A DNA stretch of 45,675 bases from Candidatus Bathyarchaeota archaeon (GCA_020344435.1 CP070826.1:1021024-1066698), one strand, 5' to 3'; numbered from the stretch's first letter, positions 1 through 45,675 are shown. The notes: a model not told the origin generated them from the sequence alone. A program made the numbers and translations.

Positions 1-1
1 T

Positions 2-286
2 CCACCAGTCTGCTCCTGCGAGCCAAGAGAGTCCTATGAGGAGGATTATTGCGCCTATGATCAATCCTACAATCGCGCCTCCATGTGGGAGACCAAAACA
101 TTCTTCTTCGACACGCCTTCCAAATTGTTCTCCCCATTCTTCCGCACGTCTCCCGAATTCTTCGCCCCATTCCTCTGCACGCCTTTCGAACCCTTTCTCC
201 TGTGAGATCTCCAAGTTTGTCCCACACTTAACACAGTATTTGGCATCTTCTTCGTTTCTTGTGCCACACTTTGTGCAATGAACCAT
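2..286 (-). CDS. zinc-ribbon membrane protein, partial (3' end runs off the left edge of the window)
   Basis: The ATG at 286 (minus) opens a frame with no stop before position 1, so it is absent from the ORF track. My translation reads MVHCTKCGTRNEEDAKYCVKCGTNLE (two CxxC pairs). Three 11-aa repeats follow (FERRAEEWGEE / FGRRAEEWGEQ / FGRRVEEECFG), then a hydrophobic helix GGAIVGLIIGAIILLIGL. The listed ORFs 36..281(+) and 67..330(-) are low-complexity out-of-frame readings of the same DNA. Confidence 0.6.
   Translation of the reverse strand, partial: MVHCTKCGTRNEEDAKYCVKCGTNLEISQEKGFERRAEEWGEEFGRRAEEWGEQFGRRVEEECFGLPHGGAIVGLIIGAIILLIGLSWLAGADWW
112..202. repeat. tandem 33-nt repeat, about 2.8 copies, inside the zinc-ribbon CDS
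   Basis: Units start at 112 (cacgccttccaaattgttctccccattcttccg), 145 (cacgtctcccgaattcttcgccccattcctctg) and 178 (cacgcctttcgaaccc..., partial). The units stay in frame and encode the 11-aa RRAEEWGE repeats. Confidence 0.75.
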
Positions 287-572
287 AGGTCATTCCTACC
301 ATTCTCTTCTCGCGCAGAATACTGTTTCATAGGCTAGCGTATAAAAGTGATTCGATCAATCGGACGCGCATTGGTGAGCCCTCCAATCTTTCTTGCTATC
401 GAATTCTGAATCGAGAAAACGCATAGCCACTGCCCAAGTGATTCGCCCAGATTTGTCAGCCAGAAAAACGGCAATTGCATGCGCGCGCGTATCTGACATG
501 AGTCTTGAAAAGATTTCCTTCCATGGACTGGAAGTTGATCTCATATTTCATATTTCTATGTGCTTTTCAGAT

Positions 573-938
573 TCAAGCCTCAACCCTCTCCTTCTCAATG
601 GTCTTTCTAAGAAGCTTCAGAAGAATGGACCCAGCATCCGCTTCGCTGACTGTCTTGGTGAAGACCGATACTAGAGCCATCTTGCTCACAGTCTTGGCAA
701 GCCGCTCAGCGAGCACACGAGCAGTTGTGACATTTCTGTCACCAAGCAGAATTGAGGAGAGTGGTGGACCAACCAACTTATCCTCTTGAGGTATGGCAAC
801 AGCCAGCGTGCCAAGCTGGTCTTCCCCCTCGCTCAATAGAATGAGATCCGCGTTCCTTGTCTCCAGATAGACAGCCAAGAAAGACACACCATTCGCCTCC
901 AACTCTTCTTTAACAACTCTTGCACGTGACAAATGCAA
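573..938 (-). CDS. hypothetical protein (121 aa, soluble, TTG start)
   Basis: This is the longest ORF in the interval and has balanced composition (VVKEELEANGVSFLAVYLE...LGTLAVAIPQ). I do not recognise a family. Confidence 0.5.
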   Translation of the reverse strand: MHLSRARVVKEELEANGVSFLAVYLETRNADLILLSEGEDQLGTLAVAIPQEDKLVGPPLSSILLGDRNVTTARVLAERLAKTVSKMALVSVFTKTVSEADAGSILLKLLRKTIEKERVEA

Positions 939-1277
939 CCCTCACCATTTTTGTTATAGCCTTTGTTCTTTCCCTTATTTAGTGCTTATTAATGCCTTAG
1001 TGCGTCGAACATGTATCTTCTTGCTGTGTTGAATACGTGGAGACCAAGAGACTTCATCGAAGCCGCAATCGCTCAATTAGATCAGCCGAGAAGGGAGGTC
1101 TTCTAGCATGGATGCTAGCGCCGTGATAAGTGTCTGTTTTGAACGTCAATGGGATGGACGGCCGCAAGCTATTTCGGAAGTGAACGTAATCACTGGAGCA
1201 AGAGTCTAGCTCAATAGCTATGAGCAAAACTTTTATGGCATAGCCTTCCGCTAATAGCAGAGAATGAAGTTGAGAGC

Positions 1278-1664
1278 ATGTCCGAAGAGTTTATGAAAGT
1301 GGGAGACCTGAAGACCTACTCCAGAAGAGTAAACGTGAAGGTGAAGATTCTCAGCAAGACCGAGGCTCGTGAGGTTACATCGCGAAAAAGCGGCTCCACA
1401 TTCCGTGTTGCAGACGCCCTAGTAGGTGATGAGACGGGCTGCGTCTTACTTAATCTGTGGGAAGATGACATAGAGAAGTTCGATGAAGGTGATGTCATCA
1501 GCATAAAAAACGGATATGTGAATATATTTGGTGGCTCAATGAGACTGAATATTGGAAGGTACGGGCAGGCAGGCAAGATAGAAGAGGATATGCCAGAGAT
1601 AAATGCCGAAAACAACCTCTCCGAGAAGCTTTTTCCCTCTCAGAGAAGACAGGGAAATTACTGA
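1278..1664 (+). CDS. ssb: single-stranded DNA-binding protein, single OB fold (Sulfolobus SSB type)
   Basis: VNVKVKILSKTEAREVTSRKSGSTFRVADALVGDETGCVLLNLWEDD...IKNGYVNIFGGSMRLNIG parallels the Sulfolobus SSB OB fold as I remember it (VNVTVRVLEASEARQI...EAIVGDETGRVKLTLWG). A TATA-like cttttatgg lies about 40 nt upstream. Confidence 0.75.
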   Translation: MSEEFMKVGDLKTYSRRVNVKVKILSKTEAREVTSRKSGSTFRVADALVGDETGCVLLNLWEDDIEKFDEGDVISIKNGYVNIFGGSMRLNIGRYGQAGKIEEDMPEINAENNLSEKLFPSQRRQGNY

Positions 1665-1675
1665 CACCCATATAT

Positions 1676-2395
1676 TTGGCATTGACCCACGAAGATTATT
1701 CCCGACATTCTCCAGATGAGAGTGCTGCATTGAACACCAAAGAGAGAGCAGCTTGCATCCTCCATGAGCTGCAGAACACCTTCTCACTTTCGCAATCGGC
1801 GGACTCCTCCAGAATGCCGTTTAGAACCCTCATAAGAACGGTGCTCTCTCAAGCCACTGCTGATGTAACCAGCGATAGGGCGTTCCAGAATCTCTCAGAA
1901 AGGTTCCCAATTACCCCGACAGTACTTGCAAACGCAGACGCAAAAGAGATTGAAGAAGCGATAAGAGTAGCAGGCCTCTACAGGAACAAGTCAAAGGCCA
2001 TAAAGAATCTCTCTCAGGTAATACTTGATCAATTCGACGGCGCTCTCGACTTCATCTACACACTACCCGTTGAAGAGGCGAGAAGGAAGCTTGTTGGGCT
2101 GCCCGGCGTGGGAGCCAAGACAGCTGATGTAGTCCTGCTCTTCTGCACCGAAAGCCCTGTGATTCCCGTAGATACCCATGTCAACCGCGTCTCAAGAAGG
2201 CTCGGACTGGCTCCCTTAGATGGAAACTACGAAGAGATTCGAGAAGCACTCCAGAATCTCTATCAGCCCAAAGAGTATCTGCTTGTTCATCTCCTGTTGA
2301 TCTCACTCGGACGGAAATATTGCATGGCAAGAAGAATCCTGTGCAGGTCTTGCCCAGTAAACACTATGTGCCCATCCAGAAAGAATAGCGATTGA
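1676..2395 (+). CDS. nth: endonuclease III / HhH-GPD base-excision DNA glycosylase
   Basis: The helix-hairpin-helix GLPGVGAKTADVVLLF is followed by PVDTHVNRVSRRLGL. The C-terminal Fe-S loop is CMARRILCRSCPVNTMC (C-x6-C-x2-C-x5-C). The start codon is TTG. Confidence 0.88.
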   Translation: MALTHEDYSRHSPDESAALNTKERAACILHELQNTFSLSQSADSSRMPFRTLIRTVLSQATADVTSDRAFQNLSERFPITPTVLANADAKEIEEAIRVAGLYRNKSKAIKNLSQVILDQFDGALDFIYTLPVEEARRKLVGLPGVGAKTADVVLLFCTESPVIPVDTHVNRVSRRLGLAPLDGNYEEIREALQNLYQPKEYLLVHLLLISLGRKYCMARRILCRSCPVNTMCPSRKNSD

Positions 2396-2463
2396 TCAAT
2401 CTCTCCACTACTGATAGCTGGATGCCGTATGAGCGGCAAAATGCCTTAATGCTCACACACGTG

Positions 2464-3774
2464 CTATGAGGGAGACTCTGTGAGAGCTTGACTCAGCCCG
2501 ATTTCTCTGCCGTTTTTATCCAGTTTTATCTGGCCAACACGAATGGTGGAAAGTTTCTTGGTCACGGGTGTGAAAACTTTGATCGCCCGTCTTCTATAGT
2601 CGATCCCGTCTATGATGCCTATTCCCAGAAAAGCCCCTGTTTCATCGTGTAATCCCACGAGAAGACCCTCCTCCTCGCCATCGCGTATTACCCTCACCCA
2701 TTTCCCAGACGCCTCTTCAATCCTTCTCATCTGTTCCTCATCAACCCAGCTGCCCCTTCTCGAAACAATAAAAATCGTAGTTGGCATTTCTTCACAATAC
2801 ACGGGAGCGGATCCAAGTATTTCCCTTATCCTTTCCATTCTCTCGGCTTGTGGGATGTTGCCAGTCCCCATCAGCACTCTCTCAACCCTAACCCAGTTCA
2901 ATGGAGATGACTGTACCTTGGCTTTTCTCAGGTATTTCTTGTAACCTAATTCGCGCAGGATTTTTCTTTTCCCTCGGCTTCTCTTCTTAATTGCAGATGG
3001 AGAGGCTACAGCCAGAGTCTTCGTCTCCTTCAAAGTGCTGAGAATAGCGGTCAGCTCATCAGCCTCCTGCATCCCAACAACCACATCTGGGAGAACTTTC
3101 TCGGTCAACCCAACTTTGTAGCTTGCTGCTTCTTCACCAGAAACCCAACCGTCAGTGTTTATCACCAAGAGATCCAAGTCTGCGCGCTCAACGCTACTGT
3201 TCAATCTGACTAGGCCCTCTATTACCCAGTGCATTGCTTGGCTTGGGTTCATAAGCCCGACGAAATACGCCCTCTCAGCTTCGATCTCGAAGAGATCAAT
3301 GATAGGTTTTGTGATGGGACTAAATCCTATTGTGCCAGGTGGTCCAATGTCAGACTGTCCTAGATCGGCGTCGATTATTGCAGGTTTCCACTTCATTCTT
3401 AATGTTCGATTCAAAAGATAAGTGCAAAAGCTGGTTTTGCCGGAGTCGACCTCCCCCATCACCATAACAGTCAAGGGCCTTTTACACACTTTTATCTCCT
3501 TTATTGCGTCTTCCCACGAAGGAGGAATGGTGCTCCCCTTCACCTCTTCAAAAGAGGCGCCCTCACCCAGTGCAATATTGAATATGGTCCTCTTCCTAAC
3601 CATAAAGGGAACGCGCTTGCCCTCTCTTATCACAACTTTCCCCTCCTCAACCCGAGCTCCGAGAACCTCAACCGTACCATCAAAGTGGTCGACGGAGGCG
3701 GGTCCATCGACTAGTAGAGTTCTGCCTCTCTTGACCTCACGTCTCATCGCCACGCCTCCTCTGGAAGGTGACAC
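2464..3774 (-). CDS. Clp1/Grc3-type polynucleotide 5'-hydroxyl kinase
   Basis: The P-loop VMVMGEVDSGKTSFCTYLLN follows an N-terminal beta-rich domain, and the size (about 430 aa) is typical of archaeal Clp1. The ORF opens with GTG at 3774. An ATG at 3747 (MRREVKRG) is an alternative start. Confidence 0.75.
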   Translation of the reverse strand: MSPSRGGVAMRREVKRGRTLLVDGPASVDHFDGTVEVLGARVEEGKVVIREGKRVPFMVRKRTIFNIALGEGASFEEVKGSTIPPSWEDAIKEIKVCKRPLTVMVMGEVDSGKTSFCTYLLNRTLRMKWKPAIIDADLGQSDIGPPGTIGFSPITKPIIDLFEIEAERAYFVGLMNPSQAMHWVIEGLVRLNSSVERADLDLLVINTDGWVSGEEAASYKVGLTEKVLPDVVVGMQEADELTAILSTLKETKTLAVASPSAIKKRSRGKRKILRELGYKKYLRKAKVQSSPLNWVRVERVLMGTGNIPQAERMERIREILGSAPVYCEEMPTTIFIVSRRGSWVDEEQMRRIEEASGKWVRVIRDGEEEGLLVGLHDETGAFLGIGIIDGIDYRRRAIKVFTPVTKKLSTIRVGQIKLDKNGREIGLSQALTESPS

Positions 3775-4375
3775 CCCTTCTCTCAGCGATCTTCATGGCA
3801 GAAATGGCGTCTTTGGACTCACTCCAAAGAGGGGTAGCTCGCGTGAAATTGCTTGTCCCAACTTCACTCACTGTCTCGAGGACTATTTCCTTTGGCAAAA
3901 CCGCATCCAGCAAATGCAGCAGATTCGTGGTATAAGAGGGAACCCCATCTCCTATCCTTACTACGCTAGCCACAGCGGGTGTTCTGTTTAGAATTCTCAG
4001 AGTAGCGCTCACTGTTTCTCCCAAACTTGAAAGCGCAACTGCTTCCAAAACCTTTCCGTCAGCCAAGATAGCCAATCCGAAGGTTTTGCCCGGATCTATC
4101 CCAATGATAACCCTGTCGTAACTCTGCTTTCCGTTAGCAATGCGAATAGCTTCTTCGACAACGGCTTCGGCACCCTTCTCATCTTTAAATAGAAGGACGT
4201 TGGGGTGCCTGATAAGGTCGCGCTCTTCCTCGGTTGTTATCACAGTTTTGATGTACAGAGGGATATGATCTTGGGGAGTTAGGCTCAGAAAGGCCTCTTT
4301 CCTCTCTTTGAGTTCCCTCACAAGTTCATAGTAGGCTCTCCCTGACACGGTTGCAAGTGCTATCTTCGCCTTCAT
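3737..4375 (-). CDS. predicted RNase H-fold (RuvC/YqgF-like) nuclease
   Basis: VIIGIDPGKTFGLAILADGKVLEAV is the first-strand acidic motif of RNase H-like nucleases. I prefer the ATG at 4375 (MKAKIALATV) over the track start at 4462, because 4462 would overlap the divergent radB start. The 3' end overlaps the Clp1 start. Confidence 0.5.
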   Translation of the reverse strand: MKAKIALATVSGRAYYELVRELKERKEAFLSLTPQDHIPLYIKTVITTEEERDLIRHPNVLLFKDEKGAEAVVEEAIRIANGKQSYDRVIIGIDPGKTFGLAILADGKVLEAVALSSLGETVSATLRILNRTPAVASVVRIGDGVPSYTTNLLHLLDAVLPKEIVLETVSEVGTSNFTRATPLWSESKDAISAMKIAERRGVTFQRRRGDET

Positions 4376-4462
4376 TGGAATCGCTTCTTCTGTGTCTAGT
4401 AGGAGGACAAAATTATTAACTTTAGGCTTAATATCCGCTTTGAAGTGATGTACTTGCAGCAC

Positions 4463-5170
4463 ATGATTTTAACAGGCTGCCCTTCGCTTGATAGGTTGCT
4501 CGGAGGAGGGCTTCCCAGTGATGGAATATCACTAGTTTATGGAGAAGCGGAAACTGGGAAGTCCTCCCTTGCGGTTCAGTGTGCTGTCAACTGTGCCAGA
4601 ACAGGACTGAAGTCTATATTCATCGACTCGGACGACACGTTCTCCCCAAGAAGGTTCACACAGATAGCCCACAAGGATTACGAAATGATTTCTCCCCTCA
4701 TAGTGCTAATCAAGCCGAGCACATTTCGAGACCAAATGCAAGCTCTGGATCATTTAGAAAAGTATATGACGAAAAGAGTTGGATTATTGGTTGTCGACAC
4801 AATCACATCTCTGTATCGACTCGAGCTTGGAGACGCAAAAGACACATTCGAGATAAACAGAGAATTGAATAGGCAAATTGCTCACTTGTCCGAAGTCTCC
4901 GCAAGCTGTAGGGTGGCAACTCTCATCACAAGTCAGGTTCGAAGCATCCTAACAAGAGAACAAGAGGAGGTGGAGCCAGTGGCTACCCGGGTTTTGAAGT
5001 TCTGGTCGAAGGTTGTGCTGAGTTTGAAGCCCACGGGTCAAACGCATATCATAAGGGCCAATCTAGAGAAGCATCCAACGAGGAAGAAGCACGTGAGCTG
5101 CTATCTTACTATCAATAGAACGGGCATCCGTGACTGTAAGGGCGATATCTTAACCAAAACAGGGGGATAG
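4463..5170 (+). CDS. radB: RadB-type RecA-family recombinase paralog
   Basis: MILTGCPSLDRLLGGGLPSDGISLVYGEAETGKSSLAV has an intact Walker A motif, and VGLLVVDTITSLYR is the Walker B motif. The size is about 235 aa. The start is placed at the ATG at 4463. Confidence 0.8.
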   Translation: MILTGCPSLDRLLGGGLPSDGISLVYGEAETGKSSLAVQCAVNCARTGLKSIFIDSDDTFSPRRFTQIAHKDYEMISPLIVLIKPSTFRDQMQALDHLEKYMTKRVGLLVVDTITSLYRLELGDAKDTFEINRELNRQIAHLSEVSASCRVATLITSQVRSILTREQEEVEPVATRVLKFWSKVVLSLKPTGQTHIIRANLEKHPTRKKHVSCYLTINRTGIRDCKGDILTKTGG

Positions 5171-5243
5171 CGAGACGGCAGTAACCATCGTTGATGTTTT
5201 TCACGCGCTGATCTTCATATTTCCTGCCTACTGCGCAAATGGT

Positions 5244-5717
5244 ATGCCAGTTATCTTCGGTGGTGGACGCACTATCGATGGAGGCAGAAAGTTCTTGGAC
5301 GGGAAGCCTATCTTTGGTTCACACAAGACCTTCCGTGGGTTTTTTGCAGGCATGATAATCGGAACTTCAGTAGGCTTTGCTGAGCAAGTCTTGTTTGAAA
5401 ACTTTCATAGCTCTCCTTTCATTTCGATTATTCCTTTTTCTCCAAGTTTTTTCCTTGGACTTGCCCTATCACTGGGGGCGTTGCTGGGTGATCTAGCAGA
5501 TTCCTTCATCAAGCGGCGACTGAATATCCCCCCGGGATCCCCGCTTTTCTTGGTAGATCAGCTTGACTTTGTGGTAGGAGCCCTTCTCTTATCGCTAATA
5601 ATAGGCCAGCTGCCCTCTCTACCCATTACCTTAATCGTTATTGCCATAACACCGCCGATTCATCTTCTAACGAATTTCTCAGCGTATCTCCTCGGTCTAA
5701 AGAAGGAGTGGTGGTAA
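5244..5717 (+). CDS. carS: CDP-archaeol synthase; the true start is probably near 5194 (see finding)
   Basis: GSHKTFRGFFAGMIIG and LGDLADSFIKRRLNIPPGSPLFLVDQLDFVVGALLL match the CarS (DUF46) family. The conserved N-terminal helix FIFPAYCANG is encoded in frame upstream of the listed ATG, but no in-frame start codon precedes it. Confidence 0.85.
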   Translation: MPVIFGGGRTIDGGRKFLDGKPIFGSHKTFRGFFAGMIIGTSVGFAEQVLFENFHSSPFISIIPFSPSFFLGLALSLGALLGDLADSFIKRRLNIPPGSPLFLVDQLDFVVGALLLSLIIGQLPSLPITLIVIAITPPIHLLTNFSAYLLGLKKEWW

Positions 5718-5772
5718 GCGTCAGGCTTTGTAGCCGAGCGTGCACGAATCACAGGATCCATCTGGACAAGCT

Positions 5773-5798
5773 CTTTCTGCATACATGCATGCAGAAAG
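5773..5798. terminator. perfect 10-bp inverted repeat between convergent genes
   Basis: The arms are ctttctgcat (5773-5782) and atgcagaaag (5789-5798), separated by the loop acatgc. The element lies between the carS stop (5717) and the stop of the minus-strand membrane gene (5828). Confidence 0.35.
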
Positions 5799-5827
5799 CT
5801 TTCTGTCGGCTAATACTCCTTCTACGC

Positions 5828-6247
5828 TCAACGGGCAAGCAGCAGAAATTCAATTAGGACATATGCCACAAAGACGAAAGTACAGCCAATCAATAGTAAC
5901 ATGAATGCCTGTCGAGGTTTATACGCGTATCTTGTGCTCTCGTACGTCATGAGTAAACCTACAACAGCTATTGCGTATATGATCATTGCAAACATGCTTT
6001 CAGCCACAAATTGCTCGTTGATCCCATAGGGATAGTAGAAGATGATCCTACCCCCAGCAGCAAAGGCCGCAACGAGAGGTTTTTCTAGGAGATCGTAGAG
6101 TCCGCCTCCTAGAAAGAAGATGGAGGCTGCGACCGCTACAATAGCTATGAGGAAAATGGAGGGCTTTGCCGTAATAATTTTCCAGTATAGCTTTTGAATG
6201 TAGTAGATTATAGAAGAGAATCTTCTCGTTAGACCAGTCATGATCAT
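5828..6247 (-). CDS. hypothetical integral membrane protein (about 4 TM)
   Basis: The protein has four hydrophobic segments. Its ATG overlaps the stop of the upstream 71-aa ORF (ATGA at 6244-6247). Confidence 0.55.
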   Translation of the reverse strand: MIMTGLTRRFSSIIYYIQKLYWKIITAKPSIFLIAIVAVAASIFFLGGGLYDLLEKPLVAAFAAGGRIIFYYPYGINEQFVAESMFAMIIYAIAVVGLLMTYESTRYAYKPRQAFMLLLIGCTFVFVAYVLIEFLLLAR

Positions 6248-6459
6248 TTACCCTCTTTCCTGCTTAGATGCCTTACCACTTCTTTTGCCCAAGAGCCCGT
6301 ATAGGGATTCTCTGCGACCTCATTTAAATATTCCTTCCATAAAATGTCCATAGCTCCTTTCCACTTCTCATACATCAGAACCACGTTTTCATGGGCCTTT
6401 TTATGAAGCTCGCAGTATTCATTCGCTGCGTCTCTTTCGCAGATTTTGCATTTCACCAT
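6244..6459 (-). CDS. small Cys-containing protein (71 aa), hypothetical
   Basis: MVKCKICERDAANEYCELHKKAH looks like a partial zinc knuckle and the composition is balanced. It sits between topA (41-nt overlap) and the membrane gene (4-nt overlap). Confidence 0.45.
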   Translation of the reverse strand: MVKCKICERDAANEYCELHKKAHENVVLMYEKWKGAMDILWKEYLNEVAENPYTGSWAKEVVRHLSRKEGK

Positions 6460-8533
6460 ATTTCTTCCTTTCTTCTTTTCTTGGGCAGTCTGGATTAAAG
6501 CATAGCCTCCAAGGTCTTCTGTCCTTAATCCGCACTGCTACTATTGGCCATCCACAGGCTGTACATTCGATTCTCAGCGACTTCACTGTTCCTTTTTGCG
6601 GGAGAGGGAAGGAGGTTTCGCAGGTGCCCTCGAAATAATTTGTGCAGCCGATGAATCGCTTTCCGGTTTTTCGGGAATATAGGATTATCAGTTTTCCTGT
6701 TCCACAGCTTGAGCAGTTGCCAACAATACGCTCTTCCATTCTTGCTTTCTTCACGGCTTCACTCAGCGCTTCACCCAGTGCCACCTCTCTCTTCTTCAGC
6801 GCCTCTAGCATAGGCTTCAACTGATCAACAGCATCTACAAGTGCGTCTTCTCTGCTCTCGCTACCTGTTTGCACTTGTTCCATCTTCTCCTCAAGTTCTC
6901 GAGTGAACCTCACTGATATCACCCGGGGGCAGTGCTTGCGCAGGATTTCAACTATGTCGAATCCGAGGGCGGTGACTTCGATTCTCTGGTCTCTGACGTA
7001 TCTTCTCTCATAGAGGGTTTGAATGATGTCTGCTCTAGTGGCTTTTGTTCCAATGCCTTCCTCTTCCATCTTCTTCAGAAGACTACTTGGGTTGTAGCGA
7101 GGTGGGGGATTGGTGAATTTGTCCTCTCGTGTTATTTGCTTAAGCTCAATGGTCTCTCCTTCTTTTATCGTTGGGAGAAGCACTTCCTCAGTCTTTATGT
7201 ATGGTTCATAGAATTTCATCCAGCCTTCCTTCAAGACCCGTCTGCCCCGTAAATAGAAGGGATGACCGCCTAACAGAATGGTCGCCTTCATACTCTGTTT
7301 GATTGCTGGGTCTCCAAAAACTGCCATGAATCGTCTCACAATCAGGTCCCAGATGTTCTTCTCCTGATCGCTCAGGGCACGCCTCGGTAGGCTACCCGTG
7401 GGATAGACGGCGGGATGCGCAGGGTCTTCCTTTTTCCCTGCCCTTGGCTTGAGTTGAGCCCTTTTGAGAAGTGTAGTTGCGAGTCTCTTGTATGCCGCCC
7501 TTTTGCTTAGAGCTTTGAGTATGGCTCTATAGTTGATCGCTGGTGGCAACTTCTGACTGCTTGTCCTCGGGTAGGAAATCGAGGCTTCAAGGTAGAGTCT
7601 TTGGGCTATGTACGAGGTTCGTCTTGGGGTATATCCGAAGAGACGATAGGCTTCTGATTGTAGTCCGCCCAAGTCGAAGGGTATCGGGGGTCTCTGCCGG
7701 TATTTCCTGACAGCAATGCTTTCTATCTTGCCAGCCCTTCCTTTGCAGTTCTGCAGAACCTTCTCAGCTTCCGCCTTTTGCCTGATCTTCTTCTTCTCAT
7801 ACTCAACTTCGTAGGCAGATCCCTTTATCTCAACTTCAGCGTTTATGCTCCAATAGGGCTTGGGAACAAAGGTTCTGATTGTTCGTTCTCTTTTCACCAG
7901 AAATCTGAGAGTGGGTCCTTGCACTCTCCCGGTGCTTAGTGTATTATATCGTCCACTCCATCTTCTTGCAGAGAGAGTCAACGCTCGTGACAGGTTCACG
8001 CCATATAGCCAGTCTACTTCATGCCTGGTTCTCCCAGCTTCTATCAATGTAAAGTCGAGGTGAGGGAGAGGCTCCTCGTATGCCTGTGCTAGCTCGTCTT
8101 TTGTGAGCGTGGAGAACTTCATCCTTTTCGCTACATCTTCCTTGTCTCTGCAAGCGTACTTCAATAGCCAGTAGCCGATGAGGCTTCCTTCTATGTCGTA
8201 GTCGCAGGCGGCTATGAAATCATCGGCATCTTCAGAGAGTTTTGAGATAGTCCTGACCCATGCTTTTGTGTTTTTCGCGCCTCTTTCTGCTTTGTATCTT
8301 GGTTCCCACTTGAAGTTCAAGATTGGATAGAAGTTTCTTCTACCCCAACTTCGAACCAACGTGTAGAGATGCCCAAGAGCAGGTACGACAACAAGTTTTC
8401 TATCTCGCTCAGCTAGGAAGTAGGGAACACCATTATCCTCAACCTTTTTGGGCTTCCCTTTAGAATCAAGGGCCGTAGCAATTCTTCGCGCAGCATCAGG
8501 TTTTTCGGTGATTATTAGGGCGTACTTTTCCAT
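6419..8533 (-). CDS. topA: DNA topoisomerase, type IA, with C-terminal zinc ribbons
   Basis: The Toprim N-terminus is ALIITEKPDAARRIA...ACDYDIEGSLIG. The active-site tyrosine region is ISYPRTSSQKL. C-terminal Cys clusters are CSSCGTGKL...GCTNYFEGTC and CTACGWP...CFNPDCP. Confidence 0.92.
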   Translation of the reverse strand: MEKYALIITEKPDAARRIATALDSKGKPKKVEDNGVPYFLAERDRKLVVVPALGHLYTLVRSWGRRNFYPILNFKWEPRYKAERGAKNTKAWVRTISKLSEDADDFIAACDYDIEGSLIGYWLLKYACRDKEDVAKRMKFSTLTKDELAQAYEEPLPHLDFTLIEAGRTRHEVDWLYGVNLSRALTLSARRWSGRYNTLSTGRVQGPTLRFLVKRERTIRTFVPKPYWSINAEVEIKGSAYEVEYEKKKIRQKAEAEKVLQNCKGRAGKIESIAVRKYRQRPPIPFDLGGLQSEAYRLFGYTPRRTSYIAQRLYLEASISYPRTSSQKLPPAINYRAILKALSKRAAYKRLATTLLKRAQLKPRAGKKEDPAHPAVYPTGSLPRRALSDQEKNIWDLIVRRFMAVFGDPAIKQSMKATILLGGHPFYLRGRRVLKEGWMKFYEPYIKTEEVLLPTIKEGETIELKQITREDKFTNPPPRYNPSSLLKKMEEEGIGTKATRADIIQTLYERRYVRDQRIEVTALGFDIVEILRKHCPRVISVRFTRELEEKMEQVQTGSESREDALVDAVDQLKPMLEALKKREVALGEALSEAVKKARMEERIVGNCSSCGTGKLIILYSRKTGKRFIGCTNYFEGTCETSFPLPQKGTVKSLRIECTACGWPIVAVRIKDRRPWRLCFNPDCPRKEERKKYGEMQNLRKRRSE

Positions 8534-8609
8534 CCGGAATCTTCCATTTCTTCTTTCAGACGTATGCGTAAGTTATAAATAGTTTGCGACCTTTGGTCTC
8601 TGACGTTTA

Positions 8610-8792
8610 TTGCTAGGATGTGATTTCTTGCCTCAGAAAGTTGTCTGTCGGGAGTGTGGCTTTGTTCTTTACGAGGACCTAGACTTGAAGGCTCCAGATG
8701 AAATAATGCAGCAATACGATGGCAAATGTCCATCATGTGGCAAGAAGTTAACCTTCACTCCAGAAAACATCGAGGTTAAACCTGCCGAGTAA
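8610..8792 (+). CDS. small zinc-ribbon protein (60 aa)
   Basis: The Cys pairs are CRECG...(25 aa)...CPSCG. The start is TTG at 8610, with TTG at 8628 as an alternative. Confidence 0.5.
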   Translation: MLGCDFLPQKVVCRECGFVLYEDLDLKAPDEIMQQYDGKCPSCGKKLTFTPENIEVKPAE

Positions 8793-8839
8793 CCATTTGC
8801 TGAAATCATCATTGAAAGTCAATATTCATTCGAGGAGAT

Positions 8840-9982
8840 TTGTTGTTGAGTCGGTCAGCAAAGAGAACACACCTCTATGAGATTCACAACAAAGAAGCAA
8901 ACATGGCCTTATTCGCTGGATTCGAGATGCCAATGTGGTTTAAGGGCATCATTTCAGAGCACATGGCTGTGCGAAACACCGTCGGCATCTTCGACATCAC
9001 CCACATGGGGCGAACCGTTGTTACCGGCCCAGAAGCCGAAGCCTTCCTCAATTATGTGACAACTAACGACGTTTCATCACTAGCGCCGCTTTCCGCGCAC
9101 TACTCAGCGATGTGTAATAGACAAGGGGGAATAAAAGATGACTTCGTCCTGTCCAGATTAGAATCAGAGGAATTCCTCATCGTTTATAACGCAGCCAACA
9201 GAGAGAAAGACTATGAATGGTTGCTGAAGCAATCCAAGGAGTATGATGCTGAAGTTGAAGACGTTTCAGACAGCGTTTCCATGTTCGCAGTGCAGGGACC
9301 AAAGGCTGAAGATACATTACATAGAATATCCGAGGAAGACCTGAGCAGAATCAAGCGTTTCAAGTGTGGCTGGATGAAGATCGCTGGATTCAGATGCTTC
9401 ATCTCGAGAACGGGATATACTGGTGAGGATGGGTTTGAGCTTCTTGTATGGAACACTTCTACCTCCAGTCCAGACAAAGCGGTGAAGGTGTGGAATACCA
9501 TCTTAAAGGCTGGTCGAGAGGAGGCCATTGAGCCTTGCGGTCTCGGCGCTAGGGACACGCTGAGACTGGAGGCTGGCATGTGTCTTTATGATAATGACAT
9601 CGATGAAGGAACCTCTCCGTTAGAAGCGAGACTGAGTTTCGCTGTCAAACTCGAGAAGGGCGACTTCATAGGTAGAGATGCCCTACTTAGGCAGAAAGAG
9701 GAGGGCGTAGAAAGGAAGCGTGTTGGAATCCATATGCTGAAGAGCGGGATTCCAAGGCCTGATTGTGAAGTCTGGAAGAATGGTGAGAAGATAGGGCGTG
9801 TGACCAGCGGAACCTTCTCTCCTGTACTCAAATGTGGAATAGCCATGGCATATGTTTCTACAGAGCATGTAAAGACAGGCGAAACGGTTGCGATTAAGAT
9901 AAGAGATAAACTTGTAGATGGAGAGATCGTTAAGTTTCCTTTCTACGATCCTACAGAGTATGGCTACAAAAGAAAAATATGA
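8840..9982 (+). CDS. gcvT: aminomethyltransferase (glycine cleavage system T protein)
   Basis: KRTHLYEIH...FAGFEMPMWF...EHMAVRNTVGIFDITHMG, together with GYTGEDGFEL and ARDTLRLEAGMCLYDND, are canonical GcvT motifs. Confidence 0.92.
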   Translation: MLLSRSAKRTHLYEIHNKEANMALFAGFEMPMWFKGIISEHMAVRNTVGIFDITHMGRTVVTGPEAEAFLNYVTTNDVSSLAPLSAHYSAMCNRQGGIKDDFVLSRLESEEFLIVYNAANREKDYEWLLKQSKEYDAEVEDVSDSVSMFAVQGPKAEDTLHRISEEDLSRIKRFKCGWMKIAGFRCFISRTGYTGEDGFELLVWNTSTSSPDKAVKVWNTILKAGREEAIEPCGLGARDTLRLEAGMCLYDNDIDEGTSPLEARLSFAVKLEKGDFIGRDALLRQKEEGVERKRVGIHMLKSGIPRPDCEVWKNGEKIGRVTSGTFSPVLKCGIAMAYVSTEHVKTGETVAIKIRDKLVDGEIVKFPFYDPTEYGYKRKI

Positions 9983-10045
9983 AATGAAAAAATCCGTATT
10001 CTTAAAGAACTCTCTAATGTTCTTCGTGTCCCATTGATTCTGATG

Positions 10046-10201
10046 TTAATATCTTCTTCTGCGTGCGCCTCTTCTCTTTGCCCAACACTCTCGGCAGTAG
10101 ACTGGTCTGCTGGGATCAGGCTCAAATGGAACTTCACATTCCTCGCCGCAATCAGAGCAGGTTGCCTTGTGCATCTCTCTGGGCTCTCTTCTGTATGACA
10201 T
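10046..10201 (-). CDS. 51-aa CxxC...CxxC zinc-ribbon protein (below the ORF-track cutoff)
   Basis: My translation is MSYRREPREMHKATCSDCGEECEVPFEPDPSRPVYCRECWAKRRGARRRRY. A GGAGGTG sits 7 nt upstream of the ATG at 10201, and T-runs follow the stop. The KATCSDCG...VPF.P...RPVYCR.C module is a widespread small nucleic-acid-binding zinc ribbon. The listed 82-aa ORF 9964..10212 is another frame of the same DNA. Confidence 0.65.
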   Translation of the reverse strand: MSYRREPREMHKATCSDCGEECEVPFEPDPSRPVYCRECWAKRRGARRRRY

Positions 10202-10275
10202 GTAGATTGCACCTCCTCTTGTGTTGCGTAAGAACTAGCTTTCTTTAGAAACTCTAATTCTTGCGTATCCAGTCA

Positions 10276-10289
10276 GTTGACAAGTTGAC
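10276..10289. promoter_or_regulatory. GTTGACAAGTTGAC direct repeat abutting a TATA-like element
   Basis: On the plus strand cagttgacaagttgacttataaac; on the minus strand this reads TTTATAAGTCAACTTGTCAAC, upstream of the 51-aa zinc-ribbon gene. It shares the 9-mer GTTGACAAG with 21779-21787. Confidence 0.35.
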
Positions 10290-10590
10290 TTATAAACTTA
10301 TGCTAGCCAGTAGCGAGGATTGTAGCCGAGATTAGTTTGCTACTATTGGCTCTTTTGTGATTGTTATTCGCGGTTGTATGTATGCAGTCAGGTCATATCT
10401 CTTCAGCCAGAATTCTCGCTTCGTTTAAGGCACACATCAGATACGCGGATGCGAACTAGAATGCTAAACGAAATATCATTAAGGGAATCTAGAACTATCA
10501 TGCTACGTTTAAGAATCATTTTCCATGCGTTTCATAAAAAAGATGTGTACGATGAATAGAAAAATAGAATAAAGAAGCCATTCAATATTC

Positions 10591-10848
10591 ATGGTGGTGC
10601 TTGTGATGGAAGCATATATATTTGCCAATTGCGAGCCTCGAAGAGTTTGGCAGATCGCCGCAGCAGTCCGCAAGATTGAAGGAGTGAAGATGGCTCACGC
10701 TGTCACTGGTCAATTTGACATGGTTGCTTACGCTGAATTCGTCAACATAGATGCGCTCAGGAGGATTATAGACAGACTTGGATCCTTAGAGGGAGTTCAG
10801 CGAACCCAGACGGCAGTAGCAATACCGCCTAGACTGGAAGAACAATAA
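10591..10848 (+). CDS. stand-alone Lrp/AsnC ligand-binding (RAM) domain protein
   Basis: This 85-aa protein has no HTH. AYIFANCEP...VWQIAAAVRKIEGVKMAHAVTGQFDMVAYAEF...ALRRIIDRLGSLEGVQRTQT matches the AsnC_trans_reg fold pattern. Confidence 0.7.
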   Translation: MVVLVMEAYIFANCEPRRVWQIAAAVRKIEGVKMAHAVTGQFDMVAYAEFVNIDALRRIIDRLGSLEGVQRTQTAVAIPPRLEEQ

Positions 10849-11115
10849 CTATCACAAACGTAGAATACATAACATTTATTAGAGAGAGAGGTATCAGAGG
10901 TCTGAATTTCATCATCGAGAGAGGTGTTTTCTTGAACATTGAAAATATGATGCGCCGGGCTTTCCACTTACGGCGGCACATTGACTCGCTAGAAGATGGA
11001 GAACAGAAGCGGCAACTGATTAAGAGATACGCGAGGATTATTTGGCTAATCCAAGATCACTAGCATGCGTACAAGGAAAGCCAATACCTATTTTTTGCAG
11101 AATCAGTCGACGCCA

Positions 11116-11889
11116 CTAGGAGATGTAGGTGATTCGTTCCTCCTCAGTCTTGCGCATCCTTTCCGCATACGTCTCTCTCTGTTTCTCAATTTCACGCATT
11201 CGCTTTATGATTCTCTTTGATTCCTCTATCTCCTCGTGCAATCTGCTCAAATCGACTTCAAGTCCTAACAGCTTCTGTGAGACTTGTAGAACGCTTTTTG
11301 CTGCCTTTGGGTCTGGCATGTAACCTCGAGTTTCGCCCAAAAGGCACAAAGCGTCTATATTTCTGAGTTTTGCCAAGCCGAGAAGCAAGCCGGCTGTACC
11401 AACAATTGGGTTTCCTGACGGACTGACTTTGGCGTTGGCCTTCAATGCTCTGTCCAGAAGTTCGGCGTTGGTAGATATCGCAATTACCTCTGGCGTCTCT
11501 CTTGGCTCCGTTCTATATCCTCCTATCGTCATAATCATCTTCACGCCATATTTCTGGGCGAAATCTATTATGGCGCCAGCTACGTCGTATTGACCTTCAA
11601 TCGTTTGCGCTTGTCTGTCCCCAGATAGGAAGATCATATCTCCCGCCCCGGCCTTAACCTTCGCGAAGAGAAAATCGCCGTGGAGAAGTCTGACGCTTCC
11701 CTTCTTGTTCACTAGGACGTAATATGGAAAGTGAGGAGAGTACAGTTCTGCTAGTTTCTTAGCTTTCAACTCTTTGGCAAGGTATCGCGTGGCTATCCTT
11801 CCAACCATCCCCAGCCCTGGGAGGCCTTCCATCAAAATTGGTGTCCTCAACTCAACTTCCAATTTCTCCGCGATGTATGTTTCTTTCAT
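11116..11889 (-). CDS. PAC2-family proteasome assembly chaperone-like protein
   Basis: PILMEGLPGLGMVGRIATRYLAKELKAKKLAELYSPHFPYYV is the PAC2 family signature. The C-terminus is a charged coiled coil. The ATG overlaps the Nop10 stop (ATGA). Confidence 0.8.
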   Translation of the reverse strand: MKETYIAEKLEVELRTPILMEGLPGLGMVGRIATRYLAKELKAKKLAELYSPHFPYYVLVNKKGSVRLLHGDFLFAKVKAGAGDMIFLSGDRQAQTIEGQYDVAGAIIDFAQKYGVKMIMTIGGYRTEPRETPEVIAISTNAELLDRALKANAKVSPSGNPIVGTAGLLLGLAKLRNIDALCLLGETRGYMPDPKAAKSVLQVSQKLLGLEVDLSRLHEEIEESKRIIKRMREIEKQRETYAERMRKTEEERITYIS

Positions 11890-12053
11890 CTGTAATCAGC
11901 CATCTTCATTGCACGCCTGTAGCTTGCGTATCGGTCTTCAGGTGAGAACTTCGCTGGGTGGGGTATGCGAACTTCTCCTCCACAATATGGGCAGTTTGCC
12001 TGATTCAGCGTGTACATCTTGCATTTTTGACATTTCCTGAGCAGCCAGACCAT
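11886..12053 (-). CDS. nop10: H/ACA RNP protein Nop10 (55 aa, missing from the ORF track)
   Basis: My translation is MVWLLRKCQKCKMYTLNQANCPYCGGEVRIPHPAKFSPEDRYASYRRAMKMADYR. It has the zinc ribbon plus the HPAKFSPEDRY..YRR signature. The start overlaps the aIF2alpha stop by 1 nt (TGATG), and the stop overlaps the PAC2 start (ATGA). Confidence 0.88.
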   Translation of the reverse strand: MVWLLRKCQKCKMYTLNQANCPYCGGEVRIPHPAKFSPEDRYASYRRAMKMADYR

Positions 12054-12844
12054 CACTTCTCCGTCCTGAAGTCTCCTTGTCCTCCGAGTTTAGTTACAGT
12101 CTGTAGAGCTGTATCTGCAGCTTTCTGGAGCAGGATTTCCGCTTCCTTGTAATTTTCGGCTAGGACTTCAATGCGGTAGCTTGGGGGTGAGACGGTGTAA
12201 ACCCGAATTTTCGCTTCCTTAGGTGTCTTCATGTTTTGAGCACGCGACAGCGCGTCTCGGATGATGACAGCGCCGTTTGGTTTTGTGCACTCAAGCTCCA
12301 GGAGTCCTGTTCTCTTGACTAGGATTGCTCTAATTCTTTCCTTTGCTATGTTTTCCAGGGTGGTTGCTATGTCTTCAGGTATGCCTAATTTCGTGAGAAT
12401 CGTTGCGCCTTCGTTGGCAGTCTTTTCCAGTCCCTCATAGAGTCCCCCGAACTCTTTCTCGATCGGAAATCCAGCTTTTTCGTTCATCGCTTCAGGGGAT
12501 ATGCCAAGTTTTTCTGAGGCTTGGTTTAGCAGACTTTCAGCTCTTCTATCTTTCTTCCAAGATCGGATTTTCTCTCTTCTCTCCACCTTTGAGACTCGTC
12601 TAAGAGAAACATCTACATGTCCCTTTCTTGAGTCAACCTGCAGAACCTTCAAAACGACTTTCTGTTTCTCACGTATGAAATCCCTGATATTCTTGACCCA
12701 TGTTGAAGAGATCTCAGATATGTGAAGCAGCCCTTCCCTACCATACTCATCCAGCATAACATACGCGCCGTAGCCAGTTATCCTGTTGACAGTGGCAACG
12801 ACAAGCTCGCCGGTCTCCGGCCACTCAACCCTCTCAGATGTCAT
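12053..12844 (-). CDS. eif2a: translation initiation factor aIF2 alpha subunit
   Basis: The S1 domain is GELVVATVNRITGYGAYVMLDEYGREGLLHISEISSTWVKNIRD. Size and gene context (S27e, L44e, Nop10) are canonical. Confidence 0.92.
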   Translation of the reverse strand: MTSERVEWPETGELVVATVNRITGYGAYVMLDEYGREGLLHISEISSTWVKNIRDFIREKQKVVLKVLQVDSRKGHVDVSLRRVSKVERREKIRSWKKDRRAESLLNQASEKLGISPEAMNEKAGFPIEKEFGGLYEGLEKTANEGATILTKLGIPEDIATTLENIAKERIRAILVKRTGLLELECTKPNGAVIIRDALSRAQNMKTPKEAKIRVYTVSPPSYRIEVLAENYKEAEILLQKAADTALQTVTKLGGQGDFRTEK

Positions 12845-12863
12845 CCTATCTTATCATTCCCTA

Positions 12864-13061
12864 CTACTCAAGCATAGCCACGATTTCACCCTTCACTGTC
12901 GCTTTACCTCCAGAGGGTTCAGCCAATATTGCACTGCAAATATTACAGTGAACTGTCGTCGTAGCGTGACTGAAGACTATTTGTTCGTTTCCGCAATCGG
13001 GACACTTCACTCGAAGAAACTTGCTTCTAGGTTTTGGTATTAGCCGCTCCCATTCACTCAT
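12864..13061 (-). CDS. rps27e: 30S ribosomal protein S27e
   Basis: [41 protein letters not shown] is the S27e zinc ribbon. Confidence 0.92.
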
Positions 13062-13076
13062 CTTCGCTTCTGCCTC

Positions 13077-13352
13077 CTACTCAAACGTCAGCTTCTTAAG
13101 GCGTATTCCCTTCTTATGGAGTGTATGACCACAGGCTTTACAGGCTAGCTTTAAAGTCTGTTTCTTTGTAGTTTTGGCAAATCTCCGTTGAAGTGGATAT
13201 TTCTGCCCGCCGTATCCTTTCTTTTCTCGTTCATGGCGCCGAGCGCCCTCAGCCAAGGTGCTATCTCTACCCTTCTTGTACAGAGAGACTCTGTGCAGTT
13301 GATGAGAGCCACACCTCGGACAGTAAGTATTGAGTTCCTTAGGGGCTTTCAT
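13077..13352 (-). CDS. rpl44e: 50S ribosomal protein L44e
   Basis: The protein reads MKAPKELNTYCPRCGSHQLH...YGGQKYP...LKLACKACGH. I start it at the ATG at 13352 rather than the GTG at 13388. A TTTAAAT element (minus sense) lies at about 13416-13422. Confidence 0.9.
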   Translation of the reverse strand: MKAPKELNTYCPRCGSHQLHRVSLYKKGRDSTLAEGARRHEREKKGYGGQKYPLQRRFAKTTKKQTLKLACKACGHTLHKKGIRLKKLTFE

Positions 13353-13528
13353 TGTAATCACTAGCGTGGGTGGTATAACGCAACCCACTTTATTATTTGT
13401 TTTTCTGGCTCAGATTTAAACGCTCCTTTTTCCTTCAGCTCTTGATCTAGATGAAGAGCCAAGGTTTCTACTAGAGACTGCACGATCTATGTCAGCTGTC
13501 TTCTTTTCGATGTATCCAACGAATCCGG

Positions 13529-14086
13529 CTATCGCTTTGCTCCCACTTCTACGGCTATTCTTTGCTTGATAAGGGCTCGTGCGTTTTCAACTGGTAGCGT
13601 CGTTATGTCTTCGGATTTGAACGGGCCATACGTTTGCATATCAGATCCGACTATAGCCGGGGTTTCATGAAGGAAACGCACGAGCGTCTTTTTTAATCTC
13701 TCCATGTTCTCCATATGTGATATATGTCCTCTAAGGGCATCTTCCAGAAACGCTTGATAAGCCTCAGTGAGGGGAAGGATTCCTTCGTGGAGACGAGCCT
13801 CTTCCGCGGTTAGGAATTCCTTTGGCACAGTTTTTCCTGCACCAGCCTTCTTCAATACCTTCCTGTAGCGCAACTGAACGAGTTCTTCAATCATCTTTCT
13901 TGCGTTTCTGTACTCTCGTTCCAGAAGTCTCCCCTTCACTGTCTTTTCATCCAACATCCGGCTTTCTTCCCTTATCCTCTTCACATAATCAGTTAGTGTT
14001 GCGTAGAAGTCATTCGTGAGCTTTTGAACCTCTGAATTCTCTCTCTCGTTCCTCCAAGCCTCGTGAAGCATTTCATACATTCTCAT
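13529..14086 (-). CDS. GINS subunit, Gins51/Gins15 type
   Basis: The N-terminus is helical and the C-terminal B domain is PAIVGSDMQTYGPFKSEDITTLPVENARALIKQRIA. The start overlaps the priS stop (ATGA at 14083-14086). priS-gins15 linkage is known from Sulfolobus. Confidence 0.68.
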   Translation of the reverse strand: MRMYEMLHEAWRNERENSEVQKLTNDFYATLTDYVKRIREESRMLDEKTVKGRLLEREYRNARKMIEELVQLRYRKVLKKAGAGKTVPKEFLTAEEARLHEGILPLTEAYQAFLEDALRGHISHMENMERLKKTLVRFLHETPAIVGSDMQTYGPFKSEDITTLPVENARALIKQRIAVEVGAKR

Positions 14087-15330
14087 CTTACCACCTTTGC
14101 AGCTTTCTTACACAGGAGCAACAACGCCACAGCTGTAGGAAGTTCGGCTTTCTCTCCTTTGTAGGGGCCGTAGAACGCGTCTCCTAATCTGAACCTGGGA
14201 GCATCCGACACGATGACTTCTTCTTTACCTTCCTTGAAGACTACAGCATCAGTGAAGGGGTCGAAATCTTCGATCTCATTAGCAGGAACTTCGATTTTAA
14301 TCATAGCTGTTTTTCCGTGTAGAGAGTTGCCAAGTCTTATCAAACGATGGATGTCAGTGGTGACTACAGTGTCGATTCTTGCAGACTGAATCTTTGCTCC
14401 GCGTTCAGCTATCCTTCTCCAGCTGTCTACCCCTAAGTCCTTCACAATCCCCCACCGACCGCCTTCCTTCCTACTCTCGAGTAGTTTTTCTTTATACTTG
14501 ATAATCGTGTCGACCCGCTTCTTTTTCAGTCCTGCTTTTTTCAATTCTTCTGGCGTAGCTTTGAGGAGAAAATCATATGTTCCTCTTGCGATTCTTCCGC
14601 TCCATCCTGGATCATCTAGAATAGGACCTGTTAGTACAGGCGCGTCTCTTAGCCCGTGGAATCTCGTGTCCAATCCTATTCCTACGATGTAGTCAACAAT
14701 CTCCTTGCGGGCCATCTGATTGAGAGTTCTAATTTCCTCGCGTTCCACTTGTACATGGTAGCCCCTATGCCCAGAGAAGCTGACTCTAATCTCTTCAGGG
14801 AAAAAGGCGAAATCCCTAATCAGTATATCCATCAGTTTTATCGTCTCCTTCTTTGCGGATTCTAGACATTTCTCGCAGGGCCAAGTTCTCTCGTCAAACT
14901 TCCGTTCTCCACACCCAGGACAATTCTGGGGAGTCAAGCCTCGACCGATAATTCTGCAATTTGCACAAATCCATCTATCATGGGTTTTCGTGCAAGGCGT
15001 AGGAATATGATCAGCGTCAATGTCAAAAATCAAATCAGCGCCCAACCAACCTTTCTTCTCCATTTCTCGCTCAGGATCTTCGTAATAGGCGCTTGAATAG
15101 AAGACATCCGAGGGACCCACCTTCTCAAGGAAGGACGTGAGACCATCAACATTTCTGAAAGCCTTGTGCCGAAGCATAATCCTCTCCTTAAGCAAGAGAA
15201 AGCCAAATTCACGCTTCTCTGTGGAGGAGGGAGAACGAATAGTAGAGGAATTCTTCCGGTAATATTCAGCGAACTTTTCTTGAATGAAAATTGATGAAGG
15301 GGAACTCATCTCTGTTTTCTCTCTGCCCAA
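14083..15330 (-). CDS. priS: DNA primase small (catalytic) subunit PriS
   Basis: The catalytic DxD motif is ADLIFDIDADH. A zinc knuckle reads CANCRIIGRG...CPGCG...CEKC. SFSGHRGYHV and the SARIDTVVTTDIHRLIRLGNSLHGKT motifs are also present. The ORF opens with TTG at 15330; the ATG at 15309 is the likely start. Confidence 0.88.
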   Translation of the reverse strand: MGREKTEMSSPSSIFIQEKFAEYYRKNSSTIRSPSSTEKREFGFLLLKERIMLRHKAFRNVDGLTSFLEKVGPSDVFYSSAYYEDPEREMEKKGWLGADLIFDIDADHIPTPCTKTHDRWICANCRIIGRGLTPQNCPGCGERKFDERTWPCEKCLESAKKETIKLMDILIRDFAFFPEEIRVSFSGHRGYHVQVEREEIRTLNQMARKEIVDYIVGIGLDTRFHGLRDAPVLTGPILDDPGWSGRIARGTYDFLLKATPEELKKAGLKKKRVDTIIKYKEKLLESRKEGGRWGIVKDLGVDSWRRIAERGAKIQSARIDTVVTTDIHRLIRLGNSLHGKTAMIKIEVPANEIEDFDPFTDAVVFKEGKEEVIVSDAPRFRLGDAFYGPYKGEKAELPTAVALLLLCKKAAKVVR

Positions 15331-15412
15331 GTAGTTCGTAATCTCAACAACTACTTAAGGCATGCTTTGACTATAAACGCTCACCTATCTTTTTTGGTTT
15401 CTTAGCAGAACA

Positions 15413-15426
15413 CGATTTCTCAATAG
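15413..15426. repeat. 14-nt direct repeat CGATTTCTCAATAG, copy 1
   Basis: There is an exact second copy at 15536-15549. Copy 1 is preceded by CA, giving CACGATTTC, which is identical to the core of the 20.5-kb repeat units. Confidence 0.7.
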
Positions 15427-15535
15427 TCGATGTAACTCAAGAATAACGCTGGAAGATGTGTAAGGGCTTTCAGGAATCCTATAGACAACAATAGAAGTAA
15501 GGATCGGCTAGGTTGAAGAAACAATTGTGATAATG

Positions 15536-15549
15536 CGATTTCTCAATAG
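15536..15549. repeat. 14-nt direct repeat CGATTTCTCAATAG, copy 2 (spans the GT2 stop codon)
   Basis: This is an exact match to 15413-15426, 123 bp away. Confidence 0.7.
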
Positions 15550-16886
15550 GAGAAATCTCCAAAATGTTCCGTTTTGCTTTCTTTCCACGTCTTTATCTTG
15601 GGAATATACCATAGGGCAATAAGCCAATGATACATAAATAACAAGAACAATGGGAAAAGCAACACGCCTTTAAAACCTCTTTCTAAAACAATACGCAAAA
15701 ACGTAATAATCACCTGAAATAACCAGAGCCAAAACCAGAATGGAAAATAGAATGTGTAAAATGTTCCTCCCAGCAGATATAAGAAGGTTAAGATTAACCC
15801 ATAATAGAACAGAAACACACCAAAATGGCTCACTAGAAGATGCCAAATCCGGGGCTCCGTCCAGCTTCTAGCTAGGTGCTTTCTGAGAATCTGAAAATTG
15901 CCTCTTAGCCATCTTGCCCTTTGTTTGAAGAAGGAAGTCCACGTGACAGGTCTTTCGTCATAAACTCTGACATTGGATGCGAAACCTATCCGAAAGCCTT
16001 TCCTGAGCAATCTTAGGGTTAAGTCATAGTCTTCAACAAGATTTTTCTCGTCCCAATAGCCAGTTTCTTCTAGAGCGAAACGTTTTACTGCTTGTCCAGT
16101 GCCACCAAGCAAAGCGAAGAGTCCGAATCTGCTCAGAGAGTTTTCTACGAGATCAGTGAAAGCCAGCCATTCCAAATCCACTAGTCCTGAAAGAAGATTG
16201 CTATTGCTGTTTGAACTTACAATACGCGCTTGGACTGCGTCATATTTCTGGAAATAAGGAACAAGATTCTCCAGGAACCTCTTGTCAATCCTTGCATCAG
16301 CGTCAAAGATGACCACGATTTCACCTTCTGTGTGTCGGATCCCATGGTTTAGTGCTACTGGTTTGCCGTAGTCTCCCCTGAATTCTAGCACTCTTACTCT
16401 CTTGTCAGCAGTGGCTTTTGCAACTTCATATGTTCTGTCTGAACAATTATGGGCAACAACAACTGCTTCCCAAGCAGCATACGTTTGCTTTGACAAATCA
16501 CTCAAAAGATTGCTGATGACTTTCTCTTCGTCTCGAGCGGGAATAAGAATTGAAACCATTGGTGCATGCGGGTTGAACATCTTAAACTTCTCTGGTTTCC
16601 TGAAAGAAAACAGAAATCCGGTCAAAATGTAAAAGATCCACCCTAGACTTATGTATAATCCAATATAGGCAGGCAAATAACTCAGAATCGTTAGATCTAA
16701 ACGTATGAATGATAAGATAAGCACAAGGGGTTTTGCTTCTCCAAATGTCAGATAGAATATGAGAAAACTGACTAGAAACCAGGTGAGACCAAACAAATAA
16801 TCTTTAACAGTTCTCACGCCGAGTCTCGCGATTATGTTCTTGCCTCTGTCCTTGCGGCGAGTCGCATAAATTCGCTTCGATTTCAC
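15543..16886 (-). CDS. family-2 glycosyltransferase, membrane-embedded processive type
   Basis: VSILIPARDEEKVI, VVIFDADARID (DxD) and QRARWLRGNFQ (QxxRW) are flanked by multiple TM helices at both ends. Confidence 0.85.
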   Translation of the reverse strand: MKSKRIYATRRKDRGKNIIARLGVRTVKDYLFGLTWFLVSFLIFYLTFGEAKPLVLILSFIRLDLTILSYLPAYIGLYISLGWIFYILTGFLFSFRKPEKFKMFNPHAPMVSILIPARDEEKVISNLLSDLSKQTYAAWEAVVVAHNCSDRTYEVAKATADKRVRVLEFRGDYGKPVALNHGIRHTEGEIVVIFDADARIDKRFLENLVPYFQKYDAVQARIVSSNSNSNLLSGLVDLEWLAFTDLVENSLSRFGLFALLGGTGQAVKRFALEETGYWDEKNLVEDYDLTLRLLRKGFRIGFASNVRVYDERPVTWTSFFKQRARWLRGNFQILRKHLARSWTEPRIWHLLVSHFGVFLFYYGLILTFLYLLGGTFYTFYFPFWFWLWLFQVIITFLRIVLERGFKGVLLFPLFLLFMYHWLIALWYIPKIKTWKESKTEHFGDFSY

Positions 16887-17038
16887 ATAGCTCGCTCCAT
16901 CTAGAATTCTCGCTGTAAAGGCTGTTTAGAACCTTAGTTTTAAAAGACTTTCCTCAAACCACGACCGAGAGGTTCTAATGATTAGAAAAGCTAAGAGCTC
17001 TTGTGGAGGATGGGGATGCATATTCGATTAACCAGAGT

Positions 17039-18085
17039 CTAAGCGAAAATAGAGTCATTTTGCTTGTCTCTTGAATTACCATGTACAGCTTTCCAGGCTC
17101 TGGCTCTCCTCCATAGGATTCGCCCTCCAGTTATTTTTAGTGGGTAGGACAGAATCCACGCGACAGAATACAACCAGCCATAGTAATTATGAAAGGCCCA
17201 AACATCACCACCACTCATTGAAATCACGAATATAGCAACGACTCTGAAGATGTTGATAACATAGGTAATGGCAGCACCAACTACGAAATAGACTATTCTA
17301 TGCCTCCATGGAAAGGAAGTCCGCTTCATGAATAGTAGAATCGTAACCGTGTAGATTACAAGGCTTTCGACGCCCGCGCATGGCCAAGCTATTCCAAAAC
17401 TGGCAAATTCTGATGGTTTTTCTGAGTTCCAGACGCTCAAATGAGGCATAGAGCCATATTCGGGGTGTTCTGTAGAATATAGATGCGTTTGGTATCCCAT
17501 AAGATTCAGAACATTTGCTGCAAGCGTAGCAGTTGCAGGAACAAGAATTTGAAAAGGCGTGAACCATCCATATGGATACAGATCATCTATTGTAAATATC
17601 ACTCCGATGGCTACCAAGAAGAATAGAGGAATCGAGAAATCTACAAATCTATTTTTACCATGGGTCAGCAGAATTATTGAGGCAAAGAGAAAGGCGAAAA
17701 TGAGGTATTCTGTTGCAAGGGGCAATAGGTGTGCTAATGGAACGTTGTTTTGCATGGCGGCTTCCATGATTGTTATGTTCAGTCCGCAATAGTTGGCGGC
17801 AAATACGTATACCGTGGGAAGTAGAAGAGAGATAATTAAGGAGATGGTTCTTACTGGTTTCAGTGTACCCGTCTGTGCTTTTCGAGTTCTTTCCCAGGTC
17901 AGTATTGCTTCTAGCGTAACAAGCCATAAGAAGAAGAGCTGAAGTGTTCTGCCTTGGTACGTTGTTTGGAAGGATTCAGGATGTAAAAAATGTAGTACGA
18001 GAATTGGTGGAACGAATGAGAGGATGGGTAGAAGCGCTTCTAGGATGCTGATGTTTTCCTTAATTTTCTGTGCAATGTCTAGCAT
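17039..18085 (-). CDS. archaeosortase/exosortase-family transpeptidase
   Basis: The protein is polytopic. It carries FGIAWPCAGVESLVIY (catalytic Cys), YVINIFRVVAIFV (conserved Arg) and AFHNYYGW (His). I start it at the ATG at 18085 (MLDIAQKIK). The 73-aa extension in the track is basic, low-complexity and overlaps the priL fragment. Confidence 0.7.
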   Translation of the reverse strand: MLDIAQKIKENISILEALLPILSFVPPILVLHFLHPESFQTTYQGRTLQLFFLWLVTLEAILTWERTRKAQTGTLKPVRTISLIISLLLPTVYVFAANYCGLNITIMEAAMQNNVPLAHLLPLATEYLIFAFLFASIILLTHGKNRFVDFSIPLFFLVAIGVIFTIDDLYPYGWFTPFQILVPATATLAANVLNLMGYQTHLYSTEHPEYGSMPHLSVWNSEKPSEFASFGIAWPCAGVESLVIYTVTILLFMKRTSFPWRHRIVYFVVGAAITYVINIFRVVAIFVISMSGGDVWAFHNYYGWLYSVAWILSYPLKITGGRILWRRARAWKAVHGNSRDKQNDSIFA

Positions 18086-18233
18086 CGAGATTTTCTCGTT
18101 AGTGTGCGCGCGCGTCCGCGTGGATCGTGTAAACTTGCTGAGTTTCTGGGGAAGTCTGTGAAGTGGAGGGTGAAGGCGTATACTTGGGTGCCTTTTTTGG
18201 TGCGTTGAATCTTCCAGTTGAAGTTTCCTGCTA

Positions 18234-18587
18234 TTACCAATGATATTTCCTTCTGTCTTCATTCCTAAGTAGTTCATACGCGCGTTCTGCTTCAGCCAGG
18301 GCATATCTTCGTTTTAGGTAGGAATCAATTGTTGCAGCGGTCATCACGATGGCTATTGGAAAGGAGGATACTTCGATTTCGTCTTTTTCGTGCCGCTGGG
18401 TTATTGATCCGAAGAGTATGGCTTCTTCTATTCTTTCTTGGGCTTTTTCTAGGATATCTTGGTATTCTGTGTTTGTTAGATCTTTGAGGTTAATTTCCAG
18501 TCCTTGGATGTAGTTTGCAGCTTGGGAAGTAAAGGGATATCTAGCAAGGTTGTAGGGTGTGAGGACTGGGTTTGCCTCCGTCTTCAT
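18234..18587 (-). CDS. priL: DNA primase large subunit PriL, N-terminal fragment only (117 aa)
   Basis: ARYPFTSQAANYI...LKDL...AQERIEEAI...SFPIAIVMTAATIDSYLKRRYALAEAERAYELLRNED parallels the N-terminal helices of Sulfolobus PriL. It ends in TAA-TAG. No Fe-S C-terminal domain follows in any frame. The start overlaps the PCNA stop (ATGA). Confidence 0.6.
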   Translation of the reverse strand: MKTEANPVLTPYNLARYPFTSQAANYIQGLEINLKDLTNTEYQDILEKAQERIEEAILFGSITQRHEKDEIEVSSFPIAIVMTAATIDSYLKRRYALAEAERAYELLRNEDRRKYHW

Positions 18588-19339
18588 TCTACTTCTATAC
18601 GGGGGGCTAGGTAGTAAGTGAGTTTTCCTTCTTTGGGTTGTTGGAAGTCTATTCTTATAGGCATATCTGTTGCAAATTCTATCGTTGCGAGTTCAGAGGT
18701 GGCTGAGGCTGCTTTGACTATTTCTGTGAGATAAGATAGGCTGAAGGTTGCTTTGGATGGCTCTTGGGATTGGAGGTCTAGTAAAGCGTCGCTTCCCTTC
18801 TTGAGTTCGATGGTTGCTCCCATGAGGTCTCCTGTGGCGTTCAGAGTTAGTTTTTCTTTGTCTGCCTGTATGCGGACATGGTCGCTTACAAGGTTGGCGT
18901 CTTCTATTGCTTGGTGAAGCCCGTGGGTTGTTGTTTTCGCCTTTGTTTTGAAGGTTACTTTTGGCGTTGGGACTTCTTCTTCCATGGCTTCTAGGGTGGG
19001 CATGTTAAAGGTGCGAGTGTAGTTGCCTCTAATCGTCAATTTTAGTCTGTTCGTCTTCTCATCCAATACGAGTTCGATGGTCTCATCTTTTCCTGTTCTT
19101 CTAAGGAGCTTGAGGAGCTCGGAGATGTTAATGCAGAGTTTTACGGGTTGTGTGCATTTGTATTCGTCGAAGACAGTTTTCGGCCATTGGAAATCTATCA
19201 TGGCTACGCGGCTGGGGTCCATCGCCCTGAGGGTTATGGCTTCTGGCGTTATGCTGAAAGTTGCTTCGTCTATGAGTATAGAGATGGCTGTGAAGGTGTC
19301 TTTGAGGGATTTTGCATCTGCCATCTTGAGTTTGAACAT
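18584..19339 (-). CDS. pcn: DNA polymerase sliding clamp PCNA
   Basis: MFKLKMADAKSLKDTFTAISILIDEATFSITPEAITLRAMDPSRVAMIDF is a typical PCNA N-terminus. The size is 251 aa and the protein has a two-domain repeat. Confidence 0.92.
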   Translation of the reverse strand: MFKLKMADAKSLKDTFTAISILIDEATFSITPEAITLRAMDPSRVAMIDFQWPKTVFDEYKCTQPVKLCINISELLKLLRRTGKDETIELVLDEKTNRLKLTIRGNYTRTFNMPTLEAMEEEVPTPKVTFKTKAKTTTHGLHQAIEDANLVSDHVRIQADKEKLTLNATGDLMGATIELKKGSDALLDLQSQEPSKATFSLSYLTEIVKAASATSELATIEFATDMPIRIDFQQPKEGKLTYYLAPRIEVE

Positions 19340-19405
19340 GGGTTAAGCCTCTTTGTGGCTGGTATTGTGTTATGTTTCTGTGATTTTAATCTTGCTGATG
19401 TCTGC

Positions 19406-20089
19406 ATGGATGCATTTTTCTATCTTTTTCCATATAGTATATGCGAGCGAAGCGGGTCTGTGACAGTGCTGAGAAAGAATCCGAGCGTTGTTTATTGGCT
19501 TGGTGATAAGCTGTACCTAAACATAACCAACCGGTGCTCTAATGATTGTTATTTCTGTCTAAGACGATTCAAAGATGGTGTTAGGGGTTTCAACCTGAAG
19601 CTGCGGGGGGAACCTTCTTCCAAGGAGGTGGTTGCGGAGTTGCAGAAGGGTATTAGGAGAAAGCTTTGGAAGGAGGTTGTTTTCTGTGGATTCGGAGAGC
19701 CCTTGATGAGGCTAGATTGTATTCTGGAGGTCACGAGTTGGGTGAAGAGGTTTCATGAGAAGGTTGTTAGAGTGGATACTAATGGGCATGGGTTCCTGCT
19801 GAATGCGGGGAGGGATGTGGTAAGGGAGTTGAGGGAGGCCCATGTGGATAGAGTGAGTGTTAGCTTGAACGCCCAGGATGAGGAGACCTACAATAGAGTG
19901 TGCAGACCAAAGTTTCAAGGGGCTTTTGAGAAGATTTTTGAATTTGTAGAGAAGGCTAAGGAGGTGGGTTTGGAGATTGAGATTACTGTCGTAAGGATTC
20001 CGGAGGTGGATGTGCGAGAAGTGAGGGAGATAGCGAAGAGGAGGGAGGTTGAGTTTAGAGTGAGAGAGTATATACCTTGCATCTGGTAG
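19406..20089 (+). CDS. radical SAM protein (small TatD-associated type)
   Basis: LYLNITNRCSNDCYFCLRR carries the CxxxCxxC motif. VVFCGFGEPLMRLD and VRVDTNGHG are also present. The track start at 19148 lies antisense inside PCNA. I use the ATG at 19406; a later start is possible. Confidence 0.72.
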   Translation: MDAFFYLFPYSICERSGSVTVLRKNPSVVYWLGDKLYLNITNRCSNDCYFCLRRFKDGVRGFNLKLRGEPSSKEVVAELQKGIRRKLWKEVVFCGFGEPLMRLDCILEVTSWVKRFHEKVVRVDTNGHGFLLNAGRDVVRELREAHVDRVSVSLNAQDEETYNRVCRPKFQGAFEKIFEFVEKAKEVGLEIEITVVRIPEVDVREVREIAKRREVEFRVREYIPCIW

Positions 20090-20213
20090 GATTCAGAGTT
20101 TCTATGTTCTTATCAGGGTCCGTATCAATTGAACTCCTTGCACACCGGTGTTGTGTGGAAGACCTTGAATGATAGTTAAGCAAATCTCGTATGCATATAC
20201 CCCGACTTCTGTG

Positions 20214-20445
20214 TCATACCAAGCGACCGGAATGACGACGGACCGCGCGCGTCGGGATCGGTACAGCTGCAAGCGTGCAGGCGCTAGATACGCCCGTGGG
20301 AAAGATCCTGTAGAAATTTGTGAACTCATCTTCTGCTTTTTTTGAAATGCTTGAACTTAACTCCCAGGGAGGGGATCTTCTTGTGTCGCTCGTAGCGTTT
20401 CTTGATGAATTGAAGGATTGTCTCCTTGAGCTCAGGGTTCTCCAT
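20214..20445 (-). pseudogene. possible frameshifted small gene (39-aa ORF 20326-20445 plus an out-of-frame 40-aa continuation)
   Basis: The ATG at 20445 gives MENPELKETILQFIKKRYERHKKIPSLGVKFKHFKKSRR*. A 7-nt homopolymer (T7 on plus, 20337-20343) lies just before the stop. One base fewer would continue ...FKKAEDEFTNFYRIFPTGVSSACTLAAVPIPTRAVRRHSGRLV*. I recognise no family. Confidence 0.25.
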
Positions 20446-20491
20446 TGTATCCGCGCCAATATAATGTTGATCCGCACACAAACATTCAATG

Positions 20492-20590
20492 ACGTTCTGC
20501 GACGATCTCTCACGATCTCTCCACGATTTCCCACCGATTCAACATTCAAAACGACGATTTCGCACGATTTCCACGATTTCGACGATCTTC
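20492..20590. repeat. array of 8-9 phased direct repeats with core (C)ACGAT(T/C)T(C)
   Basis: ACGAT starts at 20502, 20512, 20523, 20554, 20564, 20573 and 20582. A CCGAT variant starts at 20534 and an ACGTT variant at 20492. Spacings are 10, 11, 11, 20, 10, 9 and 9 bp. The copies form two blocks of four around aacattcaaa. Confidence 0.8.
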
Positions 20591-20849
20591 ACCTGCCAAG
20601 AGCGTAGGGACGAGAATCCTGTGTTGTCGGTGTGGATCGCGAAAATGATGTTGAAATGCCGGTCTTCCCCCTCTACCTCCTAGACGGGCTTCAGCAGTGC
20701 CAGTCTCGGCCTACGGAAACCAGATCGTGACTGCGCGAAATATGCTCGCAAATTGAAAAGGGTGGAAATATCGACTCTTTTCGCTGGATTCCGACCGTAT
20801 GATGCTAAAGCGCAATCCTTTTAGTTGCAATCTGACGATTATAGTCGAG

Positions 20850-21311
20850 ATGACATTGTCAGAATTTTCCTTTGAGCCTCTTCGAAAAAGAGACAGAGAT
20901 GCTTGTGCAGAGATGATAATATCGACTTTGGGGAATGAGGCAAAACCATATGCAGACAAGAACACCGTGAAGAAGGCCCTTTATGGTGATAAGAAAGTGA
21001 CACTGGTGGCGAGAAGGAAAGAGAGGATCTCGGGGTTGATAAACGGTACCCTCCTAGGCTTCCCAAGAATCATGTTTCTCACAGTTGCGGACGAGCAAAG
21101 CGCACGTGAAGGCTTAGGCGGTATGCTGATCGATCAATTTGTGAAGGAAATCAAGAAGATTTCACCTCATGCAAAACTCATTTTACATAATGAATTTGCA
21201 GACAACTTCAACGCTATCGGATTGTATTCAGTCAAAGGTTTCAAGGTTACTGGATTCATAAAAGACCCCATCACAAACAGAGATGTGGTCTTCTTGGAAA
21301 AGTCTGTGTAG
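20850..21311 (+). CDS. GNAT-family N-acetyltransferase (tentative)
   Basis: The size is about 150 aa. REGLGGMLIDQFVKEIKK looks like the acetyl-CoA-binding Q/RxxGxG/A motif, and NAIGLYSVKGFKV looks like the C-terminal motif. The start is the ATG at 20850. Confidence 0.55.
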   Translation: MTLSEFSFEPLRKRDRDACAEMIISTLGNEAKPYADKNTVKKALYGDKKVTLVARRKERISGLINGTLLGFPRIMFLTVADEQSAREGLGGMLIDQFVKEIKKISPHAKLILHNEFADNFNAIGLYSVKGFKVTGFIKDPITNRDVVFLEKSV

Positions 21312-21323
21312 CCCCGCTATGCG

Positions 21324-21719
21324 TCATGGAGTCTCTGCTTTTCTCGACGATAGTTGTTTGCTGAGAAACGCTCCGACAAATCCCCCCAACACGAAAATCA
21401 CGAGGATTATCAGGTGATCCAGCAGATTTAGCAGTCTTTGTCCAGTGATCACTTCAATCACACCCATGAAGACATAGATATGAAAGACAAATGAGCCTAG
21501 TCCCGCCTTCAACCCCACTCTCTCATGATTCTGGGACGCCTTACGAGCGACTAAGTATCCTGCAACAATGGCTCCAAAAACGTATGTCAGGAATAAGAGC
21601 TGCACAGGAGGGAGCGCAATAGCTAATGTTAACCACGCCAGTGAATTCGCGAGCACCGCCCCCGCTATGTAGTCTTTGAGTGTAGATGTTTTTCTGGTTT
21701 CCATGACTGACTTCCTCAA
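21324..21719 (-). CDS. hypothetical membrane protein (4 TM)
   Basis: Four hydrophobic helices are present. I recognise no family. Confidence 0.55.
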   Translation of the reverse strand: MRKSVMETRKTSTLKDYIAGAVLANSLAWLTLAIALPPVQLLFLTYVFGAIVAGYLVARKASQNHERVGLKAGLGSFVFHIYVFMGVIEVITGQRLLNLLDHLIILVIFVLGGFVGAFLSKQLSSRKAETP

Positions 21720-21746
21720 TTCGATACATTATTATTTGTTTTGTCA

Positions 21747-21754
21747 TTTTAAAT
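21747..21754 (+). promoter_or_regulatory. TATA-like box TTTTAAAT for the 21.8-29.3 kb operon
   Basis: It lies in an AT-rich divergent intergenic region, about 70 nt upstream of the ATG at 21823. Confidence 0.4.
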
Positions 21755-21777
21755 CTTGACAGAGAAATTCAACAATA

Positions 21778-21794
21778 GGTTGACAAGGGTTGAC
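21778..21794 (+). promoter_or_regulatory. GGTTGAC direct repeat with 10-bp spacing (GGTTGACAAGGGTTGAC), operator-like
   Basis: The repeat lies between the TATA-like box and the first ATG of the operon. A third TTGACA sits at 21756-21761. The 9-mer GTTGACAAG is shared with 10276-10284. Confidence 0.4.
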
Positions 21795-21822
21795 CCCACC
21801 TAGAACACCATCGAAATCAAAG

Positions 21823-23643
21823 ATGAAGCCAGAAGAAATAAAGGTGATTCTAGCCACTGATTGCGGAAGCACCACCAGCAAAGCCCGTTTCTTCAAGAAA
21901 CTAGGAAATGAATATCGCTTTGTTGCGAGTGGAGAAGCCCCCACAACCGTCGAGGCTCCCTTCGAAGACGTAACGCTAGGCGTACGCAACGAGATACTAG
22001 AAGTAGAGGAACTTACTGGACACAAGATTCTAGCTCCGCACGGAATTATGACACCTTCCAAGGGCGAAAAGGAAGGCGTGGACTTGTATGTTACCACAAG
22101 CAGTGCTGGTGGAGGGCTCCAGATGATGGTTGCAGGAGTGGTAAAGACAATGACTGCTGAAAGTGCGGAACGAGCAGCCTTAGGCGCAGGAGCCATAGTT
22201 ATGGATGTTATGGCCGTGGACGATGGTCGGCGACCTTATCAAAAGATCGGAAGGATACGGTATCTCAGACCTGACATGATTTTGATGGCGGGTGGGACAG
22301 ATGGCGGAAACGTGACTCACGTCGTTGAGACCGCCGAGCTGATTGATGCCGCGAAGCCAAGGCCACGGCTGGGCATAGATTTTGAGCTACCTATCGTCTT
22401 TGCCGGAAACAAGGAAGCTCGTGTCCCCATAGAGAAGATTCTGGATAAGGCATATGCTTTGAAGATTGTGGACAACCTACGACCGGTCCTTGAGTTCGAG
22501 AACACCGGTCCAGCCAGAAACGTGATTCACGAATTATTCATGGAACACGTGATGTCCCATGCGCCTGGATATGACAAATTGATGAAGTGGACACCAATCC
22601 CGATAATGCCGACTCCTGCTGGCGAAGGAAGAATGTTTCAGGCAATCGCCAAAACCTACAGCGCAAACGTCATTGGCGTCGGCTTAGGCGGAGCGACTAC
22701 TAATGTATATTCAATGTATGAAGACAAGTTTGTAAGAACCGTGAGTGCCAACTTGGGCATGAGCTATAGTATATGCAATGTTCTGAAGGAAGCTGGAACA
22801 AAGAATATAGTGCGTTGGGTACCATTTGAATGCTTGGAGGAAGATCTCCGTAATCGCCTGTACAACAAGATGATTCGCCCTACAACGATCCCGCAGACTG
22901 TAGAAGACTTAGTAGTTGAACATGCCGTGGCAAGAGAAGCATTACGCTTGGGCTTTGAACATCACAAGCTACTTGCTAGACCGCTGCGCGGCGTGCAAAG
23001 AAGGCGCACTATAGCAGATATTTTTGAACAGGAAGCCTTTGAAGAGACCTATATTGACATGTTGTATATCGATTGGGTGGCTGGTACAGGTGGTCTTCTA
23101 TCTCACGCTCCGAGGCGGGCGCAGTCGGCTCTGATGCTGATTGATGGTTTCCAACCTGAGGGCGTGACTAGCTTGGCGCAGGACAGCGTCTTCATGATGC
23201 CTCATCTCGGGGTTCTATCCACTGTACATCCAAAGGCCTCCATGGAGATATTCGAAAAGGACTGCCTTGTTAGGATCGGAGTCTGCATCGCCCCACGAGG
23301 AGTGGGAAAGGAAGGAGAAGTTATGGAAGTTGCAATCCGCATGCCTGACAATTCATGTTTGGAGGAACAAGTAAGCTTTGGATCGATAAAGAAGATTCCT
23401 CTCAAGGAAGGAGAGAAGGCTGAAGTAGAGATACTCCCGTTTCGTGGAGGCGATGTCGGGCAAGGTTCAGGAAAGGCAAGAAAAGTTGTCATCGAGGGTG
23501 GAGTCGTTGGAATAATCTTGGATGCGCGAGGGAGACCTCTGGTTCTGCCTGATGAGGATAATGAAAGGAAGCAGAAGCTGATTGAATGGTTCAAAGCCCT
23601 TGATGCATATCCCGAGAGATTGTATGAAATGTGCGGCAGGTAA
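21823..23643 (+). CDS. MutL/GlmL-family ASKHA (actin-fold) ATPase, long form
   Basis: ILATDCGSTTSKARFF is the phosphate-1 motif, DMILMAGGTDGGN is phosphate-2 and IGVGLGGATTNVYS is the adenosine motif. This order and spacing match the glutamate-mutase accessory protein MutL family. The protein is about 606 aa and has an extra C-terminal region. The start is the ATG at 21823. Confidence 0.7.
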   Translation: MKPEEIKVILATDCGSTTSKARFFKKLGNEYRFVASGEAPTTVEAPFEDVTLGVRNEILEVEELTGHKILAPHGIMTPSKGEKEGVDLYVTTSSAGGGLQMMVAGVVKTMTAESAERAALGAGAIVMDVMAVDDGRRPYQKIGRIRYLRPDMILMAGGTDGGNVTHVVETAELIDAAKPRPRLGIDFELPIVFAGNKEARVPIEKILDKAYALKIVDNLRPVLEFENTGPARNVIHELFMEHVMSHAPGYDKLMKWTPIPIMPTPAGEGRMFQAIAKTYSANVIGVGLGGATTNVYSMYEDKFVRTVSANLGMSYSICNVLKEAGTKNIVRWVPFECLEEDLRNRLYNKMIRPTTIPQTVEDLVVEHAVAREALRLGFEHHKLLARPLRGVQRRRTIADIFEQEAFEETYIDMLYIDWVAGTGGLLSHAPRRAQSALMLIDGFQPEGVTSLAQDSVFMMPHLGVLSTVHPKASMEIFEKDCLVRIGVCIAPRGVGKEGEVMEVAIRMPDNSCLEEQVSFGSIKKIPLKEGEKAEVEILPFRGGDVGQGSGKARKVVIEGGVVGIILDARGRPLVLPDEDNERKQKLIEWFKALDAYPERLYEMCGR

Positions 23644-23649
23644 TCACAT

Positions 23650-24792
23650 TTGTCATCACAAGCCTACACGCCTGGATTAAAGAGAAAAGCTGCAACGATA
23701 GTGCGGAAGACAAGAATGCTGCCGATTCAAGGAGATGTCTTGGTTAAGAAAGGGGACGTGGTCGAAGCCGACACGATAGTTGCGAGGACTTTCATTCTAG
23801 GTGATGTTCAGGTAGTGAATGTTGCTGGACTGCTAGGAATAGATTTGTGGGAAACATCACAGTACATGCTCAGGAAGGAAGGAGAAGAAGTCGAGAAAGA
23901 GGAGCCTATGGCGATGATTAAGAGTTTTTTTGGGCTCTTCAAAAGGTACGCATTTGCTCCAGTTTCAGGAACTGTCGAGCGCATATCCGACATCACGGGA
24001 CAAGTAATTATTCGAGAATCGCGAGTTCCGCTGGAGGTTGACGCATACATCCAAGGCAAAGCAGTCGAAACATTGCCAAATGAGGGAGCAATCATCGAAA
24101 CCCCTGCTGCTTTCATACAGGGAATCTTCGGTGTAGGCGGCGAGAAGAAGGGAAGATTGATGATTCGCACTGGTAGCCCGAGCGAAGCCCTGACCGCTAG
24201 AGAGATTGAATCTGAATGTAATGGAAGAATCTTGGTTGGAGGGGCGCTGGTTACGAATGATGCTATACAAAAAGCAATCAAAGTAGGCGCCAAGGGAATC
24301 GTGGTTGGAGGAATAGACGATGATGACCTCACCAGCTTCCTAGGCTACAAGATTGGAGTTGCGATCACTGGACAAGAGGACATTCCGTTAACCCTTATCA
24401 TAACTGAGGGATTCGGTGAAATGGCGATGTCAGAAAAGACCTTTTCCCTGCTGAAGGAATTCGACGGGAGACATGCCTCGATCAACGGCGCAACCCAGAT
24501 ACGGGCTGGGGTTATGCGACCTGAGATCGTTATTCCAAGACCTGAACTCGCGAAAAAGAAACGCGGTGATCTTGAAGACAAAGGGGAATTCCTTGAGAAA
24601 GGACTATTGCCCGGCACGCCAATAAGGATCATCAGAGAACCATACTTCGGAGCGCTAGGTGTCGTCTCCAAACTCCCTGTACCTCTGAAGACGGTAGAGT
24701 CCGAGTCGGATGTGCGAGTTCTTGAAGCCGAACTCGACGATGGAAGACGAGTCATCGTACCCCGAGCCAATGTAGAAATGATAGAAGAATGA
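23650..24792 (+). CDS. hypothetical protein with an N-terminal barrel-sandwich-hybrid-like domain
   Basis: LPIQGDVLVKKGDVVEADTIVAR ... FAPVSGTVERISDITGQVIIRE resembles the two half-hairpins of lipoyl/RnfC-N-type barrel-sandwich hybrids. A Gly-rich alpha/beta region follows (ILVGGALVTNDAIQKAIKVGAKGIVVGGIDDDD). The start is TTG, 6 nt after the upstream stop. Confidence 0.6.
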   Translation: MSSQAYTPGLKRKAATIVRKTRMLPIQGDVLVKKGDVVEADTIVARTFILGDVQVVNVAGLLGIDLWETSQYMLRKEGEEVEKEEPMAMIKSFFGLFKRYAFAPVSGTVERISDITGQVIIRESRVPLEVDAYIQGKAVETLPNEGAIIETPAAFIQGIFGVGGEKKGRLMIRTGSPSEALTAREIESECNGRILVGGALVTNDAIQKAIKVGAKGIVVGGIDDDDLTSFLGYKIGVAITGQEDIPLTLIITEGFGEMAMSEKTFSLLKEFDGRHASINGATQIRAGVMRPEIVIPRPELAKKKRGDLEDKGEFLEKGLLPGTPIRIIREPYFGALGVVSKLPVPLKTVESESDVRVLEAELDDGRRVIVPRANVEMIEE

Positions 24793-25802
24793 AGCAGATT
24801 CGACAATGGGGCAGATTCTTGCTGTTTCATAAAAGACCGAAGAATGTTGCTAGTCTGTTAAGAGAATCATTATCCAAGGAAATGCTTGATGAACCTCTCC
24901 TACTCGATCATGTGAAAATCGAAGACTATCTGATGGTGGCTCTAGAGATTCGCCCCTGTTCTCTTCTCACGATCCCGGCTGAATTTCACAACGGGACTGA
25001 GTTGGGAAGAAGGATAGATGAGCTCTGCGCAGAAGACTTGCAAGCGGTTCTGAGAGCAACGACCGACAAGAAAGGAGCTCTAATCCGCAGGTTGAAGAAG
25101 AAGATCCGAGAAGCTCTCAAGAGAGTTGTCTTTACATCAGCCACATATGAGGCGCATATGAACTGGTCGAGAAAACTTGATCTCCGAACATTTGATGTTG
25201 AAGTGAGACCAAGCATTCATGAGTTATACCTGTTCAAAGACTCGAAGATCAAGAGCGAATTAAGAAGTCTTATGAGGATCAGAACAGCAACAAGAGAGAG
25301 AGTTCGGCTCAGGATGGATGCTTCCAAGAGAAGGACTCGTTTGGCTTTTGCCGAGGAATCATCCCCAGAATATCTAGTTTCTGTTGGCAAGTTGCTTGGG
25401 TATCCTTCTTGCTGTGTTGAACGGTATGTTCATGAACGGTTGAATGAAGGTGCAAGCGTTGAGGCTCGAGCCAGTGGGCAAGTCGAACAGTCGAGAAAGG
25501 ATGGGGAAGAACCTGATGTTTATGCTTATTTTGTCCGAAACTTCTTTCCGTGCAGGCCAACATGCGAGAATGCCAGTGAGATTGGGAGAAAGACCTTTGA
25601 TCTTTTAAGTAGTCTAGATCCGAAACTTGGAGGCCTCTACGGCAGATGTATGACGAATAATGTTGAAATGGTTGAAGAATGTCCTGGACTCACTAAACGG
25701 TACAGAGCGAAATTGACAAAAAAAGCGCAAAGACTTACTAGAACTCAGAGTGATGACCAAAACAATTTTAAACGATACGCGTCAATAAATTGGGATTGCT
25801 GA
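24789..25802 (+). CDS. DUF483-like Cys-motif protein
   Basis: KLLGYPSCCVERY ... FFPCRPTCENA (CC...C...C) resembles the archaeal DUF483 family. The start overlaps the upstream stop (ATGA at 24789-24792). Confidence 0.55.
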   Translation: MKQIRQWGRFLLFHKRPKNVASLLRESLSKEMLDEPLLLDHVKIEDYLMVALEIRPCSLLTIPAEFHNGTELGRRIDELCAEDLQAVLRATTDKKGALIRRLKKKIREALKRVVFTSATYEAHMNWSRKLDLRTFDVEVRPSIHELYLFKDSKIKSELRSLMRIRTATRERVRLRMDASKRRTRLAFAEESSPEYLVSVGKLLGYPSCCVERYVHERLNEGASVEARASGQVEQSRKDGEEPDVYAYFVRNFFPCRPTCENASEIGRKTFDLLSSLDPKLGGLYGRCMTNNVEMVEECPGLTKRYRAKLTKKAQRLTRTQSDDQNNFKRYASINWDC

Positions 25803-25839
25803 GCGTGCTGAAACTTCAGTATAGCCAAGTGGTGGATAA

Positions 25840-26166
25840 ATGTATCATTACGCCACTGAACTATCATCGGAGAGGGCAGAGTACCTAATTGAGAAACTAG
25901 CGAAGTGGATAGTGAATCACCGTCTTGAAACTCCAGCGATCATGTTCTTGGAATCAATGAAGCCTCTATCCTTCATCGGCAGTCAGATGTGGCTAATGTA
26001 CGGTGTACCTATGCTTGGAATAGTAATGGATGAACATCAGACCTCGGAGTTTGGACTGCTCTTCGAGAACAGAGGAAACGTTGAAGCTCTGATCCAAAAG
26101 ATAGAAAAGCTGGCACGCGAAGCAGATGAGAAAAGAAAGAAAGAAAAAGAGGAAAAGGAAAAATGA
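25840..26166 (+). CDS. small protein with a central hydrophobic hairpin and a K/E-rich tail
   Basis: The protein is 108 aa. It contains PAIMFLESMKPLSFIGSQMWLMYGVPMLGIVM and ends in EADEKRKKEKEEKEK. The start is 37 nt after the upstream stop, and GGTGG precedes the ATG. Confidence 0.6.
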   Translation: MYHYATELSSERAEYLIEKLAKWIVNHRLETPAIMFLESMKPLSFIGSQMWLMYGVPMLGIVMDEHQTSEFGLLFENRGNVEALIQKIEKLAREADEKRKKEKEEKEK

Positions 26167-26948
26167 ATTTCATCAACGAGGGCTTAGTTGCTTCATTCGC
26201 AATGTTGGTCATCGTCTTAGCTGAGATTCTCATAGCACTCTTCATAGCAAGGGGCGGTACACACGTTCCCAAAATCCGCAAAATAGCTGGTCTGGAAGCC
26301 ATCGAAGAAGCTGTTGGGCGCGCCACTGAAATGGGGCGACCAATCACGTATACTACAGGGCTTGGCGGCATCAGAGACCAATATTACTATCAGACAGTTG
26401 CTGGACTGAACATCTTAGGCCATACCGCAGAGCTGGCAGCGAAGTACGGTGCAAAACTTCTCTACTTCCCATATGACCCAACCATAATGCCGATGGCACA
26501 CGAGGTTATGGAGCAAGGCTACATCCGCGCTGGCAAACAGGAAGCATTCAATCCAGAAAACATCATATATCTTGGAGGCGACCAGTTTCCATGGGCTTTC
26601 GGGGTTCTAGGCACAACATACAGAGAACAGAGCGCTGCAAACATCCACATGGGACCATTCTGGGCGGAATCGCTGATACTAGCCGAAGCAGGGTTTTACA
26701 CGGGTGCAATCCAAGTTATGGGCACAGCAAACTATCACCAAATCCACTTCTTCGTGGTTGCTTCTGACTATGCTTTGATCGGTGAAGAATTGATGGCGGC
26801 CGGTGCCTACTTGTCCAAGGACCCGACTCAAATCGGTTCATTGTGGGGCGCGGACTTCTCCAAGCTCACTGCGATAGCGATAATGCTTATCGGTGTGATC
26901 CTGACCGCTGCTAACGTCACTGCGCTGAACGACTTCCTAGCGTTATAG
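26163..26948 (+). CDS. hypothetical bitopic membrane protein (N- and C-terminal TM helices flanking a soluble domain of about 190 aa)
   Basis: The N-terminal helix is LVASFAMLVIVLAEILIALFIA and the C-terminal helix is LTAIAIMLIGVILTAANV. The start overlaps the upstream stop (ATGA). I recognise no family. Confidence 0.65.
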   Translation: MNFINEGLVASFAMLVIVLAEILIALFIARGGTHVPKIRKIAGLEAIEEAVGRATEMGRPITYTTGLGGIRDQYYYQTVAGLNILGHTAELAAKYGAKLLYFPYDPTIMPMAHEVMEQGYIRAGKQEAFNPENIIYLGGDQFPWAFGVLGTTYREQSAANIHMGPFWAESLILAEAGFYTGAIQVMGTANYHQIHFFVVASDYALIGEELMAAGAYLSKDPTQIGSLWGADFSKLTAIAIMLIGVILTAANVTALNDFLAL

Positions 26949-26960
26949 GAGGAATGACAC

Positions 26961-27623
26961 ATGAGTTTAGTTGTTAAGAGGTACATTCCCCTTGCAATCA
27001 CCTTCATAATGGGCTTCATCATGGTGATAGCCACCTACTTCCTAGCCCCAGGGACTCCCGCCAGGGACGCCACGGCCTTGCTAACAGCAACAGTGGACGT
27101 TCTGGTGGTAACTGCAGGTGCAATTGGCCTCGTCGCGCTACTCAGGCATCATTTAATGAACATCAACAAGAGAGGGCGATTCTGGCAATACAGCACGATC
27201 ACAATCATCGCGGTCATCATATACTTGATTATTGGACTCTATGGAGTCGCAACGCATGAGCAAAGATACATGTACGCAAGTGAACTCTTCAGCTGGGTCT
27301 ACAGCAACATATACGTCCACATGGACATGACGATATTCTCGTTGCTAGCGTTCTTCATCGCATCAGCTGCCTACAGAGCCTTCAGACTAAGAAGCTTGGA
27401 AGCATCCGTCCTGCTGATCGTCGGCTCACTAATGCTTCTGGGCAGAGCACCCATTGGAGGAGTAATTTGGGAGGGCTTCCCAGCAATCGCTGAGTGGCTT
27501 CTAACAGTTCCCAACGCGGCAGGAAACCGAGCAATAACCATCGGCATCGCAATCGGAGCTATTTCACTGGCGATAAGACAATTGCTAGGCGTTGAGAGAG
27601 GATATCTAGGTCCTGAACGTTAA
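26961..27623 (+). CDS. hypothetical polytopic membrane protein (about 6 TM)
   Basis: GGAGG precedes the ATG and the gap to the upstream gene is 12 nt. Hydrophobic helices run through the whole protein. Confidence 0.65.
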   Translation: MSLVVKRYIPLAITFIMGFIMVIATYFLAPGTPARDATALLTATVDVLVVTAGAIGLVALLRHHLMNINKRGRFWQYSTITIIAVIIYLIIGLYGVATHEQRYMYASELFSWVYSNIYVHMDMTIFSLLAFFIASAAYRAFRLRSLEASVLLIVGSLMLLGRAPIGGVIWEGFPAIAEWLLTVPNAAGNRAITIGIAIGAISLAIRQLLGVERGYLGPER

Positions 27624-27638
27624 GGAGAATTGACAGAA

Positions 27639-28535
27639 ATGCCTACAGAAGAAAAAACTCCATTCGATCGACGCTACATTTACATTGTGCTGTTCGTTTT
27701 GATCAGCATTCCACTATTGTATCCTCTCAATTTGCCAATACCGATAAGTCCCATGAGTCAGGATGTATGGGATGCAACCGTAGCACTATCCCCTGGAGAT
27801 ATAGTAGTTCATTCATTTGACTTCGGTCCATCAACTCTTCCAGAGAATGAACCCCAATGCTCGTCTCACCTCTTCCATTGCAGAGAACTCGGACTAAGAG
27901 TCGTTGCTGTGGCCTTCTGGGCTGCGGGTGGCCCACTCGCCCATGACATAATATCAGAGATCTATGGCGAAGGCTATGAGAATACCGCAGCGTATGGTAC
28001 AGAAATAGTATACATTGGTTACATTCCAGGAGCTGAAGTTGGCATGCAAACATTTGGGGACAGCACCTGGGACGCGAAGGGCACCGACCATTACGGCACA
28101 TCACTACCAGACTTGGCGCTGATGCAAGAGGTAAGAAGCGTAGCAGATGTCACTCTTTGGGCAGAATGGACATCGGGAACTCCAGGTGAACAACAGGTGA
28201 TACAGTTCATACAAGGTCGCCATCAAGGGGAAAATACAGATTGGCCGTTGGTAAGGGGGGAGCATCTCCTGCCAATTGTTGCAGGTTCGACAGCAGTCAG
28301 CGTACCTGGGATGATGCCCTTCTACTCTGCTGGTCAACTCGTCGGAATACTGAACGGACTAGCTGGCGCGGGCGAATACGAGAAGTTGGTTAACGATGTT
28401 TATCCCCAGTATCCCTATGAACAAGGACCAGGACTAGATGCCCAATCAGTAGCCCATATACTTGTCATACTCTTTGTTGTCATTGGAAACATCACTTGGG
28501 CAATCAGCAAATCTGGAGGAGGCAAGAGCTCGTGA
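27639..28535 (+). CDS. hypothetical bitopic membrane protein (N- and C-terminal TM helices, central domain of about 240 aa)
   Basis: AGGAG lies 11 nt before the ATG at 27639; the track start is TTG at 27630. The N-terminal helix is YIYIVLFVLISIPLLY and the C-terminal helix is VAHILVILFVVIGNITWAI. Confidence 0.65.
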   Translation: MPTEEKTPFDRRYIYIVLFVLISIPLLYPLNLPIPISPMSQDVWDATVALSPGDIVVHSFDFGPSTLPENEPQCSSHLFHCRELGLRVVAVAFWAAGGPLAHDIISEIYGEGYENTAAYGTEIVYIGYIPGAEVGMQTFGDSTWDAKGTDHYGTSLPDLALMQEVRSVADVTLWAEWTSGTPGEQQVIQFIQGRHQGENTDWPLVRGEHLLPIVAGSTAVSVPGMMPFYSAGQLVGILNGLAGAGEYEKLVNDVYPQYPYEQGPGLDAQSVAHILVILFVVIGNITWAISKSGGGKSS

Positions 28536-29278
28536 TTCCACCTAACATAGGTCAACTACCGCCTGAATTAGACCTCTTCGCAGCAATCTTCGGAGTCTTC
28601 GCAACTATATTCATATACAGCTTCCTATGGAAAGAAAACCCGCTATCTCGTGCAGTGGAACACCTATTCGTCGGCTTGGCTGCCGTCTTCACTTTGGCAT
28701 TCATGTATGACGCTGCTCTATCTCAAGCAGTCTGGGGAACCAACAGACTCGCAGAAGGCAACTTCATATGGATTATTCCAATACTGCTCAGCCTGATGTA
28801 TTTCTTCTTCTTCTCGAAGAAATACTTCTTCCTGTACCGATATCCAGTGTCAATAGTCGCTGGCGTCATGGCAGGCATGATGATATGCGGCATGATCCAA
28901 AGCAACTTCCTAGCTCAGATACAGGCCACTGTTGAACTGCCACTCGTCGGAGCTGGCGTGTGGGAAGGATGGCCTCCAGCAGGCCTCAACAGCATCATAA
29001 TGATCATCGGCATCATAACAGCATTGACTTTCTTCTTCTTCACTTGGGAGCACACAGGCGCTTTGGGCATTAGCACAAGGATAGGACGATACTTCCTTAT
29101 GGCCACCTTCGGATCCGCCTACGGTGGCACAGTAATGGCTAGAATGTCACTGTTCATCGGAAGACTGAGATTTCTCTATGAAACAAGCTATCAAGACTGG
29201 TTCTGGGCTTGGTATCTCGTGCCAATAGCCGCAATCATTGTGATTCTCGTAGCCCTCTGGGATAGATCCAAAGGATAA
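28532..29278 (+). CDS. hypothetical polytopic membrane protein (about 7 TM)
   Basis: The GTG at 28532 overlaps the upstream TGA (GTGA) and is preceded by GGAGGAGG. The track start at 28496 would give a 40-nt overlap. Confidence 0.65.
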   Translation: MIPPNIGQLPPELDLFAAIFGVFATIFIYSFLWKENPLSRAVEHLFVGLAAVFTLAFMYDAALSQAVWGTNRLAEGNFIWIIPILLSLMYFFFFSKKYFFLYRYPVSIVAGVMAGMMICGMIQSNFLAQIQATVELPLVGAGVWEGWPPAGLNSIIMIIGIITALTFFFFTWEHTGALGISTRIGRYFLMATFGSAYGGTVMARMSLFIGRLRFLYETSYQDWFWAWYLVPIAAIIVILVALWDRSKG

Positions 29279-29291
29279 CCCTTCCTCCCCC

Positions 29292-29297
29292 TTTTTT
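29292..29297 (+). terminator. oligo-T tract after the last gene of the operon
   Basis: ccccCTTTTTTATTTcc begins 13 nt after the stop at 29278, consistent with an archaeal oligo-T terminator. Confidence 0.4.
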
Positions 29298-29317
29298 ATT
29301 TCCATTCTTCCCTAATA

Positions 29318-29794
29318 TCACGAGGTACTAGGTTGCTTTCGCTCTTCTCTCTTCTTCCCTCTCTTGATGAGCCCTATGAGGTAGAAGATGGCAAACGCAA
29401 ACCACGTGAAGACGAACCCATAAGCTACGCCGATTATGCTGCTTAAGAGAACCTCGGTCAAAGATCGATGATGCTCAATTGCGCTGACAGCAAGATTGTA
29501 TAGTCCATACCCAACGGAGCCCCCGATAACACATGAGTACGGTTTTCTAGAGATAGCCCAGACGATATTTGTCATGACAAAATTCAGAAGGCCAAGAATT
29601 ACAAAAACCCTGATATCCCCAACAACCTCCTCAAATATGCTCCAAAGGAGAACCCCAACAGCGACTGCGGCAATTTGAACCCAGAAGTCGCGTTGTCTAT
29701 ATATTCTCAACCAGCTGAGCACGTCTATCAAAAAGCCGAGGAGTCCTCGCACACCCTTATCTGACGCAGCACCTCTCTCCGCTTTCATCTTCAC
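29318..29794 (-). CDS. hypothetical membrane protein (about 4 TM)
   Basis: Several hydrophobic helices are followed by a basic C-terminal tail, KRGKKREERK. Confidence 0.55.
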   Translation of the reverse strand: MKMKAERGAASDKGVRGLLGFLIDVLSWLRIYRQRDFWVQIAAVAVGVLLWSIFEEVVGDIRVFVILGLLNFVMTNIVWAISRKPYSCVIGGSVGYGLYNLAVSAIEHHRSLTEVLLSSIIGVAYGFVFTWFAFAIFYLIGLIKRGKKREERKQPSTS

Positions 29795-29961
29795 ATCAGC
29801 TCACGAGACATCATCTTTGGTTGGTTGTTTAAGAATAAGCTTTCCCAACCCACTTGATAAGACACACATCAGATTTGACAGCACCATACCTCAGACTATT
29901 CAGTACATACTATAGAAGACAAGCAATCGTTAAATAACACCCCCAGACAAATCTGTGCGGG

Positions 29962-30639
29962 GTGAAGGAACTGATTTTCATAGCAATTTGTGATGTTGAA
30001 CCAGCTCATGATGAGGCTATCTACAGTCAGATAGAAAAGCTGGGAAGCAGCGAAGGCGTTACACCCTTGGTCGTTGGTAGGCTCTTCGAGGGGGCAGATG
30101 TGATGCTTCTATTGCACTCGCCTGATATGGAGTCTGTGGATGATTACCTGATTAAGAACGTGCGAAGCAGTAAAAGCGTACAGGAGCTTGTTGTTGTGCC
30201 GGTCTACGAGTTTAGTCTTCTCTCTTCCTTCGACTTCATGGTTGAACCAGAGCAGGAAGACACGGAGACGACCCCAATCGATCATGAAGAGCTCCTCTTC
30301 TTCATGGCAAAGATCGACATTGAACCCACCAAAGACCGTGCTGTACACAAGAGCATCTCATCGATTGCCCCAACAGATGAGACTATACCGCTAATGACCG
30401 GACATACATTCCATACCAAGGATTTTGACTCGGTCCTCTTCTTCTTATCAAGGAGCCTGGAGGGCGCTTGGGAATTCGTCAAGGCGTTGCGTTTGATTCC
30501 TGGAGTATGGGATACTGAAGTGAACCTCATCGCGCATTTCGAAGGCCTGGTGCCTCTGAAGCAGTTCAAGAAATTGGTCTCCACTAAGCCTACCCAGAGC
30601 AGTCGTGGCGGATTGGGAGCGAAGAAACTTGCAGAGTAG
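29962..30639 (+). CDS. protein with two tandem Lrp/AsnC-RAM-like domains and no HTH
   Basis: Two halves of about 95 aa show the same pattern: LIFIAICDVEP...VTPLVVGRLFEGADVMLLLHS...VQELVVVPV and LFFMAKIDIEP...IPLMTGHTFHTKDFDSVLFFLS...VWDTEVNLI. The start codon is GTG. Confidence 0.55.
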   Translation: MKELIFIAICDVEPAHDEAIYSQIEKLGSSEGVTPLVVGRLFEGADVMLLLHSPDMESVDDYLIKNVRSSKSVQELVVVPVYEFSLLSSFDFMVEPEQEDTETTPIDHEELLFFMAKIDIEPTKDRAVHKSISSIAPTDETIPLMTGHTFHTKDFDSVLFFLSRSLEGAWEFVKALRLIPGVWDTEVNLIAHFEGLVPLKQFKKLVSTKPTQSSRGGLGAKKLAE

Positions 30640-30673
30640 CGAGAAGAAGTCGACAGGCATAAAGCGACTAGAG

Positions 30674-31291
30674 ATGCGAATTGGAAGACTTTGGGGCTTT
30701 CGCCGAGAGAAGGAAGGGATAGTCGCGAAGCTTCCACCTGAAAAAACCGTTGGCAGGCTTATCCACCTCTTCATCGCATCAGTGAACACAATCGGCTCGT
30801 TCTTGAGAGAGAAAATGGGTGAAACCGGCGTGAGGAGCGTGTTCGAATACCAAGGCGAGAAGTTCGGTGAGGGCTTGGAAAAATGGCCTTGGAGAGCAGA
30901 CGAAATCGCAAAGAACATGATTCGCCTGAACTTTCAACCCTTCGGCATCGAAGCACACTACAGTGGTGACAAAAACAAAGCGACAATAGTTGTCGAAAAG
31001 TGTCCGCTACCCGACAACTTCGGTCACTCAGTGGAGTATCTCAGAGAGTTCACGGCTGAACCACATGGAGCCGTGTTCAAGGGAGAAGCCAAGTTGCGAC
31101 GTCTGGAGGAGAGTATGAGTACGTCGTGGGATTGGCTTCCCAAGAAACCAGAGGTCTGTGCAACATGCAGAATAGTCATGCCTAAGTTGGGAGAGAAACT
31201 GGGCTTCAGCTGGAAACACAGCATGACTAGCGACGCACCCCCTAAGTGTGTTTTCGAAATTCAGATTGCAAAGGGCAAAAGACAAGTGTAA
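30674..31291 (+). CDS. hypothetical Cys-containing protein
   Basis: VVEKCPLPDNF ... VCATCRIVMP ... PKCVFEI are present. I start it at the ATG at 30674 to avoid overlap with the upstream gene. The family is uncertain. Confidence 0.45.
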   Translation: MRIGRLWGFRREKEGIVAKLPPEKTVGRLIHLFIASVNTIGSFLREKMGETGVRSVFEYQGEKFGEGLEKWPWRADEIAKNMIRLNFQPFGIEAHYSGDKNKATIVVEKCPLPDNFGHSVEYLREFTAEPHGAVFKGEAKLRRLEESMSTSWDWLPKKPEVCATCRIVMPKLGEKLGFSWKHSMTSDAPPKCVFEIQIAKGKRQV

Positions 31292-31342
31292 TGTCCAATT
31301 AGTGGAAACCAATCAAAGCCGGATTCTCATGCAGACGCGTAC

Positions 31343-32533
31343 CTAAGCATTCTTCACACGTACACTCCGGCTGGGAAGAAAATGAAGTATGATTAACCCA
31401 AGTGTCATGAAGGCAATACTGAAGGGAAAAATAGACCAGACGCCAAAAGCAGCAGCGACTCCTGCCGCAGCTGTTGGCGTCAAAGTGGCTATCAATCCTT
31501 CAGTAAAGAAGTATAGACTATAGCTTAACCCTCTTCTCGACTCCGGCGTGACAGCAGCAACTATCGTGTTCATCGGAGACCATAAACAACTGGCGAAAAA
31601 GGCGTAGACAACATAGAAGAGGACCAGAAGAGAAGTCATCGTCATGAGAGACAGCACGAAGAGCGAAACGATGCAACCCAGAATTGCCACTACAAGCGCT
31701 CTCTTTGCGCCAAGCTGCTCTGTGAGGTACCCACCGCATAAAGAACCCATCACGCCTACAAATGGTCCAACCCCAAAGATCAATGCAGCCATTGACTCGA
31801 CAAGTCCTCGAAGTCTCACAAAATAGGTGGTCATAAACGTGTAAGCACTCGTAGAGCCCACTTCTCTGAAGCCTATAGCAACAAGAAAGACTAAAAGAGG
31901 AGCTGAAAAAAGAGATGCTGATTTTCTGAACTCGCTTCTATTCTCTTGAGGCTCAATTCTGCCAGTATTCTTGGTCTTTAGCTGTGGGGATGCAAGAAGC
32001 ACGATTCCCCAAATTAGAATAGGAAATCCCCAGAAGAGGTAGGTCCACCTCCACCCTAGAGTCAACAAAGACACTGCAAGGCTAACAAGACCAAGAGCGG
32101 AGCCTACGTTTCCAAGAGCATTATGGAACCCGATTGACCTGCCCATACGTTCCAGTCTCACTGACCTGCTCATTCGACTGAGCCCTGAAACATGGTAAAT
32201 GGGCGAAGCCACCTTCAACAAGGATGCACCCAACACCAAGGTCCAGAAACTGCTTGTCTGGCTAATCAATAGGGCTGAAAGCCCTTCTGTCAACATGCTA
32301 ACAAACAACAGATGATTTGTGCTAAGACGATCCGCCAAGAATCCTGAAGGAACATTCATCAGAAGGGCGACCAAGCTCGGAAGCGTAGCGATAAGAGATG
32401 CCTCAACAAGACCCAACTCAAACTCCTGCACTATAACCGGTATGAGGGCAACCTGTACGAGAAGATATATCTCAATGAACATGTGCGTTGTGTATATCAT
32501 CCAAAGACGCTTTTCCATCCATTCCCTCGCCAA
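31343..32533 (-). CDS. MFS-type transporter
   Basis: The protein has about 12 TM helices, and GFLADRLSTNH is the loop 2-3 motif. Confidence 0.8.
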   Translation of the reverse strand: MAREWMEKRLWMIYTTHMFIEIYLLVQVALIPVIVQEFELGLVEASLIATLPSLVALLMNVPSGFLADRLSTNHLLFVSMLTEGLSALLISQTSSFWTLVLGASLLKVASPIYHVSGLSRMSRSVRLERMGRSIGFHNALGNVGSALGLVSLAVSLLTLGWRWTYLFWGFPILIWGIVLLASPQLKTKNTGRIEPQENRSEFRKSASLFSAPLLVFLVAIGFREVGSTSAYTFMTTYFVRLRGLVESMAALIFGVGPFVGVMGSLCGGYLTEQLGAKRALVVAILGCIVSLFVLSLMTMTSLLVLFYVVYAFFASCLWSPMNTIVAAVTPESRRGLSYSLYFFTEGLIATLTPTAAAGVAAAFGVWSIFPFSIAFMTLGLIILHFLPSRSVRVKNA

Positions 32534-32606
32534 GCCATTGTGACTTTTAGAGAAGGCGAATTCTACGGGAAAAAGCTTGCGTGCATACCTCTCTGTCTTC
32601 TGTCAT

Positions 32607-34919
32607 TCAGACGGGCTGAGGGTTCCGAACCATTTGCTTCTCGCCATGGATGAGATAGTCTTTCAGGCTTTTTTCGGTATGCCCGAGGGGGCTCAGGATG
32701 TTGACACCGGCGAGTATCAGCATATCAACATATTTCTTAGTATCGTACCGAGTCCCATCGTTGATTAGCTCAGCAGCCACCACACGATTGCTTGACCGTC
32801 TATTCTGGGCATCCGTTATTAGGTAACGGATTTTTTGTCCAGCTGAAACTTTCACACCCTCCTTGATCAGCTGCCTAGCAGCTATGGCCTGGAAAACATC
32901 GTGGACATATCTATCAGGATGCATCGAAAGCTGCTTCGCAATAATCAACTCCTGTTTGCTAACGTCCCCTCTCCTCAGCTTCTTCACGCCCTCTCCCAAA
33001 GCTTCAATCGCCTGCGGAATCTCATCCATGAACGCCGAATAGTTCCAAGCCTTGGCAAGAATCCTTATCATCGCCATCTGAGTTCTCTTAATGAACGGTG
33101 GAGTATCCCGCCTCACTGCCTCGATGCCTCTCACCTTAATCTTTCCCGATTCAAAAGTTCCGTAGTATCGATTCAGAACAGCAACCTCTGTATGCATTCT
33201 GGATGGCAGAAACACAATCCAACGGTATATGCCCTCAACGTTTAACTTGACGCCGATTTTCTTGGAGACCGCATCACATAGTTCAACGTATTTTTGTGGG
33301 GAAGCGCTTTTTTTCTTAAGCCATAATGAATCAACAATGCCGTGAACAACCTCAAAGCCCTTCTCCTCAGCCATACGTACAGTCTTAAGCAGAGCTTCTC
33401 TGGCAAAGGCGCAGACAGCGATGTGGGCATCAACCTTGCCAAAACAGGCATTTCTATAACCTAGATAGCCGAAACAAGTTACCAAGATCCACTTCAGAGC
33501 GTTCTGTCTGTGATTATACACTCTCCTCAACTCTGAATCTCGTGTCTTGTTTTTCATACGTTTGTAGATCGCCCGCTTCTTGAGAATAATCTTTAACGTT
33601 TTCGGAACTATACCCTCTCGCTTCTCACACATGTTGTAACCTAGCTCGGGCACCCTCAACCTCGAGTCTGAACAACACTTACAGAGCACGGTTTCAGCCG
33701 AGATGTTACGATCAGCCATCAAAGTTGGGTACATAGATGAAAAGTCGACTTCAGCCACGCCATCATGGACACCCAACCGGGGCTCATATATGAACCCGCC
33801 TCTATCCGCAACGAGCAGTTCCCAAGCTGACTTGAAGGTCTCAGGCTCTTTCTTCTTCCATGGGATAAGTACATCCTCTTTTGTGGCTTGATAGAGCTGC
33901 AGAGAAGACATTATTGTTCCGATCGACGCCCTTGCAGCCCTATGCAACGGAACCCTACAGGTCCTTGAAACTTCAATCAATCCATCCAGTCCACAAGCAG
34001 AATAGATGAATGTGTTCTTCTCGTCTATGTGGATTCGACCATAAAGCCTACACGTGGGTGCCTTGAAGTAGACTCTACCATACGAGAAGAATGTTACTCC
34101 CCGCCTCTTCTCAGCCTCAAGAGGGATATCTTCCCTGCCGAGAACGAGTCTGTTCAGTATCTCATTCACAAAAGCCCTATGAGCAAAGTAAGGGAGAAGG
34201 AATGAATCTCCGCCCCGAGTGAGAATGATGTCGGGGTCTTCTTTCTTGACATTTTCTACCATTTCAAGGATCTTGTCCTTTTCATCTCCTCCGTCAATTA
34301 TGTGCCTTTTTCCATCTGATTCTAGAGTGATGCTTTTGATTGTATCGTCGAATTTTGCTATGGGTCCATCAGCATCTATATCAGCGTGGATTGTCATCAA
34401 GCGAAGAGCAGGAGTTCTATAATCTACACTTTCCATAGAATCGGGCAAGCAGTAAGCAAGTTTTTCTCCTTCAATTTTGAAGGTGGTGTAAACTAGAGGG
34501 AAAATGTCTCTTTTGTAAAGGTATGTTTGAACGTTTGGAACGCCCACGTTGTGTAGTCTAAACTTCCTGTATCCTCCAAGCCTCAACAATTCTCTGGCGA
34601 AATAGGGTATCCTTCTACAATCTGAGATAGTGATTTCCAAGACCTTAGATTTCTTGTCCTCCATGAAATCAGCATGCTTCTCCACATAACGCCACTTGGC
34701 GACAGGTTCTCTGATCACAAAATGACTAGTCAGCTTCGACAAGTCAGTCATCTTGCCTGAAACATAAATCTTCGACTGGAATTTGTCAGAAAGTTTCACA
34801 CGGTCGCCATTCTCTGCTATGGCCCACACCGTCATTTCGCCGGAGCCAGAAGGATACAGATCGAGAAGCCAGCCTTTAAACGCCTTAAGGCTGGTGAAGC
34901 CACTTCTCCAATCTTTCAA
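32607..34919 (-). CDS. polB: family-B DNA polymerase, divergent (PolB2-like motif degeneracy)
   Basis: Motif A is VAEVDFSSMYPTLMA. VRGIEAVRRDTPPF and LNRYYG are also present. Motif B reads KWILVTCFGYLGY (consensus KxxxNSxYG). Motif C reads VVHGIVDSLW (consensus YxDTDS). Exo I reads IHADIDAD and Exo II reads GGDSFLLPYF (consensus NxxxFDxPY). Confidence 0.85.
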   Translation of the reverse strand: MKDWRSGFTSLKAFKGWLLDLYPSGSGEMTVWAIAENGDRVKLSDKFQSKIYVSGKMTDLSKLTSHFVIREPVAKWRYVEKHADFMEDKKSKVLEITISDCRRIPYFARELLRLGGYRKFRLHNVGVPNVQTYLYKRDIFPLVYTTFKIEGEKLAYCLPDSMESVDYRTPALRLMTIHADIDADGPIAKFDDTIKSITLESDGKRHIIDGGDEKDKILEMVENVKKEDPDIILTRGGDSFLLPYFAHRAFVNEILNRLVLGREDIPLEAEKRRGVTFFSYGRVYFKAPTCRLYGRIHIDEKNTFIYSACGLDGLIEVSRTCRVPLHRAARASIGTIMSSLQLYQATKEDVLIPWKKKEPETFKSAWELLVADRGGFIYEPRLGVHDGVAEVDFSSMYPTLMADRNISAETVLCKCCSDSRLRVPELGYNMCEKREGIVPKTLKIILKKRAIYKRMKNKTRDSELRRVYNHRQNALKWILVTCFGYLGYRNACFGKVDAHIAVCAFAREALLKTVRMAEEKGFEVVHGIVDSLWLKKKSASPQKYVELCDAVSKKIGVKLNVEGIYRWIVFLPSRMHTEVAVLNRYYGTFESGKIKVRGIEAVRRDTPPFIKRTQMAMIRILAKAWNYSAFMDEIPQAIEALGEGVKKLRRGDVSKQELIIAKQLSMHPDRYVHDVFQAIAARQLIKEGVKVSAGQKIRYLITDAQNRRSSNRVVAAELINDGTRYDTKKYVDMLILAGVNILSPLGHTEKSLKDYLIHGEKQMVRNPQPV

Positions 34920-35154
34920 TTCTCTCGCTGATCTCCATGATTTCTTTCTCTTGATGGAGCAGAATAGATATCAGCATAGCTTCGAGGAGAACCGGCCTAG
35001 TTGCCATGCTCCCTGCTGAAGCGAAATTTCTGCAAGCATTAACCATCCTATTGAAGGCCTCAGCATCCTTGGCTCTTAACGCTTTTCGGAAACCCTTCCA
35101 TTTGTCAATCTCACTCTCCAATGCTTGACGATACGAAGGAACAGTCCTGCCCAT
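34885..35154 (-). CDS. hypothetical 89-aa helical protein
   Basis: It sits between the RecA-like gene (4-nt gap) and polB (35-nt overlap) on the same strand and has balanced composition. Confidence 0.55.
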   Translation of the reverse strand: MGRTVPSYRQALESEIDKWKGFRKALRAKDAEAFNRMVNACRNFASAGSMATRPVLLEAMLISILLHQEKEIMEISERIERLEKWLHQP

Positions 35155-35158
35155 TCAG

Positions 35159-35866
35159 CTAATCCTCCATAAACATGTCCATTGTAACCGCATTCGAAAG
35201 AACATCGATTGAAAAAGATTTGATGTTCTGATGCTCCTCCAAAGTGAATCTGAGATCTCTTGTAGATTCCTTGAATCTCATCACAGCACCTGCTCTTCCG
35301 AACAAAATCGATTCTAGAAAGAAGCTTCTGCTAGAATAAGGTCGAGTGAGATATGAAGCGACAACGACTGCTCGCCTTCTAGAAGCAACTTCCAAGAGAT
35401 GATGAATCATCTCAAGGAAGATGTTCCTGCCTTCTATTTCAGGCACATCACGATCGAGGAAAAGCCCAATTATATCCGAAACAACGACAAGTTTAGACCT
35501 GTACATCTTCAGGAAATTCTCCAATTTTTCAAAAATCAACTCTGCTAGCTGATATGCTGTGAAAGCCCTCGAAATCAAAATCTTCTCAAGGGTAGACCTT
35601 GGCTTTAAGCCGCTATCTTGAGCTATAACCGAAACCGCATATGGATCAAAAGTGTTCCCGCCATCAATGAAAACAGCTCTAGAGTTCAGCCCTCCTTTTC
35701 TAAAAGGCAATTGACACCGAACGCTCAGAAGAAATAACAGCAGAGTGCAAAGGTGACGCCCAGCTAAAACTACAAAGTCACCGCCTTGAAAACCTTGAAA
35801 GCCCTCATCTAGTTTCGGGATGCCCAGAGCTAAGACTCGGTTAGATTTTCCAGACAACGCAATCAC
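35159..35866 (-). CDS. RecA/RadB-like protein with a degenerate Walker A motif (predicted inactive ATPase)
   Basis: LGIPKLDEGFQGFQGGDFVVLAGRHLCTLLLFLLSV aligns with the RadB segment LDRLLGGGLP..GISLVYGEAETGKSSLAV, but the GxxxxGK(S/T) motif is gone. AVFIDGGNTFDPY and KLVVVSDIIGLF retain the fold landmarks. The start codon is GTG. Confidence 0.6.
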   Translation of the reverse strand: MIALSGKSNRVLALGIPKLDEGFQGFQGGDFVVLAGRHLCTLLLFLLSVRCQLPFRKGGLNSRAVFIDGGNTFDPYAVSVIAQDSGLKPRSTLEKILISRAFTAYQLAELIFEKLENFLKMYRSKLVVVSDIIGLFLDRDVPEIEGRNIFLEMIHHLLEVASRRRAVVVASYLTRPYSSRSFFLESILFGRAGAVMRFKESTRDLRFTLEEHQNIKSFSIDVLSNAVTMDMFMED

Positions 35867-36010
35867 GTGTGTAAAGGGATATGAGAATCGAGTTCACAAC
35901 TCATAAGGATTCAGTAGAAGACTATTCTATCCTCCTAGAGACTCGTAGATGAAAGTAAAACCGATATTCTATTCTATTTCCCAGTCCAAGGCTTTTATGA
36001 GGATGACTGC

Positions 36011-36952
36011 TTGACGCGATATCTGATTGGAGCGGGTGGATGGGCATATTTTCAAGTTCCTGGAGAGCGGTCTCTCGCAGCATACTCAAAGGCGTTCAAT
36101 TTCGTGGAGGTGAACTCAACTTTCTACGAGATATCCAGCCTCAGACTTGTGAAATCTTGGCGCAGCTCGGTTCCTCAAAACTTCGAGTTTGCAGTAAGGT
36201 GCAATAAAGCATTGACTCACCAACACAAGTTCCAGGCAACATCAGAAGCCTACGAAACTCTAAGACACATGATCATCATCTGCAAGAATCTGAAAGCCAA
36301 CATTCTACACCTGCAGACGCCCTCAACTTTCAGGGCAACAAAGGCTAATGCAGATCTCATGCGCAACTTCCTTTCTTCGACGGACTTGAAAGGTGTAAGA
36401 ATTGCCTTGGAGATGAGAGGTGCCAAGCAACCACTCAACTCGACTCTCATCAGGACTATGCAAGACCTCAGCATGATCCACTGCGTTGACCTCTCCAAAG
36501 ATGAGGAACCTGCCTACGAATCTGACATTATGTATTCACGACTCTTCGGAAGAGGCTCTCACAACATTTACCAGCCAACGGATGAAGACCTCGTTAGAAT
36601 CGACAGAAGAGCGTCCAAAGGAGATCACAAGACAGTGGCTGTCAGCTTCCACTTCGTCAGGATGTATAAGGATGCTGCCCGCTACAAAACATACAGGCAA
36701 ACTGGAAAATTTCCGATGATCACAGAATCTACAGGGCAAAGATCGCTTATTGAGGTTCTCCAGGAAGACGCCGAATTCCCGAGCAGCAGGAAAGAGTTGA
36801 TTCTGCATCAGGGATGGAAACTGATCGATCTGACTGAGGACAAGAGAGTCCACGCGTCATATCTGCTTCAGAAACTGCCTGAAAGAACCTACCGCAGCAT
36901 CAACGAGATAGCTCAATCACTCAACTTCACAAAAACCGCGCGAAATCTATAG
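36011..36952 (+). CDS. DUF72-family protein
   Basis: IGAGGWAYFQVPG...LAAYSKAFNFVEVNSTFYE...VKSWRSSVPQNFEFAVRCNKALTH is the DUF72 N-terminal signature. The start codon is TTG. Confidence 0.75.
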   Translation: MTRYLIGAGGWAYFQVPGERSLAAYSKAFNFVEVNSTFYEISSLRLVKSWRSSVPQNFEFAVRCNKALTHQHKFQATSEAYETLRHMIIICKNLKANILHLQTPSTFRATKANADLMRNFLSSTDLKGVRIALEMRGAKQPLNSTLIRTMQDLSMIHCVDLSKDEEPAYESDIMYSRLFGRGSHNIYQPTDEDLVRIDRRASKGDHKTVAVSFHFVRMYKDAARYKTYRQTGKFPMITESTGQRSLIEVLQEDAEFPSSRKELILHQGWKLIDLTEDKRVHASYLLQKLPERTYRSINEIAQSLNFTKTARNL

Positions 36953-36987
36953 CCCCTTTTCTTTCGGAGCCTCCGCGCGCGGATTGT

Positions 36988-38118
36988 CTATTTGATTTCT
37001 CGGTCAAGGGGCACGTATCCTCTGAGTCTTCGTAGGGCTTTCAGCTTTTCTCTACTGCCCATGCGCGCGTTTTCTATGGCATTCTGGAGGAAATGTATGG
37101 ATTCGTCCATTGCTTGGCGGTTCACTGGGTAGGGTACACCGTCTTTTCCTCCATAGGCGAAGCTGTATTTGACTGGATCCTTCCAGCTTGGTGCGTTGCC
37201 ATAGATTAGCTGTGAGATAAGAGCTAAGCCTCGGATGGTTGCTGGGCCTATGCCCGTTATGTTGAGGAGTTCTTCGTAGTTTCTGGGTTGGAATTCGTAG
37301 GCTTGTTTGATGGCTTTCCAGTTCAGGTTGCGTGGCATGTAGAGGGTGTCGACTACGTAATTCGTCGGGTTTATGCAGCGTACCCATTCTTGAAGGGACT
37401 TCTGATGTTTCGGCCGGATGGATTTGAGCATGCGTCTGATTTTTGCTGGTTCCTCTTTAGCTATATCCGTGGATGTTTTCTGGCATTGCAGGCTTTGTCT
37501 AGCGGTCATATCAAGGGCGATTTGACGTTTTGCGTCGCCTACGATGGCGTTGTGGGGCTCGACTAAGAAATCTCTGGCATTCTGCGAGCGCCAGTGGTAA
37601 CGGCGAGCCGTTCTGTCTTGTATGTTCATGCCTTGCTGGATTATTGCCCATTCTGCCTTTTCGGTTATGAGAATGACGTGGTGGTAGAGGGGGTAACCTG
37701 CTTGGACGGCTGTATTATCGACTTTAGCCGAGATTCTGCTAACATACCTCAGGCGGTGGGCTGTAGCGGTGGAGAGGTTGAGGTGTTGTGCTGCTTCAGT
37801 GATTTCTATGGGGGTTTGGCGCGAGAGTCTGCCTTTGCCGCCGCACACCGCGATTCCATGCTCAGCGGGTTCTGTGGCTTGTTTGAGGACGGCTGTTAGG
37901 ACTGTTGTCAATCCCGAGGAGTGCCAGTCGTAGCCCAGTGTGCATCCTAGGGCTTGGAACCAGTGAGGGTCTGAGAGGCGGGCAAGGAGTGTCTGTTGAG
38001 AGTACTCCTCGATGAAGACGGTGATTATTCGTCGGGCTAACCTTGTCATTCTTCTGGTTAGCCATTGAGGAGCTTTGCCGTAGTGTAGGGGAAGGGCTGC
38101 TGTTCCAGTTCTGGGCAT
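36988..38118 (-). CDS. DUF763-family protein
   Basis: TAALPLHYGKAPQWLTRRM...LARLSDPHWFQALGCTLGYDWHSSGLTTV matches the archaeal DUF763 signature. Confidence 0.7.
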   Translation of the reverse strand: MPRTGTAALPLHYGKAPQWLTRRMTRLARRIITVFIEEYSQQTLLARLSDPHWFQALGCTLGYDWHSSGLTTVLTAVLKQATEPAEHGIAVCGGKGRLSRQTPIEITEAAQHLNLSTATAHRLRYVSRISAKVDNTAVQAGYPLYHHVILITEKAEWAIIQQGMNIQDRTARRYHWRSQNARDFLVEPHNAIVGDAKRQIALDMTARQSLQCQKTSTDIAKEEPAKIRRMLKSIRPKHQKSLQEWVRCINPTNYVVDTLYMPRNLNWKAIKQAYEFQPRNYEELLNITGIGPATIRGLALISQLIYGNAPSWKDPVKYSFAYGGKDGVPYPVNRQAMDESIHFLQNAIENARMGSREKLKALRRLRGYVPLDREIK

Positions 38119-38273
38119 AGGGCGTACTCCTTGTGATAGTATTGCGCGTGTAGGGGTTTAAACTGTACGCACATGCGAATCTAGGTCCAACTCTCCGCCT
38201 ATTTTATGACCCAGATGGGTATGCACACATAAATTCAAGGAGAAGAATCTACTAAAGATGACAGGTGGCTGAA

Positions 38274-39770
38274 ATGAAGAAGGTTGCTTTGGCCTGTTTG
38301 TTGTTTTTCTTTCTGCTATCCTCAAAACTCCTGTTAACACTATCCTATGACGTTCAACAAGTCAGCGCGGAGGCTAGGACTTGGACTGTGGATGATGATG
38401 GTCCAGCAGACTACCACACAATACAAGGAGCTGTAGATGCGGCAGAAGAAGGGGACACCATCTTCGTATACAATGGAACGTACTATGAGACTGTCTTTGT
38501 AGAGAAGTCTCTTTCGCTGGTTGGAGAACACAGAAGCGGAACCATAATTGATGGTGAGCGAACAGGGACAGTTGTACATGCCAACAATACGAGTGTGGTA
38601 ATAACAGGGTTCACAATAAGAAACAGCAGTGATTACCCTCATACTGGCATTAGCCTAAAAGACTCGCGTAACAGCAATGTAACTGACAATATGATCTTCA
38701 ACTGTACAGAGGGCATACGAATGTACAATTCAACAGACACCATTGTAGAACACAATACGATAGCCGCTAATTATGGCGGCATTCATCTGGCTGGCAACTC
38801 GCACATCAACCTCATCACGCACAATGTCATAGACTCCAATTCGTGGGGGATCTATCTGGACAATTCATCTGACAACCTCCTCAGGGGGAACTCCTTGACA
38901 AACAACTCGTGGACAGCTATCGACTTATTCCAGTCTGAATGTGAGAATAACATTCTATCTGGTAACATCATTGCTAACAACGGTAATGGAGTGCGCTCCT
39001 ATAACGGAGCAAGTGGAAACACAATACGAGACAACGTCATAATGTACAACAATGATACAGACGGCGGGAAGGGAAATGGCATCTCCCTAAGCGGGCATTC
39101 AAGGAGCCATACTGTGACTGGGAATACCATTATAGGGAACCGTTATGGGATTCATCTATTTATATCAGAAGATAACACGCTCTACCACAACAACTTCATC
39201 AACAATACAAAACATGCGCACCAAGCCACTGGCAGCTACTCAAATTCCTGGGACAACGGTTTTGAGGGGAATTACTGGAGCAACTATACTGGTGTGGATT
39301 CGGATCATGATGGAATAGGCGATAGTCAGTACGAAATCGACGAAAACAATACAGACCTTTATCCTTTGATGGGCACGTTCTATCATTTCAACGCAGACTC
39401 CGAATATCCCGTTCAGACTATATGCAATTCGACAATAACCGATTATGGATTCAATGGTTCTGCCATCAGTTTCGATGTCACCGGGAAGAATGGCACCGCC
39501 GGCTTCTGTAGGATTCGCATTCCAACAGCCCTGCTGAATGACACATATCGAGTATTTGTGAATGGCACAGAAGTACCACACACTCTGCTGCCACCTTCAA
39601 ACAGCACACACGTCTACCTTCACTTCAACTATCTTCACTCAACACAAGAAGTAACAATAGTACCAGAGTTTCCATCATTTCTCATTCTACCACTATTCAT
39701 AATGGCAACGCTTCTAGCAATATTACTCTATAAAACAACAAAATGCCGAACAATACAAAACAAACAGTAG
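38274..39770 (+). CDS. secreted parallel beta-helix (NosD/PbH1-repeat) surface protein with a PEF-CTERM sorting signal
   Basis: The signal peptide is MKKVALACLLFFFLLSSKLLL. There are about 10 repeats of the type N.I..N..GI.L..S..N (ITGFTIRNSS, NVTDNMIFNCTEGIRM, NTIAANYGGIHL and so on) and many N-x-S/T sequons. The C-terminus is VTIVPEFPSFLILPLFIMATLLAILLYKTTKCR: PEF, then a TM helix, then a basic tail. Confidence 0.8.
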   Translation: MKKVALACLLFFFLLSSKLLLTLSYDVQQVSAEARTWTVDDDGPADYHTIQGAVDAAEEGDTIFVYNGTYYETVFVEKSLSLVGEHRSGTIIDGERTGTVVHANNTSVVITGFTIRNSSDYPHTGISLKDSRNSNVTDNMIFNCTEGIRMYNSTDTIVEHNTIAANYGGIHLAGNSHINLITHNVIDSNSWGIYLDNSSDNLLRGNSLTNNSWTAIDLFQSECENNILSGNIIANNGNGVRSYNGASGNTIRDNVIMYNNDTDGGKGNGISLSGHSRSHTVTGNTIIGNRYGIHLFISEDNTLYHNNFINNTKHAHQATGSYSNSWDNGFEGNYWSNYTGVDSDHDGIGDSQYEIDENNTDLYPLMGTFYHFNADSEYPVQTICNSTITDYGFNGSAISFDVTGKNGTAGFCRIRIPTALLNDTYRVFVNGTEVPHTLLPPSNSTHVYLHFNYLHSTQEVTIVPEFPSFLILPLFIMATLLAILLYKTTKCRTIQNKQ

Positions 39771-39961
39771 CCCACTGATTCATTTCTAGATCCATGCTGG
39801 AACAGAGAATCTCCGTTCCGATTATGCATGCAAGCCATGCACGATTCTCACAAAGGGACATTAAATCAAGATGACACGTATGCAACTCAGACGACAAAGA
39901 ACTCTGAAAGGGCAAATCTTAACTTATGAACCATGAATAAGAAACGAGAGGTGACACAAAG

Positions 39962-40372
39962 ATGACGGAGAAACTGATCCTGAAAATCGACAAGCCCCAT
40001 TTCATCGTCAAACTCACTGAAGACACACTTGAAGTGGACCTCAAAAAGGGCGCAAAGAAAGAACTCGAAGACGCAGTCGAGGCGCATCCACTCCTCAGAG
40101 AAAGCCTAGGAGTCCTGTTCCAGACCATAGTACCATTAGACGTCGCACTAAAAGACGTACAAACCGCAGAAGTGGACAAAAAAGGAAGGCTAAAAGTGAT
40201 TCTCCCCCTACGAAGAGACATCACGATTCCCCTAGACATCAAAGAATCGAAGAAACTAGCAAAGAAGCTGAATGAGCTAATACCCCAAGCAAAACTGAAA
40301 GCAACCAAAAGAATGGGCAAAATAGAAGAGTTGGATGAAAGACCGAAAACAAAGCCTTGGCGACCAGTCTAA
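39962..40372 (+). CDS. hypothetical charged protein (136 aa)
   Basis: The ORF is clean with balanced composition. I recognise no family. Confidence 0.5.
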   Translation: MTEKLILKIDKPHFIVKLTEDTLEVDLKKGAKKELEDAVEAHPLLRESLGVLFQTIVPLDVALKDVQTAEVDKKGRLKVILPLRRDITIPLDIKESKKLAKKLNELIPQAKLKATKRMGKIEELDERPKTKPWRPV

Positions 40373-40523
40373 ACCAATATTAAACGAATTATAAGTAGCC
40401 ATATCCCCGGAATGAGCCCAGACCAGATCTGCGAAAACGCAGCCATAAGGTCCATGGGATCAGACAAGCCTTCTAAGGCCGGTACTGTTCATTAGAAAGC
40501 AGCTTGCGCTCAAAATGAGTCGC

Positions 40524-40718
40524 TCAGAAAAGCCGGATGCCCCTAACATTCTTCGTCTGCCAAGAATGACGTTTTATCGTGGCAGTCTCTCCATAACCAC
40601 ACGCTGAGCACCGCTTCTTCCTAACATGATAGGCCCTTCTACCACAACGCCTGCATTTGATATGTAACGTCTTACCTTGGCGCTTCCCAAAAGAAGGCGT
40701 GCCCTTACTCTTCCCCAA
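40524..40718 (-). CDS. rpl37e: 50S ribosomal protein L37e
   Basis: The protein reads MGKSKGTPSFGKRQGKTLHIKCRRCGRRAYHVRKKRCSACGY. Confidence 0.92.
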   Translation of the reverse strand: MGKSKGTPSFGKRQGKTLHIKCRRCGRRAYHVRKKRCSACGYGETATIKRHSWQTKNVRGIRLF

Positions 40719-40724
40719 ACCCCC

Positions 40725-40955
40725 TCACCTAGAAGGGGGAGGAGAAACAATTACCACATTATCTCCCCTCACAATTATAATGCCCAGTTTCCTCGCCTTC
40801 TCTCTATCCGTTGTGTCCTCCGTCTCCTCCAGTACCAAGTTGAGATGTTGATCAAAACCCTTCAACCTCCCACGTAAACGTCTCCCTCCCCTCAACCTGA
40901 CAAGAACAGTCTTCCCAAGACTCTCCTCTAGAATCTCAGTCGTCATCTCACTCAT
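40725..40955 (-). CDS. Sm-like archaeal protein (LSm)
   Basis: Sm1 is VLVRLRGGRRLRGRLKGFDQHLNLVLEE and Sm2 is IIIVRGDNVVIVSP. Confidence 0.9.
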   Translation of the reverse strand: MSEMTTEILEESLGKTVLVRLRGGRRLRGRLKGFDQHLNLVLEETEDTTDREKARKLGIIIVRGDNVVIVSPPPSR

Positions 40956-41034
40956 GTGCTGCCATCACCCATACTATGCCCCTATAGGTGCAAGCGAGAA
41001 TCATTTAAAGGTTATTACACCGAAATACCCACAA

Positions 41035-41535
41035 ATGCCCGACAACATAAAGAGACACTTCTTGCGGGAGAAAGAGACTGAAGACATCCTTCACGAACTG
41101 TCACGCAACCTCCATGTAGAAACCCAACAACTCCTAGGCTCCAAACCACGCATTGAAGTAGCCGAGACTCAATCCATCGACGTCTATCTCCTCAACGGGA
41201 AGCCCGTACTGGTCAGGCTCAACCACACGCTTTCCCCAACCCTCTTCTTCGAAGAAATCCTCCAACTCCTCCCTAGAATCATGGTAGATCTTGGCGCCGT
41301 ACCACACATATGCAACGGAGCAGACCTGATGGCACCAGGCATCGTCCGAATCCTTGGAGACTTCAACGAAGACGATATCCTCCTAATAGCCGACGAGAAA
41401 CACCAGAAACCTCTTGCCATCGGCAAAGCCCTCTCCGACTCTCAACATATGAAGAGAGTCAGACATGGAAAAGTCGTGCAGAACATCCATTACGTTGGCG
41501 ACAGACTCTGGAATCTACTAAAGAGAATACACTAA
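41035..41535 (+). CDS. PUA-domain RNA-binding protein
   Basis: VDLGAVPHICNGADLMAPGIV...LLIADEKHQKPLAIGKAL...GKVVQNIHYVGDRLW is a PUA signature. The start is the ATG at 41035; the track start at 40954 overlaps the Sm gene start. Confidence 0.75.
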   Translation: MPDNIKRHFLREKETEDILHELSRNLHVETQQLLGSKPRIEVAETQSIDVYLLNGKPVLVRLNHTLSPTLFFEEILQLLPRIMVDLGAVPHICNGADLMAPGIVRILGDFNEDDILLIADEKHQKPLAIGKALSDSQHMKRVRHGKVVQNIHYVGDRLWNLLKRIH

Positions 41536-41602
41536 GACTTCTTGAAGCGATAGCCTTAGGAAAAAACTTAAAGTCGAATCACAACAATTCTAGTCTCGGT
41601 CA

Positions 41603-41923
41603 ATGACAATGCCAGACTCCGTACAACCTCCTGCCAAAATATACCTTAGAGCCCTCCTCCTGCGAGACCTAAGCGACGTTGAAACCGTAAAACACGAAGT
41701 AAACGCCGGAAACGTCCTCATCCTCAGAATCAGCGCCTTGGCAGAAAGGAGCGTTGAAGACGTCAAAAGAGCAGTAGATGATCTGTGCCACTTCACCGAA
41801 CTAATTGGAGGCGACATCGCACGACTGGGAGAGGAACGAGTAGTAGTGACGCCCTCTTCTATCCGCATATGGCGCGGAGAGAGCATCCTCAAGGAAGGAG
41901 GAACGCCCACAGAAGCGGGGTAA
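41603..41923 (+). CDS. sepF: SepF-like cell-division protein (DUF552)
   Basis: The protein is about 106 aa. IYLRALLLRDLSDVETVKHEVNAGNVLILRISALAE...VKRAVDDLCHFTELIGGDIARLGEERVVVTP follows the SepF core pattern. Confidence 0.7.
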   Translation: MTMPDSVQPPAKIYLRALLLRDLSDVETVKHEVNAGNVLILRISALAERSVEDVKRAVDDLCHFTELIGGDIARLGEERVVVTPSSIRIWRGESILKEGGTPTEAG

Positions 41924-42039
41924 GAGTCTCGATCCATATGCACCCCGATTAGGTGTGCGCAGTCTGTAGAATCTGCCTCAACCTTATTACAAATTTCTGT
42001 CAAGAATGCATAAATAAGTCTGCAAATATACAATCATTT

Positions 42040-43542
42040 ATGCTAAAACTGTTGAAGGAAGCCTGCGGTGTCTTCGGCGCCCAAGACTTCAAGCGGGATT
42101 CCGTTTTTCCCTACATCTATTGGGGACTGAGATCACAGAATCATCGCGGCCATCAATCACACGGTTTTATCACATTTGACAGAGAATTCAATCTGCACAG
42201 AGAGTTGGGTCTAGTTCCCAAAATTGAGAGAGAAGACCTCCAAAATTGGCTCACCAGGCTGCCTGGACACGTAGGCATAGGCAGCATAAGATATACCACA
42301 TCTGGCGGAACCGACGAGGAGTCATTGATAAAGGGTATTCAACCGTTTCTAGCGGAAACAGATAATGCGAAGATTGCAATGGCCTTCAACGGCAACATCG
42401 TCAACAACTCCCAGTTGAAGCGGGAGATAAGAGTAGAGTTCCCCGATTTCACTTATGCATGTGATGCGGAACTGCTCTGTAGAAAGCTTCTTCTTGGGCT
42501 TGAGGAAAGCCGTAGTCTTGCTTCTTCTGTTACAGCTTGTATGAGAGATGTAGAAGGCGCGTTCTCCGTAGCAGGAATAACTCAAAGGGGAGAGTTGTTC
42601 GCTTTCAGAGATCCCTGTGGAATAAGACCTCTCTGTTGCGGCTACAGTGAAGACAAGAACATATGCGCTGTCTCTTCAGAGACCGTTGGCTTGGACATCG
42701 GTGGCCTCGAATTCGATTTCGAGGTGGAGCCTGGAGAACTCGTGGTCGCATCTGAGAATGGATTCAAAAGGGAACAGCTTGTTAAATGTGAAAGTAGAGC
42801 TCTCTGTGGCTTTGAATTCGCCTATTTCGCCAGACCAGATTCGCGAATCGGCGACAGATACGTTTATGAAATCAGGGAGGACTTCGGGAGAAATCTTGGA
42901 AAGGAATACACTGAAATCACAGAAGATGCGGACATAATCATCTCAATACCACAGACATCCAATGACGCTGCTTATGGACTTCATGAAGAGACTGGAATAA
43001 GGTGGGAGCGGGCGTCTAGAAGACACCGATACGTTACAGAGAGAGCGTTCATTTTACTGCCGCGAGAGAGACACTCGACAATAGACAAGAAGATCAACAT
43101 CTTAGATCGGAGGCTTCATGGCAAGAATATCGCGGTAGTTGAAGATAGCATCGTCAGAGGCGACACAACCAAAACCATCGTTCAGAAACTGCGCAGAAAG
43201 GGGGCGAAGAGGGTTGACTTGTTCATCACTTTTCCGAGGATAATTGGCCCCTGCTTCTATGGAATCGACATGGCGACGTACGGCGAGTTGATCGGATCCA
43301 AACACAATGCCCAGGAGATAGCTGAAATAATCGATGCAGATACAGTGAACTATCAGTCGCTTGAGGGGCTTGTCAGAGCAACAGGCCTTACGAGGGACAA
43401 ACTGTGTTTGGGGTGCATCACCAGCGAATATCCCACACCGCTAGCTCAAAAGATGGCAAACAAGATGAAAGAACGGTTCGAGGGAGGGCACAAAGAACGA
43501 GGGAGAATCTACGAGCTGGCAAGTGAACAAACTATCTCCTAG
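42040..43542 (+). CDS. purF: amidophosphoribosyltransferase
   Basis: The Ntn-type N-terminus is MLKLLKEACGVFG, a short propeptide before the catalytic Cys. The PRPP loop is IAVVEDSIVRGDTTKTIV. The start is the ATG at 42040. Confidence 0.9.
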   Translation: MLKLLKEACGVFGAQDFKRDSVFPYIYWGLRSQNHRGHQSHGFITFDREFNLHRELGLVPKIEREDLQNWLTRLPGHVGIGSIRYTTSGGTDEESLIKGIQPFLAETDNAKIAMAFNGNIVNNSQLKREIRVEFPDFTYACDAELLCRKLLLGLEESRSLASSVTACMRDVEGAFSVAGITQRGELFAFRDPCGIRPLCCGYSEDKNICAVSSETVGLDIGGLEFDFEVEPGELVVASENGFKREQLVKCESRALCGFEFAYFARPDSRIGDRYVYEIREDFGRNLGKEYTEITEDADIIISIPQTSNDAAYGLHEETGIRWERASRRHRYVTERAFILLPRERHSTIDKKINILDRRLHGKNIAVVEDSIVRGDTTKTIVQKLRRKGAKRVDLFITFPRIIGPCFYGIDMATYGELIGSKHNAQEIAEIIDADTVNYQSLEGLVRATGLTRDKLCLGCITSEYPTPLAQKMANKMKERFEGGHKERGRIYELASEQTIS

Positions 43543-43555
43543 GCGATGATTCTTC

Positions 43556-44965
43556 ATGGAAAAGATAGGCATCTTGGTCGTTTGCTACGGCTCAAGAGGA
43601 GTCGCGATGGTTGATGCCTTCCATCGAAGCGAGAATTACGATGCTGAGATTTACATTGCAGACAAGCAGAGAAACCCCTTCAACGCAGAAAAAGCCGAAG
43701 AACACGCCGTGATCACTGACCTTGATGTAGAAAGGATCTGTCGCTTCGCGAAGAAACACGAAAATAGGATTGATTTCGGGATAGTTGGAGCTGAAAAACC
43801 CATAATCAACGGAGTCAGAGACCTCATCGAAGCAGAAACGAACATACCCCTGATTTGCCCTACAAAAGAGTGCGCTATCGAAGGAAGCAAAGTGGCGCAA
43901 AGACACCTATTCGAAGAAGTAGTGCCCGAAGCGAATCCGAGGTTCAGGATTTTCCATCCGAAAGAATACACCAGCCTGCACAAAGCGAGAAAAGAATTGT
44001 ACCGTTGGCTTGACGAGCTTGAGAATCAGGCTGCAGTCAAGCCTGACCGCCCAGCTGCTGGAAAGGGCGTTGGCGTCTGGGGCGACCACTTCAACTCTCG
44101 TAAGCAGCTGCTCGAGCATTTCCTGTCAAACTACGAACACGGTCCTGTGATAGTAGAAGAGAGAATCACGGGAGAGGAATCTAGCTTCCAGGCTCTATGT
44201 GACGGAAAACATATAGTGCCACTGCCGGAGACACGGGATTACAAGAGAGCCTTTGACGGCGACAGGGGACCCAACACTGGAGGAATGGGATCCTACAAGG
44301 ACATAGGTGACTGGTTACCGTTTATGACCCAAGCTGACAGGGAGAAAGAAATAGAAGTCGTAACCAAGGTTTTCAGAAGATTGAGGGGCCGGAGTAGAAA
44401 CCCTGGCTTACGCGGTGTTCCCTTCTATGACGCCTTCGTTCACACTGGAGGTGAACCAAAGATTCTCGAAAACAACAGTAGGCCTGGGGACCCAGAGATA
44501 CAGAATCTTCTGCCCATACTGAAAGACGATCTCATAGATGTCTGCTTCAGAATCCTCGATGGAAACTTGACCAGAGTTGACTTTGAGAGGAAGGCTACAG
44601 TCGTGACTTATAAAGCACCACCGAATTACGGTGAGTTCAACAAAGTTTTTCCGCAGCGTTTGAATCTTGAAGAGATCGCCAGCCCAGTCGACTTGAGTAG
44701 AGCACACAAGCTGACTGAGAAGTACGAGGATGACATCAGAATATACCCTGGATCAATGGAACTCAGGAACGGACGGGCGTACGCACTGGCCTCTAGAACC
44801 CTCTGCGTCGTAGGCGTCGGAGACGACATCGACACCGCCAGGCGGATCTCTCTTGAAGGCACAAGAGCCATTCGCGGCGGATCTCTCTGGCATAGAAGCG
44901 ACATCGCCTCACGAGAGCATATTACGAAGAGTGTAGAACACATGAAGGCGCTGAGGAGCTCATAG
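43556..44965 (+). CDS. purD: phosphoribosylamine-glycine ligase
   Basis: AAVKPDRPAAGKGVGVWGD, VIVEERITGEESSFQALCDG and RDYKRAFDGDRGPNTGGMGSY are PurD ATP-grasp motifs. Confidence 0.88.
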   Translation: MEKIGILVVCYGSRGVAMVDAFHRSENYDAEIYIADKQRNPFNAEKAEEHAVITDLDVERICRFAKKHENRIDFGIVGAEKPIINGVRDLIEAETNIPLICPTKECAIEGSKVAQRHLFEEVVPEANPRFRIFHPKEYTSLHKARKELYRWLDELENQAAVKPDRPAAGKGVGVWGDHFNSRKQLLEHFLSNYEHGPVIVEERITGEESSFQALCDGKHIVPLPETRDYKRAFDGDRGPNTGGMGSYKDIGDWLPFMTQADREKEIEVVTKVFRRLRGRSRNPGLRGVPFYDAFVHTGGEPKILENNSRPGDPEIQNLLPILKDDLIDVCFRILDGNLTRVDFERKATVVTYKAPPNYGEFNKVFPQRLNLEEIASPVDLSRAHKLTEKYEDDIRIYPGSMELRNGRAYALASRTLCVVGVGDDIDTARRISLEGTRAIRGGSLWHRSDIASREHITKSVEHMKALRSS

Positions 44966-44971
44966 GGTGCG

Positions 44972-45675
44972 ATGACACCGACGAGGAAACAGAGAAGACT
45001 GTTTATCACAGACTGCGAAGGCCCCATATCCAAGAACGACAACGCTTATGAACTCACAGAACATTTCATTCCGAGCGGAGGCGGGTTCTTCACCCTAATC
45101 AGCAAGTATGATGATGTTCAAGCAGACATTGTGAAGAGGCGGGGCTACAAAGCTGGCGATACCCTGAGACTAATACTGCCCTTTCTGAAGGGCTATGGCG
45201 CAACAAACGAGAAGATGAAGAAGTTCTCGACGGAGCACATTCTTTTGGTTTCTGGCGCCAAAGAAACGTTGAGATTTGTCAGAGGCTTGATGTCCACATT
45301 TATAGTTAGCACTAGTTATGAGCAGTACATGCGTGCTCTGTGTGATGTTCTGGATTTCCCCTTCGAGAACGTTCACTGCACCAAACTGGACCTCGACAAG
45401 TACAAAGTCGATAATGAAGAGGCAGAGAAGCTGAGGAGATTCAGAGAAGAGATAGCTGCCATGCCGATGATACGAGTTCCCGCTGATGCAACCTCAATCG
45501 ATGAACTCTCTGCGAGAGACAGAGAAACGGTCAAAAGGCTGGATGAGATATTCTGGGAAGAACTTTCTAGCATAGAGTGTGGCAAGATGTTGGAAGAGAT
45601 CAACCCTGTCGGTGGATATGAGAAGGCTAGGGCGGTTCAGCACATCGTGAAAGAGAGGGATAGCAGCCTATCCGA
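44972..45675 (+). CDS. HAD-like protein resembling EhaR-type proteins, partial (runs off the right edge)
   Basis: The ATG at 44972 opens a frame that stays open to the end of the window, so it is not in the ORF track. My translation is MTPTRKQRRLFITDCEGPISKNDNAYELTEHFIP.... The FITDCEGPISKNDNA N-terminus matches proteins annotated as energy-converting hydrogenase A subunit R. Confidence 0.6.
   Translation, partial: MTPTRKQRRLFITDCEGPISKNDNAYELTEHFIPSGGGFFTLISKYDDVQADIVKRRGYKAGDTLRLILPFLKGYGATNEKMKKFSTEHILLVSGAKETLRFVRGLMSTFIVSTSYEQYMRALCDVLDFPFENVHCTKLDLDKYKVDNEEAEKLRRFREEIAAMPMIRVPADATSIDELSARDRETVKRLDEIFWEELSSIECGKMLEEINPVGGYEKARAVQHIVKERDSSLS

Follow-up and report, generated by a model that had tools for sequence, protein, structure and literature searches.

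The locus described here lies in a 45,675-nucleotide stretch of a Candidatus Bathyarchaeota MAG, referred to in full as the window. It contains eight plus-strand open reading frames between positions 21790 and 29278, here named g1 to g8, all of which were confirmed. The first-pass annotation had described them as tightly packed, and they are indeed bounded by a TATA-like box, TTTTAAAT (21747-21754, plus strand), in a 70-nt AT-rich divergent intergenic region, and by an oligo-T tract, T6 (29292-29297, plus strand), a putative archaeal terminator 14 nt past the g8 stop at 29278. Both elements were read from the sequence.

The junctions between the genes lie where that annotation had placed them, but true overlaps occur at only three, namely the ATGA overlaps of g2/g3 (24789-24792) and g4/g5 (26163-26166), and the GTGA overlap of g7/g8 (28532-28535), which has GGAGGAGG just upstream. 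The g1 stop codon (TAA, 23641-23643) is followed after a 6-nt gap by the TTG of g2 at 23650. The g5/g6 junction reads TAG-GAGG...ATG, with a gap of 12 nt, and that of g6/g7 consists of TAAGGAGAATTGACAGAAATG with AGGAG, spanning 15 nt to ATG 27639 or 6 nt to TTG 27630. Within the 37-nt gap between g3 and g4 (25803-25839), GGTGG is found 5 nt upstream of ATG 25840; apart from a weak GTATAG at 16-20 nt before the same codon, that gap has no TATA-like candidate. Among the eight proteins, Pfam models exist for MutL, DUF6754 and DUF483 only, and profile searches against the PDB gave nothing significant for g1, g2, g3, g5, g6, g7 or g8.

The cytoplasmic proteins g1, g2 and g4

g1 (21790-23643, plus strand) encodes a MutL/GlmL-type actin-fold (ASKHA) protein, which matches Pfam MutL (PF13941) over its full length (E 1e-115, 387.5 bits, profile positions 1-450 of 450) and is 59% identical to its Alkalicella orthologue. 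Its true start is probably ATG 21823, since homologues align from residue ~13. Beyond the MutL region, the C-terminus carries a beta-rich extension of ~125 residues, and Hydantoinase_A is matched weakly in the MutL domain. The protein had been called an orphan, and this description holds: its scores against NF040745 (196.9 bits, cut-off 475), NF040744 (197.6, cut-off 600) and TIGR01319 (147.2, cut-off 204) fall below the GlmL and Or-4 thresholds of NCBIfam, and genes for B12 mutase subunits (glmS/glmE, ornithine aminomutase genes) are absent from the window and from the recurrent neighbors at 82 related loci.

g1 retains the motifs DxGSTTxK (as DCGSTTSK) and GGTDGG. A further motif, DxGGATTD, is invariant in 28 of 28 bacterial orthologues, and of the 110 g1 cluster representatives in which it could be located, 107 keep it. 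In four archaeal copies, namely the window g1, that of locus L003 and both genes of L083, it is replaced by GVGLGGATTN. Because the window copy thus lacks both Asp residues of DxGGATTD, ATP hydrolysis by this copy, as earlier claimed for the actin-fold protein, is doubtful.

g2 (23650-24792, plus strand; AF2 model, pLDDT 83) encodes the cytoplasmic partner of g1, with a barrel-sandwich-hybrid N-terminal half, a Rossmann-like middle and a KOW/SH3-like C-terminal barrel. Its TTG start at 23650 is supported by the conservation of the N-terminus AYTPGLK. The barrel-sandwich fold initially suspected for the N-terminus is borne out by the family, whose members match Biotin_lipoyl in 17 of 24 cases and RnfC_N in 12 of 24. 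The window g2 is itself a weak RnfC_N match (E 0.098, compared with 9e-6 for the best of the 24), and a fusion protein of the family, P0414, exceeds the NQRA_N cut-off (26.0 bits vs 25). When the g2 model was searched with Foldseek, the C-terminal KOW-like domain was the sole match.

g4 (25840-26166, plus strand; alignment A8) encodes a putative small adaptor, laid out as an N-terminal helix, a conserved and moderately hydrophobic PAIxFLExxKPLxFIGSQ, a helix and a Lys/Glu-rich tail. It had been taken for a small membrane hairpin, but no transmembrane (TM) segment is detected by Kyte-Doolittle analysis, and the protein belongs with g1 and g2. The clear membrane proteins of the locus are therefore four, not five. 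The order g4-then-g1 occurs in 19 places, and a natural g4-MutL fusion exists (P0348); in archaeal loci without MutL, g4 is immediately upstream of g5.

The membrane proteins g5 to g8

g5 (26163-26948, plus strand) belongs to DUF6754 (PF20539, E 8e-83, 278 bits vs a cut-off of 27). Its predicted topology is an external N-terminus, a TM helix, a cytoplasmic Rossmann-like domain and another TM helix; the K+R count is 4.5 after TM1 vs 0.7 before it. Its AF2 model (pLDDT 91.7) retrieved only generic Rossmann-like folds with Foldseek (best E 0.011). Homologues of g5 possess, in addition, a signal peptide and a further domain at the N-terminus, which is variable and extracellular.

g6 (26961-27623, plus strand) and g8 (28532-29278, plus strand) are, by hydropathy and alignments A4 and A5, respectively, 6-TM proteins of no family. 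g6 has the conserved motifs SAAYRAFR and VPNxAGxRA (A4), and the window g8 has one extra C-terminal helix; in both proteins, conserved charged residues are few within the helices. g7 (27630-28535, plus strand), whose start is probably ATG 27639, is bitopic as judged from alignment A3, hydropathy and K+R distribution. It is predicted to comprise an internal N-terminus, a TM helix, an external alpha/beta domain, a GLLGGLKGAAEYE motif, a TM helix and a basic tail, and its external domain has conserved acidic and His residues, namely D61, E69, D150, E246-Y-E248 and H273.

No Pfam relative was found for g6, g7 or g8, either with the window copies or with 25 homologues of each, and alignments A1/A6, A2, A3, A4 and A5 contain no invariant Cys. 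Thus, of the five membrane proteins first listed as unclassifiable, g6-g8 are still without a family, while g5 is a DUF6754 protein and g4 is not clearly a membrane protein. In line with the initial impression, profile searches assigned none of the membrane proteins to a known transporter or complex family.

Conservation as two modules

In archaea and in no fewer than 15 bacterial phyla, seven of the eight genes are found together, grouped into two modules: a membrane module, M (g5-g6-g7-g8), and a cytoplasmic module, C (g4-g1-g2). Hundreds of species, bacterial as well as archaeal, share the gene set. The genes are co-localized in dozens of unrelated genomes, and thus form a real conserved unit, not a chance juxtaposition; this conclusion follows from synteny across the domains of life, not from spacing alone.

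The order g5>g6>g7>g8 is fixed. M is complete in 68 of the 84 loci and occurs in 2-3 tandem copies in 8 loci. These loci span Bacillota, Cloacimonadota, Planctomycetota, Zixibacteria, Ignavibacteria and Eisenbacteria, and also WOR-3, Myxococcota, Bathyarchaeia, Methanomethylicia and others. g2 follows g1 in 38 of 40 g1 copies, and of the 36 loci with at least 8 kb on each side, 22 contain the pair. At two loci (L005, L008), a single g1-g2 pair stands beside 2-3 tandem M modules; in Bacillota loci, a second pair, g1'-g2', adjoins the canonical one. The order and side of C relative to M vary, and in many genomes (all Cloacimonadota loci and L002 among them) there is no g1-g2 within 10 kb of M, so that C is not obligatory in cis.

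Natural fusions of MutL with g2 number 40 among the best 150 g1 cluster representatives; together with the g4-g1 fusion, they indicate that C acts as one unit. Some MutL variants carry N-terminal TM anchors, on the evidence of which C would work at the membrane, and some of these anchored variants also carry extracellular Peptidase_M1 or TSP3 domains. Other fusions join MutL to GntR-HTH (P0374), to XRE HTH_3 along with g2' (P0414, P0457), or to Zn-ribbons. The GntR- and XRE-HTH fusions suggest that the MutL unit may be a ligand- or state-sensing domain. Between the domains of life, conservation is highest in the cytoplasmic parts: identity to a Bacillota orthologue is 59% for g1, 51% for g2 and 53% for g5, vs 31-38% for g6-g8.

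g3 (24789-25802, plus strand) encodes a DUF483-family Cys4 protein. The likeness to DUF483 noted at first reading is confirmed, in that the gathering threshold of PF04467 is passed (31.8 bits vs 25) and the conserved Cys motif is present; GYPxCC...PCxPxC is invariant among 19 homologues. All 84 g3 homologues have PF04467, and the named ones are all from Bathyarchaeota. At L085 and L086, g3 adjoins M without MutL. The first-pass annotation had counted it in its eight-gene set, but the conserved core is of seven genes and g3 is lineage-specific. We interpret it as a Bathyarchaeota-specific accessory that tracks the membrane module, outside the universal core.

No consistent set of flanking genes was found across phyla. 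A glycine-cleavage operon is immediately upstream in 6 loci, and peptidase genes are among the neighbors of the cluster; along with the M1 peptidase fusion, these point weakly towards amino acids or peptides. PADLOC defense models returned noise only (best E 0.0039, no passing stretch). g5 is absent from plasmid and phage collections, and the system is chromosomal only. Among the neighbors in the window, a GT2 glycosyltransferase and an exosortase-like protein stand out; the window neighbors are not conserved at other loci.

Comparison with known systems

The combination of genes was originally said to match no described system, and none was found in the searched literature. g1 resembles GlmL/MutL, the accessory protein of B12 glutamate mutase (PF13941, NF040745, NF040744, TIGR01319), in its full-length MutL profile match and in retaining DxGSTTxK and GGTDGG. 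It is unlike GlmL in its scores (147-198 bits vs NCBIfam cut-offs of 204-600), its extra ~125-residue C-terminal domain, its context, never beside mutase subunits and nearly always beside g2, and its frequent fusion to g2, g4, TM anchors or HTH domains. The archaeal g1 clade differs further in lacking both Asp residues of DxGGATTD.

With Rnf and Na+-NQR, this system may share an NqrA/RnfC-type barrel-sandwich N-domain, to which g2-type proteins give weak to threshold-level matches; a Rossmann-like domain and then a small beta-barrel come after it. The overall layout is alike: a soluble subunit, two membrane subunits of ~6 TM, and bitopic subunits, one with an external and one with a cytoplasmic domain. 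However, g5-g8 have no Pfam match to Rnf-Nqr membrane subunits or FMN_bind, there are no conserved Cys (Fe-S) or flavinylation motifs, NqrA is not among the best 50 Foldseek matches to the g2 model, and the partner is an actin-fold protein rather than a redox module. The presence of one cytoplasmic nucleotide-binding module beside several paralogous membrane modules per locus is, by analogy, reminiscent of ECF/ABC importers, but there is no P-loop ATPase, no subunit homology and no ABC_tran/permease match at E<=1.

PilM-PilNO, FtsA and MreB-MreCD/RodZ are examples of actin-fold proteins on membrane platforms, and the ROK regulator Mlc docks on a transporter. The genetic tie of the ASKHA-fold g1 to bitopic and polytopic membrane proteins may be analogous to the former, and the HTH-fused g1 paralogues to ROK repressors such as Mlc. 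Nonetheless, g1 has no sequence relationship to PilM, FtsA, MreB or ROK proteins, being of the hydantoinase/GlmL branch, and it gives no sign of forming filaments.

Leading and alternative interpretations

Our tentative reading is that the genes specify a solute-uptake or translocation complex of a new kind, with the g1-g2 unit either coupled to its cytoplasmic face or sensing it. Counting against uptake, conserved in-helix charges in g6 and g8 are few, unlike in many ion-coupled carriers. No subunit bears any likeness to a transporter, and nothing points to a particular substrate. The many genomes with no C near M, the missing Asp pair of archaeal g1 and the inconsistent flanks also weigh against this reading. 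A rather unlikely alternative is signal transduction, with M as a membrane sensor or receptor, g4-g1-g2 as the transducer, and the HTH-fused g1'-g2' paralogues relaying to transcription. The GntR-HTH, XRE HTH_3 and Zn-ribbon fusions of MutL would fit, as would the second g1'-g2' pair in Bacillota, the degenerate catalytic motif of archaeal g1 and the variable extracellular domains of g5 homologues; yet output domains are missing from most g1-g2 pairs, the Pfam search turned up no output family such as a histidine kinase or cyclase, and four membrane subunits with ~16 helices, in 2-3 tandem copies, would make an atypical sensor. It is somewhat less plausible, and in our view unlikely, that the two modules are uncoupled, i.e., that a stand-alone transporter accompanies a soluble enzyme from the hydantoinase/GlmL lineage that depends on ATP and metabolizes the imported compound. 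M is frequently without C nearby, module order and side vary, and the MutL domain has the weak Hydantoinase_A matches, but MutL variants can be TM-anchored, g4 is tied to both modules (by its fusion to g1, and by its position before g5 where MutL is missing), and catabolic pathway genes do not recur nearby.

Two further readings appear slightly less likely still, and equally so. By analogy with the GlmL/MutL-type accessory proteins of B12 mutases, g1-g2 might be a maintenance chaperone that reactivates or assembles M in a nucleotide-dependent way, M being a membrane enzyme or cofactor-bearing complex: g1 is a full-length Pfam MutL whose nearest named relatives, GlmL and Or-4, are accessory proteins, and several M modules can share a single C module. 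Against this, alignments A1/A6, A3, A4 and A5 have neither invariant Cys/His clusters nor the B12 motif DxHxxG, g1 scores far under the equivalog cut-offs, and the role of GlmL is itself annotation-based. Alternatively, in envelope or membrane biogenesis, M would move a substrate that bacteria and archaea have in common, lipid-linked or hydrophobic, or would modify it, with g7 as external catalyst and C as cytoplasmic coupling. The scarcity of charged residues in the g6 and g8 helices, the acidic and His residues of g7, the chromosomal presence in monoderms, diderms and archaea, and the two window neighbors named above are in line with this, but those neighbors are conserved nowhere else, and across phyla the cluster has no recurrent neighbor that is a glycosyltransferase, flippase or lipid-synthesis gene. 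Lastly, that the locus is an ordinary B12 glutamate-mutase accessory context, to which only the Pfam name 'MutL' points, or a chance assembly has a negligible probability, given synteny that extends over 15 or more phyla in both bacteria and archaea, natural fusions, and no mutase genes in the window or in the inspected flanks of other loci. Cross-phylum synteny and gene fusions rule out chance juxtaposition.

A proposed mechanism

The locus is best described, from sequence comparison, as one copy of a widespread, uncharacterized two-module system. In the translocation model, M would be a hetero-oligomeric integral-membrane complex of ~16 helices, exposing the Rossmann-like domain of g5 to the cytoplasm and the alpha/beta domain of g7 to the outside. 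C would be a membrane-proximal complex of g1, as the nucleotide-binding actin-fold protein, g2, with its NqrA/RnfC-type barrel-sandwich, Rossmann-like and KOW-like domains, and the small adaptor g4. Substrate would bind to g7 outside and pass through the membrane by a pathway formed by g6 and g8, while C would attach to g5 at its conserved cytoplasmic domain. By analogy with NqrA, which as a peripheral subunit docks on a membrane complex, the threshold-level NQRA_N match of some g2-type barrel-sandwich domains would fit such an attachment.

In this way g1-g2, through its nucleotide or ligand state, would be coupled to transport, whether by energizing or gating it, by acting on the substrate during entry, or by reporting the state of the transporter; the last would fit the HTH-fused paralogues. 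An energy-dependent membrane machine had been proposed at first, and the conserved unit it presupposed is real, but ATP hydrolysis is doubtful in this copy, and the HTH-fused paralogues make a sensing or regulatory role, in place of an energizing one, possible. In Bathyarchaeota, the system has gained the Cys4 DUF483 protein g3, and two conserved Asp residues are missing from the nucleotide site of g1. The loss of this Asp pair points to a cytoplasmic module that, in the Bathyarchaeota copy, may be regulatory or structural rather than strongly hydrolytic.

A conserved two-module gene cluster

The cluster consists of eight plus-strand open reading frames, g1 to g8, that span positions 21790-29278. 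The window belongs to a Candidatus Bathyarchaeota MAG, and g2 and g3 are 100% identical to proteins recorded under this name. To describe it, we distinguish a cytoplasmic module C (g4, g1 and g2) and a membrane module M (g5, g6, g7 and g8); g3 stands apart as an accessory. The layout and junctions reported in the first-pass annotation proved accurate at every junction when read in the sequence. The g1/g2 junction is a gap of 6 nt; adjacent genes overlap by ATGA at 24789, ATGA at 26163 and GTGA at 28532; the other gaps are of 12, 15 and 37 nt, and a Shine-Dalgarno-like GGAGG, AGGAG or GGTGG lies just 5' of each start codon. In the 37-nt gap, the closest approach to a TATA-like element is a weak GTATAG located 16-20 nt 5' of the ATG. 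Upstream, a box read from the sequence, TTTTAAAT (21747-21754), is located in a 70-nt AT-rich divergent intergenic region, and a T6 tract lies 14 nt past the last stop codon. A scan for sigma-70 promoters and intrinsic terminators, which is unsuited to an archaeon, gave no enrichment over shuffled sequences, and Rfam and tRNA searches found no RNA genes in the window.

Alignments with homologues bear on two of the gene starts. The alignment of g1 with its homologues begins at residue ~13, which makes the ATG at 21823 its probable true start. For g2, the predicted start is the TTG at 23650, because the N-terminal motif AYTPGLK that follows from it is nearly invariant in the family. An identical public protein, P0121 (364 aa), begins 16 codons 3' of this TTG (23650-23697) and omits the motif; therefore, the public start is probably too short.

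We then considered how widely this arrangement is conserved. A search with DUF6754, the family of g5, returned more than 7,000 protein clusters, and a search with g2 at least 8,000 matches. When a single genome was scanned for each GTDB species, at least 581 species proved to carry the system; 80 loci were returned, and the eight window proteins were mapped onto these and onto 4 more found by exact-protein look-up. In 68 of the 84 loci the order g5, g6, g7, g8 is kept, and most of the others are truncated contigs; two or three tandem copies of M occur in 8 loci, and in L005 and L008 M is multiplied beside a single g1-g2 pair. Of the 40 copies of g1, 38 have g2 directly after them; g4 stands immediately before g1 in 19 places. 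g1 and g2 are both found in 22 of the 36 loci that extend 8 kb or more to either side. The combination of genes is thus real and recurs in other genomes, and a chance juxtaposition is refuted. We conclude that the cluster is a conserved two-module system.

The carriers include Bacillota (Alkalicella, Anaerobranca and Symbiobacterium), Cloacimonadota, Planctomycetota, Zixibacteria, Ignavibacteria, Eisenbacteria, WOR-3, Armatimonadota and Myxococcota, together with Bathyarchaeia and Methanomethylicia, and transfer between Bacteria and Archaea is likely. Between the window and Alkalicella, identity is 59% for g1, 51% for g2 and 53% for g5, versus 31-38% for g6-g8; therefore, the cytoplasmic parts are the most constrained. 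No copy of the cluster turned up in the plasmid and phage collections searched. A defence island or mobile element was rejected, since there is neither a PADLOC match nor a plasmid or phage copy, and the GC content is uniform, with the cluster like the rest of the window. The searched literature, which was covered in part, yielded no description of the system.

The membrane module

When all eight proteins were compared with Pfam, NCBIfam and PADLOC, MutL (g1), DUF483 (g3) and DUF6754 (g5, E 8e-83) were the sole matches. The earlier description of the membrane proteins as unclassifiable thus holds for g6, g7 and g8, but not for g5; none of the membrane proteins matches a known transporter or complex family. 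The 25 homologues inspected for each of g6, g7 and g8 likewise contain no recurring Pfam family. Profile searches of the PDB with seven of the proteins gave no significant relative, and beyond the three matches we found no link with a known family or with a protein of solved structure.

Hydropathy analysis predicts two helices in g5, six in g6, two in g7 and six in g8, and none in g1-g4. The count of five membrane proteins in the first-pass annotation is therefore reduced to four, and g4, which had been described as a small membrane hairpin, is not demonstrably one. The structural model of g5 (60 sequences, pLDDT 91.7) comprises a transmembrane helix, a five-stranded Rossmann-like domain and a second transmembrane helix. 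Compared with the PDB using Foldseek, it matched generic Rossmann-like folds only (RCK, LOG and USP; best E 0.011). Around the first helix of g5, Lys and Arg number 4.5 after versus 0.7 before, which places the domain in the cytoplasm; this fits with the signal peptide and the additional N-terminal domain carried by homologues of g5. The corresponding counts for g7, 2.2 versus 1.2 at the first helix and 3.5 versus 1.4 at the last, place its alpha/beta domain outside. M therefore presents one domain to the cytoplasm and another to the outside.

Two further ideas on the nature of M were rejected. An internal paralogy or pseudo-symmetric duplication was discarded, as hhalign gave probabilities <4% for g5-g7, g6-g8 and other pairs. 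Alignments of the membrane subunits reveal no conserved Cys clusters, which makes a redox complex unlikely; with flavin motifs and family matches also lacking, a complex of the Rnf/Nqr type was rejected.

The cytoplasmic module

g1 matches the Pfam family MutL over its full length (E 1e-115); against the NCBIfam models GlmL, Or-4 and glmL_fam it scores 147-198 bits, versus cut-offs of 204-600. No B12 mutase was found nearby, and g1 is therefore an orphan MutL-type protein, as had been proposed. g2 has no family of its own; its relatives match Biotin_lipoyl (17 of 24) and RnfC_N (12 of 24), and also NQRA_N. These matches support the barrel-sandwich-like N-terminus initially noted for g2. The AlphaFold2 model (24 sequences, pLDDT 83) consists of a beta-rich barrel-sandwich half (12-172), a Rossmann-like alpha/beta region (~180-300) and a small C-terminal barrel, of which the C-terminal barrel alone found PDB matches with Foldseek, to the KOW domains of NusG/Spt5. 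Foldseek matches of the g2 and g5 models were not counted as functional evidence. That g2 is a biotinylated or lipoylated carrier appears unlikely, because in the model the conserved Lys is in a strand and not in the usual hairpin turn. g4 has no match in the three family collections.

Natural fusions tie these proteins together. In an exhaustive search with g1, 3,045 cluster representatives fell within E<=1e-3 and 735 within E<=1e-30, and the best 150 were examined. Of these, 40 are fusions of MutL and g2 of 900-1,190 residues, with a complete g2 in the proteins P0326 and P0335, and another, P0348, is a fusion of g4 and MutL (g4 HMM E 1.5e-20). Some MutL proteins have a transmembrane anchor at the N-terminus; P0331 combines it with an extracellular Peptidase_M1 domain, and P0327 with TSP3 repeats. 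It follows from the fusions that g4, g1 and g2 work as a single unit, and from the anchored forms that this unit can be attached to the membrane.

In other representatives, GntR or XRE helix-turn-helix domains or Zn-ribbons precede a paralogous MutL, with or without a paralogous g2 (P0374, P0414, P0457, P0395, P0420, P0438 and P0456). These fusions look like transcription factors with the MutL-g2 unit as the sensor part, and suggest that a paralogous form serves in this sensory role. Two MutL-g2 pairs are also present in many loci, namely L006, L007, L018, L025 and L080 from Bacillota and the archaeal L083. In the second pair of the Bacillota, g1 has DVGSTT in place of DCGSTT and g2 has an insertion; L083 combines its two pairs with two membrane modules in divergent orientation.

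The archaeal copies of g1 differ at one motif. Other ASKHA proteins have the motif DxGGxxxD. At this site all 28 bacterial g1 orthologues, without exception, have GVDIGGATTD, and among the best 150 representatives the motif was found in 110, with both Asp kept in 107 of these. The window g1 (residues 294-303, 22669-22698), the archaeal L003 and both copies in L083 have GVGLGGATTN instead, so that both Asp are lost. By analogy with other ASKHA proteins, this loss should weaken ATP hydrolysis. Thus, of the initial description of g1 as an ATP-hydrolysing actin-fold protein, the assignment to the actin-fold MutL family stands, but hydrolysis is not a safe assumption for the window copy.

Accessory proteins and neighbouring genes

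The DUF483 assignment of g3 was confirmed by a score above threshold. Its family has 84 members only, all with PF04467, and every named one is from Bathyarchaeota; GYPxCC...PCxPxC is invariant. In two more distant archaeal loci, L085 and L086, g3 adjoins g4 and g5-g8, with no MutL nearby. Therefore, g3 is a genuine lineage-specific accessory of M and not an insertion. In 19 bacterial loci there is another small conserved protein, c8 (~150-170 aa), with two hydrophobic helices, a C-terminal domain and no Pfam family; it is encoded just 5' of either g4-g1-g2 or g5 (e.g., L015 5786-6307 and L006 9336-9845) and is absent from the window and the archaeal loci.

Conserved metabolic neighbours of the cluster are limited to particular lineages. 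In Cloacimonadota they are an acyl-CoA-synthetase-like gene and a lipoprotein gene. In six related bacterial loci (L013, L015, L021, L023, L048 and L069, at about 1300-6000), a complete glycine-cleavage operon, gcvT-H-PA-PB, is directly upstream of c8-g4-g1-g2-g5 to g8. The window has gcvT 12 kb upstream (8840-9982), and the Methanomethylicia locus L002 has gcvH 7 kb downstream (19798-20211). This proximity may be only lineage synteny.

Several other features of the surroundings were recorded. The flanking genes in the window are housekeeping genes (PCNA, primase, PolB, topoisomerase, gcvT and purine synthesis). A stretch of ~700 nt (20100-20800), flanked by a radical-SAM gene and a GNAT gene, lacks a convincing long open reading frame and has no Rfam match even at E<=1; in it, a 9-10-nt unit, ACGAT(C/T)TC.., is repeated in two short tandem arrays (20502-20534 and 20554-20586), and the minus strand has a basic 51-aa open reading frame (20326-20481). 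Upstream of PCNA, on the minus strand, a gene for an exosortase/archaeosortase-like membrane protein (17039-18304; Exosortase_EpsH, E 5e-10) is next to a GT2 glycosyltransferase gene (15543-16886). A NosD/beta-helix surface-type protein is encoded 9 kb downstream of the cluster (38265-39770), and a NosD/PKD protein immediately downstream of the related cluster L086 (12178-13821; Bathyarchaeota genome CP070730); these two proximities may be coincidence.

Possible roles of the system

Our preferred reading, which we hold as possible rather than probable, is that M would be a solute-uptake or translocation complex, and that C would dock on the conserved cytoplasmic domain of g5 and, once docked, energise, gate, act on or report transport. 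A bolder form of this reading is slightly more doubtful: it would make the system an unrecognised class of membrane machine, shared by many bacterial phyla and TACK archaea, in which the nucleotide-binding actin-fold protein g1, acting as one unit with its NqrA-like barrel-sandwich partner and a small adaptor, would power or gate a four-subunit transporter or translocase that is made up entirely of families without known relatives; no P-loop ATPase would take part. An amino-acid or peptide theme is weakly hinted at by the M1-peptidase fusion, the six upstream glycine-cleavage operons and neighbouring peptidase genes.

A sensor-transducer system, which the helix-turn-helix fusions of the paralogous form would favour, seems unlikely. 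Less likely again is that M and C are an independent transporter and enzyme. M does occur without C within 10 kb, in the Cloacimonadota loci and in L002. The lowest probability among these rivals is shared by two readings. In one, the system would include a GlmL-like chaperone that maintains a membrane enzyme; in the other, it would be an envelope-biogenesis machine.

If the two modules are one machine, a membrane complex with seven or more subunits would join the few broadly conserved prokaryotic membrane systems, and it would be the first to have, as its partner in the cytoplasm, a member of the GlmL/hydantoinase branch of actin-fold proteins. The system is common in lineages from sediments and digesters that are poorly understood, namely Bathyarchaeia, Cloacimonadota, Zixibacteria, WOR-3 and Planctomycetota, and has cultured carriers in Alkalicella caledoniensis, Anaerobranca gottschalkii, Symbiobacterium thermophilum and Planctomicrobium piriforme. 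Many proteins now named 'MutL' or 'glutamate mutase L' are members of this membrane-linked system, unrelated to B12 mutases, and assigning its function would annotate thousands of 'hypothetical' genes.
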